DNA of 64,000 nucleotides, taken from the NCBI GenBank assembly GCA_964016885.1, contig OZ024751.1, forward strand, positions 9,114,001 through 9,178,000, given 5' to 3'. Source of the DNA: Eledone cirrhosa (taxonomy: Eukaryota). The position numbers were made by a program, and so were the translations under genes. The first letter of the stretch is position 1. Each line of letters begins with the position of its first letter. Under the pieces are notes generated by a model. That model searched no databases. It was not told where the DNA came from and was given only the letters and a program-made list of their open reading frames with translations. Below, piece after piece: positions 1-64,000 of the stretch.

Positions 1-26
1 GCATGGCGTCAGGTCCCCTATTCCCG

Positions 27-365
27 TTAGGCCAATCGGGTCTGTGCGTACTCATTCCCATGCCCCCTGCCTGAGTCGCCCGGCGGATTCCATGCTGCAA
101 ATGTGCATCTTCTCTGGTGTCTGCATGTCATGATAATTTCAGACTTCAGGTTGACGGCGTCATCCTTCAGTTTGACTATCTCCATGGCCTTGTGTAGGCA
201 CAATCGGCACTTTCTACTTCCGGCCGAATATGCCCTCGCGTGACGAACGACGCTCCATTCCAGGGCGTATGGGGTGCCGTGGTCTTTCATGTCCCACACG
301 AGGTCTACTAACCTAGTGGAGTGTCTTTTGCTACGGTACCTGAAGGAATTCGTGTGATTATACAT
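27..365 (-). pseudogene. Penelope-like element GIY-YIG endonuclease, C-terminal fragment
   Basis: The translation YNHTNSFRY..HSTRLVDLVWDMK..CRLCLHKAMEI..NLKSEIIMTCRH parallels the PLE endonuclease at 24121-24579. It is 5'-truncated at a (TG)/(TA) tract. Confidence 0.8.
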
Positions 366-700
366 CCGCGATTTAAAGTTCGTGGGTGTATGTGTGGGTG
401 TACGTGTGTGTGGGTATGTGTATATGTGTGTCTATATATGAGCATATATATATATGTCTATGTATGTGTGTGTGAGTATATACGTATAGCCACGTTTGAG
501 TAGGTGTGTGTGTGGGGGGGGGGGAAGTGTGCATATATATATGTGTGTGTGTATGTGTATATATGTGGATGTGTTTGTGGGTGAAGGTGCATGCATATGC
601 GGGCCTCTATATGTGTATACATGTATTTGTGCATACACGTTTATGTGCATCTCATAGGAATGTGTGCGGATAATTATATATGGACTATGTATGCTTTTTT

Positions 701-919
701 TAATACAACAAGAATAATAGTAATAATTGTTTCTATTTTAGGCACAAGGCCAGCAATTACTCAGTGTATTACTGGTACTTTATTTTATCGACCCCGTAAG
801 GATGACTTGGCCTTTCATCCTTACGGGGTCGATGAAATAAAGTACCATTAATACACTGAGAAATTGCTGGCCTTGTGCCTAAAGTAGAAACAATTATTAC
901 TATTATTCTTGTTGTATTA
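701..919. repeat. Fold-back palindrome made from the 3' half of the SINE plus its flank
   Basis: 701-805 is the near-perfect reverse complement of 815-919, with a 9-nt spacer. Confidence 0.9.
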
Positions 920-1037
920 TGTTATCACATATCCTCTATATATATCCGTATATATCCGTATATATCCGTACATGTATGTATGGGTCTGTGTACGTGTGTG
1001 TGTGTGTATGTGTGCGTGTATATATATTTATATGTAT

Positions 1038-1070
<33 letters not shown>

Positions 1071-1385
1071 GTATCATATTGCATTTTATATTACATTGTA
1101 TATTTAATTTTTTATGTTACGGTAAGTTATCGTTGTCTTATTGCATCATGTATTTTTAACTGTTCACTTCCAGGTGTGTTTATATATGTATATGTGGTAG
1201 CACATGTGTGTGTAGGCAGATATGCATGCGTGCAGGTGTATGCATGTGGCAACACGTTTGCGTATGCATGTGTAATTGTATGTATATCGGCATATGCGTA
1301 GGTATTTGTATGTATGTGTGGATGTGCGTACGCATGTTAAGTTGTCTCTTTTCATTTGTGTGTATATATGTATATATATATATAT

Positions 1386-1588
1386 GGAGATCTCTCTGCA
1401 CTTGTCGTCACATGATACCATGGGCCCAGCACTATGTGTCAATAATTGTCACAAGTGTAGTGTTTGTACCAGAGTTTTCAAGTCGCTGGCTGGACTAAAA
1501 AGTCACACTCGTTCAGCGCATCGGTAGGGGTTCTCCTACATGGATATAAAGTAGTGGCCGTACTCGAAAACGAGTTGGCAGCCACCAC
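1386..1588 (+). mobile_element. 3' end of an RTE-like LINE (terminal C2H2 finger plus 3' stem-loop)
   Basis: [25 protein letters not shown]-stop is followed by a short UTR with the actcg-aaaa-cgagt hairpin and then (TA)n, the usual layout of RTE 3' ends. Confidence 0.6.
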
Positions 1589-1592
1589 ATAT

Positions 1593-1707
<115 letters not shown>

Positions 1708-2172
1708 AGTGTGTATGTACGTATGTGTATTCGTATGTATGTGTGGGCATGTGCGAGTATAAACTTATATATGTATGTGTGTGTATGTATGTATATGTGT
1801 ATATGTGTGTGTATGAGTGTGTATATATACATATATATAGATATATTTAAATGTATAGAAGGTTGGGCGTATGTATATCTGCGCGCGTATGTATGTATAT
1901 ATATGTGTATGTTTGAGTAGGATATGCCTATCACAATTGATACAGAGCGGAAGTAAACAGCCGTCGGTAGGCTCGTGGCGGTATGTATAACAAGTGGGTG
2001 TGCATGGGTCCGTGTAAGTGTGGGAGAGACGGTGTGTCAGTATATATACTTCGATGTATGTATGTGGGGGGTTGTTTGCGCATGTAGGTGTACGTGTGTG
2101 TATGCATAGATGGGTATGTGTCTGCATGTGTGTGTGTTGTTATGTGTGTATTTTAGTATGTGTGGGTGTTTA

Positions 2173-2236
2173 CTCTGAAGAGTGAGCAGACGTGTGAAGT
2201 ACAGAACCCAGCATGACTCCATTGAAATGTGTCGGA
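2173..2236 (+). ncRNA. Decayed PLE-type hammerhead motif
   Basis: CTGAAGA ... GAAATGTGTC, compatible with CpG-decayed GAAACGCGTC. Stems are imperfect. Confidence 0.35.
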
Positions 2237-2349
2237 CGGAAAATGGTTGATGAACCGTGAGGCAGCAGATACTGACCAGAACTTGTGATGACGTGTAGTA
2301 AAAACAGCCAATGGCATGACAAGAGTGGAAATAGGTTTTTTTTAGGGGG

Positions 2350-2525
2350 TTTTTTGATGATAACACCCCAATGATAAAATTTGCTCCGGACGTAACACCC
2401 ATGTCTGAAAGAACCCGCAGAATAAAATCAGCCAAATCCATACAAGGACCATGAATTGAGCTACATGCCGGCGAATCGTTTGTAACACGAAATAAACTAA
2501 ATCTAGATGCATCACTGATTTTTCT
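2350..2525 (+). mobile_element. Short PLE-terminus-like repeat, homologous to 19285-19460 (-)
   Basis: Shared blocks aatttgctccg, gccggcgaa, tgtaacac and agatgcatcactgattttt. Both copies abut (TA)n. Confidence 0.55.
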
Positions 2526-2556
2526 TTTTCTTTATAATATATATATATATATACAG

Positions 2557-2608
<52 letters not shown>

Positions 2609-2622
2609 CACACACACATATA

Positions 2623-2713
2623 CAGCGAGTTCCCAAAAAATGTTTATACATTTTGATTATTTGTATAGGCAATATTTATTAGAATGCTGTATGCATTTAT
2701 TTGGGACACCCTG
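2623..2713. mobile_element. Tc1/mariner-type MITE relic
   Basis: TA|cagcgagttcccaaa ... tttgggacaccctg|TA: imperfect terminal inverted repeats flanked by TA. Confidence 0.55.
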
Positions 2714-2929
2714 TAAATATATATATACACTTTTATTCTTTTATATTTTTCAGCCATCAGGCTGAGGCCATACTGGGGCAATGCCCTTGTTTATATACAG
2801 AGAGCGAGATTTAAAATTCCGACCACGATGCCAAGCAATCGTGGTACTACATGTCACTATACCTATTTTGCATCTACCCATGCATTGAGTACTCCAATGC
2901 TAATTCATCTCCCCGATATCCCACAGACT

Positions 2930-2943
2930 TTCTCTCCCTCTCC

Positions 2944-3000
<57 letters not shown>

Positions 3001-3006
3001 TCACTC

Positions 3007-3037
<31 letters not shown>

Positions 3038-3107
3038 CCTATATATCCTCCAATTCGTCCAAGCGTGAGCGAAACATAACTTTGATTTTTTTCTCCTGTG
3101 TTTTATT

Positions 3108-3146
<39 letters not shown>

Positions 3147-3232
3147 CTGTATGTGTGGGTGCGTGTGTTTATGTGTGTGTGTGTGCGTGTGTGTGTGTGT
3201 GTGTATGTGTGTGTATTTGTGTGTGTGTGTGT
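2930..3232. repeat. (CT)n, (TA)n and (TG)n microsatellites
   Basis: Direct inspection. Confidence 0.95.
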
Positions 3233-4227
3233 TCTACTGCTGGTCATTGAGGTTTTCAAAAACATTTGAGGAAAAAAATCTATTTCCAAATAAATTAAAT
3301 TCTCAGTAATATTTAGGTTCAGCACGAAATTTCAGATGAACGCATTTACTAAGTATAATACTTGAGTATAATATTTAAGATCAAAACATATATATTTGAA
3401 AGTTGTTATATGTATCATATCTTTGAGGCAGGAATAAATTGACATGAACTTAGTGAAAGAACATAAGACGGAAAATCCAAAATGAAAAAAAATATATAGA
3501 AATATAAACTTTCAGTTATTGCTTCATTGATGATTTAATGTATGAAGTTAATACATGGAAAGTTGGCATAGAGGTCAAATCTGCAAATGTTTCTGAATAG
3601 AAAGAAGAGAAAATTGAAGAGAAGCAAGCGAATTGTAATGTTACTCAGGTATAGTAGATTAGCCTCGGGTGTTGTGGTAGTTATTGAGAGTCTGTGAGTA
3701 GCTCGGTGTATGCAAATGTCTATTCCGGTGAACAGAGTTGGATTGATGTGAGGAAATGGTTTGGTGTGGGAAAGAAGTTAATAAATAGCTATTTAGGGAT
3801 GCTATAATTGAAGGTGAGCATAGAAAGATATACGTGAGAGTGTGAGAAATCGGGAAAGATAACAAGACAGAGAAGAAAGTGTTAGAGAAAATAATATACA
3901 GAGAAAATGTGACAGTGATTGAGGGAGGGGGCAAGTGAGCTGTAGAGAATAACAGAAAGATTTGCAAATATCAAGTCGCTGTGAATTAGACCTGAAGTTG
4001 TAAAGATGCAAGGAATATGAAATAAGGTTGGAGAGAAAAATAAACTAATACAAATATATGCTTAGCAATGGCGATATATTGGAGTGATAGGAGGAGGAGA
4101 GGAAGAAATTGGAAGCTGAAATATTGAAGGAAGAAGTTTATATTGAAGAATATATGCTGAAATGTCTACTGTGTAATACTAGGAGTTGAAGAATTTAGAG
4201 TTGGCAACATCAAGATGAGACATTAAA

Positions 4228-4735
4228 TAGTAGTGGTAGTGTTGGTTGCAGTGGACTTAGTAGTGGTTGTAAAGGTGGTGGTGGTGGGTTTGCTGGTTTT
4301 ATTGTGGTGGTTGTGTTGATTGTAGTGGACTTAGTAATGGTTGTAATGGTGGTGGTGCTCGTTGTAGTGGTGGTGGTGGAGGTGGGTTTGCTGGTTTTAT
4401 TGTGGTGGTTGTGTTGATTGCAGTGGGGATGGTGGTGGTGGTGGTGGTGGTGGTATCGGTGATGTTGGTTGTAGTGGTGGTAGTTGTGTTGGTGGCGGTC
4501 CTTGTGGTGTTAGTGTTCGTCAAGGTAGTGTTGTTGGTAGTGATGGCGGTATTGCTTTTAGTGGTCGTATCGGTGGTGTTAGTGGTGGTAATGTTGGTGG
4601 CGGTGATGGCCATCGACTTCCTTGTTGTCGGCGTAGTCATCGTCATGTTGGTGGTGAAGGTCGTGGCACTCATGGCTGTGGTAATGGCGGTGATCATGGT
4701 TGTAGTAGTTGTAGTCGTAGTTGCGGTAGTGGAGT
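4228..4735. repeat. Degenerate (GGT/GTA)n trinucleotide low-complexity tract
   Basis: Produces the spurious poly-Val and poly-Thr ORFs. Confidence 0.9.
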
Positions 4736-5408
4736 TGGAATTGAGAGGGTGTGCTCATAACACAAAAGAATATTTAGGGTCATACATGATAAGAAGGAAA
4801 ATGTTTCCACCAGAAGAAAGGAAATAAAATAAAGGAATTTACTTAATATACTACCCGGGTATTGCCATAGGTCTAAGGTCGTCATTTCTATGCCCTTTAC
4901 ATTAACATACATGAAGCTCAAGTGGATAACTGCAATAAGAATACTTCTCTCTATATGTATATTACGATTTAAATATTTCTCTACGTATACAAATGTATGT
5001 CATATATAATGAAACATAAAAAAATATGTATAATATATTTATATATCTACATGTATACTGACACACACAGACAAACACATACACACACACACAAACACAC
5101 ACACACACATGCACACACGCATATATATATATATATAAGCTTATATATATAATACATGTATACATATATAATAGTACATGCATGTATGCATAAATATAAA
5201 TATATACATACATATATGCATATATATTAGTACATACATATAGAGATATATATGATTACATACATTTATGTATATAAACATATATATACATATATGCATA
5301 TATATGTGTGCTTATGTATGTGTGTATATATGTAGATATATAAATATATTATACATATATTTTGTTTCATTATATGTATATATAAATGCATATATATATT
5401 TGTATATA

Positions 5409-5476
<68 letters not shown>

Positions 5477-5974
5477 TATTTTAAATCCATTCCGAAGCCG
5501 TTATATATTTTCGTTCGTTTTATCATCTTTTCGTGTTTTCTTGTTGTTGGTGTTGTTGTGCCAGTCGATTATTATTATTGCTACATACTTCATACTTGGT
5601 CGTTTCTCAGAGTATAAACATATGTTGACAGAGGCTTTTTCCTTGGAGATATCGTGCTCCAACAGCATTAGCATCTGAAGGCTGCTTGATTGAATTGCAT
5701 TCTATTCCTGTAGAATATTAAATGTACATCTTTGCTTTAGACATGTCATCTTGCATTATAGTCTGTGTTATAAGTTCCACAGAAAAGAAGGAAAAGCCAA
5801 TGCTGCTACCGACATAGATTTTCATATTTTTGGTTTATGTTTTGTATAAGATATTGATATGACTTGTATATCATGGGACTAAGGATCATGTACTTGAGGA
5901 AAAAAAGGAAGTACGAGATAATCGCTGAAATTAAGAGAATGCGGAGGGGCCCAGGAAGATATGTGTATATATGA

Positions 5975-7045
<1,071 letters not shown>

Positions 7046-7309
7046 AATTATATGTCATTTTCAATCATATTGATAGTAACGTAAATGTCATAAAGGTGAT
7101 GATGATGGGTAGTGGAGAATGAGGATGAGAAAGAAAAGGATAGTAATGGCTGTGATTGTAACGAACATCTCAATACATCCTTTTTCTTTCTATTACCACA
7201 TCCACCTCAGTTTCCCATCCTTACACCGACACAATTCAAAATACGGTGTATAAACCTGTGGAGTTGGTTTATGCCATACCAAGACACAACATTGTATTTT
7301 TACTGCACC

Positions 7310-7524
7310 TGGATTGGCCTTATAGGTAGAGTGTCGGACAACGTGTTGTCGCATAGAGTTGCGGCCCTTTACATCATGTGTTCAAATCCCGCCGAGGTTA
7401 GCTTTCCCTTTCATACTTACGAGGTCGATAAAATAAGAACCAGTCACGCACTGCGGTCGATTTAATCGACTTTCCATTTCCCAAAATATTTCTGTGTCTG
7501 TGCCTATATTAGAAACCAATATTA
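7310..7524 (+). mobile_element. tRNA-derived SINE, diverged copy
   Basis: B box gttcaaatcc, body gtcgataaaataa, tail gtgcctatattagaaac. Matches the other copies. Confidence 0.85.
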
Positions 7525-7719
7525 CTGCACTTGTAATATGTAGAAATGAATAACTAAACTTTATGGGATCGTTTTCTGAAACTTTCACGCTAGTTTCGTT
7601 AGACCAAGAACTTCAAGCATTACGTGTGTTATTGTTTTTAAATAGAACACAGAAATACAGAGCAGGCGACTAAGTAGAAAATGAAAGGACACGTAGTGTG
7701 GAAGAAATACAATATAATG

Positions 7720-8250
7720 ATTTATATAACAAACTTAAAGAACGAAGATACGAAAGATCAGAATGGCAAAAATTGTTATTCTTACCAGTATTTATAATTA
7801 AGTAGGTTTAGAAGAACATTCTGTCAAAGACAGTGATGTGCAAACCAGGAAACGAAGTGGTCACTCGACCAGGATTAGCTGGAGGGATGGCAACTGGTTG
7901 ATTATATACATAACATTGTACAAAGAAAGACATTACGGGATGTTACAAGAGAATTTAATGAAAACAGATATCCTGCTGTTAGACTATATCATACAACAAA
8001 GCACAAATGACTACAAGAGTGTAGTAATATAAAGGAAAATGATTGTTTCCGAACTAGACAGGAAAAAATGTCTTGCATGCTGTCTCCAGAATAGAAAATT
8101 GGCAACAACTATTGGAAAATTATAGTATTTTCTGCTGGAATTCTGATGGATTGTAAACTGGAATAATCAACGTCTATTTTTACGGTGAACGTGGGGAGTA
8201 AACATGTTTTATATGTTTGTTGGTGTGTTAGCTGACTGAAATAAGAAGAA
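7720..8250 (+). pseudogene. Highly decayed Tc1-like transposase relic
   Basis: RKRSGHSTRISWRD resembles the Tc1 HTH-linker RSGRP..xSxRD. Downstream NYWKIIVFSA (~8108-8137) resembles WxxVxFSDE. Many stops; boundaries approximate. Confidence 0.45.
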
Positions 8251-9210
8251 ACATTAAGAAACAGACTTTTCAGAAGTAACTGATAAAATCACATCTATTG
8301 AAATAAAATTACAGAAGAGGGGTGCAGTACAAGAACGAAAGAGAACATTATTCCCTTTTACTCTTGAAACACTTGTTTATAGAATACAGTCAACCAATAT
8401 TTACTCTATGAAGCAGGTTATAGTATAATAGTAGTGCAGCTCAATAACTCCCAAATGTTACATAAGCATTAAAATGCAAGACATTTACTCTGTTATACAA
8501 ATAATATTCTATACAATTGCATAGTAATAGTGAAGCCCGATTTCTCGTAAATGTTACACACACACATACTCTTACACACATACATACACGCTTACACACA
8601 CGCATACACACACACTTTCTCTTTCTCACTCTCTCTCTCTCTTTCTTTCTTTCTCTCTCTTTATCTCTCTCTCTCTTTCTCTTTCTCTTTCTCTCCATTT
8701 CTCTCTCTATTTCTCCCACTCTTTCTCTCTCTCCAACACATCACAATAAATACATGGTTATTCCTGTTATGTAACTACAAGTTAGTCTTCATAAAACCTT
8801 TCTGTCGCGATCACCCTGTCTTTTATTTATAACTACATTATCAAACGATATTTTTGTAGTTTAGTTTTCTTGTTTAAAAACATGTCAGACATGATTGGGC
8901 AAAGTAATGATCAAAAGCATTTTAGCCCTATCTATGCGTCCTTTTTTTTAATTTGAGTTATATATATGCTGCTAATTCTAGCGAGTCAAGCGACCTTTTA
9001 TGATATTGAGTGAATTTGAATTATATTTGTTTATGGGAAAGCGAGATTACTTCCTGGAATTCATATTTTGATTTTCTGCATTCACGAATATTTTGGAATC
9101 GTGTGAATATTTATAATTAATGGTGATAGACGCAGAAATGACTAACGCTGTATTCAACAATATTATTAATTAAGGTGACTTTTATTTGTAGGTGAGTCTA
9201 TTTACTGCTA

Positions 9211-9213
<3 letters not shown>

Positions 9214-9296
<83 letters not shown>
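9214..9296. repeat. (TTA)n tract at the 3' end of R4/Dong copy A1
   Basis: Pure ATT repeat abutting the element's 3' UTR. Confidence 0.95.
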
Positions 9297-9297
<1 letters not shown>

Positions 9298-12200
9298 TTT
9301 GAGTCTCAGTCATTAAATGTTAGTTAACTGGAAAGTTAAATGAATATCAAGCCACTACCTGCAGCCTCAGATATTCAGGACGTATCGGAGGGTTCTTGCT
9401 GTTCCCAGCAAGCATGCCTTTTGAAGCGTTCCAAAAAGCGTGAAGGGGCCGATTTTCTTTAACCATCCCTGGAAACTTTTGGAGATAGTCCCCAGTGCGC
9501 CTATGACAATCGGGATCACTTTGACTTCATGGCAGTTCCAAATCCTTTTCACCTCCCACTTTAGGTCCTGGTATCAGTTAATTTTCTCCCTCTCCTTCTC
9601 TTGCACTCTCGTGTCGAAAGGGAAGGCCACATGTACAATCAGACACGATCTTTTTTCTTTGTCCCCAACCACCAGGTCAGGTCTATTGTGTTCCAGTTTT
9701 TTGTCCGTCTGTATCCTAAAATCCCACAGCACCTTCACCTGATTGTTCTCCATCACCGCCTCTGGCCTATGCTCATACCATTTCTCAGAATGTGGTAAAT
9801 TGTTTACTTTGCACAGGTGCCAGTGGATCACCCTGCCCATCACATCGTGTCTCCAGCCCTTATAGTGGGTCTGGGCTAGGTGTTTACACTCGGACACAAT
9901 GTGAGCCACAGTCTCCTCTCTCTCTCCACAGATCCTGCACAGTGGGCTAGCCTCCTCCTTGTAAATATGGTGCGTCAACCACTTCGTTTTGAGGGCCTGC
10001 TTCTGCGCAGCCATTAGCATTCCTTCTGTAGCCTTTTTGAGGTCTCCTCTTCTCAACCAGTTCCATGTCTGTGGATCTCTAAATTCAGTTTTCTCAACGA
10101 AGGTACTATGAAGGGATTTTCCCTTAAGGCTGCTCTTCCTCCTTGATGTTATTTCCTCCTTGGACATCCCCTGGCCTACTGTCCCCTCCTTCAGTACAGT
10201 TCTGAGCATTGGCTCCTTACTATAGGTCACGTATTTGTATAGGTTGTTTTTCTCCATCCGAACACAGTCCTCTATGCTGATAAGACCTCTTCCACCCTCA
10301 GACCTCCTTAGGTAGAGTCTATCGACATCACTCCTCTTGTGGAACATGTTGTAGATAGTCAATAGCTTCCTAGTCTTCCTATCCATTTCTATTTGTTCAG
10401 CAACATTCCATCTCAGAATTCCCGCACTGTACCTAATAATAGACACAGCTCGGGAATTTACTGCGCTTATGGCATTTCTGCTGTTCAGATGTGACTTCAA
10501 TACGCTCCTTATTCTCCGAATGTATTCAGTTCTTAACAATTCCTTCATTTTTTTGTTCTTTATGCCATCAGCCTCCAGAACGCCCAAATACTAGTATCCT
10601 TCCTCAGAGTCAATTTCCTTTATCATCTCACCTGTTGGTATCTGGATCCCGTTACTTCTGCTCAACCTACCCCTCCTCATCACAATGATTCCACATTTAC
10701 TAATACCAAACTGCATACATATATCACTGCTGAAAATACGGACAGTGTCAACAAGCACATCCAACTCCTTCTCACTTTTCCCGAAGAGCTTAAGATCGTC
10801 CATGAAGAGGAGGTGATTGATGGTAAGCTCTCCCTTTCCCAACTTGTATCCTGCTCTCACTTTTCGCAGCATAATGGTCAAGGGCATCAGGGCAAGGACA
10901 AACAACAGAGGGAACAGGCTATCTCCTTGGAAGATACCTCTCTTGATCTTCACGCTTCCCAAGGATACTCCAGTAGATGTCAACTCTGTCTCCCAGGACC
11001 CCATACTCCTGCCCAGCAACTGTCTGATGTTATCTGCCACCCTGAATATCTCCAGGCTTTTGGTGATCCAAGAATGAGGCACCATGTCAAATGCCTTTCT
11101 GTAGTCTATCCATCCCATGGCAAGATCAGTGTGTCTCCTCCTGCAATTCCCCATTACCATCTTATCAATAAGTAACTGGTCCTTTTTACCACGTGATTTC
11201 TTTCGGCATCCTTTCTGTTCGTCCGGTAACAAGTTGTTTGTGTGGAGGTGATGGTAGATTTCCTCAGACACAATGCTCGTCAACAGTTTCCACATTACGG
11301 ACAGACATGTGATAGGTCTAGAGTTGGTAACATCATTACACTTGATTCGGTCTTTCATTATCAGAACTGTGGTACCTTTTGTCAACCACTCTGGCACCTC
11401 ACCCGACACCAAGCAGTCATTGAACATGGCCGTCAGCTTCGGGTGGAGGGATGTTAAATGTTTAATCCAATACCCCTGCACACCATCTGGGCCTGGTGAT
11501 TTCCAGTTGGTTAGTTTTTTGGCCTGCCCCTTAAGAGTTTCAACTGTGATACTCAAATCAGTTTGTTGGTGTGCCTGCTCACCGATCTCCCTCTGTACTG
11601 TCTCAATCCACCCTGCCTGGACATTATGTCTAACATCCTGCTCCCATATTCCTCTCCAGAATGTTTTAGTTTGCTCCGCCCCAGGGATCAAGTCGTTGCC
11701 TCTTTCTTTCCCCTCAAGCTGTCCAAACAGCATCTTCTGGTTGTTGTCGAACATGCGGTTCTGTTTATACTGACTGACTCTGTTCTCGTATCGCCTGATT
11801 TTTGCACTCTTTGCTACAATGCGTTGCTTCAGTTCCTCTATGATAATATTTAGCTTTTTCCTCCTAGTTTTGTACTTTATTTCCAGTCTATTTTTAGTGC
11901 CTATGTTTTTTAGTGTCCCATTCAGTAGTGACTCAAGCTTTCCTATGTCATTTCTCATTTCCCCGATCTGACCACTCAGTCGTTTCTTCCACCACGGCTC
12001 TGCTCTTTCTTGTCTGTTGTTTCCTCTCGCTTTTATACCAAGTAGTTTCCTCACCGTATTTGCTGTTGCTTTGAGGATATTGTTGCACTGGTGAAGGCTC
12101 CTCGCCTCAAGGTATGGGATGACTTTGTTTACCTTAGCTGTTGTTTCTTTTAACTTTTTCCTGTCTACAAATCTTAGGTTCATAGGTCTCCCACTATCAT

Positions 12201-13795
12201 TGTTCAATTCATGTACCACTAAATTTAGGATGTCAACCGAATCTTCTCCTAGCCCGTCAGCATTCATCTCCTCAGTTGCCGTATCTCTGTTCCAGGTATT
12301 ATTTATCTCAGTATTCAGATCATTGTCTGCTTCGGGTGGTTCCTCCGTTCTCAGGACCTCTTCACCTACATTTCCCACTGGCTCGCTTGTCTGGCATACT
12401 ACACCCGCCATCTCCAAGCCATTCTCTCTGCTCAGTTCCTCCAGTTCCAGCTCGCTTATCCACCCATTAGTTCTTATTACCCGAGCCTGCCCGGCCAATT
12501 TTTGTTCATCTAATTTAAATAGACCAATCTCGTTCCAGATGTTATGCATCCGTCTCCTGTAGCCCCTCTCCTTGGGGTTACTTTTCAGGTAACATTGCAT
12601 AACAGTTCTATTCAATTCTTTCGTCCAGTTGGTTCTGGCCCCTTTCCTGCTTCCTCTTCCTCCAACATCAGCAGTATTTGGTTGACAGTCAGGTTCCTGC
12701 TGCTGAGCCAGGGGGCACCTGTTGGGTGAGAGTCTGTCACATGACGTTCTAGTCTCCATTTCACCGTTATTCGAACTGTTTATGTTCGATATTTAAACAC
12801 TCTTATCGAGGATTGGCGAATGTATGGTTACATAGCCATCTGTGGATTCGCCGTTCCACTTGGCCCTTGTGTGGCATTATCACCACGCTGTATACGAACA
12901 CACATAAACAAACAAACGCACAGGCAGAAAGGGCCCCAAAAATGAATAAGCATAAGTTTCATTGTAATGTAGTCTTCGAATGTCTGACTTAGTTTTTGTT
13001 TTTTTAGTTTTAGTTTTTCCCCCCTCTTCTCTGTCCGTCCGCCTGCTTCTCTCTTCATTCTTATTTTCTTTACGTTATTTGTTTTTTTTTTGTTTTTGTT
13101 TTCCTCTGTTTATTTTTCTCGTTTTTTGCTGTTGTTGCTGTGCTGCTTTGGTTTTGTTGTTTGTTTTTTTCTTTTTTCTTTTGAGTCTATCTATATATGT
13201 TGATGCCTTCCTCTTTTTTAGTAGTAGGAATTCTATAATGTGGTGGCAGCAGCCAGCTGGGTGAAGTGGTAGACTGGCGGCGGTAGCGATACTGAGACAG
13301 TGGTGGTGGTGATGTCGATACCGAGGCAGTGGTGGTGGTAATGTGATAGTATTACTGTAGTGGTGGTGTTGTAGCGGTGGTAGCAGTGAAGGAGTGAAGG
13401 AGTGGTGGCGGCGGTGATGGGATAGTGGTGGTAATGATGACAGTAGTGAGCGGTGGTGGTGAAATTGCCGTTATCTGGCTGCTGTGTTTAGTGTACACAG
13501 GTGATGAGGTGGGTGGTGTATCTAGTTTCTGGTGTTGGTGAGTTTGGCTGTTCTATATAGTGTAGATAGAGGAGAGGAGGGGGGGGGGTTCTTCTTCCAT
13601 TTATAGCCATTTTCTTTTTTGGATATACAGTGTACAATACAAAGTTGAATATTTGAATATTTGAGCCTTATAACAATATATTTTGGGTCCGAAATTTTGG
13701 GGGCTCAAGCCGGGTGCTTTACGTAGCATTTGTACTAAGAGTTGTTATTTCACAAATGATTTAAATATGTTAAAAATTCAAAACTTACGGGAGCG
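9297..13795 (-). mobile_element. R4/Dong-like non-LTR retrotransposon, family A copy 1 (near full length, inactivated)
   Basis: Nearly identical to the reverse complement of ~48278-52789, flanked on both sides by (TAA)n. It lacks only the first ~40 nt of the leader. Confidence 0.93.
9367..12759 (-). pseudogene. RT + CCHC + restriction-like endonuclease ORF with two nonsense substitutions
   Basis: Collinear with the 1130-aa ORF at 49323. AAG>TAG at ~10591 and CGA>TGA at ~9574. The endonuclease motif VDVACP reads VHVAFP. Confidence 0.92.

Positions 13796-13853
<58 letters not shown>
13796..13853. repeat. (TTA)n tract at the 5' end of A1
   Basis: Pure ATT repeat. Confidence 0.95.
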
Positions 13854-14050
13854 GGTCGGTGGATTAACAGTATCGGTAGATCGTTGGACAACATGCTTCG
13901 CAGCATAGATACGGCCCTTTATGTTCCGAGTTCAAATTCCGCCGAGGTTAGCTCACCTTTTATCCTTACGGGGTCAATAAAATAAAGCTCCATTAATGCA
14001 CTGAGGTCGATTTAATCGACCTACTCCCACCCCCACCCCCAAATTGCTAC
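13854..14050 (+). mobile_element. tRNA-derived SINE
   Basis: Head ggtggattaacagtatcggtag, B box gagttcaaattcc, conserved body. Begins directly after (TTA)n. Confidence 0.85.
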
Positions 14051-14483
14051 TGAACCCAAAATATCGTGTGCTATTGCTCCAATTGTACGGTAAGTTAATG
14101 TAACGTCAGACAAAGGCTCACTTCATGGCCCTTCCTTTCCGCCATCAGCTTTTCCTACCTTTCTTCCTTACGTCTATGATTTTTTTTTTTCGGATTGTTT
14201 GTCGTCCCATAATGGACGCGTCTGGTTAGTTGGAAAATTGCCCTTTTTGGGAGGCAGCTACTTCAGCTGATTTTGAAAGCATGTCGCTGTTTGTGGAAGA
14301 AATGGCTGGATAAATGGTGAGCTGGTTGACTGGCCAGCTGGCTGACCGGTTATTTTTGAACCAGTGCCTTTCTCTTGCTTTTCCGTTTTTACAAGTTTAT
14401 AGTGATTTAGCAATTGAACGATTATTTAGTGGTTGTTTGGTTCGGTGGGTGATTTCCAGCTTGATAACATGAGTGTGTTTGTT

Positions 14484-14678
14484 TGGATTGGCGGTATCGG
14501 CAGAGCGTCGGACAACATGCTTTGCAGCATAGTTATGGCCCTTTACGTTCTGTGTTCAAATCCCCGGAGGTTAGATTTGCCTTTTACCCTTCCGGGATCG
14601 ATAAAATAAAGCACCAGTAACGCACTGGAATCAATTTAACTCTCCCCTTAAATTGCTGGTCTTGTAGAGACAATTATT
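14484..14678 (+). mobile_element. tRNA-derived SINE (a further decayed copy lies at ~14780-14940)
   Basis: A box tggcggtatcgg, B box gttcaaatcc, tail gagacaattatt. Confidence 0.8.
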
Positions 14679-15221
14679 TTGTTGTTGCTGTTATTCTTGT
14701 CGATGGCCACAGCTGTGTTGCTGCTGCTGGTGGTGAAGTGGGTATTATTTTGCTTTCAACTCTTGTTCAGGCCAAGCGTAGTGGGAGTGATTTGAGATAT
14801 TTGATCTGACTCTTTATGTTAAGGGATCAATTTTGCATTTTGTCCTTCTAGGGTCGTTAGAATAACGTAATGTGGAGGGGTCGATATAATCAGACTTCTA
14901 CTTCCCTCAAATACTGGTCTTTTGCCAATGTTAGAAATAAATAGTAGTAAGTGGAAGAAGAGGTGGAAGAACAGAATGTTCATTTAAGTAGATTTTCAGA
15001 TTAATATTAAAATCTTATGCTTATCCGATGAACAGATTGCTAAAATCAACTTACTATTAATTATTGAAATATTTAACAAATCTTGAAGCTTCACCAATGT
15101 AATTATGTATGTTTATCTGGATTTGTGTTGTTTCTACTGAATATGAAACTGCCATACACCAGGCCGTAGGCGAAGGAAAATAAAACAAGAAAAAAGGTGT
15201 ATTGTCGCCCAAGCTTCGTAT

Positions 15222-15559
15222 ATACTATTACTACTAATACTGTTACTACTATTGCTGCTGCTACTACTACTGCTGCTAATGCTATTACTACTACTACTAT
15301 TACTACTGCTACTGAATCAAACAGCGCCAAAACTAATCTCACCACTACAACTGCTACTACTGAATCAAACAATGCCATAACTAGTCTCACTACTACCACA
15401 ACTTCTACTACTACCACCACCACACTACTAATCACACTACTACCACTGCTACTATTACAACTGCAACTACCACTCATGTTACTACTAGTAGCACCACTAC
15501 TACTGAATCAAACAAAACCATAACTAATGTCACTACTACCACAACTACTACTACCACTG

Positions 15560-15635
<76 letters not shown>

Positions 15636-15657
15636 CATACCTAATCTCACTACTACT
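15222..15657. repeat. (CTA/CCA)n trinucleotide tract
   Basis: Direct inspection. Confidence 0.95.
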
Positions 15658-15799
15658 AAATGTTGCTTTTACACATATAACGAAGATAATAATTCTTATT
15701 ATTGTTATCTTTCAATATCATCGATTTTGTTCTCTCTTCTTTTGGTGTTGACTCAACTATAAAGCTGGAAATCATCCAGAGAGAAATAAAACATTTCAC

Positions 15800-16360
15800 T
15801 TCTTTAATTCCTTTCTTTTTTGTCTTTCATTCTTTTTTGTGTTTCATTTTTTTTTGTCTTTCATTCTTTTTTCTTTCATTCTTTTTTTCTCTTTCATTCT
15901 TTTTTCTCTTCCATTCTTTTTTGTCTTTCATTCTTTTTTCTCTTTCATTCTTTTTTGTCTTTCATGCATTTTTCTCTTTCTTTCTTTTCTGTCTTTCATT
16001 CTTTTTTGTCTTTCATTCTTCTTTTTGCAGTTCATTCTCTTTTCATTTCTTTGTTTCTTTGTTTCTTTCTATCTCGCTTTCTTTCCCATCTGTCGCCTTT
16101 ATTTCTCCCAAATTTTCGTCATTCTTTCTTCTTCCCAATTTTTCTTCTCTCTTTGTTTTCATTCTTTCTTCTCAATTTTTCGTCTTTCTTTCTTTTCATT
16201 CTTTCTTTTCTTACATTCTTTTTTTCTTTTCCGCTTTCTTTGTTTCTTTTCTTCTTTCTTTCTTTTCTCCTTTCTTTCTATTTTTCTTTTTTTCTATTTT
16301 CCATCCTTTCCATCTCTTTCACTATATCGTTATATCTTCATTTTTTTCTTTTACTTTCTT
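15800..16360. repeat. Pyrimidine-rich minisatellite, unit approximately tctttcattcttttttt(g)
   Basis: More than ten degenerate copies at 15822-16025, decaying into a T/C-rich tract. Confidence 0.85.
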
Positions 16361-16685
16361 TCGGTCCAATGTTTCATCTTTTTCCCCATTTGGTGAACTC
16401 AATAAAAATGTGGTGGTAGGGGAACGATACAATTCTTCTGAAGCATGCATCGTTCGTGTGTAGTTTATACGAAGACTACTTCTAGCATGCGTTCCAGTAA
16501 AGATAACTCTAATAGAGGCTTAACTATGTAAAGATAAGCAGCCAGTAGAGAGAACAGCGTAGAACTTCATCTTTTCACTTTTCATAAAGAGTGAAAACTA
16601 AAACTTTCTCGTCATCGTCGTAACTTCAAAACTGTCAGACAGAAACATTTCTAATTGTTTATATATATATATTTATATATCTATG

Positions 16686-16760
<75 letters not shown>

Positions 16761-16938
16761 CATATTTATATAATGTATATTTATATATATATTCATATAT
16801 ACACACCTATATATATATATATATACATATATTTATAGATACACACACATATATATAGTATATATATATATACACACACACATATATATATATATACACA
16901 TATATATATATATATTTATACACACATATATATACACG

Positions 16939-17022
<84 letters not shown>

Positions 17023-17266
17023 TGAGTAATATTGTAGAACAATAAAACTACGCATATATCAGATAAGTAGCACTCAAAAGTTGGTAGAACTGGAGTATAT
17101 ATGATAAAGAAGAAATTAAAAGATTGTTAAAAGAGTTCCATATATATATATATATGTGTGTGAAAAAATGAGGAGAAGAATACTGCATGGTTGCACATGG
17201 ATAACATGTTATAAAATGAGTCCCTCATCAGTGATTTACCAACGGTCATATGTATTTCATTGCATT

Positions 17267-17707
17267 AAAGAAGTTAAAAGATGGTTAAAAGACTTTCATA
17301 TATTTTATTATGGGGATTTCGAATACAAAATCACTCTGGGACAAAAATTGTGATAAAACAGGGTAACATGATATGAGGCATAATAGCACTTGTTTACAGG
17401 AAAGTTCTAAGTCTCCACATGACAGAAATATAAGTGTTAAAACTATAGTAAGAAATAGACATTGATAGATAGCAATAGATATTAATAGATATTCATAGAT
17501 CTAGTTGCCTATCTATTTCTTACTATAGTTTTAACACTTATATTTCTGTCATATGTAGACTTAGAACTTTCCTGTAAACAAGTGCTATTATGCCTCATAT
17601 CATCTTACCCTGTTTTATCTGATGAGAACACATTTTTTGTCCCAGGATGATTTATATTCGAAATGCCCATAATACAATATATGGAACTTTTAAACCATCT
17701 TTTAATT

Positions 17708-17712
<5 letters not shown>
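17267..17712. repeat. ~450 bp imperfect palindrome (fold-back or MITE-like) next to (TA)n
   Basis: Inner arms 17353-17458 and ~17512-17619 are near-perfect reverse complements. The outer arms are more diverged. Confidence 0.88.
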
Positions 17713-17787
<75 letters not shown>

Positions 17788-17809
17788 GTGTGTGTATGTA
17801 TATATATAT

Positions 17810-17848
<39 letters not shown>

Positions 17849-17921
17849 TATATATATATACACACATACACACACACATATATATACACATATATATATA
17901 TACACACACACATATGCACAC

Positions 17922-17990
<69 letters not shown>

Positions 17991-18066
17991 TATATATATA
18001 TGTGTAAATACATACACACACACACATATATATATAATTATAGTTATGTATTAAACAACATAATTA

Positions 18067-18139
18067 TTTCATTTACCAAAGGTTTCGCGAAGACAGATGA
18101 GCCTGACACAGACGTCTGAAATCGCTCGTCAGAATGAAA
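18067..18139 (-). ncRNA. Type I hammerhead ribozyme with intact core
   Basis: Minus strand: UUUCAUU-CUGACGA-GCGA..(31 nt)..UCGC-GAAACC-UUU-GGUA^AAUGAAA. Stem I is 7 bp, stem II 4 bp, stem III ACC/GGU, cleavage triplet GUA. Confidence 0.75.
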
Positions 18140-18558
18140 ATTTATTTAAAACGGATGTGAGATATGGATTTCAAAACAAAGTCTAGATCAATTGAAAGCG
18201 AGGCTGAAATAAAACAACGGACTTAATGTAAAGCGGAAAATAATAAATGTATATGTATATATATATAAATATACACATATATAAGCACATAGCCACGCAT
18301 ATAGTTATACTCACATATATACATGTACACATACATATAATATACAAATACATACACACATACACAGTTACACTTACACATATCTATAAATAATTATATA
18401 TATTCGTTGACAAATATATCAATGTGCCCAGACACGCAGATATATTGCCCTTGGTGTGACAGTGTGGTTTTATCTCAATGTAGGATAACTGGTATACTAC
18501 AGAGCCGTTACAGGTTTAGAAATAACCAAAGAGTGCTTAGAAATACATTGTTTTATTA

Positions 18559-18603
18559 GCTAACAGTGTTCCATCTGTACCCTAAGGCAGGAATCATCAG
18601 AGC
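18559..18603 (-). ncRNA. Decayed hammerhead motif
   Basis: GCU-CUGAUGA..UGCC-UUAG-GGUA..GGAAC-ACU-GUU-AGC, then AATAAA. GAAA is mutated to GGAA. Confidence 0.4.
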
Positions 18604-19320
18604 CTATAAACAACAGTATATCAATAGTTGCATGCTCCATCAAGCTGCGTCACCGGAACAAGATTAAGAGGCCAGCAGGGGGGTCACAAGGCAGCGCTAA
18701 ATAATAATATTATCGCTATTCATATGCTGGTTCAATAATATTAAAAACTCCAGAAAAATTCAACCGTTCAGTGCTTTTAGTCTATTGTAAATCTGTATTC
18801 ATTGAGTAATCGATGAACAAAATTAATCTTTGGTTATATATATTTATATATATAAATATATATATAAATTTTAGTACAGCATTGACGAAGCTTTAGTATA
18901 CGGCCAAGCTAGCGTATATGCATAATCGGCCTGTAGCTTTAGCACTCGGATGAGGTAAGACCCCACAGTAATAACATTACGTTCAGACAGCTTAGCAAAT
19001 CAGATATAGCCGTCGGCAGTCCAACTGCATTACCAGAGCAACGAAAATACAGGACCCAGGGAAAGATTTTATACTGACCTGGACATAGCGCTGAGGCTGA
19101 GTGTAAAATATATAACTTACATCGTGTATCCACAATATAGATCACAATATCACACCCAACATCAGTATATATATATATTTAAATATATAAATATATATAT
19201 ATTTATATATATATATAAATATATATATTTATATATATAAATATATATATATACTTATATATATAAATATATATAATATGAAACGAAAAATCAGTGATGC
19301 ATCTGAACTCAATTTATTGT

Positions 19321-19358
19321 GTGTTACAATTGTTTCGCCGGCGGACAGCTCGAGACAC
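19321..19358 (-). ncRNA. Hammerhead motif with a 2-nt core deletion
   Basis: GUGU-CU--CGA-GCUG-UCCGC-CGGC-GAAAC-AAUU-GUA^ACAC-AAUAAA. All three stems are present, with a palindromic stem III. Confidence 0.5.
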
Positions 19359-19553
19359 GATTATTGTGTCTATCTGTCTGAGTATGGATCCGCAGGTTCG
19401 ACGGATACGTCTAATGATTTCGGAGCAAATTCTTTTACTGAGATGTTAGCATCACTATATATATATATATAGTGAAAAATGGAACGGGAACAGAGAGGCA
19501 GTACAAACAAAGGTTTATTAGTTTCATGCTTTTGAGAGTAGGAGGTGGGGAAC

Positions 19554-19582
19554 GACGTTTCCGGCATAAGCCCTTCGTCAGG
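19554..19582 (-). ncRNA. Minimal PLE-type hammerhead core
   Basis: CUGACGA-AG-GGC-UUAU-GCC-G-GAAAC-GUC with AATAAA downstream. No convincing stem I. Confidence 0.4.
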
Positions 19583-19889
19583 AGAAAAGTGGGTTTAAAT
19601 AGAGTTCCGAGGGTGTGTGGGGGAGTGGTGGAGAGACATTTAGAAAAAAAGGAGGGAGAGGAAAGGGAGGAAAAATGGTGGAAGTGGTACAAATAAAAAA
19701 TAAAAATAAACATGAAGATAAACAAGTGGTGAAAGGGTGTGTGGCGTGTATGGGTGGTGGCGGGTGGAGTGGGGAGAGGGAGGCGGGGTGTCCGAGCGGG
19801 GAGGGCTGAAGGTGGTGTTTGTGTGTAGCTGTACGTGTGTGTGTGTATGTGAATGTGAGAGTTGGCGGAAGAAAGAGGTGCCACCTTAA

Positions 19890-20960
19890 AGGTGATGCCA
19901 ACATCATTTGGCAAAGCTGATGGAATATTTTCCACATCATGCAGATAATGTAACGCTCACGGCGGCGTTGGAGACAATAAAGGTTGAGCTTTTCTAATCA
20001 ACTCCAATAGTCAAGGCCTGTCATGCTATCTATCTTTTTTGTAATTGACATTTGGGGTGCTTCAACTTTCATGATACTTTGTTTCGTGTGTAGTAACCAC
20101 AGTGGAGAACAGTATTCAAGGTGGGGTCGGGCAAACGTGGAAAAGAGAAGGATAACAATGTGGATATCTCTCAACTGGAAATTTCTGACAATCCAGGAAC
20201 ACATTCTGCGGGCCATATCAACTTTGCTGTTTATATGAGTGGCCCAGCTTATGTTGTTGTCCAAAATTACTCCCAGGTCTCTGATGTTATTGGATGCCAC
20301 TAGAGTTTCACCCGAACGAAGAGAGTATGGTAGTTTCAGAGCATCCCTTTTTCCAAAGTGGATTAATTCAAACTTATCCTCATCCAACAGTATATTATTC
20401 ATTTCTGCCCATTGGATAACAGCCAGTAGGTCTGACTGAAGGCAAGTCGGATCCACCCACCTCATTAATGACCCTTTGGACCTTGGAATCATCTGCGAAG
20501 ATTCTAATGTTGCTGTGCTTGATGATGTCAGTAATGTCATTAATGTAGATGATGAAAAGAAGTGGGACCAACACAGTGCCTTGTGAGACGCCACTGCTGA
20601 CTTTGACAGGGCTTGATTTCACTCCTTCGACTACAACATGCTGGTTTCTGCCTGTCAGGAAACATTTGATCCACTGTAGTAACCTTCAAGTGACACCAAC
20701 ATTGGATAGTTTTTTCAGTAGAATCTTATGATCAACTTATGATCAAGGTAGATGACATCAGTGTTGGAGCGCCCTCCTAAGGTTCTCAACACATCGTCAA
20801 AGTGATGCAGGAGCTGCGTTAGGCAATCCCATCCATTACGGAACCCATGTTGGTTGGAGTTCAGCAGGCCGTTGCTTTCAAGAAAGTGGGTTATTGGTGA
20901 TCTCGCCACCTCTCAAATACCTTGATAATATGAGAGCTGAGTGAGATCGGACGCTAGTTC
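19890..20960 (-). mobile_element. CR1/L2-like LINE reverse-transcriptase fragment (frameshifted)
   Basis: Motifs N*RPISLSSHIIKVFER, NQHGFR, SSGVSQGTVLVPLLFIIYINDI, FADDSK, RDLGV, RPHLEYCSPLW and LQRRRER. Confidence 0.88.
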
Positions 20961-20987
20961 AATATATATAACTATATATATATATGA

Positions 20988-21076
20988 ATAAATATTTCGT
21001 ATCTCCAAAGAAATACGGTTTTAGGAAGCCGTAGCTATGCAAACACCGTATTTCTTTGGAGATACGAAATATTTAT
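20988..21076. repeat. Hairpin with perfect 32-bp arms
   Basis: 20988-21019 is the reverse complement of 21045-21076. Confidence 0.92.
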
Positions 21077-21425
21077 ACATATTGTATAAAGCTATGCTTG
21101 AAGAGAAATCCTATTTCTTTTTTAACTATATATATATTTATATATGTATATAAATATATATATATATTTATATATATATAAATATATATATATTTATATA
21201 TATATATATATATATATGTTGATATATATATATTTATATATATAAATATATATATATATATTTATATATATAAATATAAGTAAGATGTATGGTAGGTCGT
21301 ATGTGAATCGCGTCTGACCTACCAAATATGTGACGGTAGCTAGTTAAGCTCTATGCGTATACGCAGAGCAGAAATATTAGTGAAAAAGAACAAATGAACT
21401 ATTATGACATTATAAGAAGTTTATT

Positions 21426-21470
21426 GCCGACAGCCGTTTCGTCCGACCACATGGTGGGACATTTCAAGGC
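21426..21470 (-). ncRNA. Variant hammerhead-like motif
   Basis: GCC-UUGAAAU-GUCC..GGAC-GAAAC-GGCU-GUC^GGC-AAUAAA. The stems are present but the CUGANGA box is non-canonical. Confidence 0.4.
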
Positions 21471-22365
21471 GTATAACATGTGATTGTAAGATCATCATCT
21501 ACATCAACGTATCACTTAAGGCTAGCAGTTTGAAATTGTGGTATACATCAGCAACTCCGCTTGTATAGTTGGGGTCTATATTCTAAGGGGGCTCTTTTAT
21601 ATTAGTTGTCGGGGTCAGGGATTGAAGTTTAAAAATTAGATAATATATAATGTACGCATTAATAGTAAACTAAAAGACTTGGGGTCCCGTAGAAAATCCC
21701 TTAGAAAATCCCGTAGAAAATCCCGTAGAAAATCACTCAATAAGTGCATAAAGCTTACAGGCTCCAATAAACGTACTAGACTAGAAGAAATTAAGAGGCT
21801 AATAAAATAAAAAAATAAAAATATAAAGTTTCCCTAAAAAATATATAAAGTTTCCTATGAAATTCCTTCTAGAGAAAAAAATTTTTTTTCCGAAAGAAAA
21901 AAACCTTCTTCCCCCGAGATCACGTTTACAAATTTCAGAAAACTTACGAAGTTTTGATATTCCCTTCTAAGTTGAAAGAAACTAATCAATTAAATGTTAA
22001 TTCAAAGAGCCTTCTATAATTCTCTCAGAAAAGGCCCCCTTAATATTTTTAATAGGAACTTCTTCCGAGAGACCCTTCGCAGAATTAAAATTTTAGAGAG
22101 CCTTCAAGGATATATATAAAAACGAATTGAGGAAAATTATCCATTAAAAGTTAAAAATTACGGTTTTGGGGATATCCGAGGAATTTTCAAAGGGCTGCTT
22201 CAACAGATACAACTTAGGCACAATAGATACAATAATTTAAGTAATTTAAGTAATTTAATTAGGGAGCAATTCAAGGAGTCTATCAAGTTGGGCAAGATTA
22301 AAGAAAGTGTTAAATAAGAAAACACATAAGTAAAAAGACAATAATTATAAAATGTATTTTTGAGA

Positions 22366-22912
22366 AGGTATAAGGTAGCTTCAGTAATCTAACAATGTAT
22401 TATCACAAAAAATTATTATAAAATATTGATACAGGATTAACAAAGGCATAATAATATATATTCCTGCCTAATTAAGGTATAAGGTAGCTTCAGTAATCTA
22501 ACAATGTATTATCACAAACAATTATTATAAAATTATTGATACAGGATTAACAAAGACATAATAATATATATTCCTGCCTAATTAACAAGTAATCAAAACA
22601 CTATTAACATTCAGGCAAAATTAGCACAGGGATATCCCGCGCTCGGATACTTTACACATACACAGCAGCACATAGGATTAGCACAGACACAATGGTATAT
22701 TCCTGCCTAATTAACAAACAATCGATTAACAATTGATGGTAAAGAAAATGTACTCAGGGATATCCCGCGCACGGATATTTACATACATACAACAGGATGA
22801 ACAGTACTGGTGACCGTGTGGGCGCGATATCCATTATGCGTATGTAGTCATCTGCATAGCTCCAGGCACGATATCCATTATGCGTATGTAGTCATCTGCA
22901 TAGCTCCAGGCA
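22366..22912. repeat. Nested local tandem duplications (~108 bp x2, ~43 bp x2, partial extra copies)
   Basis: aaggtataaggtagcttcag..cctgcctaatt occurs twice, cgatatccattatgcg..ccaggcac twice, and cagggatatcccgcgc twice. Confidence 0.9.
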
Positions 22913-24120
22913 CAGCTGGTCTTGTTTAAAAGTTTATGGATCAACTGGGATTCACTATCAGCTGCGTGGACTCTCTGGGAGATGTACCTGTGGATCTAAT
23001 AGCCAGTGGTTGCTGGATGTGGTCCGTTCGATCTTTTAGTTTCAGGGGTTGTACGCTTTCGCGATAGACCAGCCTGCCGGTTCTAAGTCCAAGGTCTCGC
23101 TACGTAGGATGTATTGGTCTACATGCTATATTGTTAAAAAACCAGTGTGGATTTGACTGGGGTGGTATATTACGAACTCCAAGCCGACACGCGACTGGTC
23201 AAAAGCGAAGGGCTGTCCCCTCTTTGTTTGGTGTATGGGTCGGTCCCAGCTTAGATGGTGGTCGTGTTATCCATATTCCGTCAGCCCTGTATATTCAAGA
23301 CAGATCAGGGTATATATTTGCGGGTATGATCCGGCGTCTACGTTATCCAGAGGGTCTCGCTTGTCGTATTTTCAAGTTCGCATGTCATCTCATGGTTAAG
23401 ACTGCGCATGCTTCGGTGAATCTCATGCATGGAATCTTAGGGTATCGTATTTCACGGGGTGACTAGCAGAAAATATATATTTTATGCCATCGCGCACGCG
23501 CTGGCCTGTGGCTACGACCGTGTCCAGTCTCGGGTAGTAGCAGACAGCAGGCAGACCAGGTATACACACCCCTGTTCAAGGGGCACAATCCCTAACTTAT
23601 CGAGTGGTCAGACTTCAAGGGAGTCAACTCTCCAAGCCCATTAAGTCGACTGTGGTGAAATACAAAAAATTCCTATTAGTAAAGAACTAGTCACTGATAA
23701 TAAAAAACCAACTCAAAAGAATGGGGAGGGGCATCTATTTGGGCGGGGGTTTACTAAGGGAGGGGGTGGGGTGAGTGGTTATAGGCAGGGAGCGGCCGCC
23801 ATATTAGGTGTTTTGTTACTGTTTCCCTGGGCATGTTCTCGAGTTTGTTGACATACATCTCCGACGGCACGTTCCCAGATTAGTCAACGTGGTTCCAGGC
23901 ACTCACAATGTCCTACATCGCAGGCTTCAGCTGCCCCCAGGGTGCCCAGCAACAATGTTGCCATCAATCCCAGGTTGGCAAGTGGGACACAGGGTCGTCT
24001 GTTCCTCACCAGAGTCCCCATCGCCAATCGGGGAGCCGAGGCATCCATGCGGCCGGGGTTACTAAAGAGCACCCCGTTCGCCAGCGGGGCCGCCAAGTGC
24101 AGGACTGGGTGGTGTCAGGG

Positions 24121-24579
24121 CTATGTGTCTGGTCTGAAGAAAAAGAAAGAGCTAAGTATGGTATGGGGGCAGGACGAGAAGATTTCTGATCTCCTGTTGA
24201 GCAAGTTGAGTCCTGAGAATACTATGGCATGAGATTCAGATAGGCACAGGCTACAACACCTGCTCAACGAGCTATATGGAGGAGCTTTAGTAAGGCATCT
24301 CCAGCTTAGTGTGTAGGGGTTTTTTGTTTGTTTTAAGCTATGTATATGCCCCGCTAATGACGTGGTATTTTTAAGCTTCTCATATCGGAAGCTATGCTGG
24401 TGTGCGTTGAACCTCGTCTTGAACTCATTAGCGGTTGATCCCACATACGTCTTAGTATACGTGCCTGTGGTTACGTTACAAGCATATACCACGTTCCTAA
24501 TAAGGCAGTGTCCAGCTAGCGGGCATTTCTCCTTCCTTCTGCAATTACACTTTTTAGTAGGGTCATGCTCCTCAATCAT
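24121..24579 (-). pseudogene. Penelope-like element GIY-YIG endonuclease domain (5'-truncated copy)
   Basis: CNC..CPLAGHCL..VVY..YVGST..FKTR..H..SF..CSLCLSE..LLNRRSEIFSSCPH. The upstream end abuts (TA)n. Confidence 0.88.
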
Positions 24580-24645
24580 ATATATATATATGTTGATATA
24601 TATATATTTATATATATAAATATATATATATATTTATATATTTAT

Positions 24646-24696
<51 letters not shown>

Positions 24697-24732
24697 TATT
24701 ATTATTATGTAATAAACAACATAAGGCAATTA

Positions 24733-24792
24733 TTCCATTTACCAGTGGTTTCTTAAATGCAAAAGCTTTTGCTTTCAATCCTCAGAATGAAA
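24733..24792 (-). ncRNA. Type I hammerhead ribozyme with intact core
   Basis: UUUCAUU-CUGAGGA-UUGAA-A-GCAAAA-GC-UUUUGC-A-UUUAA-GAAACC-ACU-GGUA^AAUGGAA. Confidence 0.7.
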
Positions 24793-24973
24793 AATCCTGG
24801 TTTGTTTATTGAATATGGATTCTAAAAACAAAAATGTAATCTATATGAAAGTGAGGCTGGAAAAGGGAGAAGGAAAGGAGAAAAAAAAAAAAAAAAAAAT
24901 AACACAAAAGCATACTTACACACACATACATATATACACATATATAAATGTATGCATACACATATACATATAC

Positions 24974-25017
<44 letters not shown>

Positions 25018-25073
25018 AGCGTACACCTACACACACATTCACATATATACACACATATACACATACATACATT

Positions 25074-25121
<48 letters not shown>

Positions 25122-25151
25122 CATACACACCCACATATATATACATGTACA

Positions 25152-25183
<32 letters not shown>

Positions 25184-25198
25184 CATATATATATATAC

Positions 25199-25231
<33 letters not shown>

Positions 25232-25628
25232 CACACACATGTGTGTGTACAAGCATACACATACACACACATATATATACACACATACATACATTCACAC
25301 AAACATACAACGTACATACATACACATACATGAATGCACTCCACTACATATTCACACACGCAAATAAATATAAGAAAAAAATATATAAATATATATTAAC
25401 AAATTTTTGACAGCGATACATGCCCCAGCTAACAGGACAGACACGCGTGGTAAGTAATACACACAAAAGCACATATACATACGTACGAAATAGTAAACAC
25501 ATACACACACTCTCACACATAAATATACATATACAAATACATAAACACGTACATACACATACATACACAAACACGTACACGTATACAATATAAACACACA
25601 CATGTATATGTAATTATATACACACACA

Positions 25629-25668
<40 letters not shown>

Positions 25669-26122
25669 CAAAAATATAAAAATATAAACGCACACACACA
25701 TATAAATACGTAAACACACATATACATACATAGCTAAACAATTATACACATGCAAATACGTATATATCAAAAGAACGCACAACTAAATACAAACACACAC
25801 ACATACACACACACACCCACACACAAACCCACACATACATAAAAATAAATAAATACACACGCACACATATACATACATACACATACATATACACATATAT
25901 ACATATACATATATACATATACATACACATATATATATATATATACATATATATACATATACATATATATACACACATACACGTACACATACACACATGC
26001 ATACACATACACACACGCATATACATGTGTGTATGTGTAAAGCTCAGTATTAGATAAGACAAATGAACCTTACATAAACGTATATATAGTAGTAAAGTAA
26101 TAAAGCCATACAAGGCAATTAA

Positions 26123-26180
26123 TCCATTCACCAGAGGTTTCTTAAAAGCAAAAAAAGTTTCCTTCAATCTTCGGAATGAA
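26123..26180 (-). ncRNA. Decayed paralogue of the 24733 hammerhead
   Basis: UCAUU-CCGAAGA-UUGAAGG..CUUUUAA-GAAACC-UCU-GGUG-AAUGG. The core U and the cleavage base are mutated. Same aaggcaatta flank. Confidence 0.5.
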
Positions 26181-26255
26181 AAAAAGCCTGGTTTATCCAC
26201 ATATACATACATATACACACACAAATATACAATTATATACACACATACAGACACG

Positions 26256-26427
<172 letters not shown>

Positions 26428-26831
26428 CATATATATATATACATATACACAAACACATACGTACATATATACATACATACACATATATATATATACACAC
26501 AAAAATACATACACATACACATAGGTATGTGAAGGGCAAAACAAAAAGAATATATGGGGGGGGGGGCTAAGAGGAGGTAAAAATATAAGGGGAGGTAAGG
26601 GAGAAAAAATTTTTAAATATACAAGAGTACAGAAGGTAGAATCAGCAAAATAAAAACCGTAGCAAAAGTAAAGAGCAGAGAAGGAGTTCAAGGCGGTTGA
26701 TTTATCGTAGGAGTGTCAATCCAGTTACAGATCAGATGCGATTTCAGATGAGGACAGCATCTGAAGATCTCAGTCTTTGAGTTAAGGCAAGCGGAAGTGG
26801 CTCTCAAGTTTAGCAAAATCCTATACTTTAT

Positions 26832-27056
26832 ACAATATATTAATAAATGGAAACTATATTTATAAAACCATATTTATTTTATTATACATATGTCAGGGAC
26901 CACCAAGGCAAATTATGGGGCGCTTTCATCACATAAAATACAGATTTGTTTCATAAATATATATTGACATACCCGGAAAAAAGACAGCCTTAACTGTTGG
27001 AGCTTCCTGGATAAATATGGGTTTATAAATATAGTTTCCATTTATTAATATATTGT
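26832..27056. repeat. Inverted repeat, ~45-bp arms
   Basis: acaatatattaataaatggaaactatatttataaa.. and its reverse complement at 27011-27056. Confidence 0.85.
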
Positions 27057-27519
27057 GTATTTACTCCACTAACCAGTTGAGTGCTTTATATCTGTTATAA
27101 ACTTCTTTAAGCTTTTTCGATCCCAAAAAATTAAATATAACCTCTGCATATATATAAATATATATATATATATATTTATGTATATATATTTGTAATGTTA
27201 TTACTCTAAGGTAAAATACCTTATTGAGTGCTTAGCAGCACATTTCGATTGCATTCTTTAGCATAGCTGCAGTGAGAACTTCGATTATGCTGTATTACTA
27301 TCTCTTAGACTTACTGATTAATTGATTAATTTACTTAGTGGTATCATGACAGTAGTGTAGGTCATATATTTATATCTATATATTTATATAGTATAACCGG
27401 TTTGTATTTCTTTTTCTTGATTTATTCTTAAATTGAGTATAGCAAACCTTATTGTCAGTAGTTAGTATTCCTTTCACCTTAGCGATTCTGGCCCATTACG
27501 ATTTGAACACCTATATGTA

Positions 27520-28600
<1,081 letters not shown>

Positions 28601-28609
28601 TATATATAT

Positions 28610-31600
28610 ATATAAGAGATAACAAGTTATCGTTATAGGTAATCCAGTTAGAGTTTGTGAATACTCCGTATTGTGGATAGTTTTAGCTACGGCGTTGTTT
28701 GACTCAAGAAGAGGTTTCGTTAGGTATCGAGTATACAAGTTCTCGGAAGTTCCTATGTAAGTTAATCTTGGAGTAATAATAGTGAAAGGGTGACGAATAA
28801 CATGGTCAACAGTACAAAAAGTGTTTTATTTACAGTATTAACAATTGTTTCATTGGTTAAGTTGTCTTAAAATTGCTAATCACTTGAAGTTGTGTCACTC
28901 AATTTTAAATGCGGTGTATGCTTAACCCAATCATCGGAAAAACAACATCATTGATAAAGAAAGAAAAAGTAAAAGAAGAAAAAAGAAAAAGATAGAGAGC
29001 AAAAAAAAGAGAAAGAAAGAAAGAAAGAAGAAGAAGAAAAAAGAAGAAAGAAGAAAAAAAAATGAATAAAGTAAAAAGATAAAGAAAAAGTAAAATATAG
29101 AGAAAAAATAAAAGTATTCATAATAAATGAATAATAATAAATAATTTATAGCGAAGATGATTAAAAATAAATTAAAAAAATGTATGTGTGCCAAGAAAAT
29201 GAACATAATATGATTGTTGAAAATAATTGTGGCGTTGGTGGTTAAAATATAAATATATGATGGTATTGGTAGTTAAAATAGTTGTGGTGTTTGTAGCTAA
29301 AATCTAAAGATATGATGATATAAACATGAAAATATTAAATATATTCATATATGTATTATTCAAATTAATAAATTAATAAATTGGAAGTTATATTAGACGT
29401 GAAGATAATACGATAGGTTATAATGTAGGAGATGAAATATATTTAGGGAAAGAAATTAAAAGAGAGAAAATGAAAGAGAAAATATAATAGGTTATGATGT
29501 TGGTTCATTGACAGTTAATAACAATAATAACAACAATGATGATATTGGGTTATTATAATAGAATCAGGTGATATAATTTGAATTATGGAATTGTTGGGTC
29601 GAATCAAGTTGGTTTGAAGTTATCAAATTTATTTGCTGTTTTATTTCTACAGAAAATTGACCGTTCAATTTTGCTATTAAGCAGCATATTGTCATATTTT
29701 GAAATATGGAATAATTCCATATTACAAAGTCTACAGCGGGACATACCAATTTATTACGCCATTGCCCCTGATAATTTAGACCAGTTAATCCTGTATTCTT
29801 GATTTGTATCTTTGAGAAGCCAGATTTTATTGGCGAGCGTTTTTGTATTCATTAGTTTACGGTTATTTATAGAATGTCTGTGGACATACCAACGTTTTTT
29901 TAACTCCCCGCCGTAGAATCTATGTAGTGCCATGCTAAATTGACTGAATTTATAGTACATTGGTACACTATATTAGATTCAAGGCATCTATTTTGTAGTG
30001 GGAACTTATCCGGTGAGAAGCAGTTACATTTTGAGGCCTTCCTATGTGCCGGTTCAGCGATGCGGTTTTTTATATTGTTATGTATGTGCTGAGATTTGGG
30101 TTTGTTGATTTATTGTTGTCATGTGTTCTGATTTGTGTGTGGTTGTGATGTTGTTATGTGTATGTGTTTTGCATTTGGTGTTATGGTGCTTGTTTGGGGG
30201 CTATTTGTATTTATAGATTCTTTTATAGTTAATTTGATATATGTGTTTTTCTAAGATTGTTTGCAGTAGAGTAAGATAGTTTGATAGTATTTCTATTAAA
30301 GATTTATGGTATTTGTGAAGTTTAGGGAAGTGATTGTTAATTAATTTAAAGAATATAGAAGGTAGTTTGGTTTTTATAGAGGAGTTAAATATTGGATTGA
30401 ACCATAAGTATTTTCTATCTCTGGATCTTCTATAGTTCTTAGGGGTCCTTATATTAGTATTCAGTTCAATTATTTCTGGTGCTCATGGTCTATTTCTATG
30501 TTTAGTCTTATATTTGTTATTTCTATAGGTGTGGGTGGTGTTATTGCTGTTAAGTGTGTTGTTGTTGTATGTATCTGGTAGTGGTTTTTTTGTGGCCTGC
30601 CTTAAGTAAAGCTATGTTGTAGTAGTTAGCGTGTTCATTAAAAATCTCTAGGTCAGAAGATAAACGTGAAATTCTAAGGGATATACTATGTGTTATGGAG
30701 TTAATTATGGAGCGAGGGTGGTTTGAGTTATAATTAATGTAAGCTAGATTTTCGTTATTTTATTATGGAATGGCTATATTAGTCCTGTGTTTAGGTTGAG
30801 TGATACATCTAAGAAGTTAGCTTTTTCAGAGTTCAGTTCGAAAGTGATGTTTAGGCCTAATTTTTGAAAGAAGGTTCTAACCTTTTTACGTAATCTTTCC
30901 AAGTTTTGGTTATTTAAGTGTTTAGCTAAAAGTAATATATCGTCTCTATTAATTCCTCCCGGGAGATTACCAAATGTAAGATATGTGCTATATAAATTTC
31001 GACCTTGTCCGTTATTTGGGCTGAATCGTTAGATGCCATAGTGATATCAAAGTTATTTTGTCCATTTTTCTTTCCCAGTAACTATTATCGAACCTAATTA
31101 TCTTCTAGCAGCTGGTATTATTTTAATTTCATCCGATGATAGGTTCGTGTTTTTTTTTATGGAAAGGTTGGTGCCTTATTTAGGGTGACTGGGGAAATAG
31201 AGGAGTAGTAGTCATTGATGTCAAATTGTATGTAGTCGGAAGTTTCCCTATTGTCTAATTTGCTAAACCAATCTTTTGCCTCATTAGTGTTACCCCAAAG
31301 CTTAATTATTAGTTTGTCTTTAATTTGTGGTATTATTCTATCTAGTATATATTTGCTAATTCTACCTATATCCAATTTGATGGGCATATAAATCTAAAAG
31401 TAGGGTTAGTTTCGACGTTACATTTATCAGATAATTTGAGTATTTTTACTATTACTTTAAGTCCTTCCTAATTAATGCTATTAAGTATAGACTCTGTAGT
31501 TTTCTTGTATTTTTGTGTAATTCTCGGCATATAAAGTTATTGTATGTATTAAGGTTCTTGGTGTATACGTTTGTTGTTTTGTCTGCCTTTGCTATAATAC

Positions 31601-32203
31601 GATTGGTGTTACGTAATTGTTTTAGTAGTGCATTGATGTTATTTTGCAGTTTATTGTAATGCGTCCGTTTTTTTTAATTTGGTTCCGTTTATCATGTTCA
31701 TGTGTTCAAGTTCAAAGGCGTCAAGTTGGGGTTGGTCGGTGGATTTTTGCTGTACATGAACCCATATTTTTCACTGGTAAATTCATCATTACTATTACTA
31801 CCACTATTATTACTAGTATGTCCTTTATCGTAATGATATGCTTTCCATCAGATTCGACGGATAAAGTCATTAATTCTTTGTATCATAGCGAGTGTATATT
31901 CTCTGTTTGAGGTATAGGTATGTTTTTTAAGGACATGCCTATATGGTGACTTTCCATGTTATTGCCGTGCGATAAGGTTGTGGTTCAACCTAATGGGAGC
32001 TTGGTATAAGGGATAACAAGTTATCGTTATAAAATAGCTCTGGGAAAGAGATTTATCCGAGCCGTATATTATAATTGAATATAAAAGAGAGATAAACACA
32101 GTTTTATACATATATTTGTTCAAATCGTAAGGGACCAGATTCGCTAAGGTGAAAAAAACACTAACTATTGACAATATGGTTTGCCAGACTCAATTTAAGA
32201 ATC
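28610..32203 (-). mobile_element. Decayed Penelope-like element (RT + C-terminal GIY-YIG)
   Basis: Minus-strand remnants IGRISKYILDRI..WGNT..WF..QFDINDYYSSI, NFDITMASNDSAQITD, GINRDD, NFLDVSLN, YINYNSNHP, KCNC..PLQNRCL and KKRWYVHRHSI..TLANKIWLLK. Boundaries approximate. Confidence 0.85.
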
Positions 32204-32560
32204 TAAATATATATATATATATAAATATATATATATATAAATAAATATAATGAATTAGTTTTGCGAGGTTTTTTATATGAAATCGTGTGTCGAATCGTGT
32301 GTATAAATAAAGAAATAAAGAAATAAATACACAAGCAGAATAACAACAAACACATATAAACACACACTAGTAAACTAAGATAGAATACATCAACCAATAC
32401 AAAGTCATCCAAACAAGAACACACATTAAAAAAAAACACTATACACACACGCAAACGCATGCGCAGAGAAGACAAAAAAATTAAAAACAAATAAATAAAT
32501 AAACAGACTAAATGAAGATGGCGTAAGCATGCAATGCAACGGGAGGAAACATAATAGCAC

Positions 32561-32598
32561 CACTGACGATGTTGCAGATGTGCAACGAAAGAACTTTG
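32561..32598 (+). ncRNA. Hammerhead motif, relative of the 35359 motif
   Basis: CA-CUGACGA-U-GUUGCA-GAUG-UGCAAC-GAAAG-AA-CUU^UG. Confidence 0.55.
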
Positions 32599-32804
32599 AT
32601 AGACTATATATATGTATTTGTGTCTATATTGTATCTGTATTTTTGACCGTTGGTCAGTCAATGGCAACATTGAGGACTGAATGAATTAAATAAACCGATA
32701 TAAAAGACACAGAAGCGAAAACCAAGCAAACAGTGAGTGTGTTCTGTTATTAATTCTGGCAATATTATTATACAAATATATTTATATACATATACATATA
32801 TTTA

Positions 32805-33048
32805 TATTCTTAAATTGAGTCTGGCAAACCATATTGTCCATAGTTACTGTTTTTCTCACCTTAGCAAATCTGGTCCCTTACGATTTGAAAACATCTATGT
32901 ATAGAACTGTGTTTATCTCTCTTTTATATTCAATTATAATATACGGCTCGGAAAAATCTCTTTCCCAGAGCTATTTTATAATGATAACTTGTTATCCCTT
33001 ATACCAAGCTCCCACTAGGTTGAACAATAACCTTATCGCACGGCACTA
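32805..33048 (+). mobile_element. Inverted copy of the PLE 5' terminal segment (31959-32203)
   Basis: The near-identical 71-aa pseudo-ORFs on opposite strands reflect the DNA inverted repeat. Confidence 0.85.
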
Positions 33049-33156
33049 ATCTGTCTGCATATATTATGCAACAATGCACAATTGGCTTATGCGGCTTCAT
33101 CAGCGGGTATCGCCTGATCAATAACCAATCGATCGACAGAATATATAAATATATAC

Positions 33157-33307
<151 letters not shown>

Positions 33308-33866
33308 TATTTTTTTACATAAAAACAGGTAGAATTCCCAAAACTAATCAGATCAGAGCAAACATCACGGACGCTCTATCTCAAAATTATTTTTGAAAAG
33401 CATTAGAAATGCGCAACCAGTCCATTTATCATTTTCGGTACGCCCGGCCGACTAACTCACTCGATATGCAAATTTCGCTGCTCAACCGTTAATATGCATA
33501 GGGAAATTATATACTTTCAAAAGTTAAATCGACTGACAGGAAGGTATAGGGTGCGATGACAGCTAATAAGCTAGAAACTAGTTCATCGTTCCTTTGTCAG
33601 TGTTGAACAAAAGGGCAACGATGGTTGCCGAACACTGTTCGGCTTAATTCGGGCTGTTTGTTTACAAACAAACGAGCATTATAATAAATGTTCCGTAAAC
33701 CTATACGTACATATATATATATGTGTGCATGTATGTATGTATATATACATACTACTGTACGTCTGTATACATATATGTATGTACGTATACATACTTATAT
33801 TATTTATAAATACCTCTTTATCTATATGTATATTTATCTATCTATATATCTATATCTATCTATCTA

Positions 33867-33916
<50 letters not shown>

Positions 33917-34064
33917 CCTTGCTTTCTCAACCTCTGTATTAGCTTATTGCCTATTTTGTTGTTGACTTATTCATGCATGATTTGTTATTGGAGCTGTGAA
34001 AGCTAAACCACCCCCATGACTCGAACTAACAATCCCTTCTTCTAATATAGACCACTTAAATAAT

Positions 34065-34252
34065 TGTTTCTACTTTTGGCACAAGGCCAGCAATTACCCA
34101 GTACATTACTGGTACTTTATTTTATCGACCCCGTAAGGATGAAAGGCAAAGTTGACCTCGGCGGGATTTGAACTCAGAATGGCAAGGGCCGTAACTCTAT
34201 GCGGCAAAGCATGGTGTCCGACTCTCTACCGATACTACCAATCCACCGCCCT
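34065..34252 (-). mobile_element. Full-length tRNA-derived SINE with a 17-bp target-site duplication
   Basis: A box tggtagtatcgg, B box gagttcaaatcc. TSD tagaccacttaaataat at 34048-34064 and 34253-34269. Confidence 0.93.
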
Positions 34253-34649
34253 TAGACCACTTAAATAATGAATCCGCTTTACACCACATAAAAATTACCA
34301 TCCTCACTACAATGAAAATATTTTATCTGTCAGATAATAAATAAACCTTACGTTCAGCAAACCTACAGTAAAGTAAATGGTCCATTATTTCAAGCCCCAG
34401 GTTATCTCTACACTATATATAATATACCCCATGACAGCTTTTACATGTCAATTTCATACATCTGTTTCGTATCAGCTCGTTTTACATGCTGAAGTCATCA
34501 GTATACTCTATTTCTTAATTAGATTGATGCTGTGATTATTTTAACTATTTACTATCTAGCTAATTTATTTGAGTATCGTTATTGTTATTCTGATGTAATG
34601 CCACTACTATATATAGAAGCCATGCCTGTGTATATGCTTCATTCTCGCA

Positions 34650-34757
34650 TGCTCTGATGAATAGACTGGTTATAACAAAGTATTGGTGATCGATTTACGC
34701 AAAAACAGGCGAGTAGCGATCTCTAGACCTACCAGTTCAGAGAAACAATTGTCAGCA
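34650..34757 (+). ncRNA. Hammerhead motif with an extended stem II
   Basis: UGCU-CUGAUGA..ACUGGU..ACCAGU..GAAAC-AAUU-GUC^AGCA, then AATAAA. The base of stem II pairs poorly. Confidence 0.55.
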
Positions 34758-35052
34758 ATGTGAATAAAGCCCTTATGTATAGCAAACCATGTCACTCTTC
34801 TTTCTTGATTTATTATTACTCCAAGTGTAAATTACGTAAAAATCACCGCGTACTCGCAGCATCACTATGGAAATGTCTTGTTGAGTCAAACTTAGCCAAG
34901 CGATAATACTATCCACTACTCGGAGTACCCTAACTGGACTACATCTAAGTGGACTACCTATAACAATAATGTGTTATCCCGTATATATATATATATTTCA
35001 TTTCTGAATTTGTTTAGCAAGATTCTTTATCTGAAAACGTGTGTTGAAACCG

Positions 35053-35654
<602 letters not shown>

Positions 35655-35967
35655 AATATATATGTATATATATATATATATATATATCCATATATATATG
35701 GATGCAGTAGACCATTTTTCACCAGAATTCTCGATACTTGTAGTAGCGTTGTAATATTCGTTTGCTAAGAAAAGGTCCATATTTTTCTTGGTGAGAGGAT
35801 GTGTTGAAGATTCTGCTATGTATATGTTTTGATCACATTTCACTCCATATATTTAGTATTTTGCTACTGAAATGTAAAAACTTTTTTTGGCCTAATACAT
35901 TTATATCATACAACAAAATTGCATTACTTCTTCATTTGTTGTTCGCGTTCATGTTGCTGCTGTTGTT

Positions 35968-37695
35968 AAACAAACAAAACATTACTGATTTAAATCATCT
36001 CTATTATGCAGCGGCTAAAGTCACCACTCACTTATGTGGAGTGAAGATGAAAAAACAAAGAAATTCCCACAATAAATCTACTTGGCAAGAGAACATCAAT
36101 CGCCAAATAAACCTTCTCCGATCTGACATAGAAATGTTAACAAACTATAAAGTAGGTGAACATGTTAAACAAACTAAACTTAGAAAATTGAAAAAAAAGT
36201 ACAGTATAAAATCAACATGTGACATAGACATGCTGATAGAAATAATCAAGCAAAAAGTGTCGGCCAAATCTGCTCGTATAAGGCGCTTTGAAAAACGATC
36301 TAGATTCTATAAGGACAATAATATGTTCAAAAACAACCAAAGAAACTTCTACAGAAAAATTGGTAAGTCAACAATAACTGCTAAATCAATACCACCCAAG
36401 GAGGAAGTGCAAGAATTCTGGGAAAAGATCTGGGCCGAAGAAAAAGTTCATAACATACATGCCCCATGGATAGACAGACAAATGAAAGATACAGCTCACC
36501 TTGAGGAACAAACATGGGAAAATATAACAGTTGAACAGTTGCGCTTGGCTCTAAGAAAAACCAGCAAATGGAAATCCCCAGGAAAAGACAAAATACAAAA
36601 CTTTTGGATAGATGCCTTCACAGAGTCTCATGGGCTGTTAGCCCAACTTTACAATGAAATAGTTAAGGAGCCAGAAAAGATACCTTGATGGCTAGTTAAC
36701 GGCATTACATTCCTGCTTCCGAAGAATGATGAGACAAACAATCCCAAAAATTACAGACCGATAACTTGCTTGACCACAATGTATAACATTTTAACATCAG
36801 TCCTAAATGAATACACATATGACCACCTGATAACAAATGACCTATTTCCCATTGAGCAGAAAGGGTGTAAACGAGGCTCATATGGCTGTAAGGATCAGCT
36901 TCTGGTTAACAAAATGATACAAGATCAGTGTCTGCCAACAAAAAATTACCAAGCCAACATAATAAAAAATGGGTGCAGCCCATTATGCCGTGTATGCAAA
37001 AAACAACCAGAGACCATTGACCATATCATTTCAATGTGCAGTCCTATAGCTCAAACCGAATACCTAAACAGGCATGACAGAGCTGCACAATACATACATT
37101 GGATAATGTGTAAGCATTTTGACCTACCCCATCAAAAGAATTGGTGGGAGCATCAACCACTTCCCATACTTGAAAAAGATCACATCTCAATCTTGTGGAA
37201 CTTTAGCATCCAAACAGACCGAAAAATAGATGCAACCAGACCTGATATAATATTGAAAGACTTTCAAAAGAGGGTATGCCTGCTAATTGATATGTCTGTT
37301 CCAATAGACAAGAATGTATCTATAAAAACATTTGAAAAATTGAGCAAGTATAAGGACCTGGAGATAGGAATTGGAAAATTGTGGAAATTGAGAACTAAAA
37401 CAATACCAGTGGTTGTAGGCGCTCTGGGAATGATACATAAGGAGGCTAATGATTACTTATCGCAAATCCCAGGAAACCCACGTATAGGAGAAATACAAAA
37501 GATAGTACTAATGGGAACTGCCCATATACTAAGGAAGATTCTGTCAATATAAGTACATCACAAGTCTAAACACTAAAGATGCATGTGTGAATATGTATGT
37601 TCTTTCTTGAACATGGCGGACCTTGTTGTCTCTTCAGGTCACTGGTTGTGACTTGGTGATAACTCGTATGAACATAAAGCAAGATAAATGCAACT

Positions 37696-37696
<1 letters not shown>
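35968..37696 (+). mobile_element. R4/Dong-like family B, 5'-truncated and internally deleted copy
   Basis: Matches 39711-40663 joined to 41936-42710. Ends in (TAA)n at 37697-37765. Confidence 0.92.
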
Positions 37697-37763
<67 letters not shown>

Positions 37764-37765
<2 letters not shown>

Positions 37766-40700
37766 GGGAAGAAGACGCACGAGGTGGTAGAAGGTCACGA
37801 AATCGCTCCCGTAAGTTTTTGATTTTTAACATATTTAAATCAATTGTGAAATAACAATTCTTAGTACAAATGTTGCATAAACCACCGAATGAAGTTCCAT
37901 AAAATTTCGGATCCATATTATATTGTTATAACGCTCAAATATCCAATTTTGTATTATATATTTTGTATTCAAAAAAAGAAAATGGTTATAAATGGAAGAA
38001 AACACCCTCTGTCTACACTATATATAACAGCCAAATAACAGCAATTTCACCAACACCAGAAACTTGATACACCACCTATCCCATCACACTAAATATAACA
38101 GCCAGATAACGGCAATTTCACCACCACCACCACCATCAATCCCGGCATGATAATAATAATTACTATTATTATTGTCTCAAATTTTAACAAAATGTTTAAT
38201 TCCAATTTTACGGGAATATGTCAACACAATATATATTAAACATACGAACACAAACTCATAGATACTACATATCACAAAACCCAGTAACGACAACGCCACC
38301 GCCGCCACCACCCCATCCATCATCTTGCTACCACTATCCCATCGCCGCCGCCACCACTCCTTCATTGCTGCCACCACTATTCCCCTGTTAACTTGAGAGA
38401 GAAAGGGGAAGGTGGCGGTATCACTAGACAAGGGAGAGGCTAGCAAAATATATAAATAGATTGACTTAGTGACCTGGCCACCGGCCAAACGTCAACATCA
38501 ACAACTATGGGACTGCTGGCTCACCCCTTCCTCACCAACAATATAAAAAGCCCCGGCACCACCACCGACATAGCCAACAACAATAACAGGCAACTACAGC
38601 AAAAAGTATATTATATTATTGTAATGCACTGGGTGATTGCTGGCCTTGTGCCTGGAGTGGAGACAATTATTAATAATTTCATTCTTAAGCCACGCAATGC
38701 TCACATTAAGGACCACTCATGATAATAACAATTTAAAAAAAACAACAAAAAGAAAACCCCGTGACCAAGAAATACCGGGATAGCGGCCGGCGAGGAATAA
38801 CCGTGTCTCTAGGGGAGAACGACCCCTCTAGTCTTGGTTGACACTCATTCTAGAAGTGGTAACACGAAATGATTACCCCTTGGCGGATAAGGATAAAACG
38901 CAACAAAATAAAGTAAATGTCCAATGATAAAATCTCATACCGGATCGGCCGTCACCCGGGTAAAAAAGGGCCGCGTCCCTCAGAGAGGAACCAGACTGGG
39001 GTCGAAAAATCAGCTAATGGTTCAAACCTTCCCATCACTTCGGAGCTGGAGACCTCCCATAACCGGAATACTCCTACTGTTGGCCCTCCATGCTCACCAC
39101 CAAGAAATCCAAAGAAAAAGAGAGAAAAATGGTCAAGGGAAGATAATAAAGAAGTCATTGAGGCTTTCTACACTGCCATGTACTACCCATCAAATACATC
39201 GAATACAGAACAGACATATATCAACTGGAAAAAGAAACATCCCGAAAACAGAGGCTATATTGACAGTAACAAACTAGCCAATATACGAAGAAATATTGTA
39301 AGAAAAAAGTTACTAACTGATATAGAAATTGATCAGATCAAGCTATTAGCACAAAGTCAGCGAAGGGAAAATGAAACATGTGTCAGTGAAAACGAGGTAA
39401 ACTGTAACACTTCGAACCCCAGGGTTGGGGCGGAATGACTGGCAACAGAAAAAATTAAAGAAAGGATCGAAAAAGTGGAGGGAGTGCATGCTCAGGATGA
39501 AACTCCAAATGGAAATAATGAGATCGTAAATGATAAAGAAATGAATGAGAATGAACTTGCCAACTTGAAGGATGAAATTATGATCGAATGGATGAAAATG
39601 AAAGAATCTGATATGGGGCAACGAGAGACCCTCCCTAAGATCCAGAACTCCAAACAGAACCAAAAGATAATACACAAGACTAACATAATTCTAAAAAACA
39701 TTATCATCACAAACAAACTAAACATTACTGATTTAAATCATCTCTATTATGCATCGGCTAAAGTCACCACTCACTTATGTGGAGTGAAGATGAAAAAACA
39801 AAGGAATTCCCACAAGAAATCTACTTGGCAAGAGAACATCAATCGCCAAATAAACCTTCTCCGATCTGACATAGAAATGTTAACAAACTATAAAGTAGGT
39901 GAACATGTTAAACAAACTAAACTTAGAAAATTGAAAAAAAAGTACAGTATAAAATCAACATGTGACATAGACATGCTGATAGAAATAATCAAGCAAAAAG
40001 TGTCGGCCAAAGCTGCTCGTATAAGGCACTTTGAAAAACGATCTAGATTCTATAAGGACAATAATATGTTCAAAAACAACTAAAGAAACTTCTACAGAAA
40101 ATTTGGTAAGTCAACAATAACTGCTAAATCAATACCACCCAAGGAGGAAGTGCAAGAATTCTGGGAAAAGATCTGGGCCGAAGAAAAAGTTCATAACATA
40201 CATTCCCCATGGATAGACAGACAAATGAAAGAAACAGCTCACCTTGAGGAACAAATATGGGAAAATATAACAGTTGAACAGTTGCGCTTGGCTCTAAGAA
40301 AAACCAGCAAATGGAAATCCCCAGGAAAAGACAAAATACAAAACTTTTGGATAAATGCCTTCACAGAGTCTCATGAGCTGTTAGCCCAACTTTACAATGA
40401 AATAGTTACGGAGCCAGAAAAGATACCATCATGGCTAGTTAACGGCATTACATTCCTGCTTCCGAAGAATGATGAGACAAACAATCCCAAAAATTACAGA
40501 CCGATAACTTGCTTGACCACAATGTATAACATTTTAACATCAGTCCTAACTGAATACACATATGACCACCTGATAACAAATGACCTATTTCCCATTGAGC
40601 ATAAAGGGTGTAAACGAGGCTCATATGGCTGTAAGGATCAGCTTCTGGTTAACAAAATGATACTGGAAGATTGTCATAATAGACACAAAAATCTATCGAT

Positions 40701-42710
40701 TGCTTGGATAGATTATAAAAAAGCATTCGATAGTTTGCCACACAGTTGGATTGAAAAATGTTTAGAGATTTTCAAAATATCCCCCGTTGTCAGGAGGTTT
40801 TTGTCATTCAGTATGAAGACATGGAAATCGACACTCCTTTTGAATAGTGAAACAAAATCACTGGAAGCTGGAGAAGTTAATATTAATTGTGGAATTTTTC
40901 AGGGTGACTCTTTATCACCGCTTTTATTCTGCATCGCACTTATACCATTAAGTAAAATGCTCAATGAAACAAAACATGGATATAGAGTCTATGACAAAAC
41001 CATTAATCACCTGTTCTATATGGATGACCTGAAACTATTTGCAAAAAATGATGAACAATTGCAAGGGCTATTATCCACTGTGGGGCAGTTCAGTGATGAC
41101 ATTAAAATGGAGTTTGGACTAGATAAATGCGCCAAAGCAACGTTCACCAGAGGAAAGCTGCTGAAGAGTTCAGACTTTAATCTTGATCGGGGGAACGTGA
41201 TAAGAGAACTTGATCAATAAAAAACTTACAAATATCTAGGTGTTTGTGAAGGAGACGGAATAAAGCACTCGACAATGAGGGAAAGGATAAGGAAGGAATG
41301 TTACCGCAGAGTAAGAGCAATCTTAAGAACGGAATTGAATGAAAGGAATAGGATCGATGCCATAAACACGCTTGCCATACCAGTAGTAACCTACAGTTAC
41401 AATGTCATCAACTGGTCAAGCACAGAGATCCGTAGGCTCGATACAAAAATTCGAAAATTCTTAACCATGCACAGAATGCATCACCCTAATGCAGATATAG
41501 ATAGAATATATCTCCCTAGGAAATAAGGAGGACGTGGGTTAATCCAGTTAGACATTGCGTTGAAAACTGCAACAATTGGATTATCTACATATCTAAGGGA
41601 ATCACATGATTGGATGATCAAACTCGTTTTGAAACACGAAAGCATCAAAAGATCATATTCCATTACAGAAGATGCACAAAGATACAGTAATGGACTACAA
41701 ATTTCAGAAGTCCCATTTACTGCTGAAATGGAAAACACAGAAAAAGCAAAGCAGGTAAAAGTAACTGCAAAGAAAGAACTGCTACAGAAACTGGCTAAGA
41801 AATGGCAAGAAAAGCCTCTGTATGGAAAATACCCAGAGCGAGCTAACAATCCTGATGTTGACAAAACTTTAACCCATCAGTGGTTGGCATCCTCTGGACT
41901 GAAATCGGAGACTGAAGGACTGATTATATCAGCACAAGTTCAGTGTCTGCCAACAAAAAATTACCAAGCCAACATAATAAAAAATGGATGCAGCCCATTA
42001 TGCGTGTATGCAAAAAACAACCAGAGACCATTGACCATATAATTTCAATGTGCAGTCCTATAGCTCCAACCGAATACCTAAACAGGCATGACAGATTTAC
42101 ACAATACATACATTGGATAATGTGTAAGCATTTTGACCTGCCCCATCAAAAGAATTGGTGGGAGCATCAACCACCTCCCATACTTGAAAAAGATCACATC
42201 TCAATCTTGTGGAACTTTAGCATCCAAACAGACCGAAAAATAGATGCAAATAGACCTGATATAATATTGAAGGACTTTAAAAAGAGGGTATGCCTGCTAA
42301 TTGATATGTCTGTTCCAATAGACAAGAATGTATCTATAAAAACATTTGAAAAATTGAGCAAGTATAAGGACCTGGAGATAGAAATTGGAAAAATGTGGAA
42401 ATTGAGAACTAAAACAATACCAGTGGTTGTAGGCGCTCTGGGAATGATACCTAAGGGGTCTAATGATTACTTATCGCAGATCCCAGGAAACCCGCGTATA
42501 GGAGAAATACAAAAGATAGTACTAATGGGAACTGCCCATATACTAAAGAAGATTCTGTCAATATAAGTACATCACAAGTCTAAACACTAAAGATGCATGT
42601 GTGAGTATGTATGTTCTTCCTTGAACATGGCGGACCTTGTTGTCTCTTGAGGTCACTGGTTGTGGCTTGGTGATAACTCGTATGAACATAAAGCAAGATA
42701 AATGTAACTG
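37764..42710 (+). mobile_element. R4/Dong-like family B, full-length inactivated copy
   Basis: ~1.15 kb 5' leader, ORF remnants at 38917-42566, 3' UTR, and (TAA)n on both sides. Confidence 0.92.
38917..42566 (+). pseudogene. RT + CCHC + restriction-like endonuclease ORF with several stops and a frameshift
   Basis: [59 protein letters not shown] and RPDII..IDMSVP..K..KY. Confidence 0.92.
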
Positions 42711-42989
42711 TAATAATAATAATGCTTTCTTTATTAACCATAAGGGTTTACAAAATGTAGACTTTAAGGGCAGTACAGGACAATACAGGACGGTAGAAAT
42801 GGGCATTTCTACGTGTAAAAAAACAAAAACAGAGGATGTAACAAAAAAATAACAATGAAAAATTCCCCAATAGGGGGGAGACTTACGAGGGACATTTGTG
42901 GAGAAAGCCCATTAAAAAACCACAGTGACCCTGACCACCAGGGCAAGTGCCCTCTCCCAATTTACCACCTTTAATTTACAGACACATAG

Positions 42990-45900
42990 ACAGAGTAGGC
43001 CCATTCTCTCACCTATCTTTCAACAAAATGCTGGGAAGAGAGCACTTCCCTCTCTACCCTGATTTTCCTTTTCAAATGAATTTTGAAAAAGTTAATCAGG
43101 GCATCACCGAAGAGGTAAGTTCTCGTCTTCAGCTCTTTCAAACGTGTCCACCATACTATCTCTTTCGCCATGACCATCAGACAGATAAAAACTGCCTGCC
43201 CTTCCCGGCTAAAGGAAGAGGGCGCGGCAATCATCACGATGGACTTAGCTGATAGCTGGATCCGGCCTACACGTGACAGCAGGTGTTCGACATAAACGCA
43301 GAAATCAGCAATGCTCGGACACTGGACGAGTGCGTGCAGGACGGTTTCGCCGCCCTGCGCGCATCTCGGACATGCCCGGCTGACGGCACCTCGATGCCTG
43401 TAGAGTTTATCCCGAACTGGCAAAGCTCCTCGGTAGCACTGCCAGACCAGGGATTTCTGGAAATTATCCATAGGCTCCGGCCCGAAAGTTCTTCCGAAGA
43501 GATTGGCTAGTTGATTTTCATCGACGACTAGAGTTTCCCCAAGTGTGTCGTCAATTCCTCTCCCATAATCCTCTATAGAACGCCAAGGTGGAGTTTCCAC
43601 CGATCACATTGCCCAATTGGTCGAGGGCTGTGAGCGCCTGAAGACATTCCAGTCTCCCAGCGCTCCCTATCGGTCTTCGCTTGACCCAGGACTGCAGCTC
43701 CGTCAAGGAGACGAGCTGGGAAAAGACGCGTCTAGCAAACGGCGACCACACCTGAGCACCGTTGAGGAAGAGGTGGAGATGTCGTAGCCTGAGCGCGTGT
43801 CTGCGCATCATCAGCCACGGCATGCCCAGCCCTCCACGTAGCGGATGTTGACAGCAGATGGACCGCCTGACCATCGGAGCGCGTTCCTTCCACAAAAACG
43901 AAAGAGCAAACGCTCCAGCGCAGTCAGGCGGTGCTTAGGACAAGGTACGAGGGTCAGACGGTAGTAGATGAAGGACGCGATGTACGCGTTAGCCACCTCC
44001 GCTCGACTTTTAAGGGATAGTTTCCTCTCGGCCCATTTCTGGATGAGAGAAGCCACCCTGTCGTCACCTCGTCCCAGTTTTTGTCCGTCTGCAGGTCCGG
44101 ACCGAACCAGACCCCTACCAATTTAACCGGTCCGTCCGTCCAGCGTCCGACGACGCTGTTGGATGGCATGGACCTGCCTCTCCAGGTGCCGAGCTGCAGG
44201 CCCACTGACTTTTCCTGGTTGATCATTGCTCCTGTCACCGCTTCGTATTCTCTTAGTGTAGTGCCGATCGCCTTGATGTGTTTGGCGTTCGACACCACTA
44301 CGGTGACATCGTCCGCATCTTAGTTCGCGCGGGACCCCCCTCAACCTCTCCAGTTTGTGCACTAATGGCTCGAGAGTCAATACGTACAAGAGGGACGAGA
44401 GGGGACATCCTTGGCGGACCGAGCGCATGATGTTGAACGGTTCCGAAAGGTGACCGTTCACTCTCACCACAGAAGTCGCTGTGCATGGCAGGGATCCAGC
44501 TTCTGAAGACGGGCCCAAAGCCAGCCGACCTCAGGACTACCGCTAGGTAACGATGGTCGACCCTATCGAAAGCTTTCGACTGATCTAAATTGATCAAGGA
44601 CCCACTCCTTCAGGTTCACTAGCAACCCTCTCTACGATGTATCGCATGAGGTGGAGGTTGTCTTGGATGGATCTGTCGGGAATGGCGCATGCCTGCGCCT
44701 CTCCGACCAGACCACCAACGACAAGCGCCAACCCCTTTGCTAGCACCTTGGCCAAAATCTTGAACTCTGTGATTTTAGCAGAGTTATGGGCCTAAACTTA
44801 TATGTTATCCACCTTGTTCGGATCATTTTTCAGCAGCGCCAAAGCTCCTCGGCTCACAGAGCTGGGAATTCTCCCGTTCTGTTGCCAGTTGCAGTAGACG
44901 TCCGCCAAGAGGCCTCCGAACAATATGGCATCTGTACGTAAAGTTCATAGGGCAGACCATCCAAACCAGGCGATTTACCCCTTGTGCAGCCAGTTATTGC
45001 ATCCCGTACTTCAGCAGCTGTTATCAGCTTTTGGCAACACTCCGCCTCAGTGGCCGAGAGCCGCGGCAGTCCGTCGAGGTAGAAATTAAAGTCCATCCCT
45101 CGATCAGGCCCGACGCCGCCCCTGAACAGCTGTGCGAAGTGTCGCTGAAAAGTTTCACACATTTGCCCGGGATCGAGTAGCATTCCCCCGTCGTGGTCCA
45201 CCAAAGACCAGATCGTGGCTTTGTTGCCACGACGCGCCTCCGCCACTCGGGCCCATTGAACGGCTTTCGTCCCCTCGTGTCTGAGAGCACGCACCCTAGC
45301 TCTGACAACGTAGCCAGCGTGCTTTGCATTGAAGAATTGGTCAAGGGGCAATTTCGCCGCAAATACGTCGGTCGCGATGCCTTTGCTAAGCGCCTCGTCT
45401 AATGTTCTAACTAGTTTTCCCTCTGCTCTATTTTTCTCTATAGCTAAAGACTTACTAAACCTAATGGACTCTATTCTAATCGCTCTTTTCAGAGCAAACC
45501 ACCAGTTGTTGCTGGTCCCCGTCAACGCCCGCTTAACTAGTTCGCTAATCTGGTCTCTGTAGGCCTTGCGCGCTGGTAAAGACGCGTTTAGCTTCCAGTA
45601 GCCGGGTCCTCGTCTATGAAGCCTATCTAAGTCAAGCACACAGATCACGAATTTGTGGTCCGTGTAGCTGACTATCTTGAATTGTGGACAGCCTATGCTA
45701 GACCTATCTATTTCCCTACAAAATACTCTATCTAGATATGATCTGGATGACCCCATGCGATTTGTCCAAGACAATATTGGCACATTCGGGAAATCCAATC
45801 GGTACCTGTCAGACAGTACAAAACGCCTGAGCAGGTTGGTGAGGCTCTTGCACCCTTCTCCTCCCGATCCAGGACGGCTGGGAGATGCGTACACATCGTA

Positions 45901-46062
45901 GCCGCCGAATATCGGTGCAAAGACCCATGTTTCGGAGATTCTCGTCTCGCTGATGGCCACTACATCTAAGTTTAGTGACCTGAGGTCGTTGAGCAGGTGG
46001 CCCTGCTTCCATGACGACCCCAAGCCACGCACATTTATGCTGCCTATTCTGAGTGAGGTCAT
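42990..46062 (-). pseudogene. Tx1-like ORF2 (APE endonuclease, RT, C-terminal CCHC), fragmented
   Basis: SINVRGL, ISETR, SYLDRVF, YTDHK, GPGYWKLN, KSPGLDGLPYE, LDQSKAFDRVDH, SVRQGCPLS, GGLGMP and CPRCAQGGETVLHALVQC. Confidence 0.9.
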
Positions 46063-46139
46063 GTTGAAATGGAGGGGAAAAGATGAAAAAGACCACTTAC
46101 CTTACTTCTCGTAGAGGAAGGATGGTTTCTCCATCCCTT

Positions 46140-47969
46140 TCACTGCTTATGCGGAAGGATGTCCTTATAAATCCTCCTGGAGAGTGCTTGTCGGAAGTCT
46201 CCGATATCTTTGGGGAATTTTTGTGTTAGTGTCGTGTACGTTTTCTGTGTGATGCGAGTGATTTGTATGTGTGGAGGTAGAGTGAACGTTTGGGTTGTTG
46301 TGTAGTCTTTTTCTGTGATGCTGGTGTTGTGTTGGATGTAGTGTAATAATTGGTTGTTGTTCAAATATATTGCTGTGTAGTGTGTATCGTTTTGGTTGTT
46401 TTGTTTGCGTTTGTTGTGGGTTTGTTTCTGTTTCGCATTTTTGGTGACTTTTGTGGTGTTGGTGATGCTGGTGTGGATGGTGGCATATCTGCCCTAACTT
46501 TTGTGTTTGATAGTTTATTTGTTTTCCTCTGTATTTTGTTTTTGGAGGGGGAAGGAAGAGGATTTTTTGTTTTTTGGTTTCTTTTTCTTTTTTTGTTTTT
46601 TCCTGATACCGTTTCCCATTCCTCGACATCACAATCTGTCTCCAGTTGCGATAGGTCGGGGAGTGGAAAATCCTCTACAGGCGTTGGTTTTGGTTGTGGC
46701 GTGGTGGATGATGTAGGCGCTGGTGCTAGTTCTGGCGCGTTGGGTGGTGGTGGTTTTGGATTTGTTACTGTTGCTGGGCTTGTTGCTGTTACATTTGCTT
46801 CGGTTGTTGCTGCTACAGCTGTTGCTGCCATTTCTGTTGCTGGTGGTATTCATGGTTTAGTCACTAGGTAGGGTAAGAGAGGTGGTCTCAACCTTTTAGC
46901 CTGAGGGCAGAAAGCCCTTAGGTGGGTTCCTTCACCACAAACGACACACCTAGGCCTTCTGCCCTTGACGATTATGGTGAGGTAGCTGCCGCCAGTGAGG
47001 TCTATTACCTCTGGGATCTCCTCAATGCTTTTTTGGTCCGCTTGGATCAGGAGCTCCATCCCAGATCCGGACCAGTTCTCCTGCTTTTCCTTCGCTATTT
47101 CGATTATGTTGGTGTTGGCCTCGATGCCGGCGAGGACGGCAGCCATTAGCCATGGAATTTCGATGGCCGGTAGAACGTAGGTCACCCTGATCTTCACGAG
47201 TCTCTGGCCTCAATAGCTTGAGACGAGTATGAAGTCGTCACTTCTTAATGGGGCCATGGAGTGTTCTCTGGCTTCCTGTGGTGTTTCAAAGAACACGTCC
47301 AAGGTTCCATATTTCTACGCACGTCTGATGTAGGTTTTTTTTTGCCCACACATGTCCCAAAGCTTTTTGGATTTGGGACTCGGATGCCCGTTCCACTCGG
47401 CGCGATTTTATGTTAATCGTCCGATAAGACACGGTGGATAGGCGCCGATGCTCCATTTTATTAGGTGTGTGGGGAGGGGGGGGGAGGCTAAACCTGTACC
47501 CATCTTTCTTTACCATTATTTTGGCTTCTTCTAATTCCTCCTGAGTTACCTGTATTGCTTCGCACTTTTTTCCTACTCTGGCAAAAGACAGGGTTTTCTT
47601 ATTCTCATTGTTGCTGTTGTTGTTATCGTTATTTTTGTTATTGTTAATTTTAGTTTCAATTGTGGTGGTGGTGGTGGCGTCAGTGGTGTTCGGTTTGGAA
47701 GAGTTCATTTTGCGTGAATTCATTTCGATATCACGAGATAATTTATTTTTTTCTTTTGTTTCTGTTGTCGCTGTGGTGGAGGCTTCAACACCTGCAGTCA
47801 TTGGTAATGGCGGGAAATGAATGTCTGCTTGAGACAAATTTAGAATATTGCTACCGCTTATATTTTTAGTGTTGGCAAACGTAGTAATATTTACAATGGT
47901 GGTGTCGGTGTGAAGTGATAGTTTGTGAGGAAGGCTCTCAGCTACTGGGTTCAGCTGTGAGTCGGCCAT
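46140..47969 (-). pseudogene. Tx1-like ORF1 (gag-like), fragmented
   Basis: CX2CX4HX4C knuckle CVVCGEGTHLRAFC, a Pro/Thr-rich segment and basic WETVSGKNKKRKR. Lies upstream of ORF2. Confidence 0.75.
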
Positions 47970-48173
47970 GATTTTTAAAAGAATTTTTTTTTTTTTTTAT
48001 ATTTATTAAAGTTTAAATTTTGGGCTCTTTTTGAGTGTCCTATTCAGAAAACAATGTATGTGTACTTATATACAGTTAGCAATAAAAATTTTCCATAAAT
48101 GGCAATTTTAAACAACTGAAAATAACAAACCTTAGCGGAGCTCACGATAATACGATTTACTACATAGGTCACC

Positions 48174-48234
<61 letters not shown>
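48174..48234. repeat. (TAA)n spacer between head-to-head Tx1 and R4/Dong A2
   Basis: Pure AAT repeat. Confidence 0.95.
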
Positions 48235-51200
48235 GTAAAGGGAAGAAGACGCACGAGGTGACGGAGGTCATGAAATCGCTCCCGTAAGTTTTGAATTTTT
48301 AACATATTTAAATCATTTGTGAAATAACAACTCTTAGTACAAATGCTACGTAAAGCACCCGGCTTGAGCCCCAAAAAATTCGGACCCAAAATATATTGTT
48401 ATAAGGCTCAAATATTCAAATATTCAACTTTGTATTGTACACTGTATATCCAAAAAAGAAAATGGCTATAAATGGAAGAAGAAGAACCCCCACCCCCTCC
48501 TCTCCTCTGGCTACACTATATAGGACAGCTAAACTCACCAACACCAGAAACTAGATACACCACCCACCCCATCATCTGTGTACACTAAACACAACAGCCA
48601 GATAACGACATTTTCACCTTCACCGCCACCGCTCACTACGGCCACCATTACCACCACTATCCCATCACCGCCGCCACCACCCCTTGACTCCTTCACTACT
48701 GCCACCGCTACAGCACCATCACTACAGTAATACGGTCACATCACCGCCACCACTGCCTCGGTATCGACATCACCACCGCCACTGTCTCAGTATCGCTACC
48801 GCCGCCAGTCTCCACTTCTCCCTGCTGGCTGTTACTTCCACATTATAGAATTCCTACTACTAACAAAGAGGAAGGCATCAACATATATAGATAGACTCAA
48901 AAGAAAAAAGAAAAAACAAACAACAAAACCAAAGCAGCACAGCAACAACAGCAAAAACGAGAAAAACAAACAGAGAAAAACAAAAACAAAAAAAGAAACC
49001 CAAAAAACGTAAAGAAAATAAGAATGAAGAGAGAAGCAGGCGGACGGACAGAGAAGAGGGGGGAAAAAGTAAAACTTAAAAAACAAAAACTAAGTCAGAC
49101 ATTCGAACACTACATTACAATGAAACTTATGCTTATTCATTTTTGGGGCCCTTTCTGCCTGTGTGTTTGTTTGTTTATGTGTGTTCGTATACAGCGTGGT
49201 GATAATGCCACACAAGGGCCAAGTGGGATGGCGGACCCACAGATGGCTATGTAACTATACATTCGCCAATCCTCGATAAGAGTGTTTAAATATCGAACAT
49301 AAACAGTTCGAATAACGGTGAAATGGAGACTAGAACGTCATGTGACAGACTCTCACCCAACAGGTGCCCCCTGGCTCAGCAGCAGGAACCTGACTGTCAA
49401 CCAAATACTGCTGATGTTGGAGGAAGAAGAAGAAGGAAAGGGGCCAGAACCAACTGGACGAAAGAATTGAATAGAACTGTTATGCAATGTTACCTGAAAA
49501 GTAACCCCAAGGAGAGGGGCTACAGGAGACGGATGCATAACATCTGGAACGAGATTGGTTTATTTAAATTAGATGAACAAAAATTGGCCGGGCAGGATCG
49601 GGTAATAAGAACTAATGGGTGGATAAGCGAGCTGGAACTGGAGGAACTGAGCAGAGAGAATGGCTTGGAGATGGCGGGTGCAGTATGCCAGACAAGCGAG
49701 CCGGTGGGAAATGAAGGTGAGGAGGTCCTGAGAACGGAGGAACCACCCGAAGCAGACAATGATCTGAATACTGAGATAAATAATACCTGGAACAGAGATA
49801 CGGCCACTGAGGAGATGAATGCTGACGGGCTAGGAGAAGATTCGGTTGACATCCTAAATTTAGTGGTAGATGAATTGAACAATGATAGTGGGAGACCTAT
49901 GAACCTAAGATTTGTAGACAGGAAAAAGTTAAAAGAAACAACAGCTAAGTTAAACAAAGTCATCCCATACCTTGAGGCGAGGAGCCTTCACCAGTGCAAC
50001 AATATCCTCAAAGCAACAGCAAATACGGTGAGGAAACTACTTGGTATAAAAGCGAGAGGAAACAACAGACAAGAAAGAGCAGAGCCGTGGTGGAAGAAGC
50101 GACTGAGTGGGCAAATCGGGGAAATGAGAAATGACATAGGAAAGCTTGAGTCACTACTGAATGGGACACTAAAAAACATAGGCACTAAAAATAGACTGAA
50201 AATAAAATACAAAACTAGGAGTAAAAAGCTAAATATTATCATAGAGGAATTGAAGCAACGCATTGTAGCAAAGAGTGCAAAAATCAGGCGATACGAGAAC
50301 AGAGTCAGTCAGTATAAACAGAACCGCATGTTCGACAACAACCAGAAGATGCTGTTTGGACAGCTTGAGGGGAAAGAAAGAGGCAACGTCTTGATCCCTG
50401 GGGCGGAACAAACTAAAACATTCTGGAGAGGAATATGGGAGCAGGATGTTAGACACAATGCCCAGGCAGGGTGGATTGAGACAGTACAGAGGGAGATCGG
50501 TGAGCAGGCACAACAACAGACTGATTTGAGTATCACAGTTGAAACTCTTAAGGGGCAAGCCAAAAAACTAACCAACTGGAAATCACCAGGCCCAGATGGT
50601 GTGCAGGGGTATTGGATTAAACATTTAACATCCCTCCACCCGAAGCTGACGGCCATGTTCAATGACTGCTTGGTGTCGGGTGAGGTGCCAGAGTGGTTGA
50701 CAAAAGGTACCACAGTTCTGATAATGAAAGACCGAATCAAGGGTAATGATGTTACCAACTATAGACCTATCACATGTCTGCCCGTAATGTGGAAACTGTT
50801 GACGAGCATTGTGTCTGAGGAAATCTACCATCACCTCCACACAAACAACCTGTTACCGGACGAACAGAAAGGATGCCGAAAGAAGTCACGTGGTACAAAG
50901 GACCAGTTGCTTATTGATAAGATGGTAATGGGGAATTGCACGAGGAGACACACTGATCTTGCCATGGGATGGATAGACTACAGAAAGGCATTTGACATGG
51001 TGCCTCATTCCTGGATCACCAAAAGCCTGGAGATCTTCAGGGTGGCAGATAACATCAGACAGTTGCTAGGCAGGAGTATGGGGTCCTGGGAGACAGAGCT
51101 GACATCAACTGGAGTATCCTTGGGAAGCGTGAAGATCAAGAGAGGTATCTTCCAGGGAGATAGCCTGTCCCCTCTGTTGTTTGTCCTTGCCCTGATGCCC

Positions 51201-52789
51201 TTGACCATTATGCTGCGAAAAGTGAGAGCAGGATACAAGTTGGGAAGGGGAGAGCTTACCATCAATCACCTCCTCTTCATGGACGATCTTAAGCTCTTCG
51301 GGAAAAGTGAGAAGGAGTTGGATGTGCTTGTTGACACTGTCCGTATTTTCAGCAGTGATATATGTATGCAGTTTGGTATTGGTAAATGTGGAGTCATTGT
51401 GATGAAGAGGGGTAGGTTGAGCAGAAGTAACGGGATCCAGATACCAACAGGTGAGATGATAAAGGAAATTGACTCTGAGGAAGGATACAAGTATTTGGGC
51501 GTTCTGGAGGCTGATGGCATAAAGAACAAAAAAATGAAGGAATTGTTAAGAACTGAATACATTCGGAGAGTAAGGAGCGTATTGAAGTCACATCTGAACA
51601 GCAGAAATGCCATAAGCGCAGTAAATTCCCGAGCTGTGTCTATTATTAGGTACAGTGCGGGAATTCTGAGATGGAATGTTGCTGAACAAAAAGAAATGGA
51701 TAGGAAGACTAGGAAGCTATTGACCATCTACAACATGTTCCACAAGAGGAGTGATGTCGATAGACTCTACCTAAGGAGATCTGAGGGTGGAAGAGGTCTT
51801 ATCAGCATAGAGGACTGTGTTCAGATGGAGAAAAACAACCTATACAAATACGTGACCTATAGTAAGGAGCCAATGCGCAGAACTGTACTGAAGGAGGGGA
51901 CAGTAGGCCAGGGGATGTCCAAGGAGGAAATAACATCAAGGAGGAAGAGCAGCCTTAAGGGAAAATCCCTTCATAGTACCTTCTTTGAGAAAACTGAATT
52001 TAGAGATCCACAGACATGGAACTGGTTGAGAAGAGGAGACCTCAAAAAGGCTACAGAAGGAATGCTAATGGCTGCGCAGGAGCAGGCCCTCAAAACGAAG
52101 TGGTTGAAGCACCATATCTACAAGGAGGAGGCTAGCCCACTGTGCAGGATCTGTGGAGAGAGAGAGGAGACTGTGGCTCACATTGTGTCCGAGTGTAAAC
52201 ACCTAGCCCAGACCCACTATAAGGGCTGGAGACACGATGTGATGGGCAGGGTGATCCACTGGCACCTGTGCAAAGTAAACAATCTACCACATTCTGAGAA
52301 ATGGTATGAGCATAGGCCAGAGGCGGTGATGGAGAACAATCAGGTGAAGGTGCTGTGGGATTTTAGGATACAGACGGACAAAAAACTGGAACACAATAGA
52401 CCTGACCTGGTGGTTGTGGACAAAGAAAAAAGATCGTGCCTGATTGTGGATGTGGCCTGCCCGTTCGACACGAGAGTGCAAGAGAAGGAGAGGGAGAAAA
52501 TTAACCGATACCAGGACCTAAAGTGGGAGGTGAAAAGGATCTGGAACTGCCATGAAGTCAAAGTGATCCCGATTGTCATAGGCGCACTGGGGACTATCTC
52601 CAAAAGTTTCCAGGGATGGTTAAAGAAAATCGGCCCCTTCACGCTTTTTGGAACGCTTCAAAAGGCATGCTTGCTTGGAACAGCAAGAACCCTCCGATAC
52701 GTCCTGAATATCTGAGGCTGCAGGTAGTGGCTTGATATTCAATCCAACGGACTTTCCAGTTAACCAACATCAATGACTGAGATTCAAGG
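48235..52789 (+). mobile_element. R4/Dong-like family A copy 2, full length with intact ORF
   Basis: 1.09 kb leader, 1130-aa ORF, short 3' UTR, with TAA-type repeats on both sides. Confidence 0.95.
49323..52715 (+). CDS. Non-LTR retrotransposon protein: reverse transcriptase + zinc knuckle + restriction-like endonuclease (R4/Dong-like)
   Basis: Uninterrupted 1130 aa with [69 protein letters not shown] and RPDLVVVD..VDVACP..K..RY. Confidence 0.95.
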   Translation: METRTSCDRLSPNRCPLAQQQEPDCQPNTADVGGRRRRKGARTNWTKELNRTVMQCYLKSNPKERGYRRRMHNIWNEIGLFKLDEQKLAGQDRVIRTNGWISELELEELSRENGLEMAGAVCQTSEPVGNEGEEVLRTEEPPEADNDLNTEINNTWNRDTATEEMNADGLGEDSVDILNLVVDELNNDSGRPMNLRFVDRKKLKETTAKLNKVIPYLEARSLHQCNNILKATANTVRKLLGIKARGNNRQERAEPWWKKRLSGQIGEMRNDIGKLESLLNGTLKNIGTKNRLKIKYKTRSKKLNIIIEELKQRIVAKSAKIRRYENRVSQYKQNRMFDNNQKMLFGQLEGKERGNVLIPGAEQTKTFWRGIWEQDVRHNAQAGWIETVQREIGEQAQQQTDLSITVETLKGQAKKLTNWKSPGPDGVQGYWIKHLTSLHPKLTAMFNDCLVSGEVPEWLTKGTTVLIMKDRIKGNDVTNYRPITCLPVMWKLLTSIVSEEIYHHLHTNNLLPDEQKGCRKKSRGTKDQLLIDKMVMGNCTRRHTDLAMGWIDYRKAFDMVPHSWITKSLEIFRVADNIRQLLGRSMGSWETELTSTGVSLGSVKIKRGIFQGDSLSPLLFVLALMPLTIMLRKVRAGYKLGRGELTINHLLFMDDLKLFGKSEKELDVLVDTVRIFSSDICMQFGIGKCGVIVMKRGRLSRSNGIQIPTGEMIKEIDSEEGYKYLGVLEADGIKNKKMKELLRTEYIRRVRSVLKSHLNSRNAISAVNSRAVSIIRYSAGILRWNVAEQKEMDRKTRKLLTIYNMFHKRSDVDRLYLRRSEGGRGLISIEDCVQMEKNNLYKYVTYSKEPMRRTVLKEGTVGQGMSKEEITSRRKSSLKGKSLHSTFFEKTEFRDPQTWNWLRRGDLKKATEGMLMAAQEQALKTKWLKHHIYKEEASPLCRICGEREETVAHIVSECKHLAQTHYKGWRHDVMGRVIHWHLCKVNNLPHSEKWYEHRPEAVMENNQVKVLWDFRIQTDKKLEHNRPDLVVVDKEKRSCLIVDVACPFDTRVQEKEREKINRYQDLKWEVKRIWNCHEVKVIPIVIGALGTISKSFQGWLKKIGPFTLFGTLQKACLLGTARTLRYVLNI

Positions 52790-52820
52790 AATAACAATAA
52801 CAATAATAATAATAATAATT

Positions 52821-55800
52821 GCTGAAATAAATAATACCTGGAACATAATACGGCCATTGAGGAAATGAATGCTGAGGGGCTAGAACAAGATTTGGTTGAT
52901 ATCCTAAACTTAGTGGTAGATGAAATGAACAAAGATAATGGGAAACCTATGAACCTAAGATTTGTAGACATGAAAAAGTTAAAAGAAACAACAGCTAAGG
53001 TAAACAAAGTCATCCCATACCTTGAGGCGAGGAACCTTAACCAGTGCAACAATATTCTCAAAGCAACAGGAAATGCGGTGAATAAATTACTTGGCATAAA
53101 AGCGAGAGGAAAAAACAAACAAGAAAGATCAGAACCTTGGTGGAAGAAACGACTGAATGGTCAAATCAGGGAAATGAGAAATGACATTGGAAAGCTTGAG
53201 TCCCTACTGAATGGGACACTACAAAACACAGAGACTAAAAATAGACTGGAAATAAAGTACAAAACTAGGAGGAAAAAGCTAAATATTATCATAGAGGAAC
53301 TGAAGCAACGCATTGTAACAAAGAGCACAAAGATTAGGCGATACGAGAGCAGAGTCAGTCAGTATAGACAGAACCGCATGTTTGACAACAGCCAGAAGAT
53401 GTTGTTTGTACAGCTTGAATGGAAAGAAAGAGACAACGACTTGATCCCTGAGGCGGAACAAACTAAGACATTCTGGAGAGGAATATGGGAGCAGGGTGTT
53501 GAACATAATGATCAGGCAGTGTGGATTGAGACAGTACAAAAAGAGATTAGTGAACAGGCACACCAACAAACTGATTTGAATATCACAGTTGAAACTCTTA
53601 AGGGGCTGGCCAGAAAACTAACCAACTGGAAATCACCAGGTCCAGATGGTGTGGAGGGGTATTGGATTAGAATTATAACATCCCTCCACCCGAACTGACA
53701 ACCATGTTCAATGACTGCTTGGTGAGGTACCAGAGTGGTTGACAAAAGGTACCACAGTTCTGGTAATGAAATACCGAACCAAGGGTAATGATGTTAGCAA
53801 CTATAGACCTATCACATGTCTGTCCGTAATGTGGAAACTGTTGACAAGCATTATGTCTGAGGAAATCTACCATCAGCTCCACACAAACAACTTGTTACCG
53901 GACGAACAGAAGGGATGCCGAAAGAAGTCCCGTGGTACAAAGGACCAGTTACTTATTGATAAGATGGTAATGAGGAATTGCAGGAGGAGACACACTGGTC
54001 TTGCCATGGGATGGATAGACTACAAAAAGGCATTCGACATGGTACCTCATTCTTGGATAACCAAAAGAGATCTTCGGGGTGACAGATAACATCAGACAGT
54101 TGTTCAGCAAAAGTATGAAGTCCTGGAAAACCGAGTTAACATCGGGCAGAGAATCCTTAGGAGGCGTGAGGATCAAGAGAGGTGTCTTCCAGGGAGATAG
54201 TCTGTCCCCTCTGTTGTTTGTCCTTGCCCTGATCCCCCTGATCATTATACTGCGAAAAGTGAGAGCAGGATACAAGTTGGGGAAGGGAGAGCTTACGATC
54301 AATCACCTTCTCTTCATGGACACTCTAAGCTCTTCAGGAAGAGTGAGAAGGAGATGGATGTACTTGTTGACACTGTCCGTATTTACAGGAATGATATACG
54401 TATGAAATTTGGTATTAGTAAGTGTGGAGTCCTTGTGATGAAGAGGGGCAAATTGAGCAGAAGCAAGGGAATCCAGGTACCAACAAGTGAGATGATAAAG
54501 GAAATTGATGCTGAAAAGGGATACAATTATTTAGGTGTTCTGGAGGCTGATGACATCAAGAAAAAAAAATGAAGGAATTGATAAGATCTGAATACAATCG
54601 GAGGAGAGTAAGGAGCGTACGAATGTCACATCTGAACAGTAGGAATGCCGTGCAGTAAATTCCCGATCTGAGTCTATTATTAGGTAGAGTGCGGGAATTC
54701 TGAGATGGAATGTTGCTGAACAAAAAGAAATGGGTAGGAAGACTAGGAAGGTATCGACTACCTACAACATGTTCCACAAGAGGAGTGATGTCGATAGACT
54801 CTACTTAAGGAGATCTGAAGTTGGAAGAGGTCTTATCAGCATAGAGGACTGTGTTCATATGGAGAAAAACAACCTACACAAATACGTGACTTATAGTAGG
54901 GAGCCAATGCTCAGAGTTGTACTGAAGGAGAGGACAATAGACCAAGGGATGTCCAAGGAGGAAATAACAACCAGGAGAAAGAGCAACATTCATGAAAAAT
55001 CCCTTCATAGTACCTTCTTTGAGAAAACTGAATTTAGAGATCCACAGACATGGAACTGGTTTAAAAGAGGAGACCTTAAAAAGACTACAGAAGGAATGCT
55101 AATGGCTGCGTATGAGCAGGCCCTCAAAACGAAGTGGCTGAAACACCATATTTACAAGGAGGAGGTTATCCCACTGTGTAGGATCTGTGGAGAGAGGAGG
55201 AGACTGTGGCTCACATTGTATCCGAGTGTAAAGACCTAGCCCAGACTCACCACAAAGGCTGGAGACATGATGTGATGGGCAGGGTAATCCACAGGTAGCT
55301 ATGCAAAGTAAACAATTTACCACATTCTGAGAAGTGGTATGAGCATAAGCCAGAGACGGTGATGGAAAACGATCAGGTGAAGGTGCTGTGGGATTTTAGG
55401 ATACAGGCGGACAAGCAACTGGAACACAATAGACCTGACCTGGTGATTTTGGACAAAGAAAAAAGATCGCGCCTGATTGTGGATGTGGCCTGCCCATTCG
55501 ACACGAGAGTGCAAGAGAAGGAGAGGGGGAAAATTAACCGATACTAGGAGTTAAAGTGGGAGGTAAAAAGTATTTGGAACTGCCATGAAGTCAAAGTGGT
55601 CCCGATTGTCATAGGCGCAATATGTAATATCTCAAAGAGTTTCCAAGGATGGTTAAAGAAAATTGGTCCCGCCCCGCTTTTTGGAACACTTCAAAAGGCA
55701 TGCTTGCTGGGAACAGCAAGAACCCTCCGATACGTCCTGAATATCTGAGGCTGCAGGTAGTGGCTTGATATTCATTTCAACAAACTTTCCAGTTAAATAA

Positions 55801-55823
55801 CATCAATGACTGAGACTCAAAGA
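52821..55823 (+). mobile_element. R4/Dong-like family A copy 3, 5'-truncated, more diverged, frameshifted
   Basis: Collinear with A2 from ~49771 through the 3' UTR, with multiple indels and stops. Confidence 0.92.
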
Positions 55824-55875
55824 ACAATAATAACAAAAATAATTTAAAAAAGAAAATAATAATAATAATAATAAT

Positions 55876-56824
55876 ACTTTCTTTATTAACCACAAAGGTT
55901 TACATAAAGTAGACATTAAGGACAGTACAGGACAATACAGGACGGTACAAATGGGAATTTCTGCGTGTAAAAAACAAAAACAGAGGATGTAACAAAAAAT
56001 AACAATGAAAAATTCCCCAATACGGGGGAGACTTACGAGGGACATTTGTGGAGAAAGCCCATTAAAAGGTCACAGTGACCCTGACCACCAGGGAAAGTGC
56101 CCTCTTCCAGTTTTCCACCTTCAATTTACAGGCATATACTCAGAGTAGGTTCATTCACTCGGGCCATTCTTGCCTCTCTCACTCATCTTTCAACAAAATG
56201 CTGGGAAGAGAACACTTCCCTCTCAACCCTGATTTTCCTTTTCAAATTTCATTTGAAAAAGTTAATCAGGGCATTACCGAAGAGGTAAGTGCTTGTCTTC
56301 AGCCCTTTCAAACGTGTCCATCATACTATCTCTTTCGCTATGGCCACCAGACAGATAAAAACTGCCTGCACTTCCAGGCTAAAGGAAGAGGGCAGGGTAA
56401 TCTTCACGATGGACTCAGCTGATAGCTGGATCCGGCCTACACGCGACAGCAGGGGTTCGACATAAACCCACAAGTCAGCAATGCTCGGACACTGGACGAG
56501 TGCGTGCAGGACGGTTCGTCGCCCTGCGCGCATCTTGGACAAGCCCGGTTGACGGCATTTCCATGCCTGTAGAGTTTATCCCAAACTGGCAAAGCTCCTC
56601 GGTAACACTGCCTGGCCAGGGATTTCTGGAAATTGTCCATAGGCGCTGGCCCGAAAGTTCTTCCGAAGAGATTGGCTAGTTGATTTTCGTCGACGCCTAG
56701 TGTTTCCCCAAGTACGTCGTCGCTCTTCCCCTCCACTAATCCTCTATAGAACGCCAAGGTGGAGTTTCCAACGATCATATTGGCCGACTGGTCAAGGGCA
56801 GTAAACGTCTGAAGACATTCCAGT
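55876..56824 (-). mobile_element. 5'-truncated copy of the Tx1-like element
   Basis: Collinear with 42724-43654. TAA repeats lie at 55855-55875 and 56832-56855. Confidence 0.9.
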
Positions 56825-58560
56825 GATCATCATAATAATAATAATAATAATAATACAACTGCCGGCACCACAACTATTATTGCTCCTTCATCTACTACTT
56901 CATTTTCTTCTACTACCGCCACCATCACTACCACTAATATCACCACCACCATCACGATTACTATTGCTACTACTACTACTTCTGCTACTGCAGCAGTTTT
57001 TCCTTCACACTTCTAAAAATGTTAAACTATGTTGATCTTCATCGCATTTCTTCTGCATTTTATTGTTTTTGTTCTACTTTATTATTGTTCATTGTTCTTC
57101 TTCGTATTGCTTCTCTTTTTTTTCTTATTTGTATGCTTCTTCTTATTATTGTTGTTGTAATTGTTACTGTTATTATTATTGTGCCTAAATCAGAAACGAC
57201 TATTGATATTAGTGTTGTTGTTGTTGTTGTTGTTGTTCTCTATCGCCTTTGTATTTTCTACCAGACACTATAATCTGCTGACCATGTCCTTCGAGGTCTT
57301 TCTTGTATGTTATCTCTTTTATGAAGTGCATTCAGTTTCACTTTCAAGATAGGAGAATTTCACAGAACATTTTTCCTTTCTTTCACTTTCCCCTTGTATC
57401 TGCGGGCTTCTGGTTTCCATTAATACCAAACAACATTATTTCCAGTTAAGTGGAATCTTTGCAACAACAAAAACAACAACAATAAAAAATAATGAAAAGG
57501 AAAGAAAAAAAACGGCACCATTTAGCTTTTTCTTTCAAAAATTTACATGTTATTGTTACGATTTTCCTTTTCCTGCTGCATTCAGATAACGCTTTTATAA
57601 CACACCTCATTTCACAATAATTCTGTTAGTTTAGTCCAGTTAAACAATTCTTTCTCAGTATATCTCTCCTCATTCACTACATTTCTTACAATTCGGTTTT
57701 CTTTTATTCTTTAGACATGGTTATTAAAAATGATTTTCTTTTCTTCTACCCATTTTCACGTACTTCCTCAGACTAATATTTTGTACGTTTTACTGAATTC
57801 ATCGTTTGTTCGCCATTGTTCATTAACTTTATATTTGAATGTTTCTATTCTCAAATTAGTATTTTGATAATTTTCCATGAGAAAACAGTTGAATTCATTG
57901 AAAGGAAACTCGACGTGAAGAGAAACCCAGAGAGCTCGAATATTCAATGCCGCTTTGTATGTTGCACTAATGACATTCAAAATAAAATAACATATCTTGC
58001 CATTTTATCTCCTTAAATTTAGGCAATATCATGTTTTAACCCCCAGTATAATAAATGCGATCCAATAACGCTAGATGTTCATAAGAAATAAACACCATTT
58101 AAAAACAGAGTCGAAAATAGGGTGTAATATAGCCATAGAAAAGGTGCTGAAAGGTTCCTGGCTAAATGGTATGGCGAAAGGGTAGAGCTCTTAGATTTAC
58201 GGGAGAGGTTGGATCACTGTAAGAAGTGTGTGAATCTTAGAGGGGAATATTTTGAATAAAATCATAATTAACTGATCCTCCTGTATTTTCTTTTAAACCA
58301 AAACCAGGAGATTTTCAGTTCCGCCTCCTATAGCGAACAGAATTCTTGTAGTTAGGACACGTATCATCTTAAATCTGTTTGGTTTGGACTGATCTTTGAT
58401 TAAACAGCAGTATCAATAATAAAACAATTAACTCAAATATTTTTAATATAACCCAAATATAAAAAAAAACATATAATGCATAAGTTTTCGTTTTAGCAGT
58501 CGCACAAATTATTTGATATGGCTTATGCGTGTGTATATATATATACATATATATATATAA

Positions 58561-58605
<45 letters not shown>

Positions 58606-58640
58606 TGTGTGTGAGTGTGTGTGTGTGTCTGTGTGTCTGT

Positions 58641-58683
<43 letters not shown>

Positions 58684-58775
58684 TATACATATTTAGATTT
58701 ATGTATCAGCTGTGCTAGAGCGAGGAAGAAATTTCTAATACTATATATTTTCAGCAGATTGGCAGAGAGCTAAAC

Positions 58776-58930
58776 AGTCCTGACTAAGGGTAATGACCCA
58801 GAAACATGTCTATTGTCCCTCGATGCCAGTGTTGAACAAATGGATGACGATTGGTAATCGGCACGGCAAAGCTTTCATCGGGCTGTTTGTTTACAAATTA
58901 ATTGAATATTATTATAAATGTTCGATATAA
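58776..58930 (+). mobile_element. Short repeat with a decayed hammerhead-like motif, homologous to ~33550-33695
   Basis: CTGACTAA-GGG-TAATGA-CCC-A-GAAAC-AT-GTC. Shared blocks gtgttgaacaaa, tcgggctgtttgtttacaaa and ataaatgttc. Confidence 0.5.
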
Positions 58931-58981
58931 CACATACGTATTATGTATATGTATATGTGTGTGTACGTATGCATACTTACA

Positions 58982-59041
<60 letters not shown>

Positions 59042-59091
59042 TAAAATAACAGATTAAAATTTAAGCAAAGAATCGCTTTTACTATTATTAC

Positions 59092-59149
<58 letters not shown>

Positions 59150-59594
59150 TATGTAATCCAAAGGCTGCTACAGAATTTTTTTTTTATTAGTAAAGCTGAC
59201 TTTATGTTCTAATAGTGACTACATTTAGCACTTTCATTAACCTAAATTTTCTCAGACAATATGATTTATTACTTCACGTATAAATCAATATTTTAATATA
59301 TATATATATATACAGAAAACACACACATATATATATATATAAAGGAGTAGTAACACAACCGTTAGCTCAACATACCGAAAACATTTGTTTCACCTTATCC
59401 GGATCTTCAGCTCGGACTGGTAATGGTTATACTGTATAACCAATTGTTCTTTGTATGGTGAACTAACTGTTGTCTTACTACTTCTAACAAACTCGTCCCA
59501 TGGACTGAGTGCTCTACCACTACGGATATTACCTTCCAGTGTTCTACCTCTTTCTCTCTCTCGCCCTCTCCCTCTCTCTCTCTTGCTCTATATG

Positions 59595-59632
<38 letters not shown>

Positions 59633-59697
59633 TACACGGGTGTGTATGATTGAGTATAGAAGATTATATTAATAAAAGGAATTCCCACTTTGTCTGA

Positions 59698-60100
59698 TTT
59701 TTATTTACAATCCTTTAAAATTTATAATGGTATTAGAATGAAATAGTATGGTAGAATATTAAATGTTACGTGTTAATTGAACAAGTACTTTCATGCTTTC
59801 GCAATCGACAGGTTCTATTGTGTGGAATTTTGCAATGTTTGCATGTTTTAACCCCCATTATAATAAATGCGATCCACTTTTGCAACTTTTGCATGTTTTA
59901 ACCCCCAGTATAATAAATGCGATCCAAGTTTGCAATTTTCAACTGTCAGTTGAAAATTGCAAACTTGACTGTCACCATACAATAGAACCTGAAGATTCCG
60001 AAAGCATGAAAGTACTTGTTCAATTAACACTTAACATTTAATATTCTACCATACTATTTCATTCTAATACTATTATACATTTTAAAGGATTGTAAATAAA
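59698..60100. repeat. Inverted repeat (~127-bp arms) enclosing a tandem duplication and an inner hairpin
   Basis: Arms 59698-59825 and 59975-60100. Inner gcatgttttaacccc..aatgcgatcca occurs twice (third copy at ~58030). Hairpin aagtttgcaattttcaactg-t-cagttgaaaattgcaaactt. Confidence 0.9.
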
Positions 60101-60309
60101 ACGAGTATATAAGAAAGAATGTCGAAGTACTGAGATTGGGCTTTGAGATTACCTTAGGTGTGAGTTTCACATATATGACAGATCATGACATTTATAACAA
60201 AGCATTTCTGAGTGATCAGTCAATGAATAGGTAACAGGTCGTTCGAAATATAAGAAATATAAAGTATATGGATATGAAGAAAACTAAAACACACATATAC
60301 ATACATTCA

Positions 60310-60500
60310 AAATGAGTTGCACCTGTAATTCGAAGGGCCTGCCTTGTCATATTCTGTGGCATGCGGAATCCCCCGGATCTACGTTAAGGCTACGTGTGTC
60401 TGTGGAATGGTCAGCCATTACTCGTTAATTTCACGAGAAAGCTGTTCCGTTGATCGTATCGACTGGAACATATGCCGTCGTAGCTGAGAGACCGCCAAGA
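60310..60500 (+). mobile_element. 3' part of a second SINE or LINE-tail repeat ending in (CA)n
   Basis: GC-richer island ending gccgtcgtagctgagagaccgccaag before (CA)n. It resembles, from recall only, an abundant octopus repeat. Confidence 0.4.
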
Positions 60501-60503
60501 AGG

Positions 60504-60605
<102 letters not shown>

Positions 60606-60855
60606 TTATATATTATATATATATATAATCCTTGAAGTTGTAACTAAATCGTATTGATTATATAATCCTTGAAGTTGATAGCTAAATCTTATATTAATGT
60701 ATATATATATATATAGTTGTTATATATTAAGGTGTATTATTGCTTGTGTCAAACGTTCCAATAAATTTTTGTTAGCAATATTAAGTTCTCCACGCTTTTG
60801 TATCTCTCCAATTCCATTTATGGGAACAGCTAGATTATGTAAAATGGAGAATTTG

Positions 60856-61150
60856 TATCAAAATAAAAATCCGAAGACATGGTATAAATTTCCAATCATT
60901 TTAATCACGACACATGTTTCAATAAGATATAGATCGATCGTGTAGCCATGATCGATTATCACTAAACTCTGTGAGTGAACACCGTTAATATTCTCCCTCA
61001 TATCAAGGCTTTGAAGACAATTTATTTTCACCTGACGAGTGCAGTGATAATCGCTCATGGCTACACGATCGATGTATCTCTTATTGAAACATATGACGTG
61101 ATTAAAATGATTGGAAATTTATACCATGCCTTCGGATCTTTATTTTGATA
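60856..61150. repeat. Inverted repeat, ~108-bp arms
   Basis: 60856-60963 versus 61043-61150. Confidence 0.9.
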
Positions 61151-61283
61151 TATATATATATATTACCTCTGGTAATGGGGTAATAATATTGTATTGATAT
61201 TATACATTAAATTTTGCTCTGATACTGACATAGAGCACTCTTCATTTCTATGACCTTTTCTGTTTCTAACTGAAATTTCAATA

Positions 61284-61343
<60 letters not shown>

Positions 61344-61548
61344 ATTTAGCTATCTATTTGTAACAACTTCAAGGATTACTGAATAAGGAACCCTCTAAGG
61401 ATCACTCTATGATATGATCGACCTCCTGAGGTAAACTTCTTGTTGAGTCAAGAGTCACTCTATGCTGAAGCAGTCCTCGATAAGAATTACTCTAACTCTT
61501 GAACTAGTGTAACTGAAAACGATAAAATCTCATACCTATATATATAAA

Positions 61549-61590
<42 letters not shown>

Positions 61591-61845
61591 GATGTGGATA
61601 TGTGTGTATGATATGCAGTGCTTTTATGATACTTACAGCTGTTCACTTAGATTTAAATTTATCATCATCAGACTATAAATATATTGTAAATTGAAAACAT
61701 ATATCATATATCAATATGGTTATTTCTGGGAATTTATTCGTTTTTCTGAACGGCTACACTATTAAAAGAATTATATGTTTCTAAATATGAAATATTTCGT
61801 GTTTGTCAATACATACAAACATATATCTATCTATCTCTCTCTCTC

Positions 61846-61897
<52 letters not shown>

Positions 61898-61972
61898 TTT
61901 TATTAAGGCTAAATTGTGAGTCTTGTTACTCTGGAGTTATGGTTGTTTATTCCATTAATATATAAATGTGTG

Positions 61973-62025
<53 letters not shown>

Positions 62026-62661
62026 ATGTTGAGTAAAATATACCTTTAAACCTAATTCGTATAGGAAATTCCTAGCAAATCTATAATTCAAGTATCGATA
62101 CTTGATTCTACTTGTTGACAGAGATGTGAATTTAATTTCAACTTATTCCATGTAATCATAAATCTTAATGATACATCATATTTCACTGAAAATGTTTTAG
62201 GGATTCTTTTCGAAAGGTCATTCAGTCGTTGGTAACGTGTCTGTTTTGTGCTATAATGTTTATTTTTAATAATATTCCAATTAGATTATTGTCCGATACA
62301 AGTAAGCAGGAAATGCTACAACATTACTGGTCCATCTAGATATATTCAAACTGATGACACCGTGCCAAATAAAATGAATATTTTAGTAAAGAAATCTTAT
62401 ATCAGCCTTGCATTATTTATGTGTGTCAGGAAATAACGAGTCACCATTGTGGAAAAACTGCTGGAGGTTACCGAAATATTTTATTCTTTAATGCATTCTT
62501 TTCACATTTCTTACAGAGGCTACGATATCTATGTCGTTCAATTGTCAAATATCGATCTACTAACATCGGCACAACAGTACACATATTAACCTGTGGATAT
62601 AGTCAATTTAGTTGACCGCAGGATATGACTGGTTTTATGTTATAGTTCTCTCTCTCCTTCT

Positions 62662-62731
<70 letters not shown>

Positions 62732-63373
62732 TCTCTCCTTCTCTCGCCCCTCTCTCTCTTTATCTCGCCCCCTCTCTCTCTCCCCCTCTCTCCCTCTCTC
62801 TCTCACACAAAAATACGAACATTTATGGAAGAGAAATTCGATCACATGTTTAGCTGATACGTCGATCTGTCCAGTAGGTTATATACTAATCAGTAACTAA
62901 TATTTCCAAATTAAAAACGACTTCACAATTGCAAATACGTATCCTAGAGTGCAGTTTTCAGCCTATCAAGTCGTTGTTGTTATTTTAGTTTAACATCATG
63001 TCACACTTGTCATCACATTCCGCCTGAAGTGGCGATCCCCCACTTACTTTGGAGTGGATGAGAGAAGTCTTCTCTTCTGAAAATGGGTATAGCTTTCATT
63101 ATGTAAAATCTCCCCATTGTGCTTGGTACACCACGTTTGGGTTTTTAGAGGTTGGCAAGTCTGTCATTTTTGCATTCCAGGAGTGATCATTAGCTACCAT
63201 CCCCATTCACGTCTTGGTACATATTAAACACTACGTTGTTAAGAATTTTACAACTACATCTATCAAATATATATATCAGCTTTCAAATTCCGAAATCTGC
63301 TCTGTCAAAAAATTTTGAAATATTTTAACCTCTAAATGTAATCTGTAAAATATTATAAATCACATAAATAAAA

Positions 63374-63768
63374 ATAATTGTTTCTACTTTAGGCACAAGG
63401 CCAGTAATTACCCTGTACATTACTGGTACTTTATTTTGTCGAATCCGTAAGGATGAAAGGCAAAGTTAACCTCAGCGGGATTTGAACTCAGACTGTAAAG
63501 GGACGTAACTATGCTAGAGAGCATGGCGTCCAACCCTCTACCGATACTGCCAATTCACCATTAATTCACATAATTAAAAATGATTGTTTCTACTTTAGGC
63601 ACAAGGCCAGCAATTAGCCAGTGCATTACTGGTACTTTATTTTATCGACCCCTTAAGGATGAAAGGCAAAGTCAACCTCGGCGGGATTTGAACTCAGATC
63701 GTAAAGGGACGTAACTATGCTGGAAAGCATGGCGTCCGACCCTCTACCGATACTGCCAATCCACCGCC
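63374..63768 (-). mobile_element. Two tandem full-length tRNA-derived SINE copies (63374-63560, 63580-63768)
   Basis: Both match 34065-34252 end to end. A related cacataa.taaaaat flank precedes each copy. Confidence 0.92.
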
Positions 63769-64000
63769 TAAATTAAAAATAATGATTACTTTTCACACCT
63801 TAAAATTCAGTCTTTTAGGTCTGTAAATCTCTTTGACACGGTAGTTTCCACACAAAAAACGCCTAACTCTGGTTACTTCTAGAATACAATTTTACAATAA
63901 TCTGCTTGACCAAGAATATTATGGTCACAGTCAACATCAACTTCAGCTAACAATATATAAATGTGGGTACTGAAAATCGTTTACAATCGGGAATAAAAAT

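Follow-up and report, generated by a model that had tools for sequence, protein, structure and literature searches.

The window, a 64,000-nt stretch of an Eledone cirrhosa contig, contains a chain of six retrotransposon copies (35968-56854), four Dong-like copies belonging to two families (A and B) and two Tx1-like copies (Table 1). They are linked by five TAA pads, and the two kinds lie on opposite strands, the four Dong-like copies in the TAA sense and the two Tx1-like copies in the TTA sense. This anatomy was established on the assembled sequence by self-BLAST and reading of the junctions, and is known from the assembly alone. The order, strands and pads given in the original prediction were as described when the junctions were re-read. 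The family A copy outside the chain also follows the orientation rule as claimed; it lies on the minus strand between TTA pads, (TTA)27 and (TTA)19, with a SINE-like head after the second pad. Other statements held in part. That the elements are joined by TAA agrees with the five pads but not with B', whose 5' side lacks a TAA pad; this copy is also missing about 1270 nt internally, at 36919. The copies called full do have both ends, but the ORFs of B and Tx1 are broken and only A has an intact ORF. The absence of ORFs interrupted by another element is true within the window but not genome-wide, where Dong is found within Tx1 (L102), Tx1 within Tx1 (L291) and the SINE within Tx1 ORF1 (L222, L227 and L229). 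The window is located at 9.1 Mb of a 53.9-Mb contig, and the element copies are dispersed rather than placed at chromosome ends.

Table 1. Members of the chain, the pads between them and the family A copy outside the chain
Feature	Positions	Strand	Remarks
B', 5'-truncated Dong-like family B copy	35968-37696	+	self-BLAST 98.1% and 96.6% vs B
(TAA)23 pad	37697-37765	+	between B' and B
B, Dong-like family B, both ends present	37766-42710	+	RVT_1 E 1e-25
(TAA)4 pad	42711-42723	+	B 3' end / Tx1 3' end, tail to tail
Tx1, Tx1-like element, both ends present	42724-48173	-	
(TAA)19 pad	48174-48233 (feature to 48235)	+	Tx1 5' end / A 5' end, head to head
A, full-length Dong-like family A element	~48236-52790	+	intact ORF
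A tail, ATAACAATAACAAT variant units, then (TAA)5	about 52791-52821	+	
A', old family A copy, 5'-truncated, frameshifted	52822-55823	+	89.9% vs A
Degenerate A-rich tail, terminal (TAA)6	55824-55875	+	between A' and Tx1'
Tx1', 5'-truncated Tx1-like copy, 3' 950 nt	55876-56824	-	88.7% vs Tx1
Right border of chain, 9 nt GATCATCAT, then (TAA)7	56825-56854	+	
A1, near-full family A copy outside chain	9297-13796	-	96.9% vs A

The open ORF of A (49323-52715, 1130 aa) matches RVT_1 (E 8e-23) and has no Exo_endo_phos match in Pfam, a layout of a single ORF with a central reverse transcriptase (RT) and without an APE. Its C-terminal motifs are CRIC..HIVSEC, a CCHC knuckle, and RPDLVVVD..LIVDVACP, a PD..D restriction-like nuclease. 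The ORF of B (38917-42566) has a similar layout interrupted by four in-frame stops and a frameshift. R2 proteins were the top PDB matches of A, with the nuclease segment aligned weakly (i-E 0.063). R2 has an N-terminal zinc finger or Myb; neither was found in A or B by Pfam or in the translations. Both families can be classified as Dong-like from their predicted single-ORF RT, C-terminal nuclease and insertion in (TAA)n in the TAA sense. Among the RT homologues listed (at least 120) and ten clusters inspected, none bears a clade name such as R4/Dong, HERO or NeSL. The A and B proteins share only 33-41% identity, yet a head of about 370 nt is common to both families at 76-79%. About 65 nt of a SINE tail are fixed within the B 5' UTR (~38621-38687). 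The head and tail of A are 99-100% identical to their 40 best genomic matches. The 3' ends of the family start with the ATAACAATAACAAT-type variant, as in A, in 7/30 cases and with ATAACAACAAT in 19/30; the variant tails are inherited within family A.

The Tx1 copy has an ORF1 from 47968, in which a CVVC..H..C (CCHC) knuckle was read by eye, and an ORF2 from 46062 with the order APE-RT-zinc finger (zf-RVT E 8.7e-7). Both are broken, the element having many breaks, and about 265 nt of the APE, present in other copies, are absent near 45858. A sister copy (L213) matches Exo_endo_phos (E 2.7e-8) and RVT_1 (E 2e-15) in Pfam; the APE fragment had no matches in PDB. The best informatively named homologue was the 'Transposon TX1 uncharacterized 149 kDa protein' (32%, E 4.7e-45). 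In a quick tree the Tx1-like element and the TX1 protein fell in a group of 59 rows (support 90, not starred) in which only a single row carries a name.

The private divergence of the copies is 0.4% for A, 0.9% for B, 1.2-2.2% for B', 3.5% for Tx1, 5.3% for Tx1' and 5.7% for A'. By this measure A is the youngest, and the gradation points to stepwise insertion. A likely order of arrival starts with A' and Tx1', followed by Tx1; B' and B would then have entered at the left pad, and A would be the latest arrival, between Tx1 and A'. B' is 96.6% identical to B whereas other genomic copies reach 99%, so that the window copies are not tandem duplicates. Tandem duplication as the source of this chain was ruled out by the identities, as no copy is another's nearest relative. 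In some arrays elsewhere, local duplication and later deletion may have contributed. No A>G excess, the scar expected of RNA editing, was present in the window copies; in the older ones the most frequent changes are C>T and G>A.

The strand rule was assessed in the whole genome by exact pattern counts at element ends. Before 2429 Tx1 5' ends, in-phase (ATT)4 was present in 2205 (91%) and (TAA)4 in none; after 6906 3' ends, (ATT)4 was present in 4462 (65%) and (TAA)4 in 3. The start was ATT in 40/40 consecutive Tx1 3' ends on contig C1. Minus-strand Dong heads (n=615) were preceded by (AAT)4 in 459 cases and by (ATT)4 in one; forward counts of the gapped Dong patterns count loci twice and were left out. 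Wrong-strand Dong head loci amounted to 3/1172 in all. Another family member was found just past the pad at 85/140 non-redundant element ends outside the window (150 flanks minus 5 in the window itself and 5 duplicated), and 84 of these 85 neighbours keep the strand rule. In a 600-kb sample taken at fixed positions, coverage by the three families is 0.12, 1.17 and 1.38%, B and Tx1 each exceeding 1%. Since they cover so little and yet adjoin one another so often, the chain is not a product of chance. The identity of the neighbour differs from locus to locus. Thus, the proposal that an RLE-type and an APE-type lineage occupy opposite strands of one repeat extends to the genome at large. The outcome that would have refuted the prediction, most copies without TAA at the 5' junction or a random orientation, was not seen: the repeat is present at 5' junctions, and the elements are oriented non-randomly. 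Exceptions, with TAA-to-TTA flips at A junctions, were seen at L091, L093, L095/096, L099, L102, L248 and L249, and tandem duplicated units at L242, L248 and L095/096. The ten 30-kb views were chosen as chain-like and yield no frequency.

The junctions of truncated copies distinguish the two kinds of element. TAA lies upstream of 47/57 5'-truncated A copies and 30/37 truncated B copies, so the pad is a target and not only a tail. Among consecutive Tx1 copies, from which 8/40 were dropped (5 with another 5' region, 3 ambiguous), a 5' pad was present in 18/18 full-length copies vs 3/14 truncated ones (at least 15 nt in the latter; Fisher p 2.8e-6). This sample replaced 24 earlier 'truncated Tx1' rows (12 TTA, 1 TAA, 11 none), which include alignment breaks. 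By this count, Tx1 is not a strict targeter of long repeats. Full-length copies with just 9-11 nt of ATT upstream occur at L314 and L317. Beside Tx1 and a SINE there are duplications of 12-20 nt at short sites starting with ATT, and at the non-repeat sites L291 and L305 those of Tx1 are 15 and 17 nt. SINE duplications of at least 11 nt, most of them starting with ATTAT, were found in 20/42 cases vs 1.6% of shuffled pairs. Treating the SINE as a strict repeat targeter was rejected, as 40/48 sampled copies lack a TTA run on their 3' side. A 3' tail common to the SINE and Tx1 was not significant (977 and 58 of 1000 shuffles equally good), so the partner link is the target motif only. A head common to Tx1 and Dong was likewise not significant in the first 150 nt (107, 246 and 330 of 1000 shuffles). 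At L321/L322 a marked pad was duplicated, and the 5' side exceeds the entire downstream pad by 18 nt, a surplus that slippage could explain. In 17 full-length Tx1 copies the first 24 nt after the 3' end include a variant, which recurs upstream in only 2, clearly in 1. The suggestion that each insertion regenerates a pad is likely, with indirect support from the family A variant tails, the Tx1 and SINE duplications and the two-sided pads of the full-length copies examined, but B' has no 5' pad and most truncated Tx1 copies have none of 15 nt or more. Relatives at 53 metagenome loci showed no long TTA or TAA run, but most are just 21-33% identical and many are truncated, so that they say little about the target.

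We hold it to be very probable that the chain is a set of copies of differing divergence, its two kinds using opposite strands of a single (TAA/TTA)n repeat, and that it likely built up through target-primed insertions one after another, with repeat likely left on both sides of each. Tx1 might instead be a strict (TTA)n targeter like Kibi or Koshi, without a leader, whose truncated copies lack a 5' pad because the target was deleted or the site later rearranged. Perfect (ATT)4 at most 5' and 3' ends would fit, as would 3' pads of at least 18 nt in 9/14 truncated copies, and some truncations adjoin a Dong end and may be secondary. We consider this unlikely, if worth keeping in view, because the duplications at L291 and L305 are clean, the 5' pad separates full-length from truncated copies, and truncated Dong copies retain theirs in 77/94 cases.

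The pads could also be only tails and leaders of elements brought together by recombination, tandem duplication or read-through co-mobilisation, without targeting. The tandem units at three loci show that duplication occurs, but TAA adjoins Dong copies truncated at random points, neighbours change between loci, and the six window copies differ in divergence with none another's nearest relative. For the window chain this account is largely refuted, and in general we find it very improbable. Still less credible is an assembly artefact in which repeats were joined through TAA overlaps. The short-read contigs and RAD reads listed include none that crosses a pad, and speak neither for nor against the joins. 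While the chain is known from the assembly and pads of 57-69 nt exceed short k-mers, each copy carries private mutations throughout, the short pads contain unique variants, and mis-joins would explain neither a constant ATT|GG phase across 2205 sites nor duplications specific to a locus.

If growth was by target-primed insertion, the Dong nuclease would nick the TTA strand inside a pad and copy an RNA ending in (UAA)n, which would explain its TAA orientation and its added tail repeats. The Tx1 APE would nick the TAA strand at 5'-(A)TAAT|R, a position read from the junctions, copy its RNA and close with a duplication of about 15-18 nt; a nick on this strand would account for Tx1 reading TTA. 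Full-length Tx1 RNA probably starts inside the upstream repeat, and annealing of the leader-derived cDNA end to the pad would produce the exact ATT|GG junction. The uneven distribution of 5' pads and the duplications at short ATT sites suggest that Tx1 is likely a cutter of a short motif and in part a maker of pads, to which Dong homes. It is possible, though we propose it tentatively and would not rely on it, that Tx1 acts as a pad factory, cutting a short ATTAT, carrying AUU repeats at both RNA ends and writing long (TTA)n tracts de novo. The unrelated Dong families would then depend on the opposite strand of these tracts, retrotransposons would have made most of the long (TAA)n tracts in this genome, and the chains would form a dispersed, telomere-like ecosystem of two clades.

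Targeting of TAA microsatellites by Dong has been described (PMC3812793), and R4 is counted among the RLE clades (PMC4640811). Families A and B resemble Bombyx Dong, DongAg and the snail DongBg in the TAA target, single ORF, RT and C-terminal restriction-like nuclease; they differ in that two families have a common head and form chains together with a Tx1 lineage. Bombyx Dong carries an HDV-like ribozyme (PMC3774820), whereas none was found in A or B by Rfam or by two home-made descriptors run without a positive control (0 matches). Tx1 elements that target microsatellites include Kibi at (TC)n, Koshi at (TTC)n and crocodilian elements at (TTCC)n/(TTTC)n, and SINEU has its target in common with Tx1-Mar (PMC4494074). 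The element described here is like them in its APE-type architecture and simple-repeat target, and a SINE has the same target, as with SINEU and Tx1-Mar. Unlike Kibi and Koshi, it has an ATT/(TTA)n target, a specificity resembling that for a short motif and a 15-18-nt duplication, and its target is the opposite strand of that of another clade. Within the literature searched, which did not include Repbase, no Tx1 element was described as targeting ATT. TRAS and SART lie in opposite orientations in the Bombyx telomeric repeat and form arrays (PMC10088271). The likeness extends to two families, one repeat, opposite orientation and arrays, but TRAS and SART are both R1-clade APE elements at telomeres, whereas here an RLE and an APE lineage occupy a repeat that is interstitial and dispersed over thousands of loci. 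For R2 RNA with upstream 28S sequence, annealing of the cDNA to the upstream target explains precise 5' junctions (PMC3774820). This is a precedent for uniform 5' junctions from target-bearing RNA; the difference is that here such a step is proposed, from junction sequences, for an APE element and a microsatellite, and a ribozyme was not found.

While Dong targeting of TAA was already known, the tie between the 5' pad and full-length Tx1 and the Tx1 and SINE duplications at sites starting with ATT are new. They add ATT to the list of Tx1 targets. With two unrelated endonuclease classes each using its own strand of a three-base repeat, and with thousands of loci to compare, the chains offer a simple setting in which to test what determines strand choice and 5' joining. 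As B and Tx1 each exceed 1% of the 600-kb sample, the chains make up a sizeable share of the genome. Insertions into pads that lie among other repeats would almost entirely escape short-read callers. In Octopus vulgaris, Dong-R4, with 5 families and 1129 insertions, is the largest of the recently active LINE groups (PMC13282606, Table 1), and few non-reference Dong insertions were reported in octopus (PMC9115989); the scarcity in one octopus vs the many recent copies in another may arise because such callers miss pad insertions. The origin of TAA microsatellites may also be concerned, given that 7/10 pads of at least 6 units in the 600-kb sample touch one of these elements.

Self-comparison and sequence reading of the chain recovered six elements on the strands given in the original prediction, with five pads of (TAA)n/(TTA)n between them. 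All four Dong-like copies in the chain (A and B, two families with a restriction-like endonuclease, and the truncated copies A' and B') are in the TAA sense, as is A1, a family A copy outside the chain, and both Tx1-like (APE) copies (Tx1, with both ends, and the 5'-truncated Tx1') are in the TTA sense. The pads join all six elements, but there is none to the left of B', which has an internal loss of about 1270 nt. The description of A as full held, and its 1130-aa ORF is the only open one in the chain, whereas the reading frames of B (four stops and one frameshift) and Tx1 are broken, the latter also missing about 265 nt of the endonuclease compared with sister copies. This structure was read from the assembly, and the short-read data do not span the pads. 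The A protein combines RT with a CCHC knuckle and the PD..D motif of a nuclease, and its closest solved structures are R2 proteins. The sister copies of Tx1 have APE and RT domain matches, and the best informatively named homologue is the TX1 149-kDa protein. Immediately left of the chain, beside a (TA)n run, lies a near-perfect inverted repeat, a MITE-like or fold-back element; all Rfam miRNA matches in it were below threshold.

Positions of the chain and of features in and around it (window coordinates)
Feature	Position	Remark
Chain	35968-56855	B', B, Tx1, A, A', Tx1'
Head of A	48236-48630	
Head of B	37766-38134	
SINE 3' tail	38621-38687	fixed within family B 5' UTR; also in L163
Inverted repeat	34982-35700	centre about 35304
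Matches to inverted repeat	27661-28078	
SINE-like head	13854-14100	adjoins upstream pad of A1, TTA sense

In the 3.0-Gb Eledone cirrhosa genome, the expected repeat adjoined 29 Tx1 3' ends, 30 Tx1 5' ends, 28 A 5' ends, 28 A 3' ends and 30 B 3' ends among the best 30 hits per end, each set including the window's own copy; two more A 3' ends showed TAA followed by TTA. Exact whole-genome patterns are free of best-hit bias. With these, (ATT)4 was found upstream of 2205 of 2429 Tx1 5' ends ((TAA)4, 0) and downstream of 4462 of 6906 Tx1 3' ends ((TAA)4, 3), and (AAT)4 preceded 459 of 615 Dong heads on the minus strand ((ATT)4, 1). Most copies elsewhere, then, neither lack the repeat at the 5' junction nor orient randomly. 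Truncated copies also have TAA upstream (A, 47/57; B, 30/37), and the repeat is therefore the target and not only the tail. Another member started just beyond the pad at 85 of 140 non-redundant ends, and 84 of the 85 neighbours kept the strand rule, which bears out the proposal that RLE-type and APE-type lineages share the repeat on opposite strands. The A, B and Tx1 families make up about 2.7% of a 600-kb fixed-position sample, and chance adjacency of members is roughly estimated at below 1%. This sample holds 26 pads, 10 of them with at least six units, and 7 of these 10 adjoin a copy of A, B, Tx1 or a 188-nt SINE. Many of its short pads belong to a repeated element with the motif (TA)n-G-(TAA)4 and have no Dong or Tx1 neighbours (loci L154, L156, L177, L198, L202). 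Chains of at least 20 kb appeared in several of ten hand-picked 30-kb views, and thus the chain in the window is not exceptional. That the observation is real and genome-wide is well supported.

The flank started with ATT in all of the first 40 consecutive Tx1 3' ends on one contig. Duplications of 15 and 17 nt accompany two truncated Tx1 copies, both at non-repeat sites. Judging from the junctions, the Tx1 APE would cut the TAA strand at 5'-(A)TAAT|R, leaving a stagger of about 15-18 nt. Among these 40 copies, 8 being omitted from the comparison, a 5' pad of at least 21 nt preceded 18/18 full-length Tx1, and one of at least 15 nt only 3/14 truncated ones (p = 2.8e-6). In a single case, that of a full-length Tx1 in a marked pad, the marker occurs on either side of the element, and the upstream repeat exceeds the whole downstream pad by 18 nt. 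Counting against this, Tx1 copies with an early 3' variant had the same variant upstream in only 2/17 cases, and in two full-length copies the upstream ATT stretch is just 9-11 nt. Tx1 RNA probably starts within the upstream repeat, the putative leader being comparable to the 28S sequence that R2 RNAs carry, as described in PMC3774820. There are signs that Tx1 partly makes the pads. The SINE lies mostly outside pads (40/48 sampled), and its duplications mostly start with ATTAT and measure 11-20 nt in 20/42 cases versus 1.6% in the control. Because the likeness of its tail to the Tx1 tail is not significant, a partnership with Tx1 is only probable. At L222, L227 and L229, three SINEs of unequal length occupy an identical site in Tx1 ORF1, a hot spot.

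Since variant tail units recur across A 3' ends (ATAACAACAAT in 19/30, ATAACAATAACAAT in 7/30), the repeat is likely templated by the A RNA over at least four units. In several young A copies, a short run of TTA separates the upstream TAA pad from the truncated 5' end or follows the tail; either fold-back or priming of the top strand on the UAA tail could produce it. TAA-to-TTA flips were also seen at element junctions (L091, L093, L095/096, L099, L102, L248, L249, L021); at L248/L251 everything in the chain beyond the flip, namely A and three B copies, runs in the inverted orientation. That no element interrupts another is true of the window but not elsewhere: at L102 an A copy sits on a TAA run inside a Tx1, both on the same strand, and orientation therefore goes with the repeat strand and not with the neighbour.

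Private divergence is 0.4% for A, 0.9% for B, 1.2-2.2% for B', 3.5% for Tx1, 5.3% for Tx1' and 5.7% for A', the older figures being possibly inflated by subfamily differences. Since this divergence is graded, and B' resembles B less than other genomic copies do, the chain was likely assembled stepwise, with the youngest element, A, in an inner pad. Other loci have tandem duplications (L242, L248, L095/096) and also deletions.

Earlier studies describe TAA, TC and TTC as targets of Dong, Kibi and Koshi (PMC3812793), crocodilian Tx1 targets and SINEU (PMC4494074), TRAS and SART in opposite orientation (PMC10088271), the abundance of Dong-R4 and L1-Tx1 in octopus (PMC13282606, PMC9115989) and R4-Dong almost limited to cephalopods among surveyed molluscs (PMC10294476). 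Dong is called APE-type in PMC3812793, while R4 is among RLE clades in PMC4640811. The Dong half is a new example of the same TAA-targeting habit. An ATT-specific Tx1, or chains of this kind, were not found in the literature searched; Kojima and Fujiwara 2004, Xiong and Eickbush 1993, Repbase or supplements could hold one. New here, within a familiar type of system, are the Tx1 target, the sharing of the repeat across clades and the sign of pad-making by Tx1.

The first ~370-450 nt of A and B are 76-79% identical, and over the first 150 nt none of 1000 shuffles was as good. This likeness despite 33-41% protein identity, with a third Dong head variant in flanks, points to a 5' module shared or exchanged between the families. 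Elsewhere in the genome (L105, L244, L235), this third variant and short Dong head duplications occur. Heads are sometimes lengthened upstream by long (GAA)n runs (L314, L295, L140, L039), apparently slippage on the GAAGAAG head. Tx1 subfamilies with 92-95% identical ORF2 and 3' ends have different ORF1/5' regions, and 5' module exchange among them is likely; more divergent Tx1 families exist too, and all are in the TTA sense (L283, L287, L288, L294, L309, L212, L227, L233).

Follow-up and report, generated by a model that had tools for sequence, protein, structure and literature searches.

Kibi, which inserts into (TC)n, Koshi, which inserts into (TTC)n, and the crocodilian Tx1-1_Crp group, which uses (TTCC)n/(TTTC)n, are microsatellite-specific families of the Tx1 clade (PMC4494074, PMC3812793), and other Tx1 families target transposons (PMC4494074). 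The endonuclease of Xenopus Tx1L is sequence-specific in vitro and targets the transposon Tx1D, whereas the human L1 endonuclease cuts promiscuously at 5'-TTTT/AA-3' (PMC1950540). In insects, molluscs and cnidarians, Dong, a member of the R4 clade, inserts specifically into (TAA)n (PMC7998251, PMC3812793); PMC3812793 counts it among the APE elements, whereas PMC7998251 indicates a restriction-like endonuclease (RLE). Annotation of Octopus vulgaris gave 80 L1-Tx1 families, 13 of them recently active, and 51 Dong-R4 families (PMC13282606), and a search of the available main text and supplement of that study for "target" gave 0 matches. A TAA-targeting Tx1 family was not found in the literature searched; Repbase/Dfam and the target list in Fig. 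3 of PMC4494074 lay outside that search and may bear on novelty.

The window (the whole 64,000-nt stretch of DNA that was analysed) contains two copies of a Tx1-like element, with the following features.

42724-48173, minus strand: Tx1-like APE LINE with both ends retained, a dead copy through internal deletion and frameshifts
47970-48173, minus strand: 5' UTR, 204 nt, unmatched in Rfam to E=1, stable fold absent
46361-47969, minus strand: ORF1 (46361 approximate), split over several frames and with a tail of low complexity rich in P, T and K
46907-46948, minus strand: gag-like zinc knuckle of ORF1, C-x2-C-x4-H-x4-C, read by eye and without a Pfam match
45650-46062, minus strand: APE endonuclease remnant that has lost ~85-90 residues near 45860, and with them the GD(F/W)N motif
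43007-45648, minus strand: remainder of ORF2 (tether, RT, C-terminal domain), from alignment to protein P0001
43319-43372, minus strand: C-terminal CCHC zinc finger (Pfam zf-RVT, E 8.6e-7)
42724-42740, minus strand: 3' terminus, AATAAA, 6 nt, then (ATT)n, without a poly(A) tail
55877-56824, minus strand: 5'-truncated copy of the same family, last 0.95 kb (55876 is an ambiguous A)

The layout of the element is of the Tx1 type: ORF2 has an N-terminal APE, an RT and a C-terminal CCHC finger, the RT and zf-RVT domains being recognised from P0001 and the window. Tx1-clade elements also have a distinct ORF1 upstream that carries a gag-like zinc knuckle, and by the same by-eye reading, unmatched in Pfam, the long copy has one too. 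Over 884 residues, the remainder of ORF2 shares 71% identity with P0001 and contains 9 frameshifts and 1 stop, and the APE remnant aligns to intact relatives with Pfam Exo_endo_phos. The original prediction described this copy as full-length, which is correct for its two ends but not for its coding capacity, as both ORFs are broken and part of the endonuclease is deleted internally. Because of this deletion, the specificity of the endonuclease is unreadable from the long copy; read contigs of other copies differ in sequence at the gap near 45860 (in X4, 31 contigs were loose before 45858). An Rfam search of 35000-58000 matched neither a ribozyme nor an snRNA at the ends of the element, sub-threshold matches lying elsewhere only, and the ends folded no better than shuffled sequences (z 1.13, -0.20 and -0.49).

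To place the family, P0001 was searched with phmmer. It scored 289-296 bits to three fish Tx1-type proteins (P0250 "YTX2", P0010 and P0285, which we take to be from the Kojima-Fujiwara set), 209 bits to a turtle Tx1-type protein and 174 bits to human L1 ORF2p. A quick tree was built on 56 of 57 rows, P0251 being omitted as short; it contains no L1 sequence and no row labelled Kibi or Koshi, and its backbone is open. In this tree, the window copy fell in its own 6-row clade (SH-aLRT 100), outside an 11-row clade that includes the fish and turtle proteins. The predicted Tx1-clade identity is putative: the APE/RT/CCHC layout agrees with it and the scores are higher for Tx1 than for human L1, but the family does not group with the fish Tx1 clade in the L1-free tree. 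This position outside the fish clade suggests that the microsatellite habit probably arose separately from that of Kibi and Koshi.

Relatives at 42% identity form arrays. No microsatellite lies between their copies, which argues against an inherited (ATT)n tail; among the nearest relatives with DNA context (40 overlapping loci, 526 kb) there were 0 TAA tracts of at least 4 units, which counts against a TAA preference. A P0001 search of viral and GTDB contigs gave no match, a gapped 3'-end motif gave 0 matches in viral contigs, and an alignment search of viral contigs returned 4 distant RTs at 27-33% identity. A DNA motif scan of metagenome contigs produced 5 matches that were rejected as chance, the element being absent.

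Both copies lie between TAA repeats and beside Dong/R4-like elements, arranged as follows.

37697-37765, plus strand: Dong tail and Dong head joined by (TAA)23, a site of the same type with no Tx1 in it
37766-42710, plus strand: DongB2, Dong/R4-like RLE LINE, head and tail, several stops
42711-42723, plus strand: TAA tract, (TAA)4T, between the DongB2 3' end and the Tx1-like 3' end
48174-48234, plus strand: TAA tract, 61 nt of (AAT)n, between the Tx1-like 5' end and the DongA1 head
48235-52801, plus strand: DongA1, Dong/R4-like LINE in which RT, CCHC and a PD-x-D nuclease motif lie in an open frame of 1141 codons
52820-55854, plus strand: DongA2, older 5'-truncated Dong copy, 9.5% from DongA1
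55855-55876, plus strand: TAA tract, 22 nt of (AAT)n, separating the 3' end of DongA2 from the truncated copy
56825-56855, plus strand: 7 junction bases (56825-56831) and (ATA)8 (56832-56855) at the truncated 5' end

The prediction that TAA repeats occur at both ends of both copies was borne out in 2 of 2 copies, on the 5' side of the truncated copy after 7 nt. The junctions of the long copy read ATT|ATT, in phase, and the sense strand of both copies is the TTA strand. The two copies differ at 86 of 926 aligned columns (9.3%), the differences being spread evenly over codon positions (13/15/17); together with their distinct 5' ends and neighbours, this indicates that they are independent insertions. 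At least 4 perfect TTA-type units precede 260 of the 115,166 junction positions in the window (both strands), giving a chance of ~5e-6 for two TAA 5' flanks out of two under uniform insertion, counting 5' sides only. Like Kibi, Koshi and Tx1-1_Crp, the window family is an APE-RT LINE with a simple repeat on both sides, and it scores closest to Tx1-type proteins. Unlike theirs, its probable target is the AT-only (TAA)n and not a pyrimidine-rich repeat of the TC type, both copies being flanked by (TAA)n and not by TC-, TTC-, TTCC- or TTTC-type repeats, and its host is likely an octopod. The family may be among the annotated Octopus vulgaris L1-Tx1 families.

The Dong context is the main confounder of TAA targeting. 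On the basis of motifs rather than a phylogeny with R4 references, the neighbours fit Dong/R4, with RT, CCHC and a PD-(D/E) motif in one ORF and (TAA)n flanks; these motifs indicate an RLE. The Tx1-like element probably shares the use of the TAA repeat with Dong and adjoins it in the window. It is not itself a Dong/R4 element and scores 42-53 bits to DongA1: Dong has one ORF with a restriction-like nuclease at the C terminus, and its sense strand is the TAA strand, whereas the Tx1-like element has two ORFs, an N-terminal APE and the TTA strand as its sense strand. Both Tx1-like copies are tail to tail with Dong/R4-like LINEs, 13 and 22 nt from the Dong end, and three of the four TAA tracts at the Tx1-like copies double as Dong/R4-like LINE ends. 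This abutment counts against TAA as such and makes a preference for Dong ends possible. The 5' tract of the truncated copy runs on into a degenerate trinucleotide stretch and has no adjacent Dong, which speaks for TAA targeting. The Dongs beside the long copy are 1.9-3.3% from their sisters and the DongA1 frame is open, compared with 9.3% between the two Tx1-like copies and 9 frameshifts in the long one. Provided that the two Tx1-like copies diverged about equally, the flanking Dongs thus look younger, and the TAA tract was probably there first.

Public sequencing reads were used to look beyond the window. The read evidence comes from the best 15 of 2983 joints, the best 12 of 465 rows and the best 24 of 9563 loose ends. 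Since a joint needs a reference match on both sides, this design reveals flanks of TAA and misses all others. In the raw RAD reads of X9, at least 3 further truncated 5' ends were joined to TAA (best 15 of 2983 joints, best 12 of 465 rows). Among the best-supported rows, the junction from 43898 to 42711 was covered by 237 reads with 1 start and 56 letters on the short side, a length that carries it into the 3' end of another copy, in tandem. Among the matches listed, 124 reads joined 43413 to 42711 and 126 reads joined 42746 to 48173. Each truncated read junction probably represents one RAD locus. Position 43898 is also the point where the alignment of diverged copies ends.

At the head of the element, a 443-nt contig at depth 160 from X1, which carries another species label, matched 47773-48190, that is, the head plus 17 nt of AAT. 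At the 3' end, 5371 reads fit as far as 42711 and then followed a TAA-like consensus (agreement 0.64), and 7890 reads covered 42756. A further 1400 reads with ~80 starts joined two TAA tracts (48190 to 42711), corresponding to at least 30 nt of TAA; most of these may contain only a long 3' tract and be uninformative on tail versus target. The row joining 48190 to 48173 was ambiguous and was excluded from the counts, as were 24,850 loose ends of AT-rich sequence at 45338 (run X9), an AATT site with agreement 0.35, which are probably ligation chimeras. A target-specific family has been taken as one in which >20% of flanks share the target (PMC4494074). Here the flanks lay in the repeat in 2 of 2 window copies and, on the 3' side, in ~5371 of 7890 reads from one RAD run; on the 5' side, the read evidence is biased towards TAA. 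The proposal that the 5' repeat marks the target is thus backed by both window copies, at least 3 truncated 5' read junctions and the head contig, but it left the Dong context unmentioned.

Collectively, these results make it quite probable that the TAA target preference is real. In the reading that we favour and consider probable, an octopod-type Tx1-like family inserts preferentially in (TAA)n, with its sense on the TTA strand, and its endonuclease is predicted to nick the AAT strand at a T-A step. The family has an APE scaffold like Tx1L and L1, and the predicted T-A step is that of L1; PMC1950540 describes neither of these two as using (TAA)n. The endonuclease would nick 5'-AAT^AAT-3' and the nick would prime reverse transcription. 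With AATAAA a mere 6 nt away from the junction, the transcript probably extends a few AUU units into the target before processing, and these units could pair with the primer strand and strengthen target choice. Each insertion would leave TAA on both sides, where later Tx1 copies and Dongs, with their sense on the TAA strand, could enter the same tract, and such repeated entry would build the tail-to-tail nest at 35.9-56.9 kb. That endonuclease recognition is the main cause of the preference has, in our view, an even chance of being correct.

A less likely account, although one compatible with an endonuclease-based explanation, is that a relaxed, L1-like endonuclease cuts AT-rich T-A steps and that an (AUU)n 3' end of the RNA, its own or from read-through, picks TAA by pairing with the nicked strand. 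Poly(A) is absent and in both copies 6 nt separate AATAAA from (ATT)n, the reads very commonly have TAA on the 3' side, and the predicted nick resembles the L1 site 5'-TTTT/AA-3' (PMC1950540), but the relatives have no microsatellite tail and sequence specificity has been demonstrated for a Tx1-clade endonuclease (PMC1950540). It is unlikely that there is no targeting, with a self-made (ATT)n tail into which Dong later inserted and 5' tracts due to coincidence or to survival bias in a microsatellite-rich nest. The tail-to-tail adjacency and the younger Dongs would fit a Dong landing in a Tx1 tail, the read evidence is TAA-biased by design and n=2 in the window; this account leaves unexplained the TAA at the 5' side of at least 4 independent truncated ends (1 in the window, at least 3 in reads), the X1 head contig and the ~5e-6 chance estimate. 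Least probable is a LINE parasitising a LINE, in which the family would seek the 3' junction of Dongs and TAA would merely be the local sequence: 2 of 2 window copies lie 13 and 22 nt from a Dong end, transposon targeting is known for other Tx1 families (PMC4494074) and the loose-end consensus before 42711 resembles a degenerate DongA tail, but the two Dongs come from separate families whose 3' ends differ, the Tx1-like copy looks older than DongB2 and DongA1 on either side of it, the 5371 reads depart from the reference DongB tail, and one read junction among the matches listed sets Tx1 beside another Tx1.

A preference of the Tx1-like family for (TAA)n would likely be a new target variant of a known habit, the mechanism not being new, since microsatellite-specific Tx1 families and TAA-specific LINEs are each already known. 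If true, it would add a DNA target to the short list for APE-type retrotransposon endonucleases and provide a natural pair, an APE and a restriction-like nuclease acting on one repeat in one genome, with which one could cleanly test whether microsatellite targeting is set by the nuclease or by the RNA tail. More tentatively, and with somewhat less than even confidence, an undescribed octopod Tx1 lineage may have evolved a (TAA)n-specific APE independently of Kibi and Koshi, from self-stacking relatives, and may cut the strand opposite to that used by Dong and so share its niche; two unrelated nuclease folds would then have converged on one microsatellite and built mixed LINE arrays in it. The preference would also help to account for the piling-up of nested LINEs in octopod genomes. 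The possibility that 37697-37765 represents a true empty allele was rejected, since this is a parallel Dong-Dong junction and no paralogue of the Tx1-like site. Across the window, TAA was present at 9 of 10 Dong ends.

Two copies of a Tx1-like LINE lie in the window with TAA-type repeats at both ends, as claimed in the original prediction of a candidate (TTA/TAA)n-specific Tx1-clade retrotransposon, and their coordinates were confirmed:

42711-42723, (TAA)4T beside the long copy
42724-48173, minus strand, long copy of the Tx1-like LINE
48174-48234, (AAT)n beside the long copy, 61 nt
55855-55876, (AAT)n beside the truncated copy, 22 nt
55877-56824, minus strand, truncated copy, same family
56832-56855, (ATA)8 beside the truncated copy, with 7 junction bases in between

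The TAA-flanked insertions are a real observation. The copies disagree in 86 of 926 columns, without preference for any codon position, and their 5' ends and neighbours are not the same, which argues for two insertions followed by neutral decay. At least four TTA-type units precede 260 of 115,166 window positions. Assuming uniform insertion and counting only the 5' sides, taken as the informative ones, the chance of a TTA-type flank at both (2/2) is ~5e-6.

Known microsatellite-specific Tx1 families target (TC)n, (TTC)n, (TTCC)n and (TTTC)n (PMC4494074), whereas this family is flanked by (TAA)n. Microsatellite targeting by Tx1 is already known; (TAA)n is probably a new target for a Tx1-type LINE. 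In the papers searched, no TAA-targeting Tx1 came up; the family or its target may already be annotated in Repbase, Dfam or earlier work, such as Kojima and Fujiwara 2004 or the target-labelled figure of PMC4494074. The Octopus vulgaris annotation holds 80 L1-Tx1 families, and the word 'target' is absent from the accessible text and supplement (PMC13282606); Tx1 is unmentioned in the accessible portion of PMC9115989.

The neighbouring elements go unmentioned in the original prediction. At 35.9-56.9 kb lies a nest of RT elements, read here as Dong/R4 on account of their C-terminal CCHC finger and PD-x-D motif. The Dong/R4-like copies of the window, in families A and B, are:

9295-13795, minus strand, Dong/R4-like copy
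35968-37696, DongB1
37766-42710, plus strand, DongB2
48235-52801, plus strand, DongA1, with an open 1141-codon frame
52820-55854, plus strand, DongA2

Dong is described as specific for (TAA)n in most insects, molluscs and cnidarians (PMC7998251; PMC3812793), and TAA was found at 9 of the 10 ends of these five copies, the sole exception being the DongB1 5' end (35968). Both Tx1-like copies are antisense to a Dong and tail to tail with it, and a Dong head adjoins the opposite side of the long copy; three of the four TAA tracts are therefore common to Dong ends. No Dong lies at the 5' tract of the truncated copy. The Dongs flanking the long copy differ by 2.7% and 1.9-3.3% from sister copies; they look younger and probably entered TAA already flanking the Tx1, an ordering that presumes roughly equal decay of both Tx1 copies. 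The TAA-targeting reading thus survives the Dong context. DongA1, its frame still open, may be a recent insertion. DongB1 has an internal deletion of ~1.27 kb relative to DongB2, and the 5' head is similar between families A and B.

The long copy, whose orientation and flanks were seen directly, shows an ATT|ATT phase at both ends. In target-primed reverse transcription the AAT strand would act as primer, cut after AAT. AATAAA followed by 6 nt, without poly(A), forms the 3' end. RNA processing generally falls 10-30 nt past AATAAA; the processing site would lie within the repeat, and the RNA would carry a few AUU units that could pair with the primer. TAA may be chosen by the nuclease, by RNA pairing or by both. 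Tail-to-tail nests would follow from Dong using the opposite strand. The presumed cut is a T-A step, resembling the L1 site 5'-TTTT/AA-3'; the Tx1L endonuclease shows sequence specificity in vitro (PMC1950540).

A 204-nt leader opens the long copy; next come a broken ORF1, which carries a single C-x2-C-x4-H-x4-C knuckle, and ORF2, starting at 46062. Aligned over 884 residues, ORF2 shares 71% identity with its protein relative P0001 and is interrupted by 9 frameshifts and one stop. The APE domain keeps its first and last motifs and lacks ~85-90 residues, GD(F/W)N among them. In sequencing run X4, 31 contigs diverge from the reference at 45858, and the diverging letters, read by eye, are the missing GVAVLF-type strand, so the deletion is private to the long copy.

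Four of 11 listed runs were aligned to 42660-48190. Less than half the words of this stretch were present in any of them; the run sources may be relatives, or the shortfall may stem from the age of the long copy. In X9 (raw RAD reads), 7890 reads cover 42756 and 5371 match as far as 42711, then pass into a TAA-like consensus (agreement 0.64). A further 1400 reads with ~80 starts join the two TAA tracts, and most of this signal points to 3' tracts that are long. Three of the best-supported rows have truncated 5' ends that meet TAA, joining 43898 to 42711 (237 reads, one start, continuing into the 3' end of another copy), 43413 to 42711 (124 reads) and 42746 to 48173 (126 reads). Each junction is probably one locus. 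From X1, a run under a different species label, one contig reaches depth 160 and spans the head and the 17 nt of AAT. This evidence comprises the best 15 of 2983 joints, 12 of 465 rows and 24 of 9563 loose ends, and joints can reveal TAA flanks while other flanks cannot appear as joints. TAA-flanked ends recur in the reads; no fraction of flanks follows.

The bit scores of P0001 were 289-296 with three fish Tx1-type proteins, 209 with one from a turtle and 174 with human L1 ORF2p; its closest named relative is an Argonauta hians protein (68%), so an octopod is the likely host. A quick RT tree of 56 rows, with an open backbone, one short sequence left out and L1 unrepresented, placed the window copy together with five relatives in a separate clade (SH-aLRT 100), outside the fish clade. 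Among relatives with DNA context, the nearest (42% identity to P0001) come from 40 overlapping loci (L010-L049) of one GTDB record, CAXXMW01, titled 'uncultured Arenicella sp.', with contigs up to 94 kb. Two families of intact Tx1-like LINEs (92-94% to the compared proteins P0040 and P0030) are arranged there head to tail, repeating about every 6.5 kb, with no microsatellite or TTAGG(G) spacer between copies. In L042, truncated copies begin 17 nt past the AATAAA of the preceding copy. The loci look like animal DNA mis-binned as a bacterium, and like self-targeting LINE arrays of the animal host. No microsatellite tail was seen in this sister lineage, nor any TAA tract of at least 4 units across its 526 kb, so it does not share TAA targeting. 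Distant LINE-type RTs (L006-L009, 27-33% identity) occur on four IMG/VR contigs, of which three measure 186-211 kb.

Elsewhere in the window, a near-perfect hairpin at 35256-35352, with sub-threshold microRNA-family scores, probably consists of the inverted termini of a small DNA element. MITE-like elements lie at 31959-33049 (inverted arms 299 nt, 90%) and 27512-28612 (263 nt, 96%), and 27758-28057 is repeated at 34982-35281. By eye, the minus-strand fragment at 19998-20618 looks like the RT tail of a CR1/L2-type element, and the one at 24121-24633, also on the minus strand, like a Penelope-like GIY-YIG nuclease.
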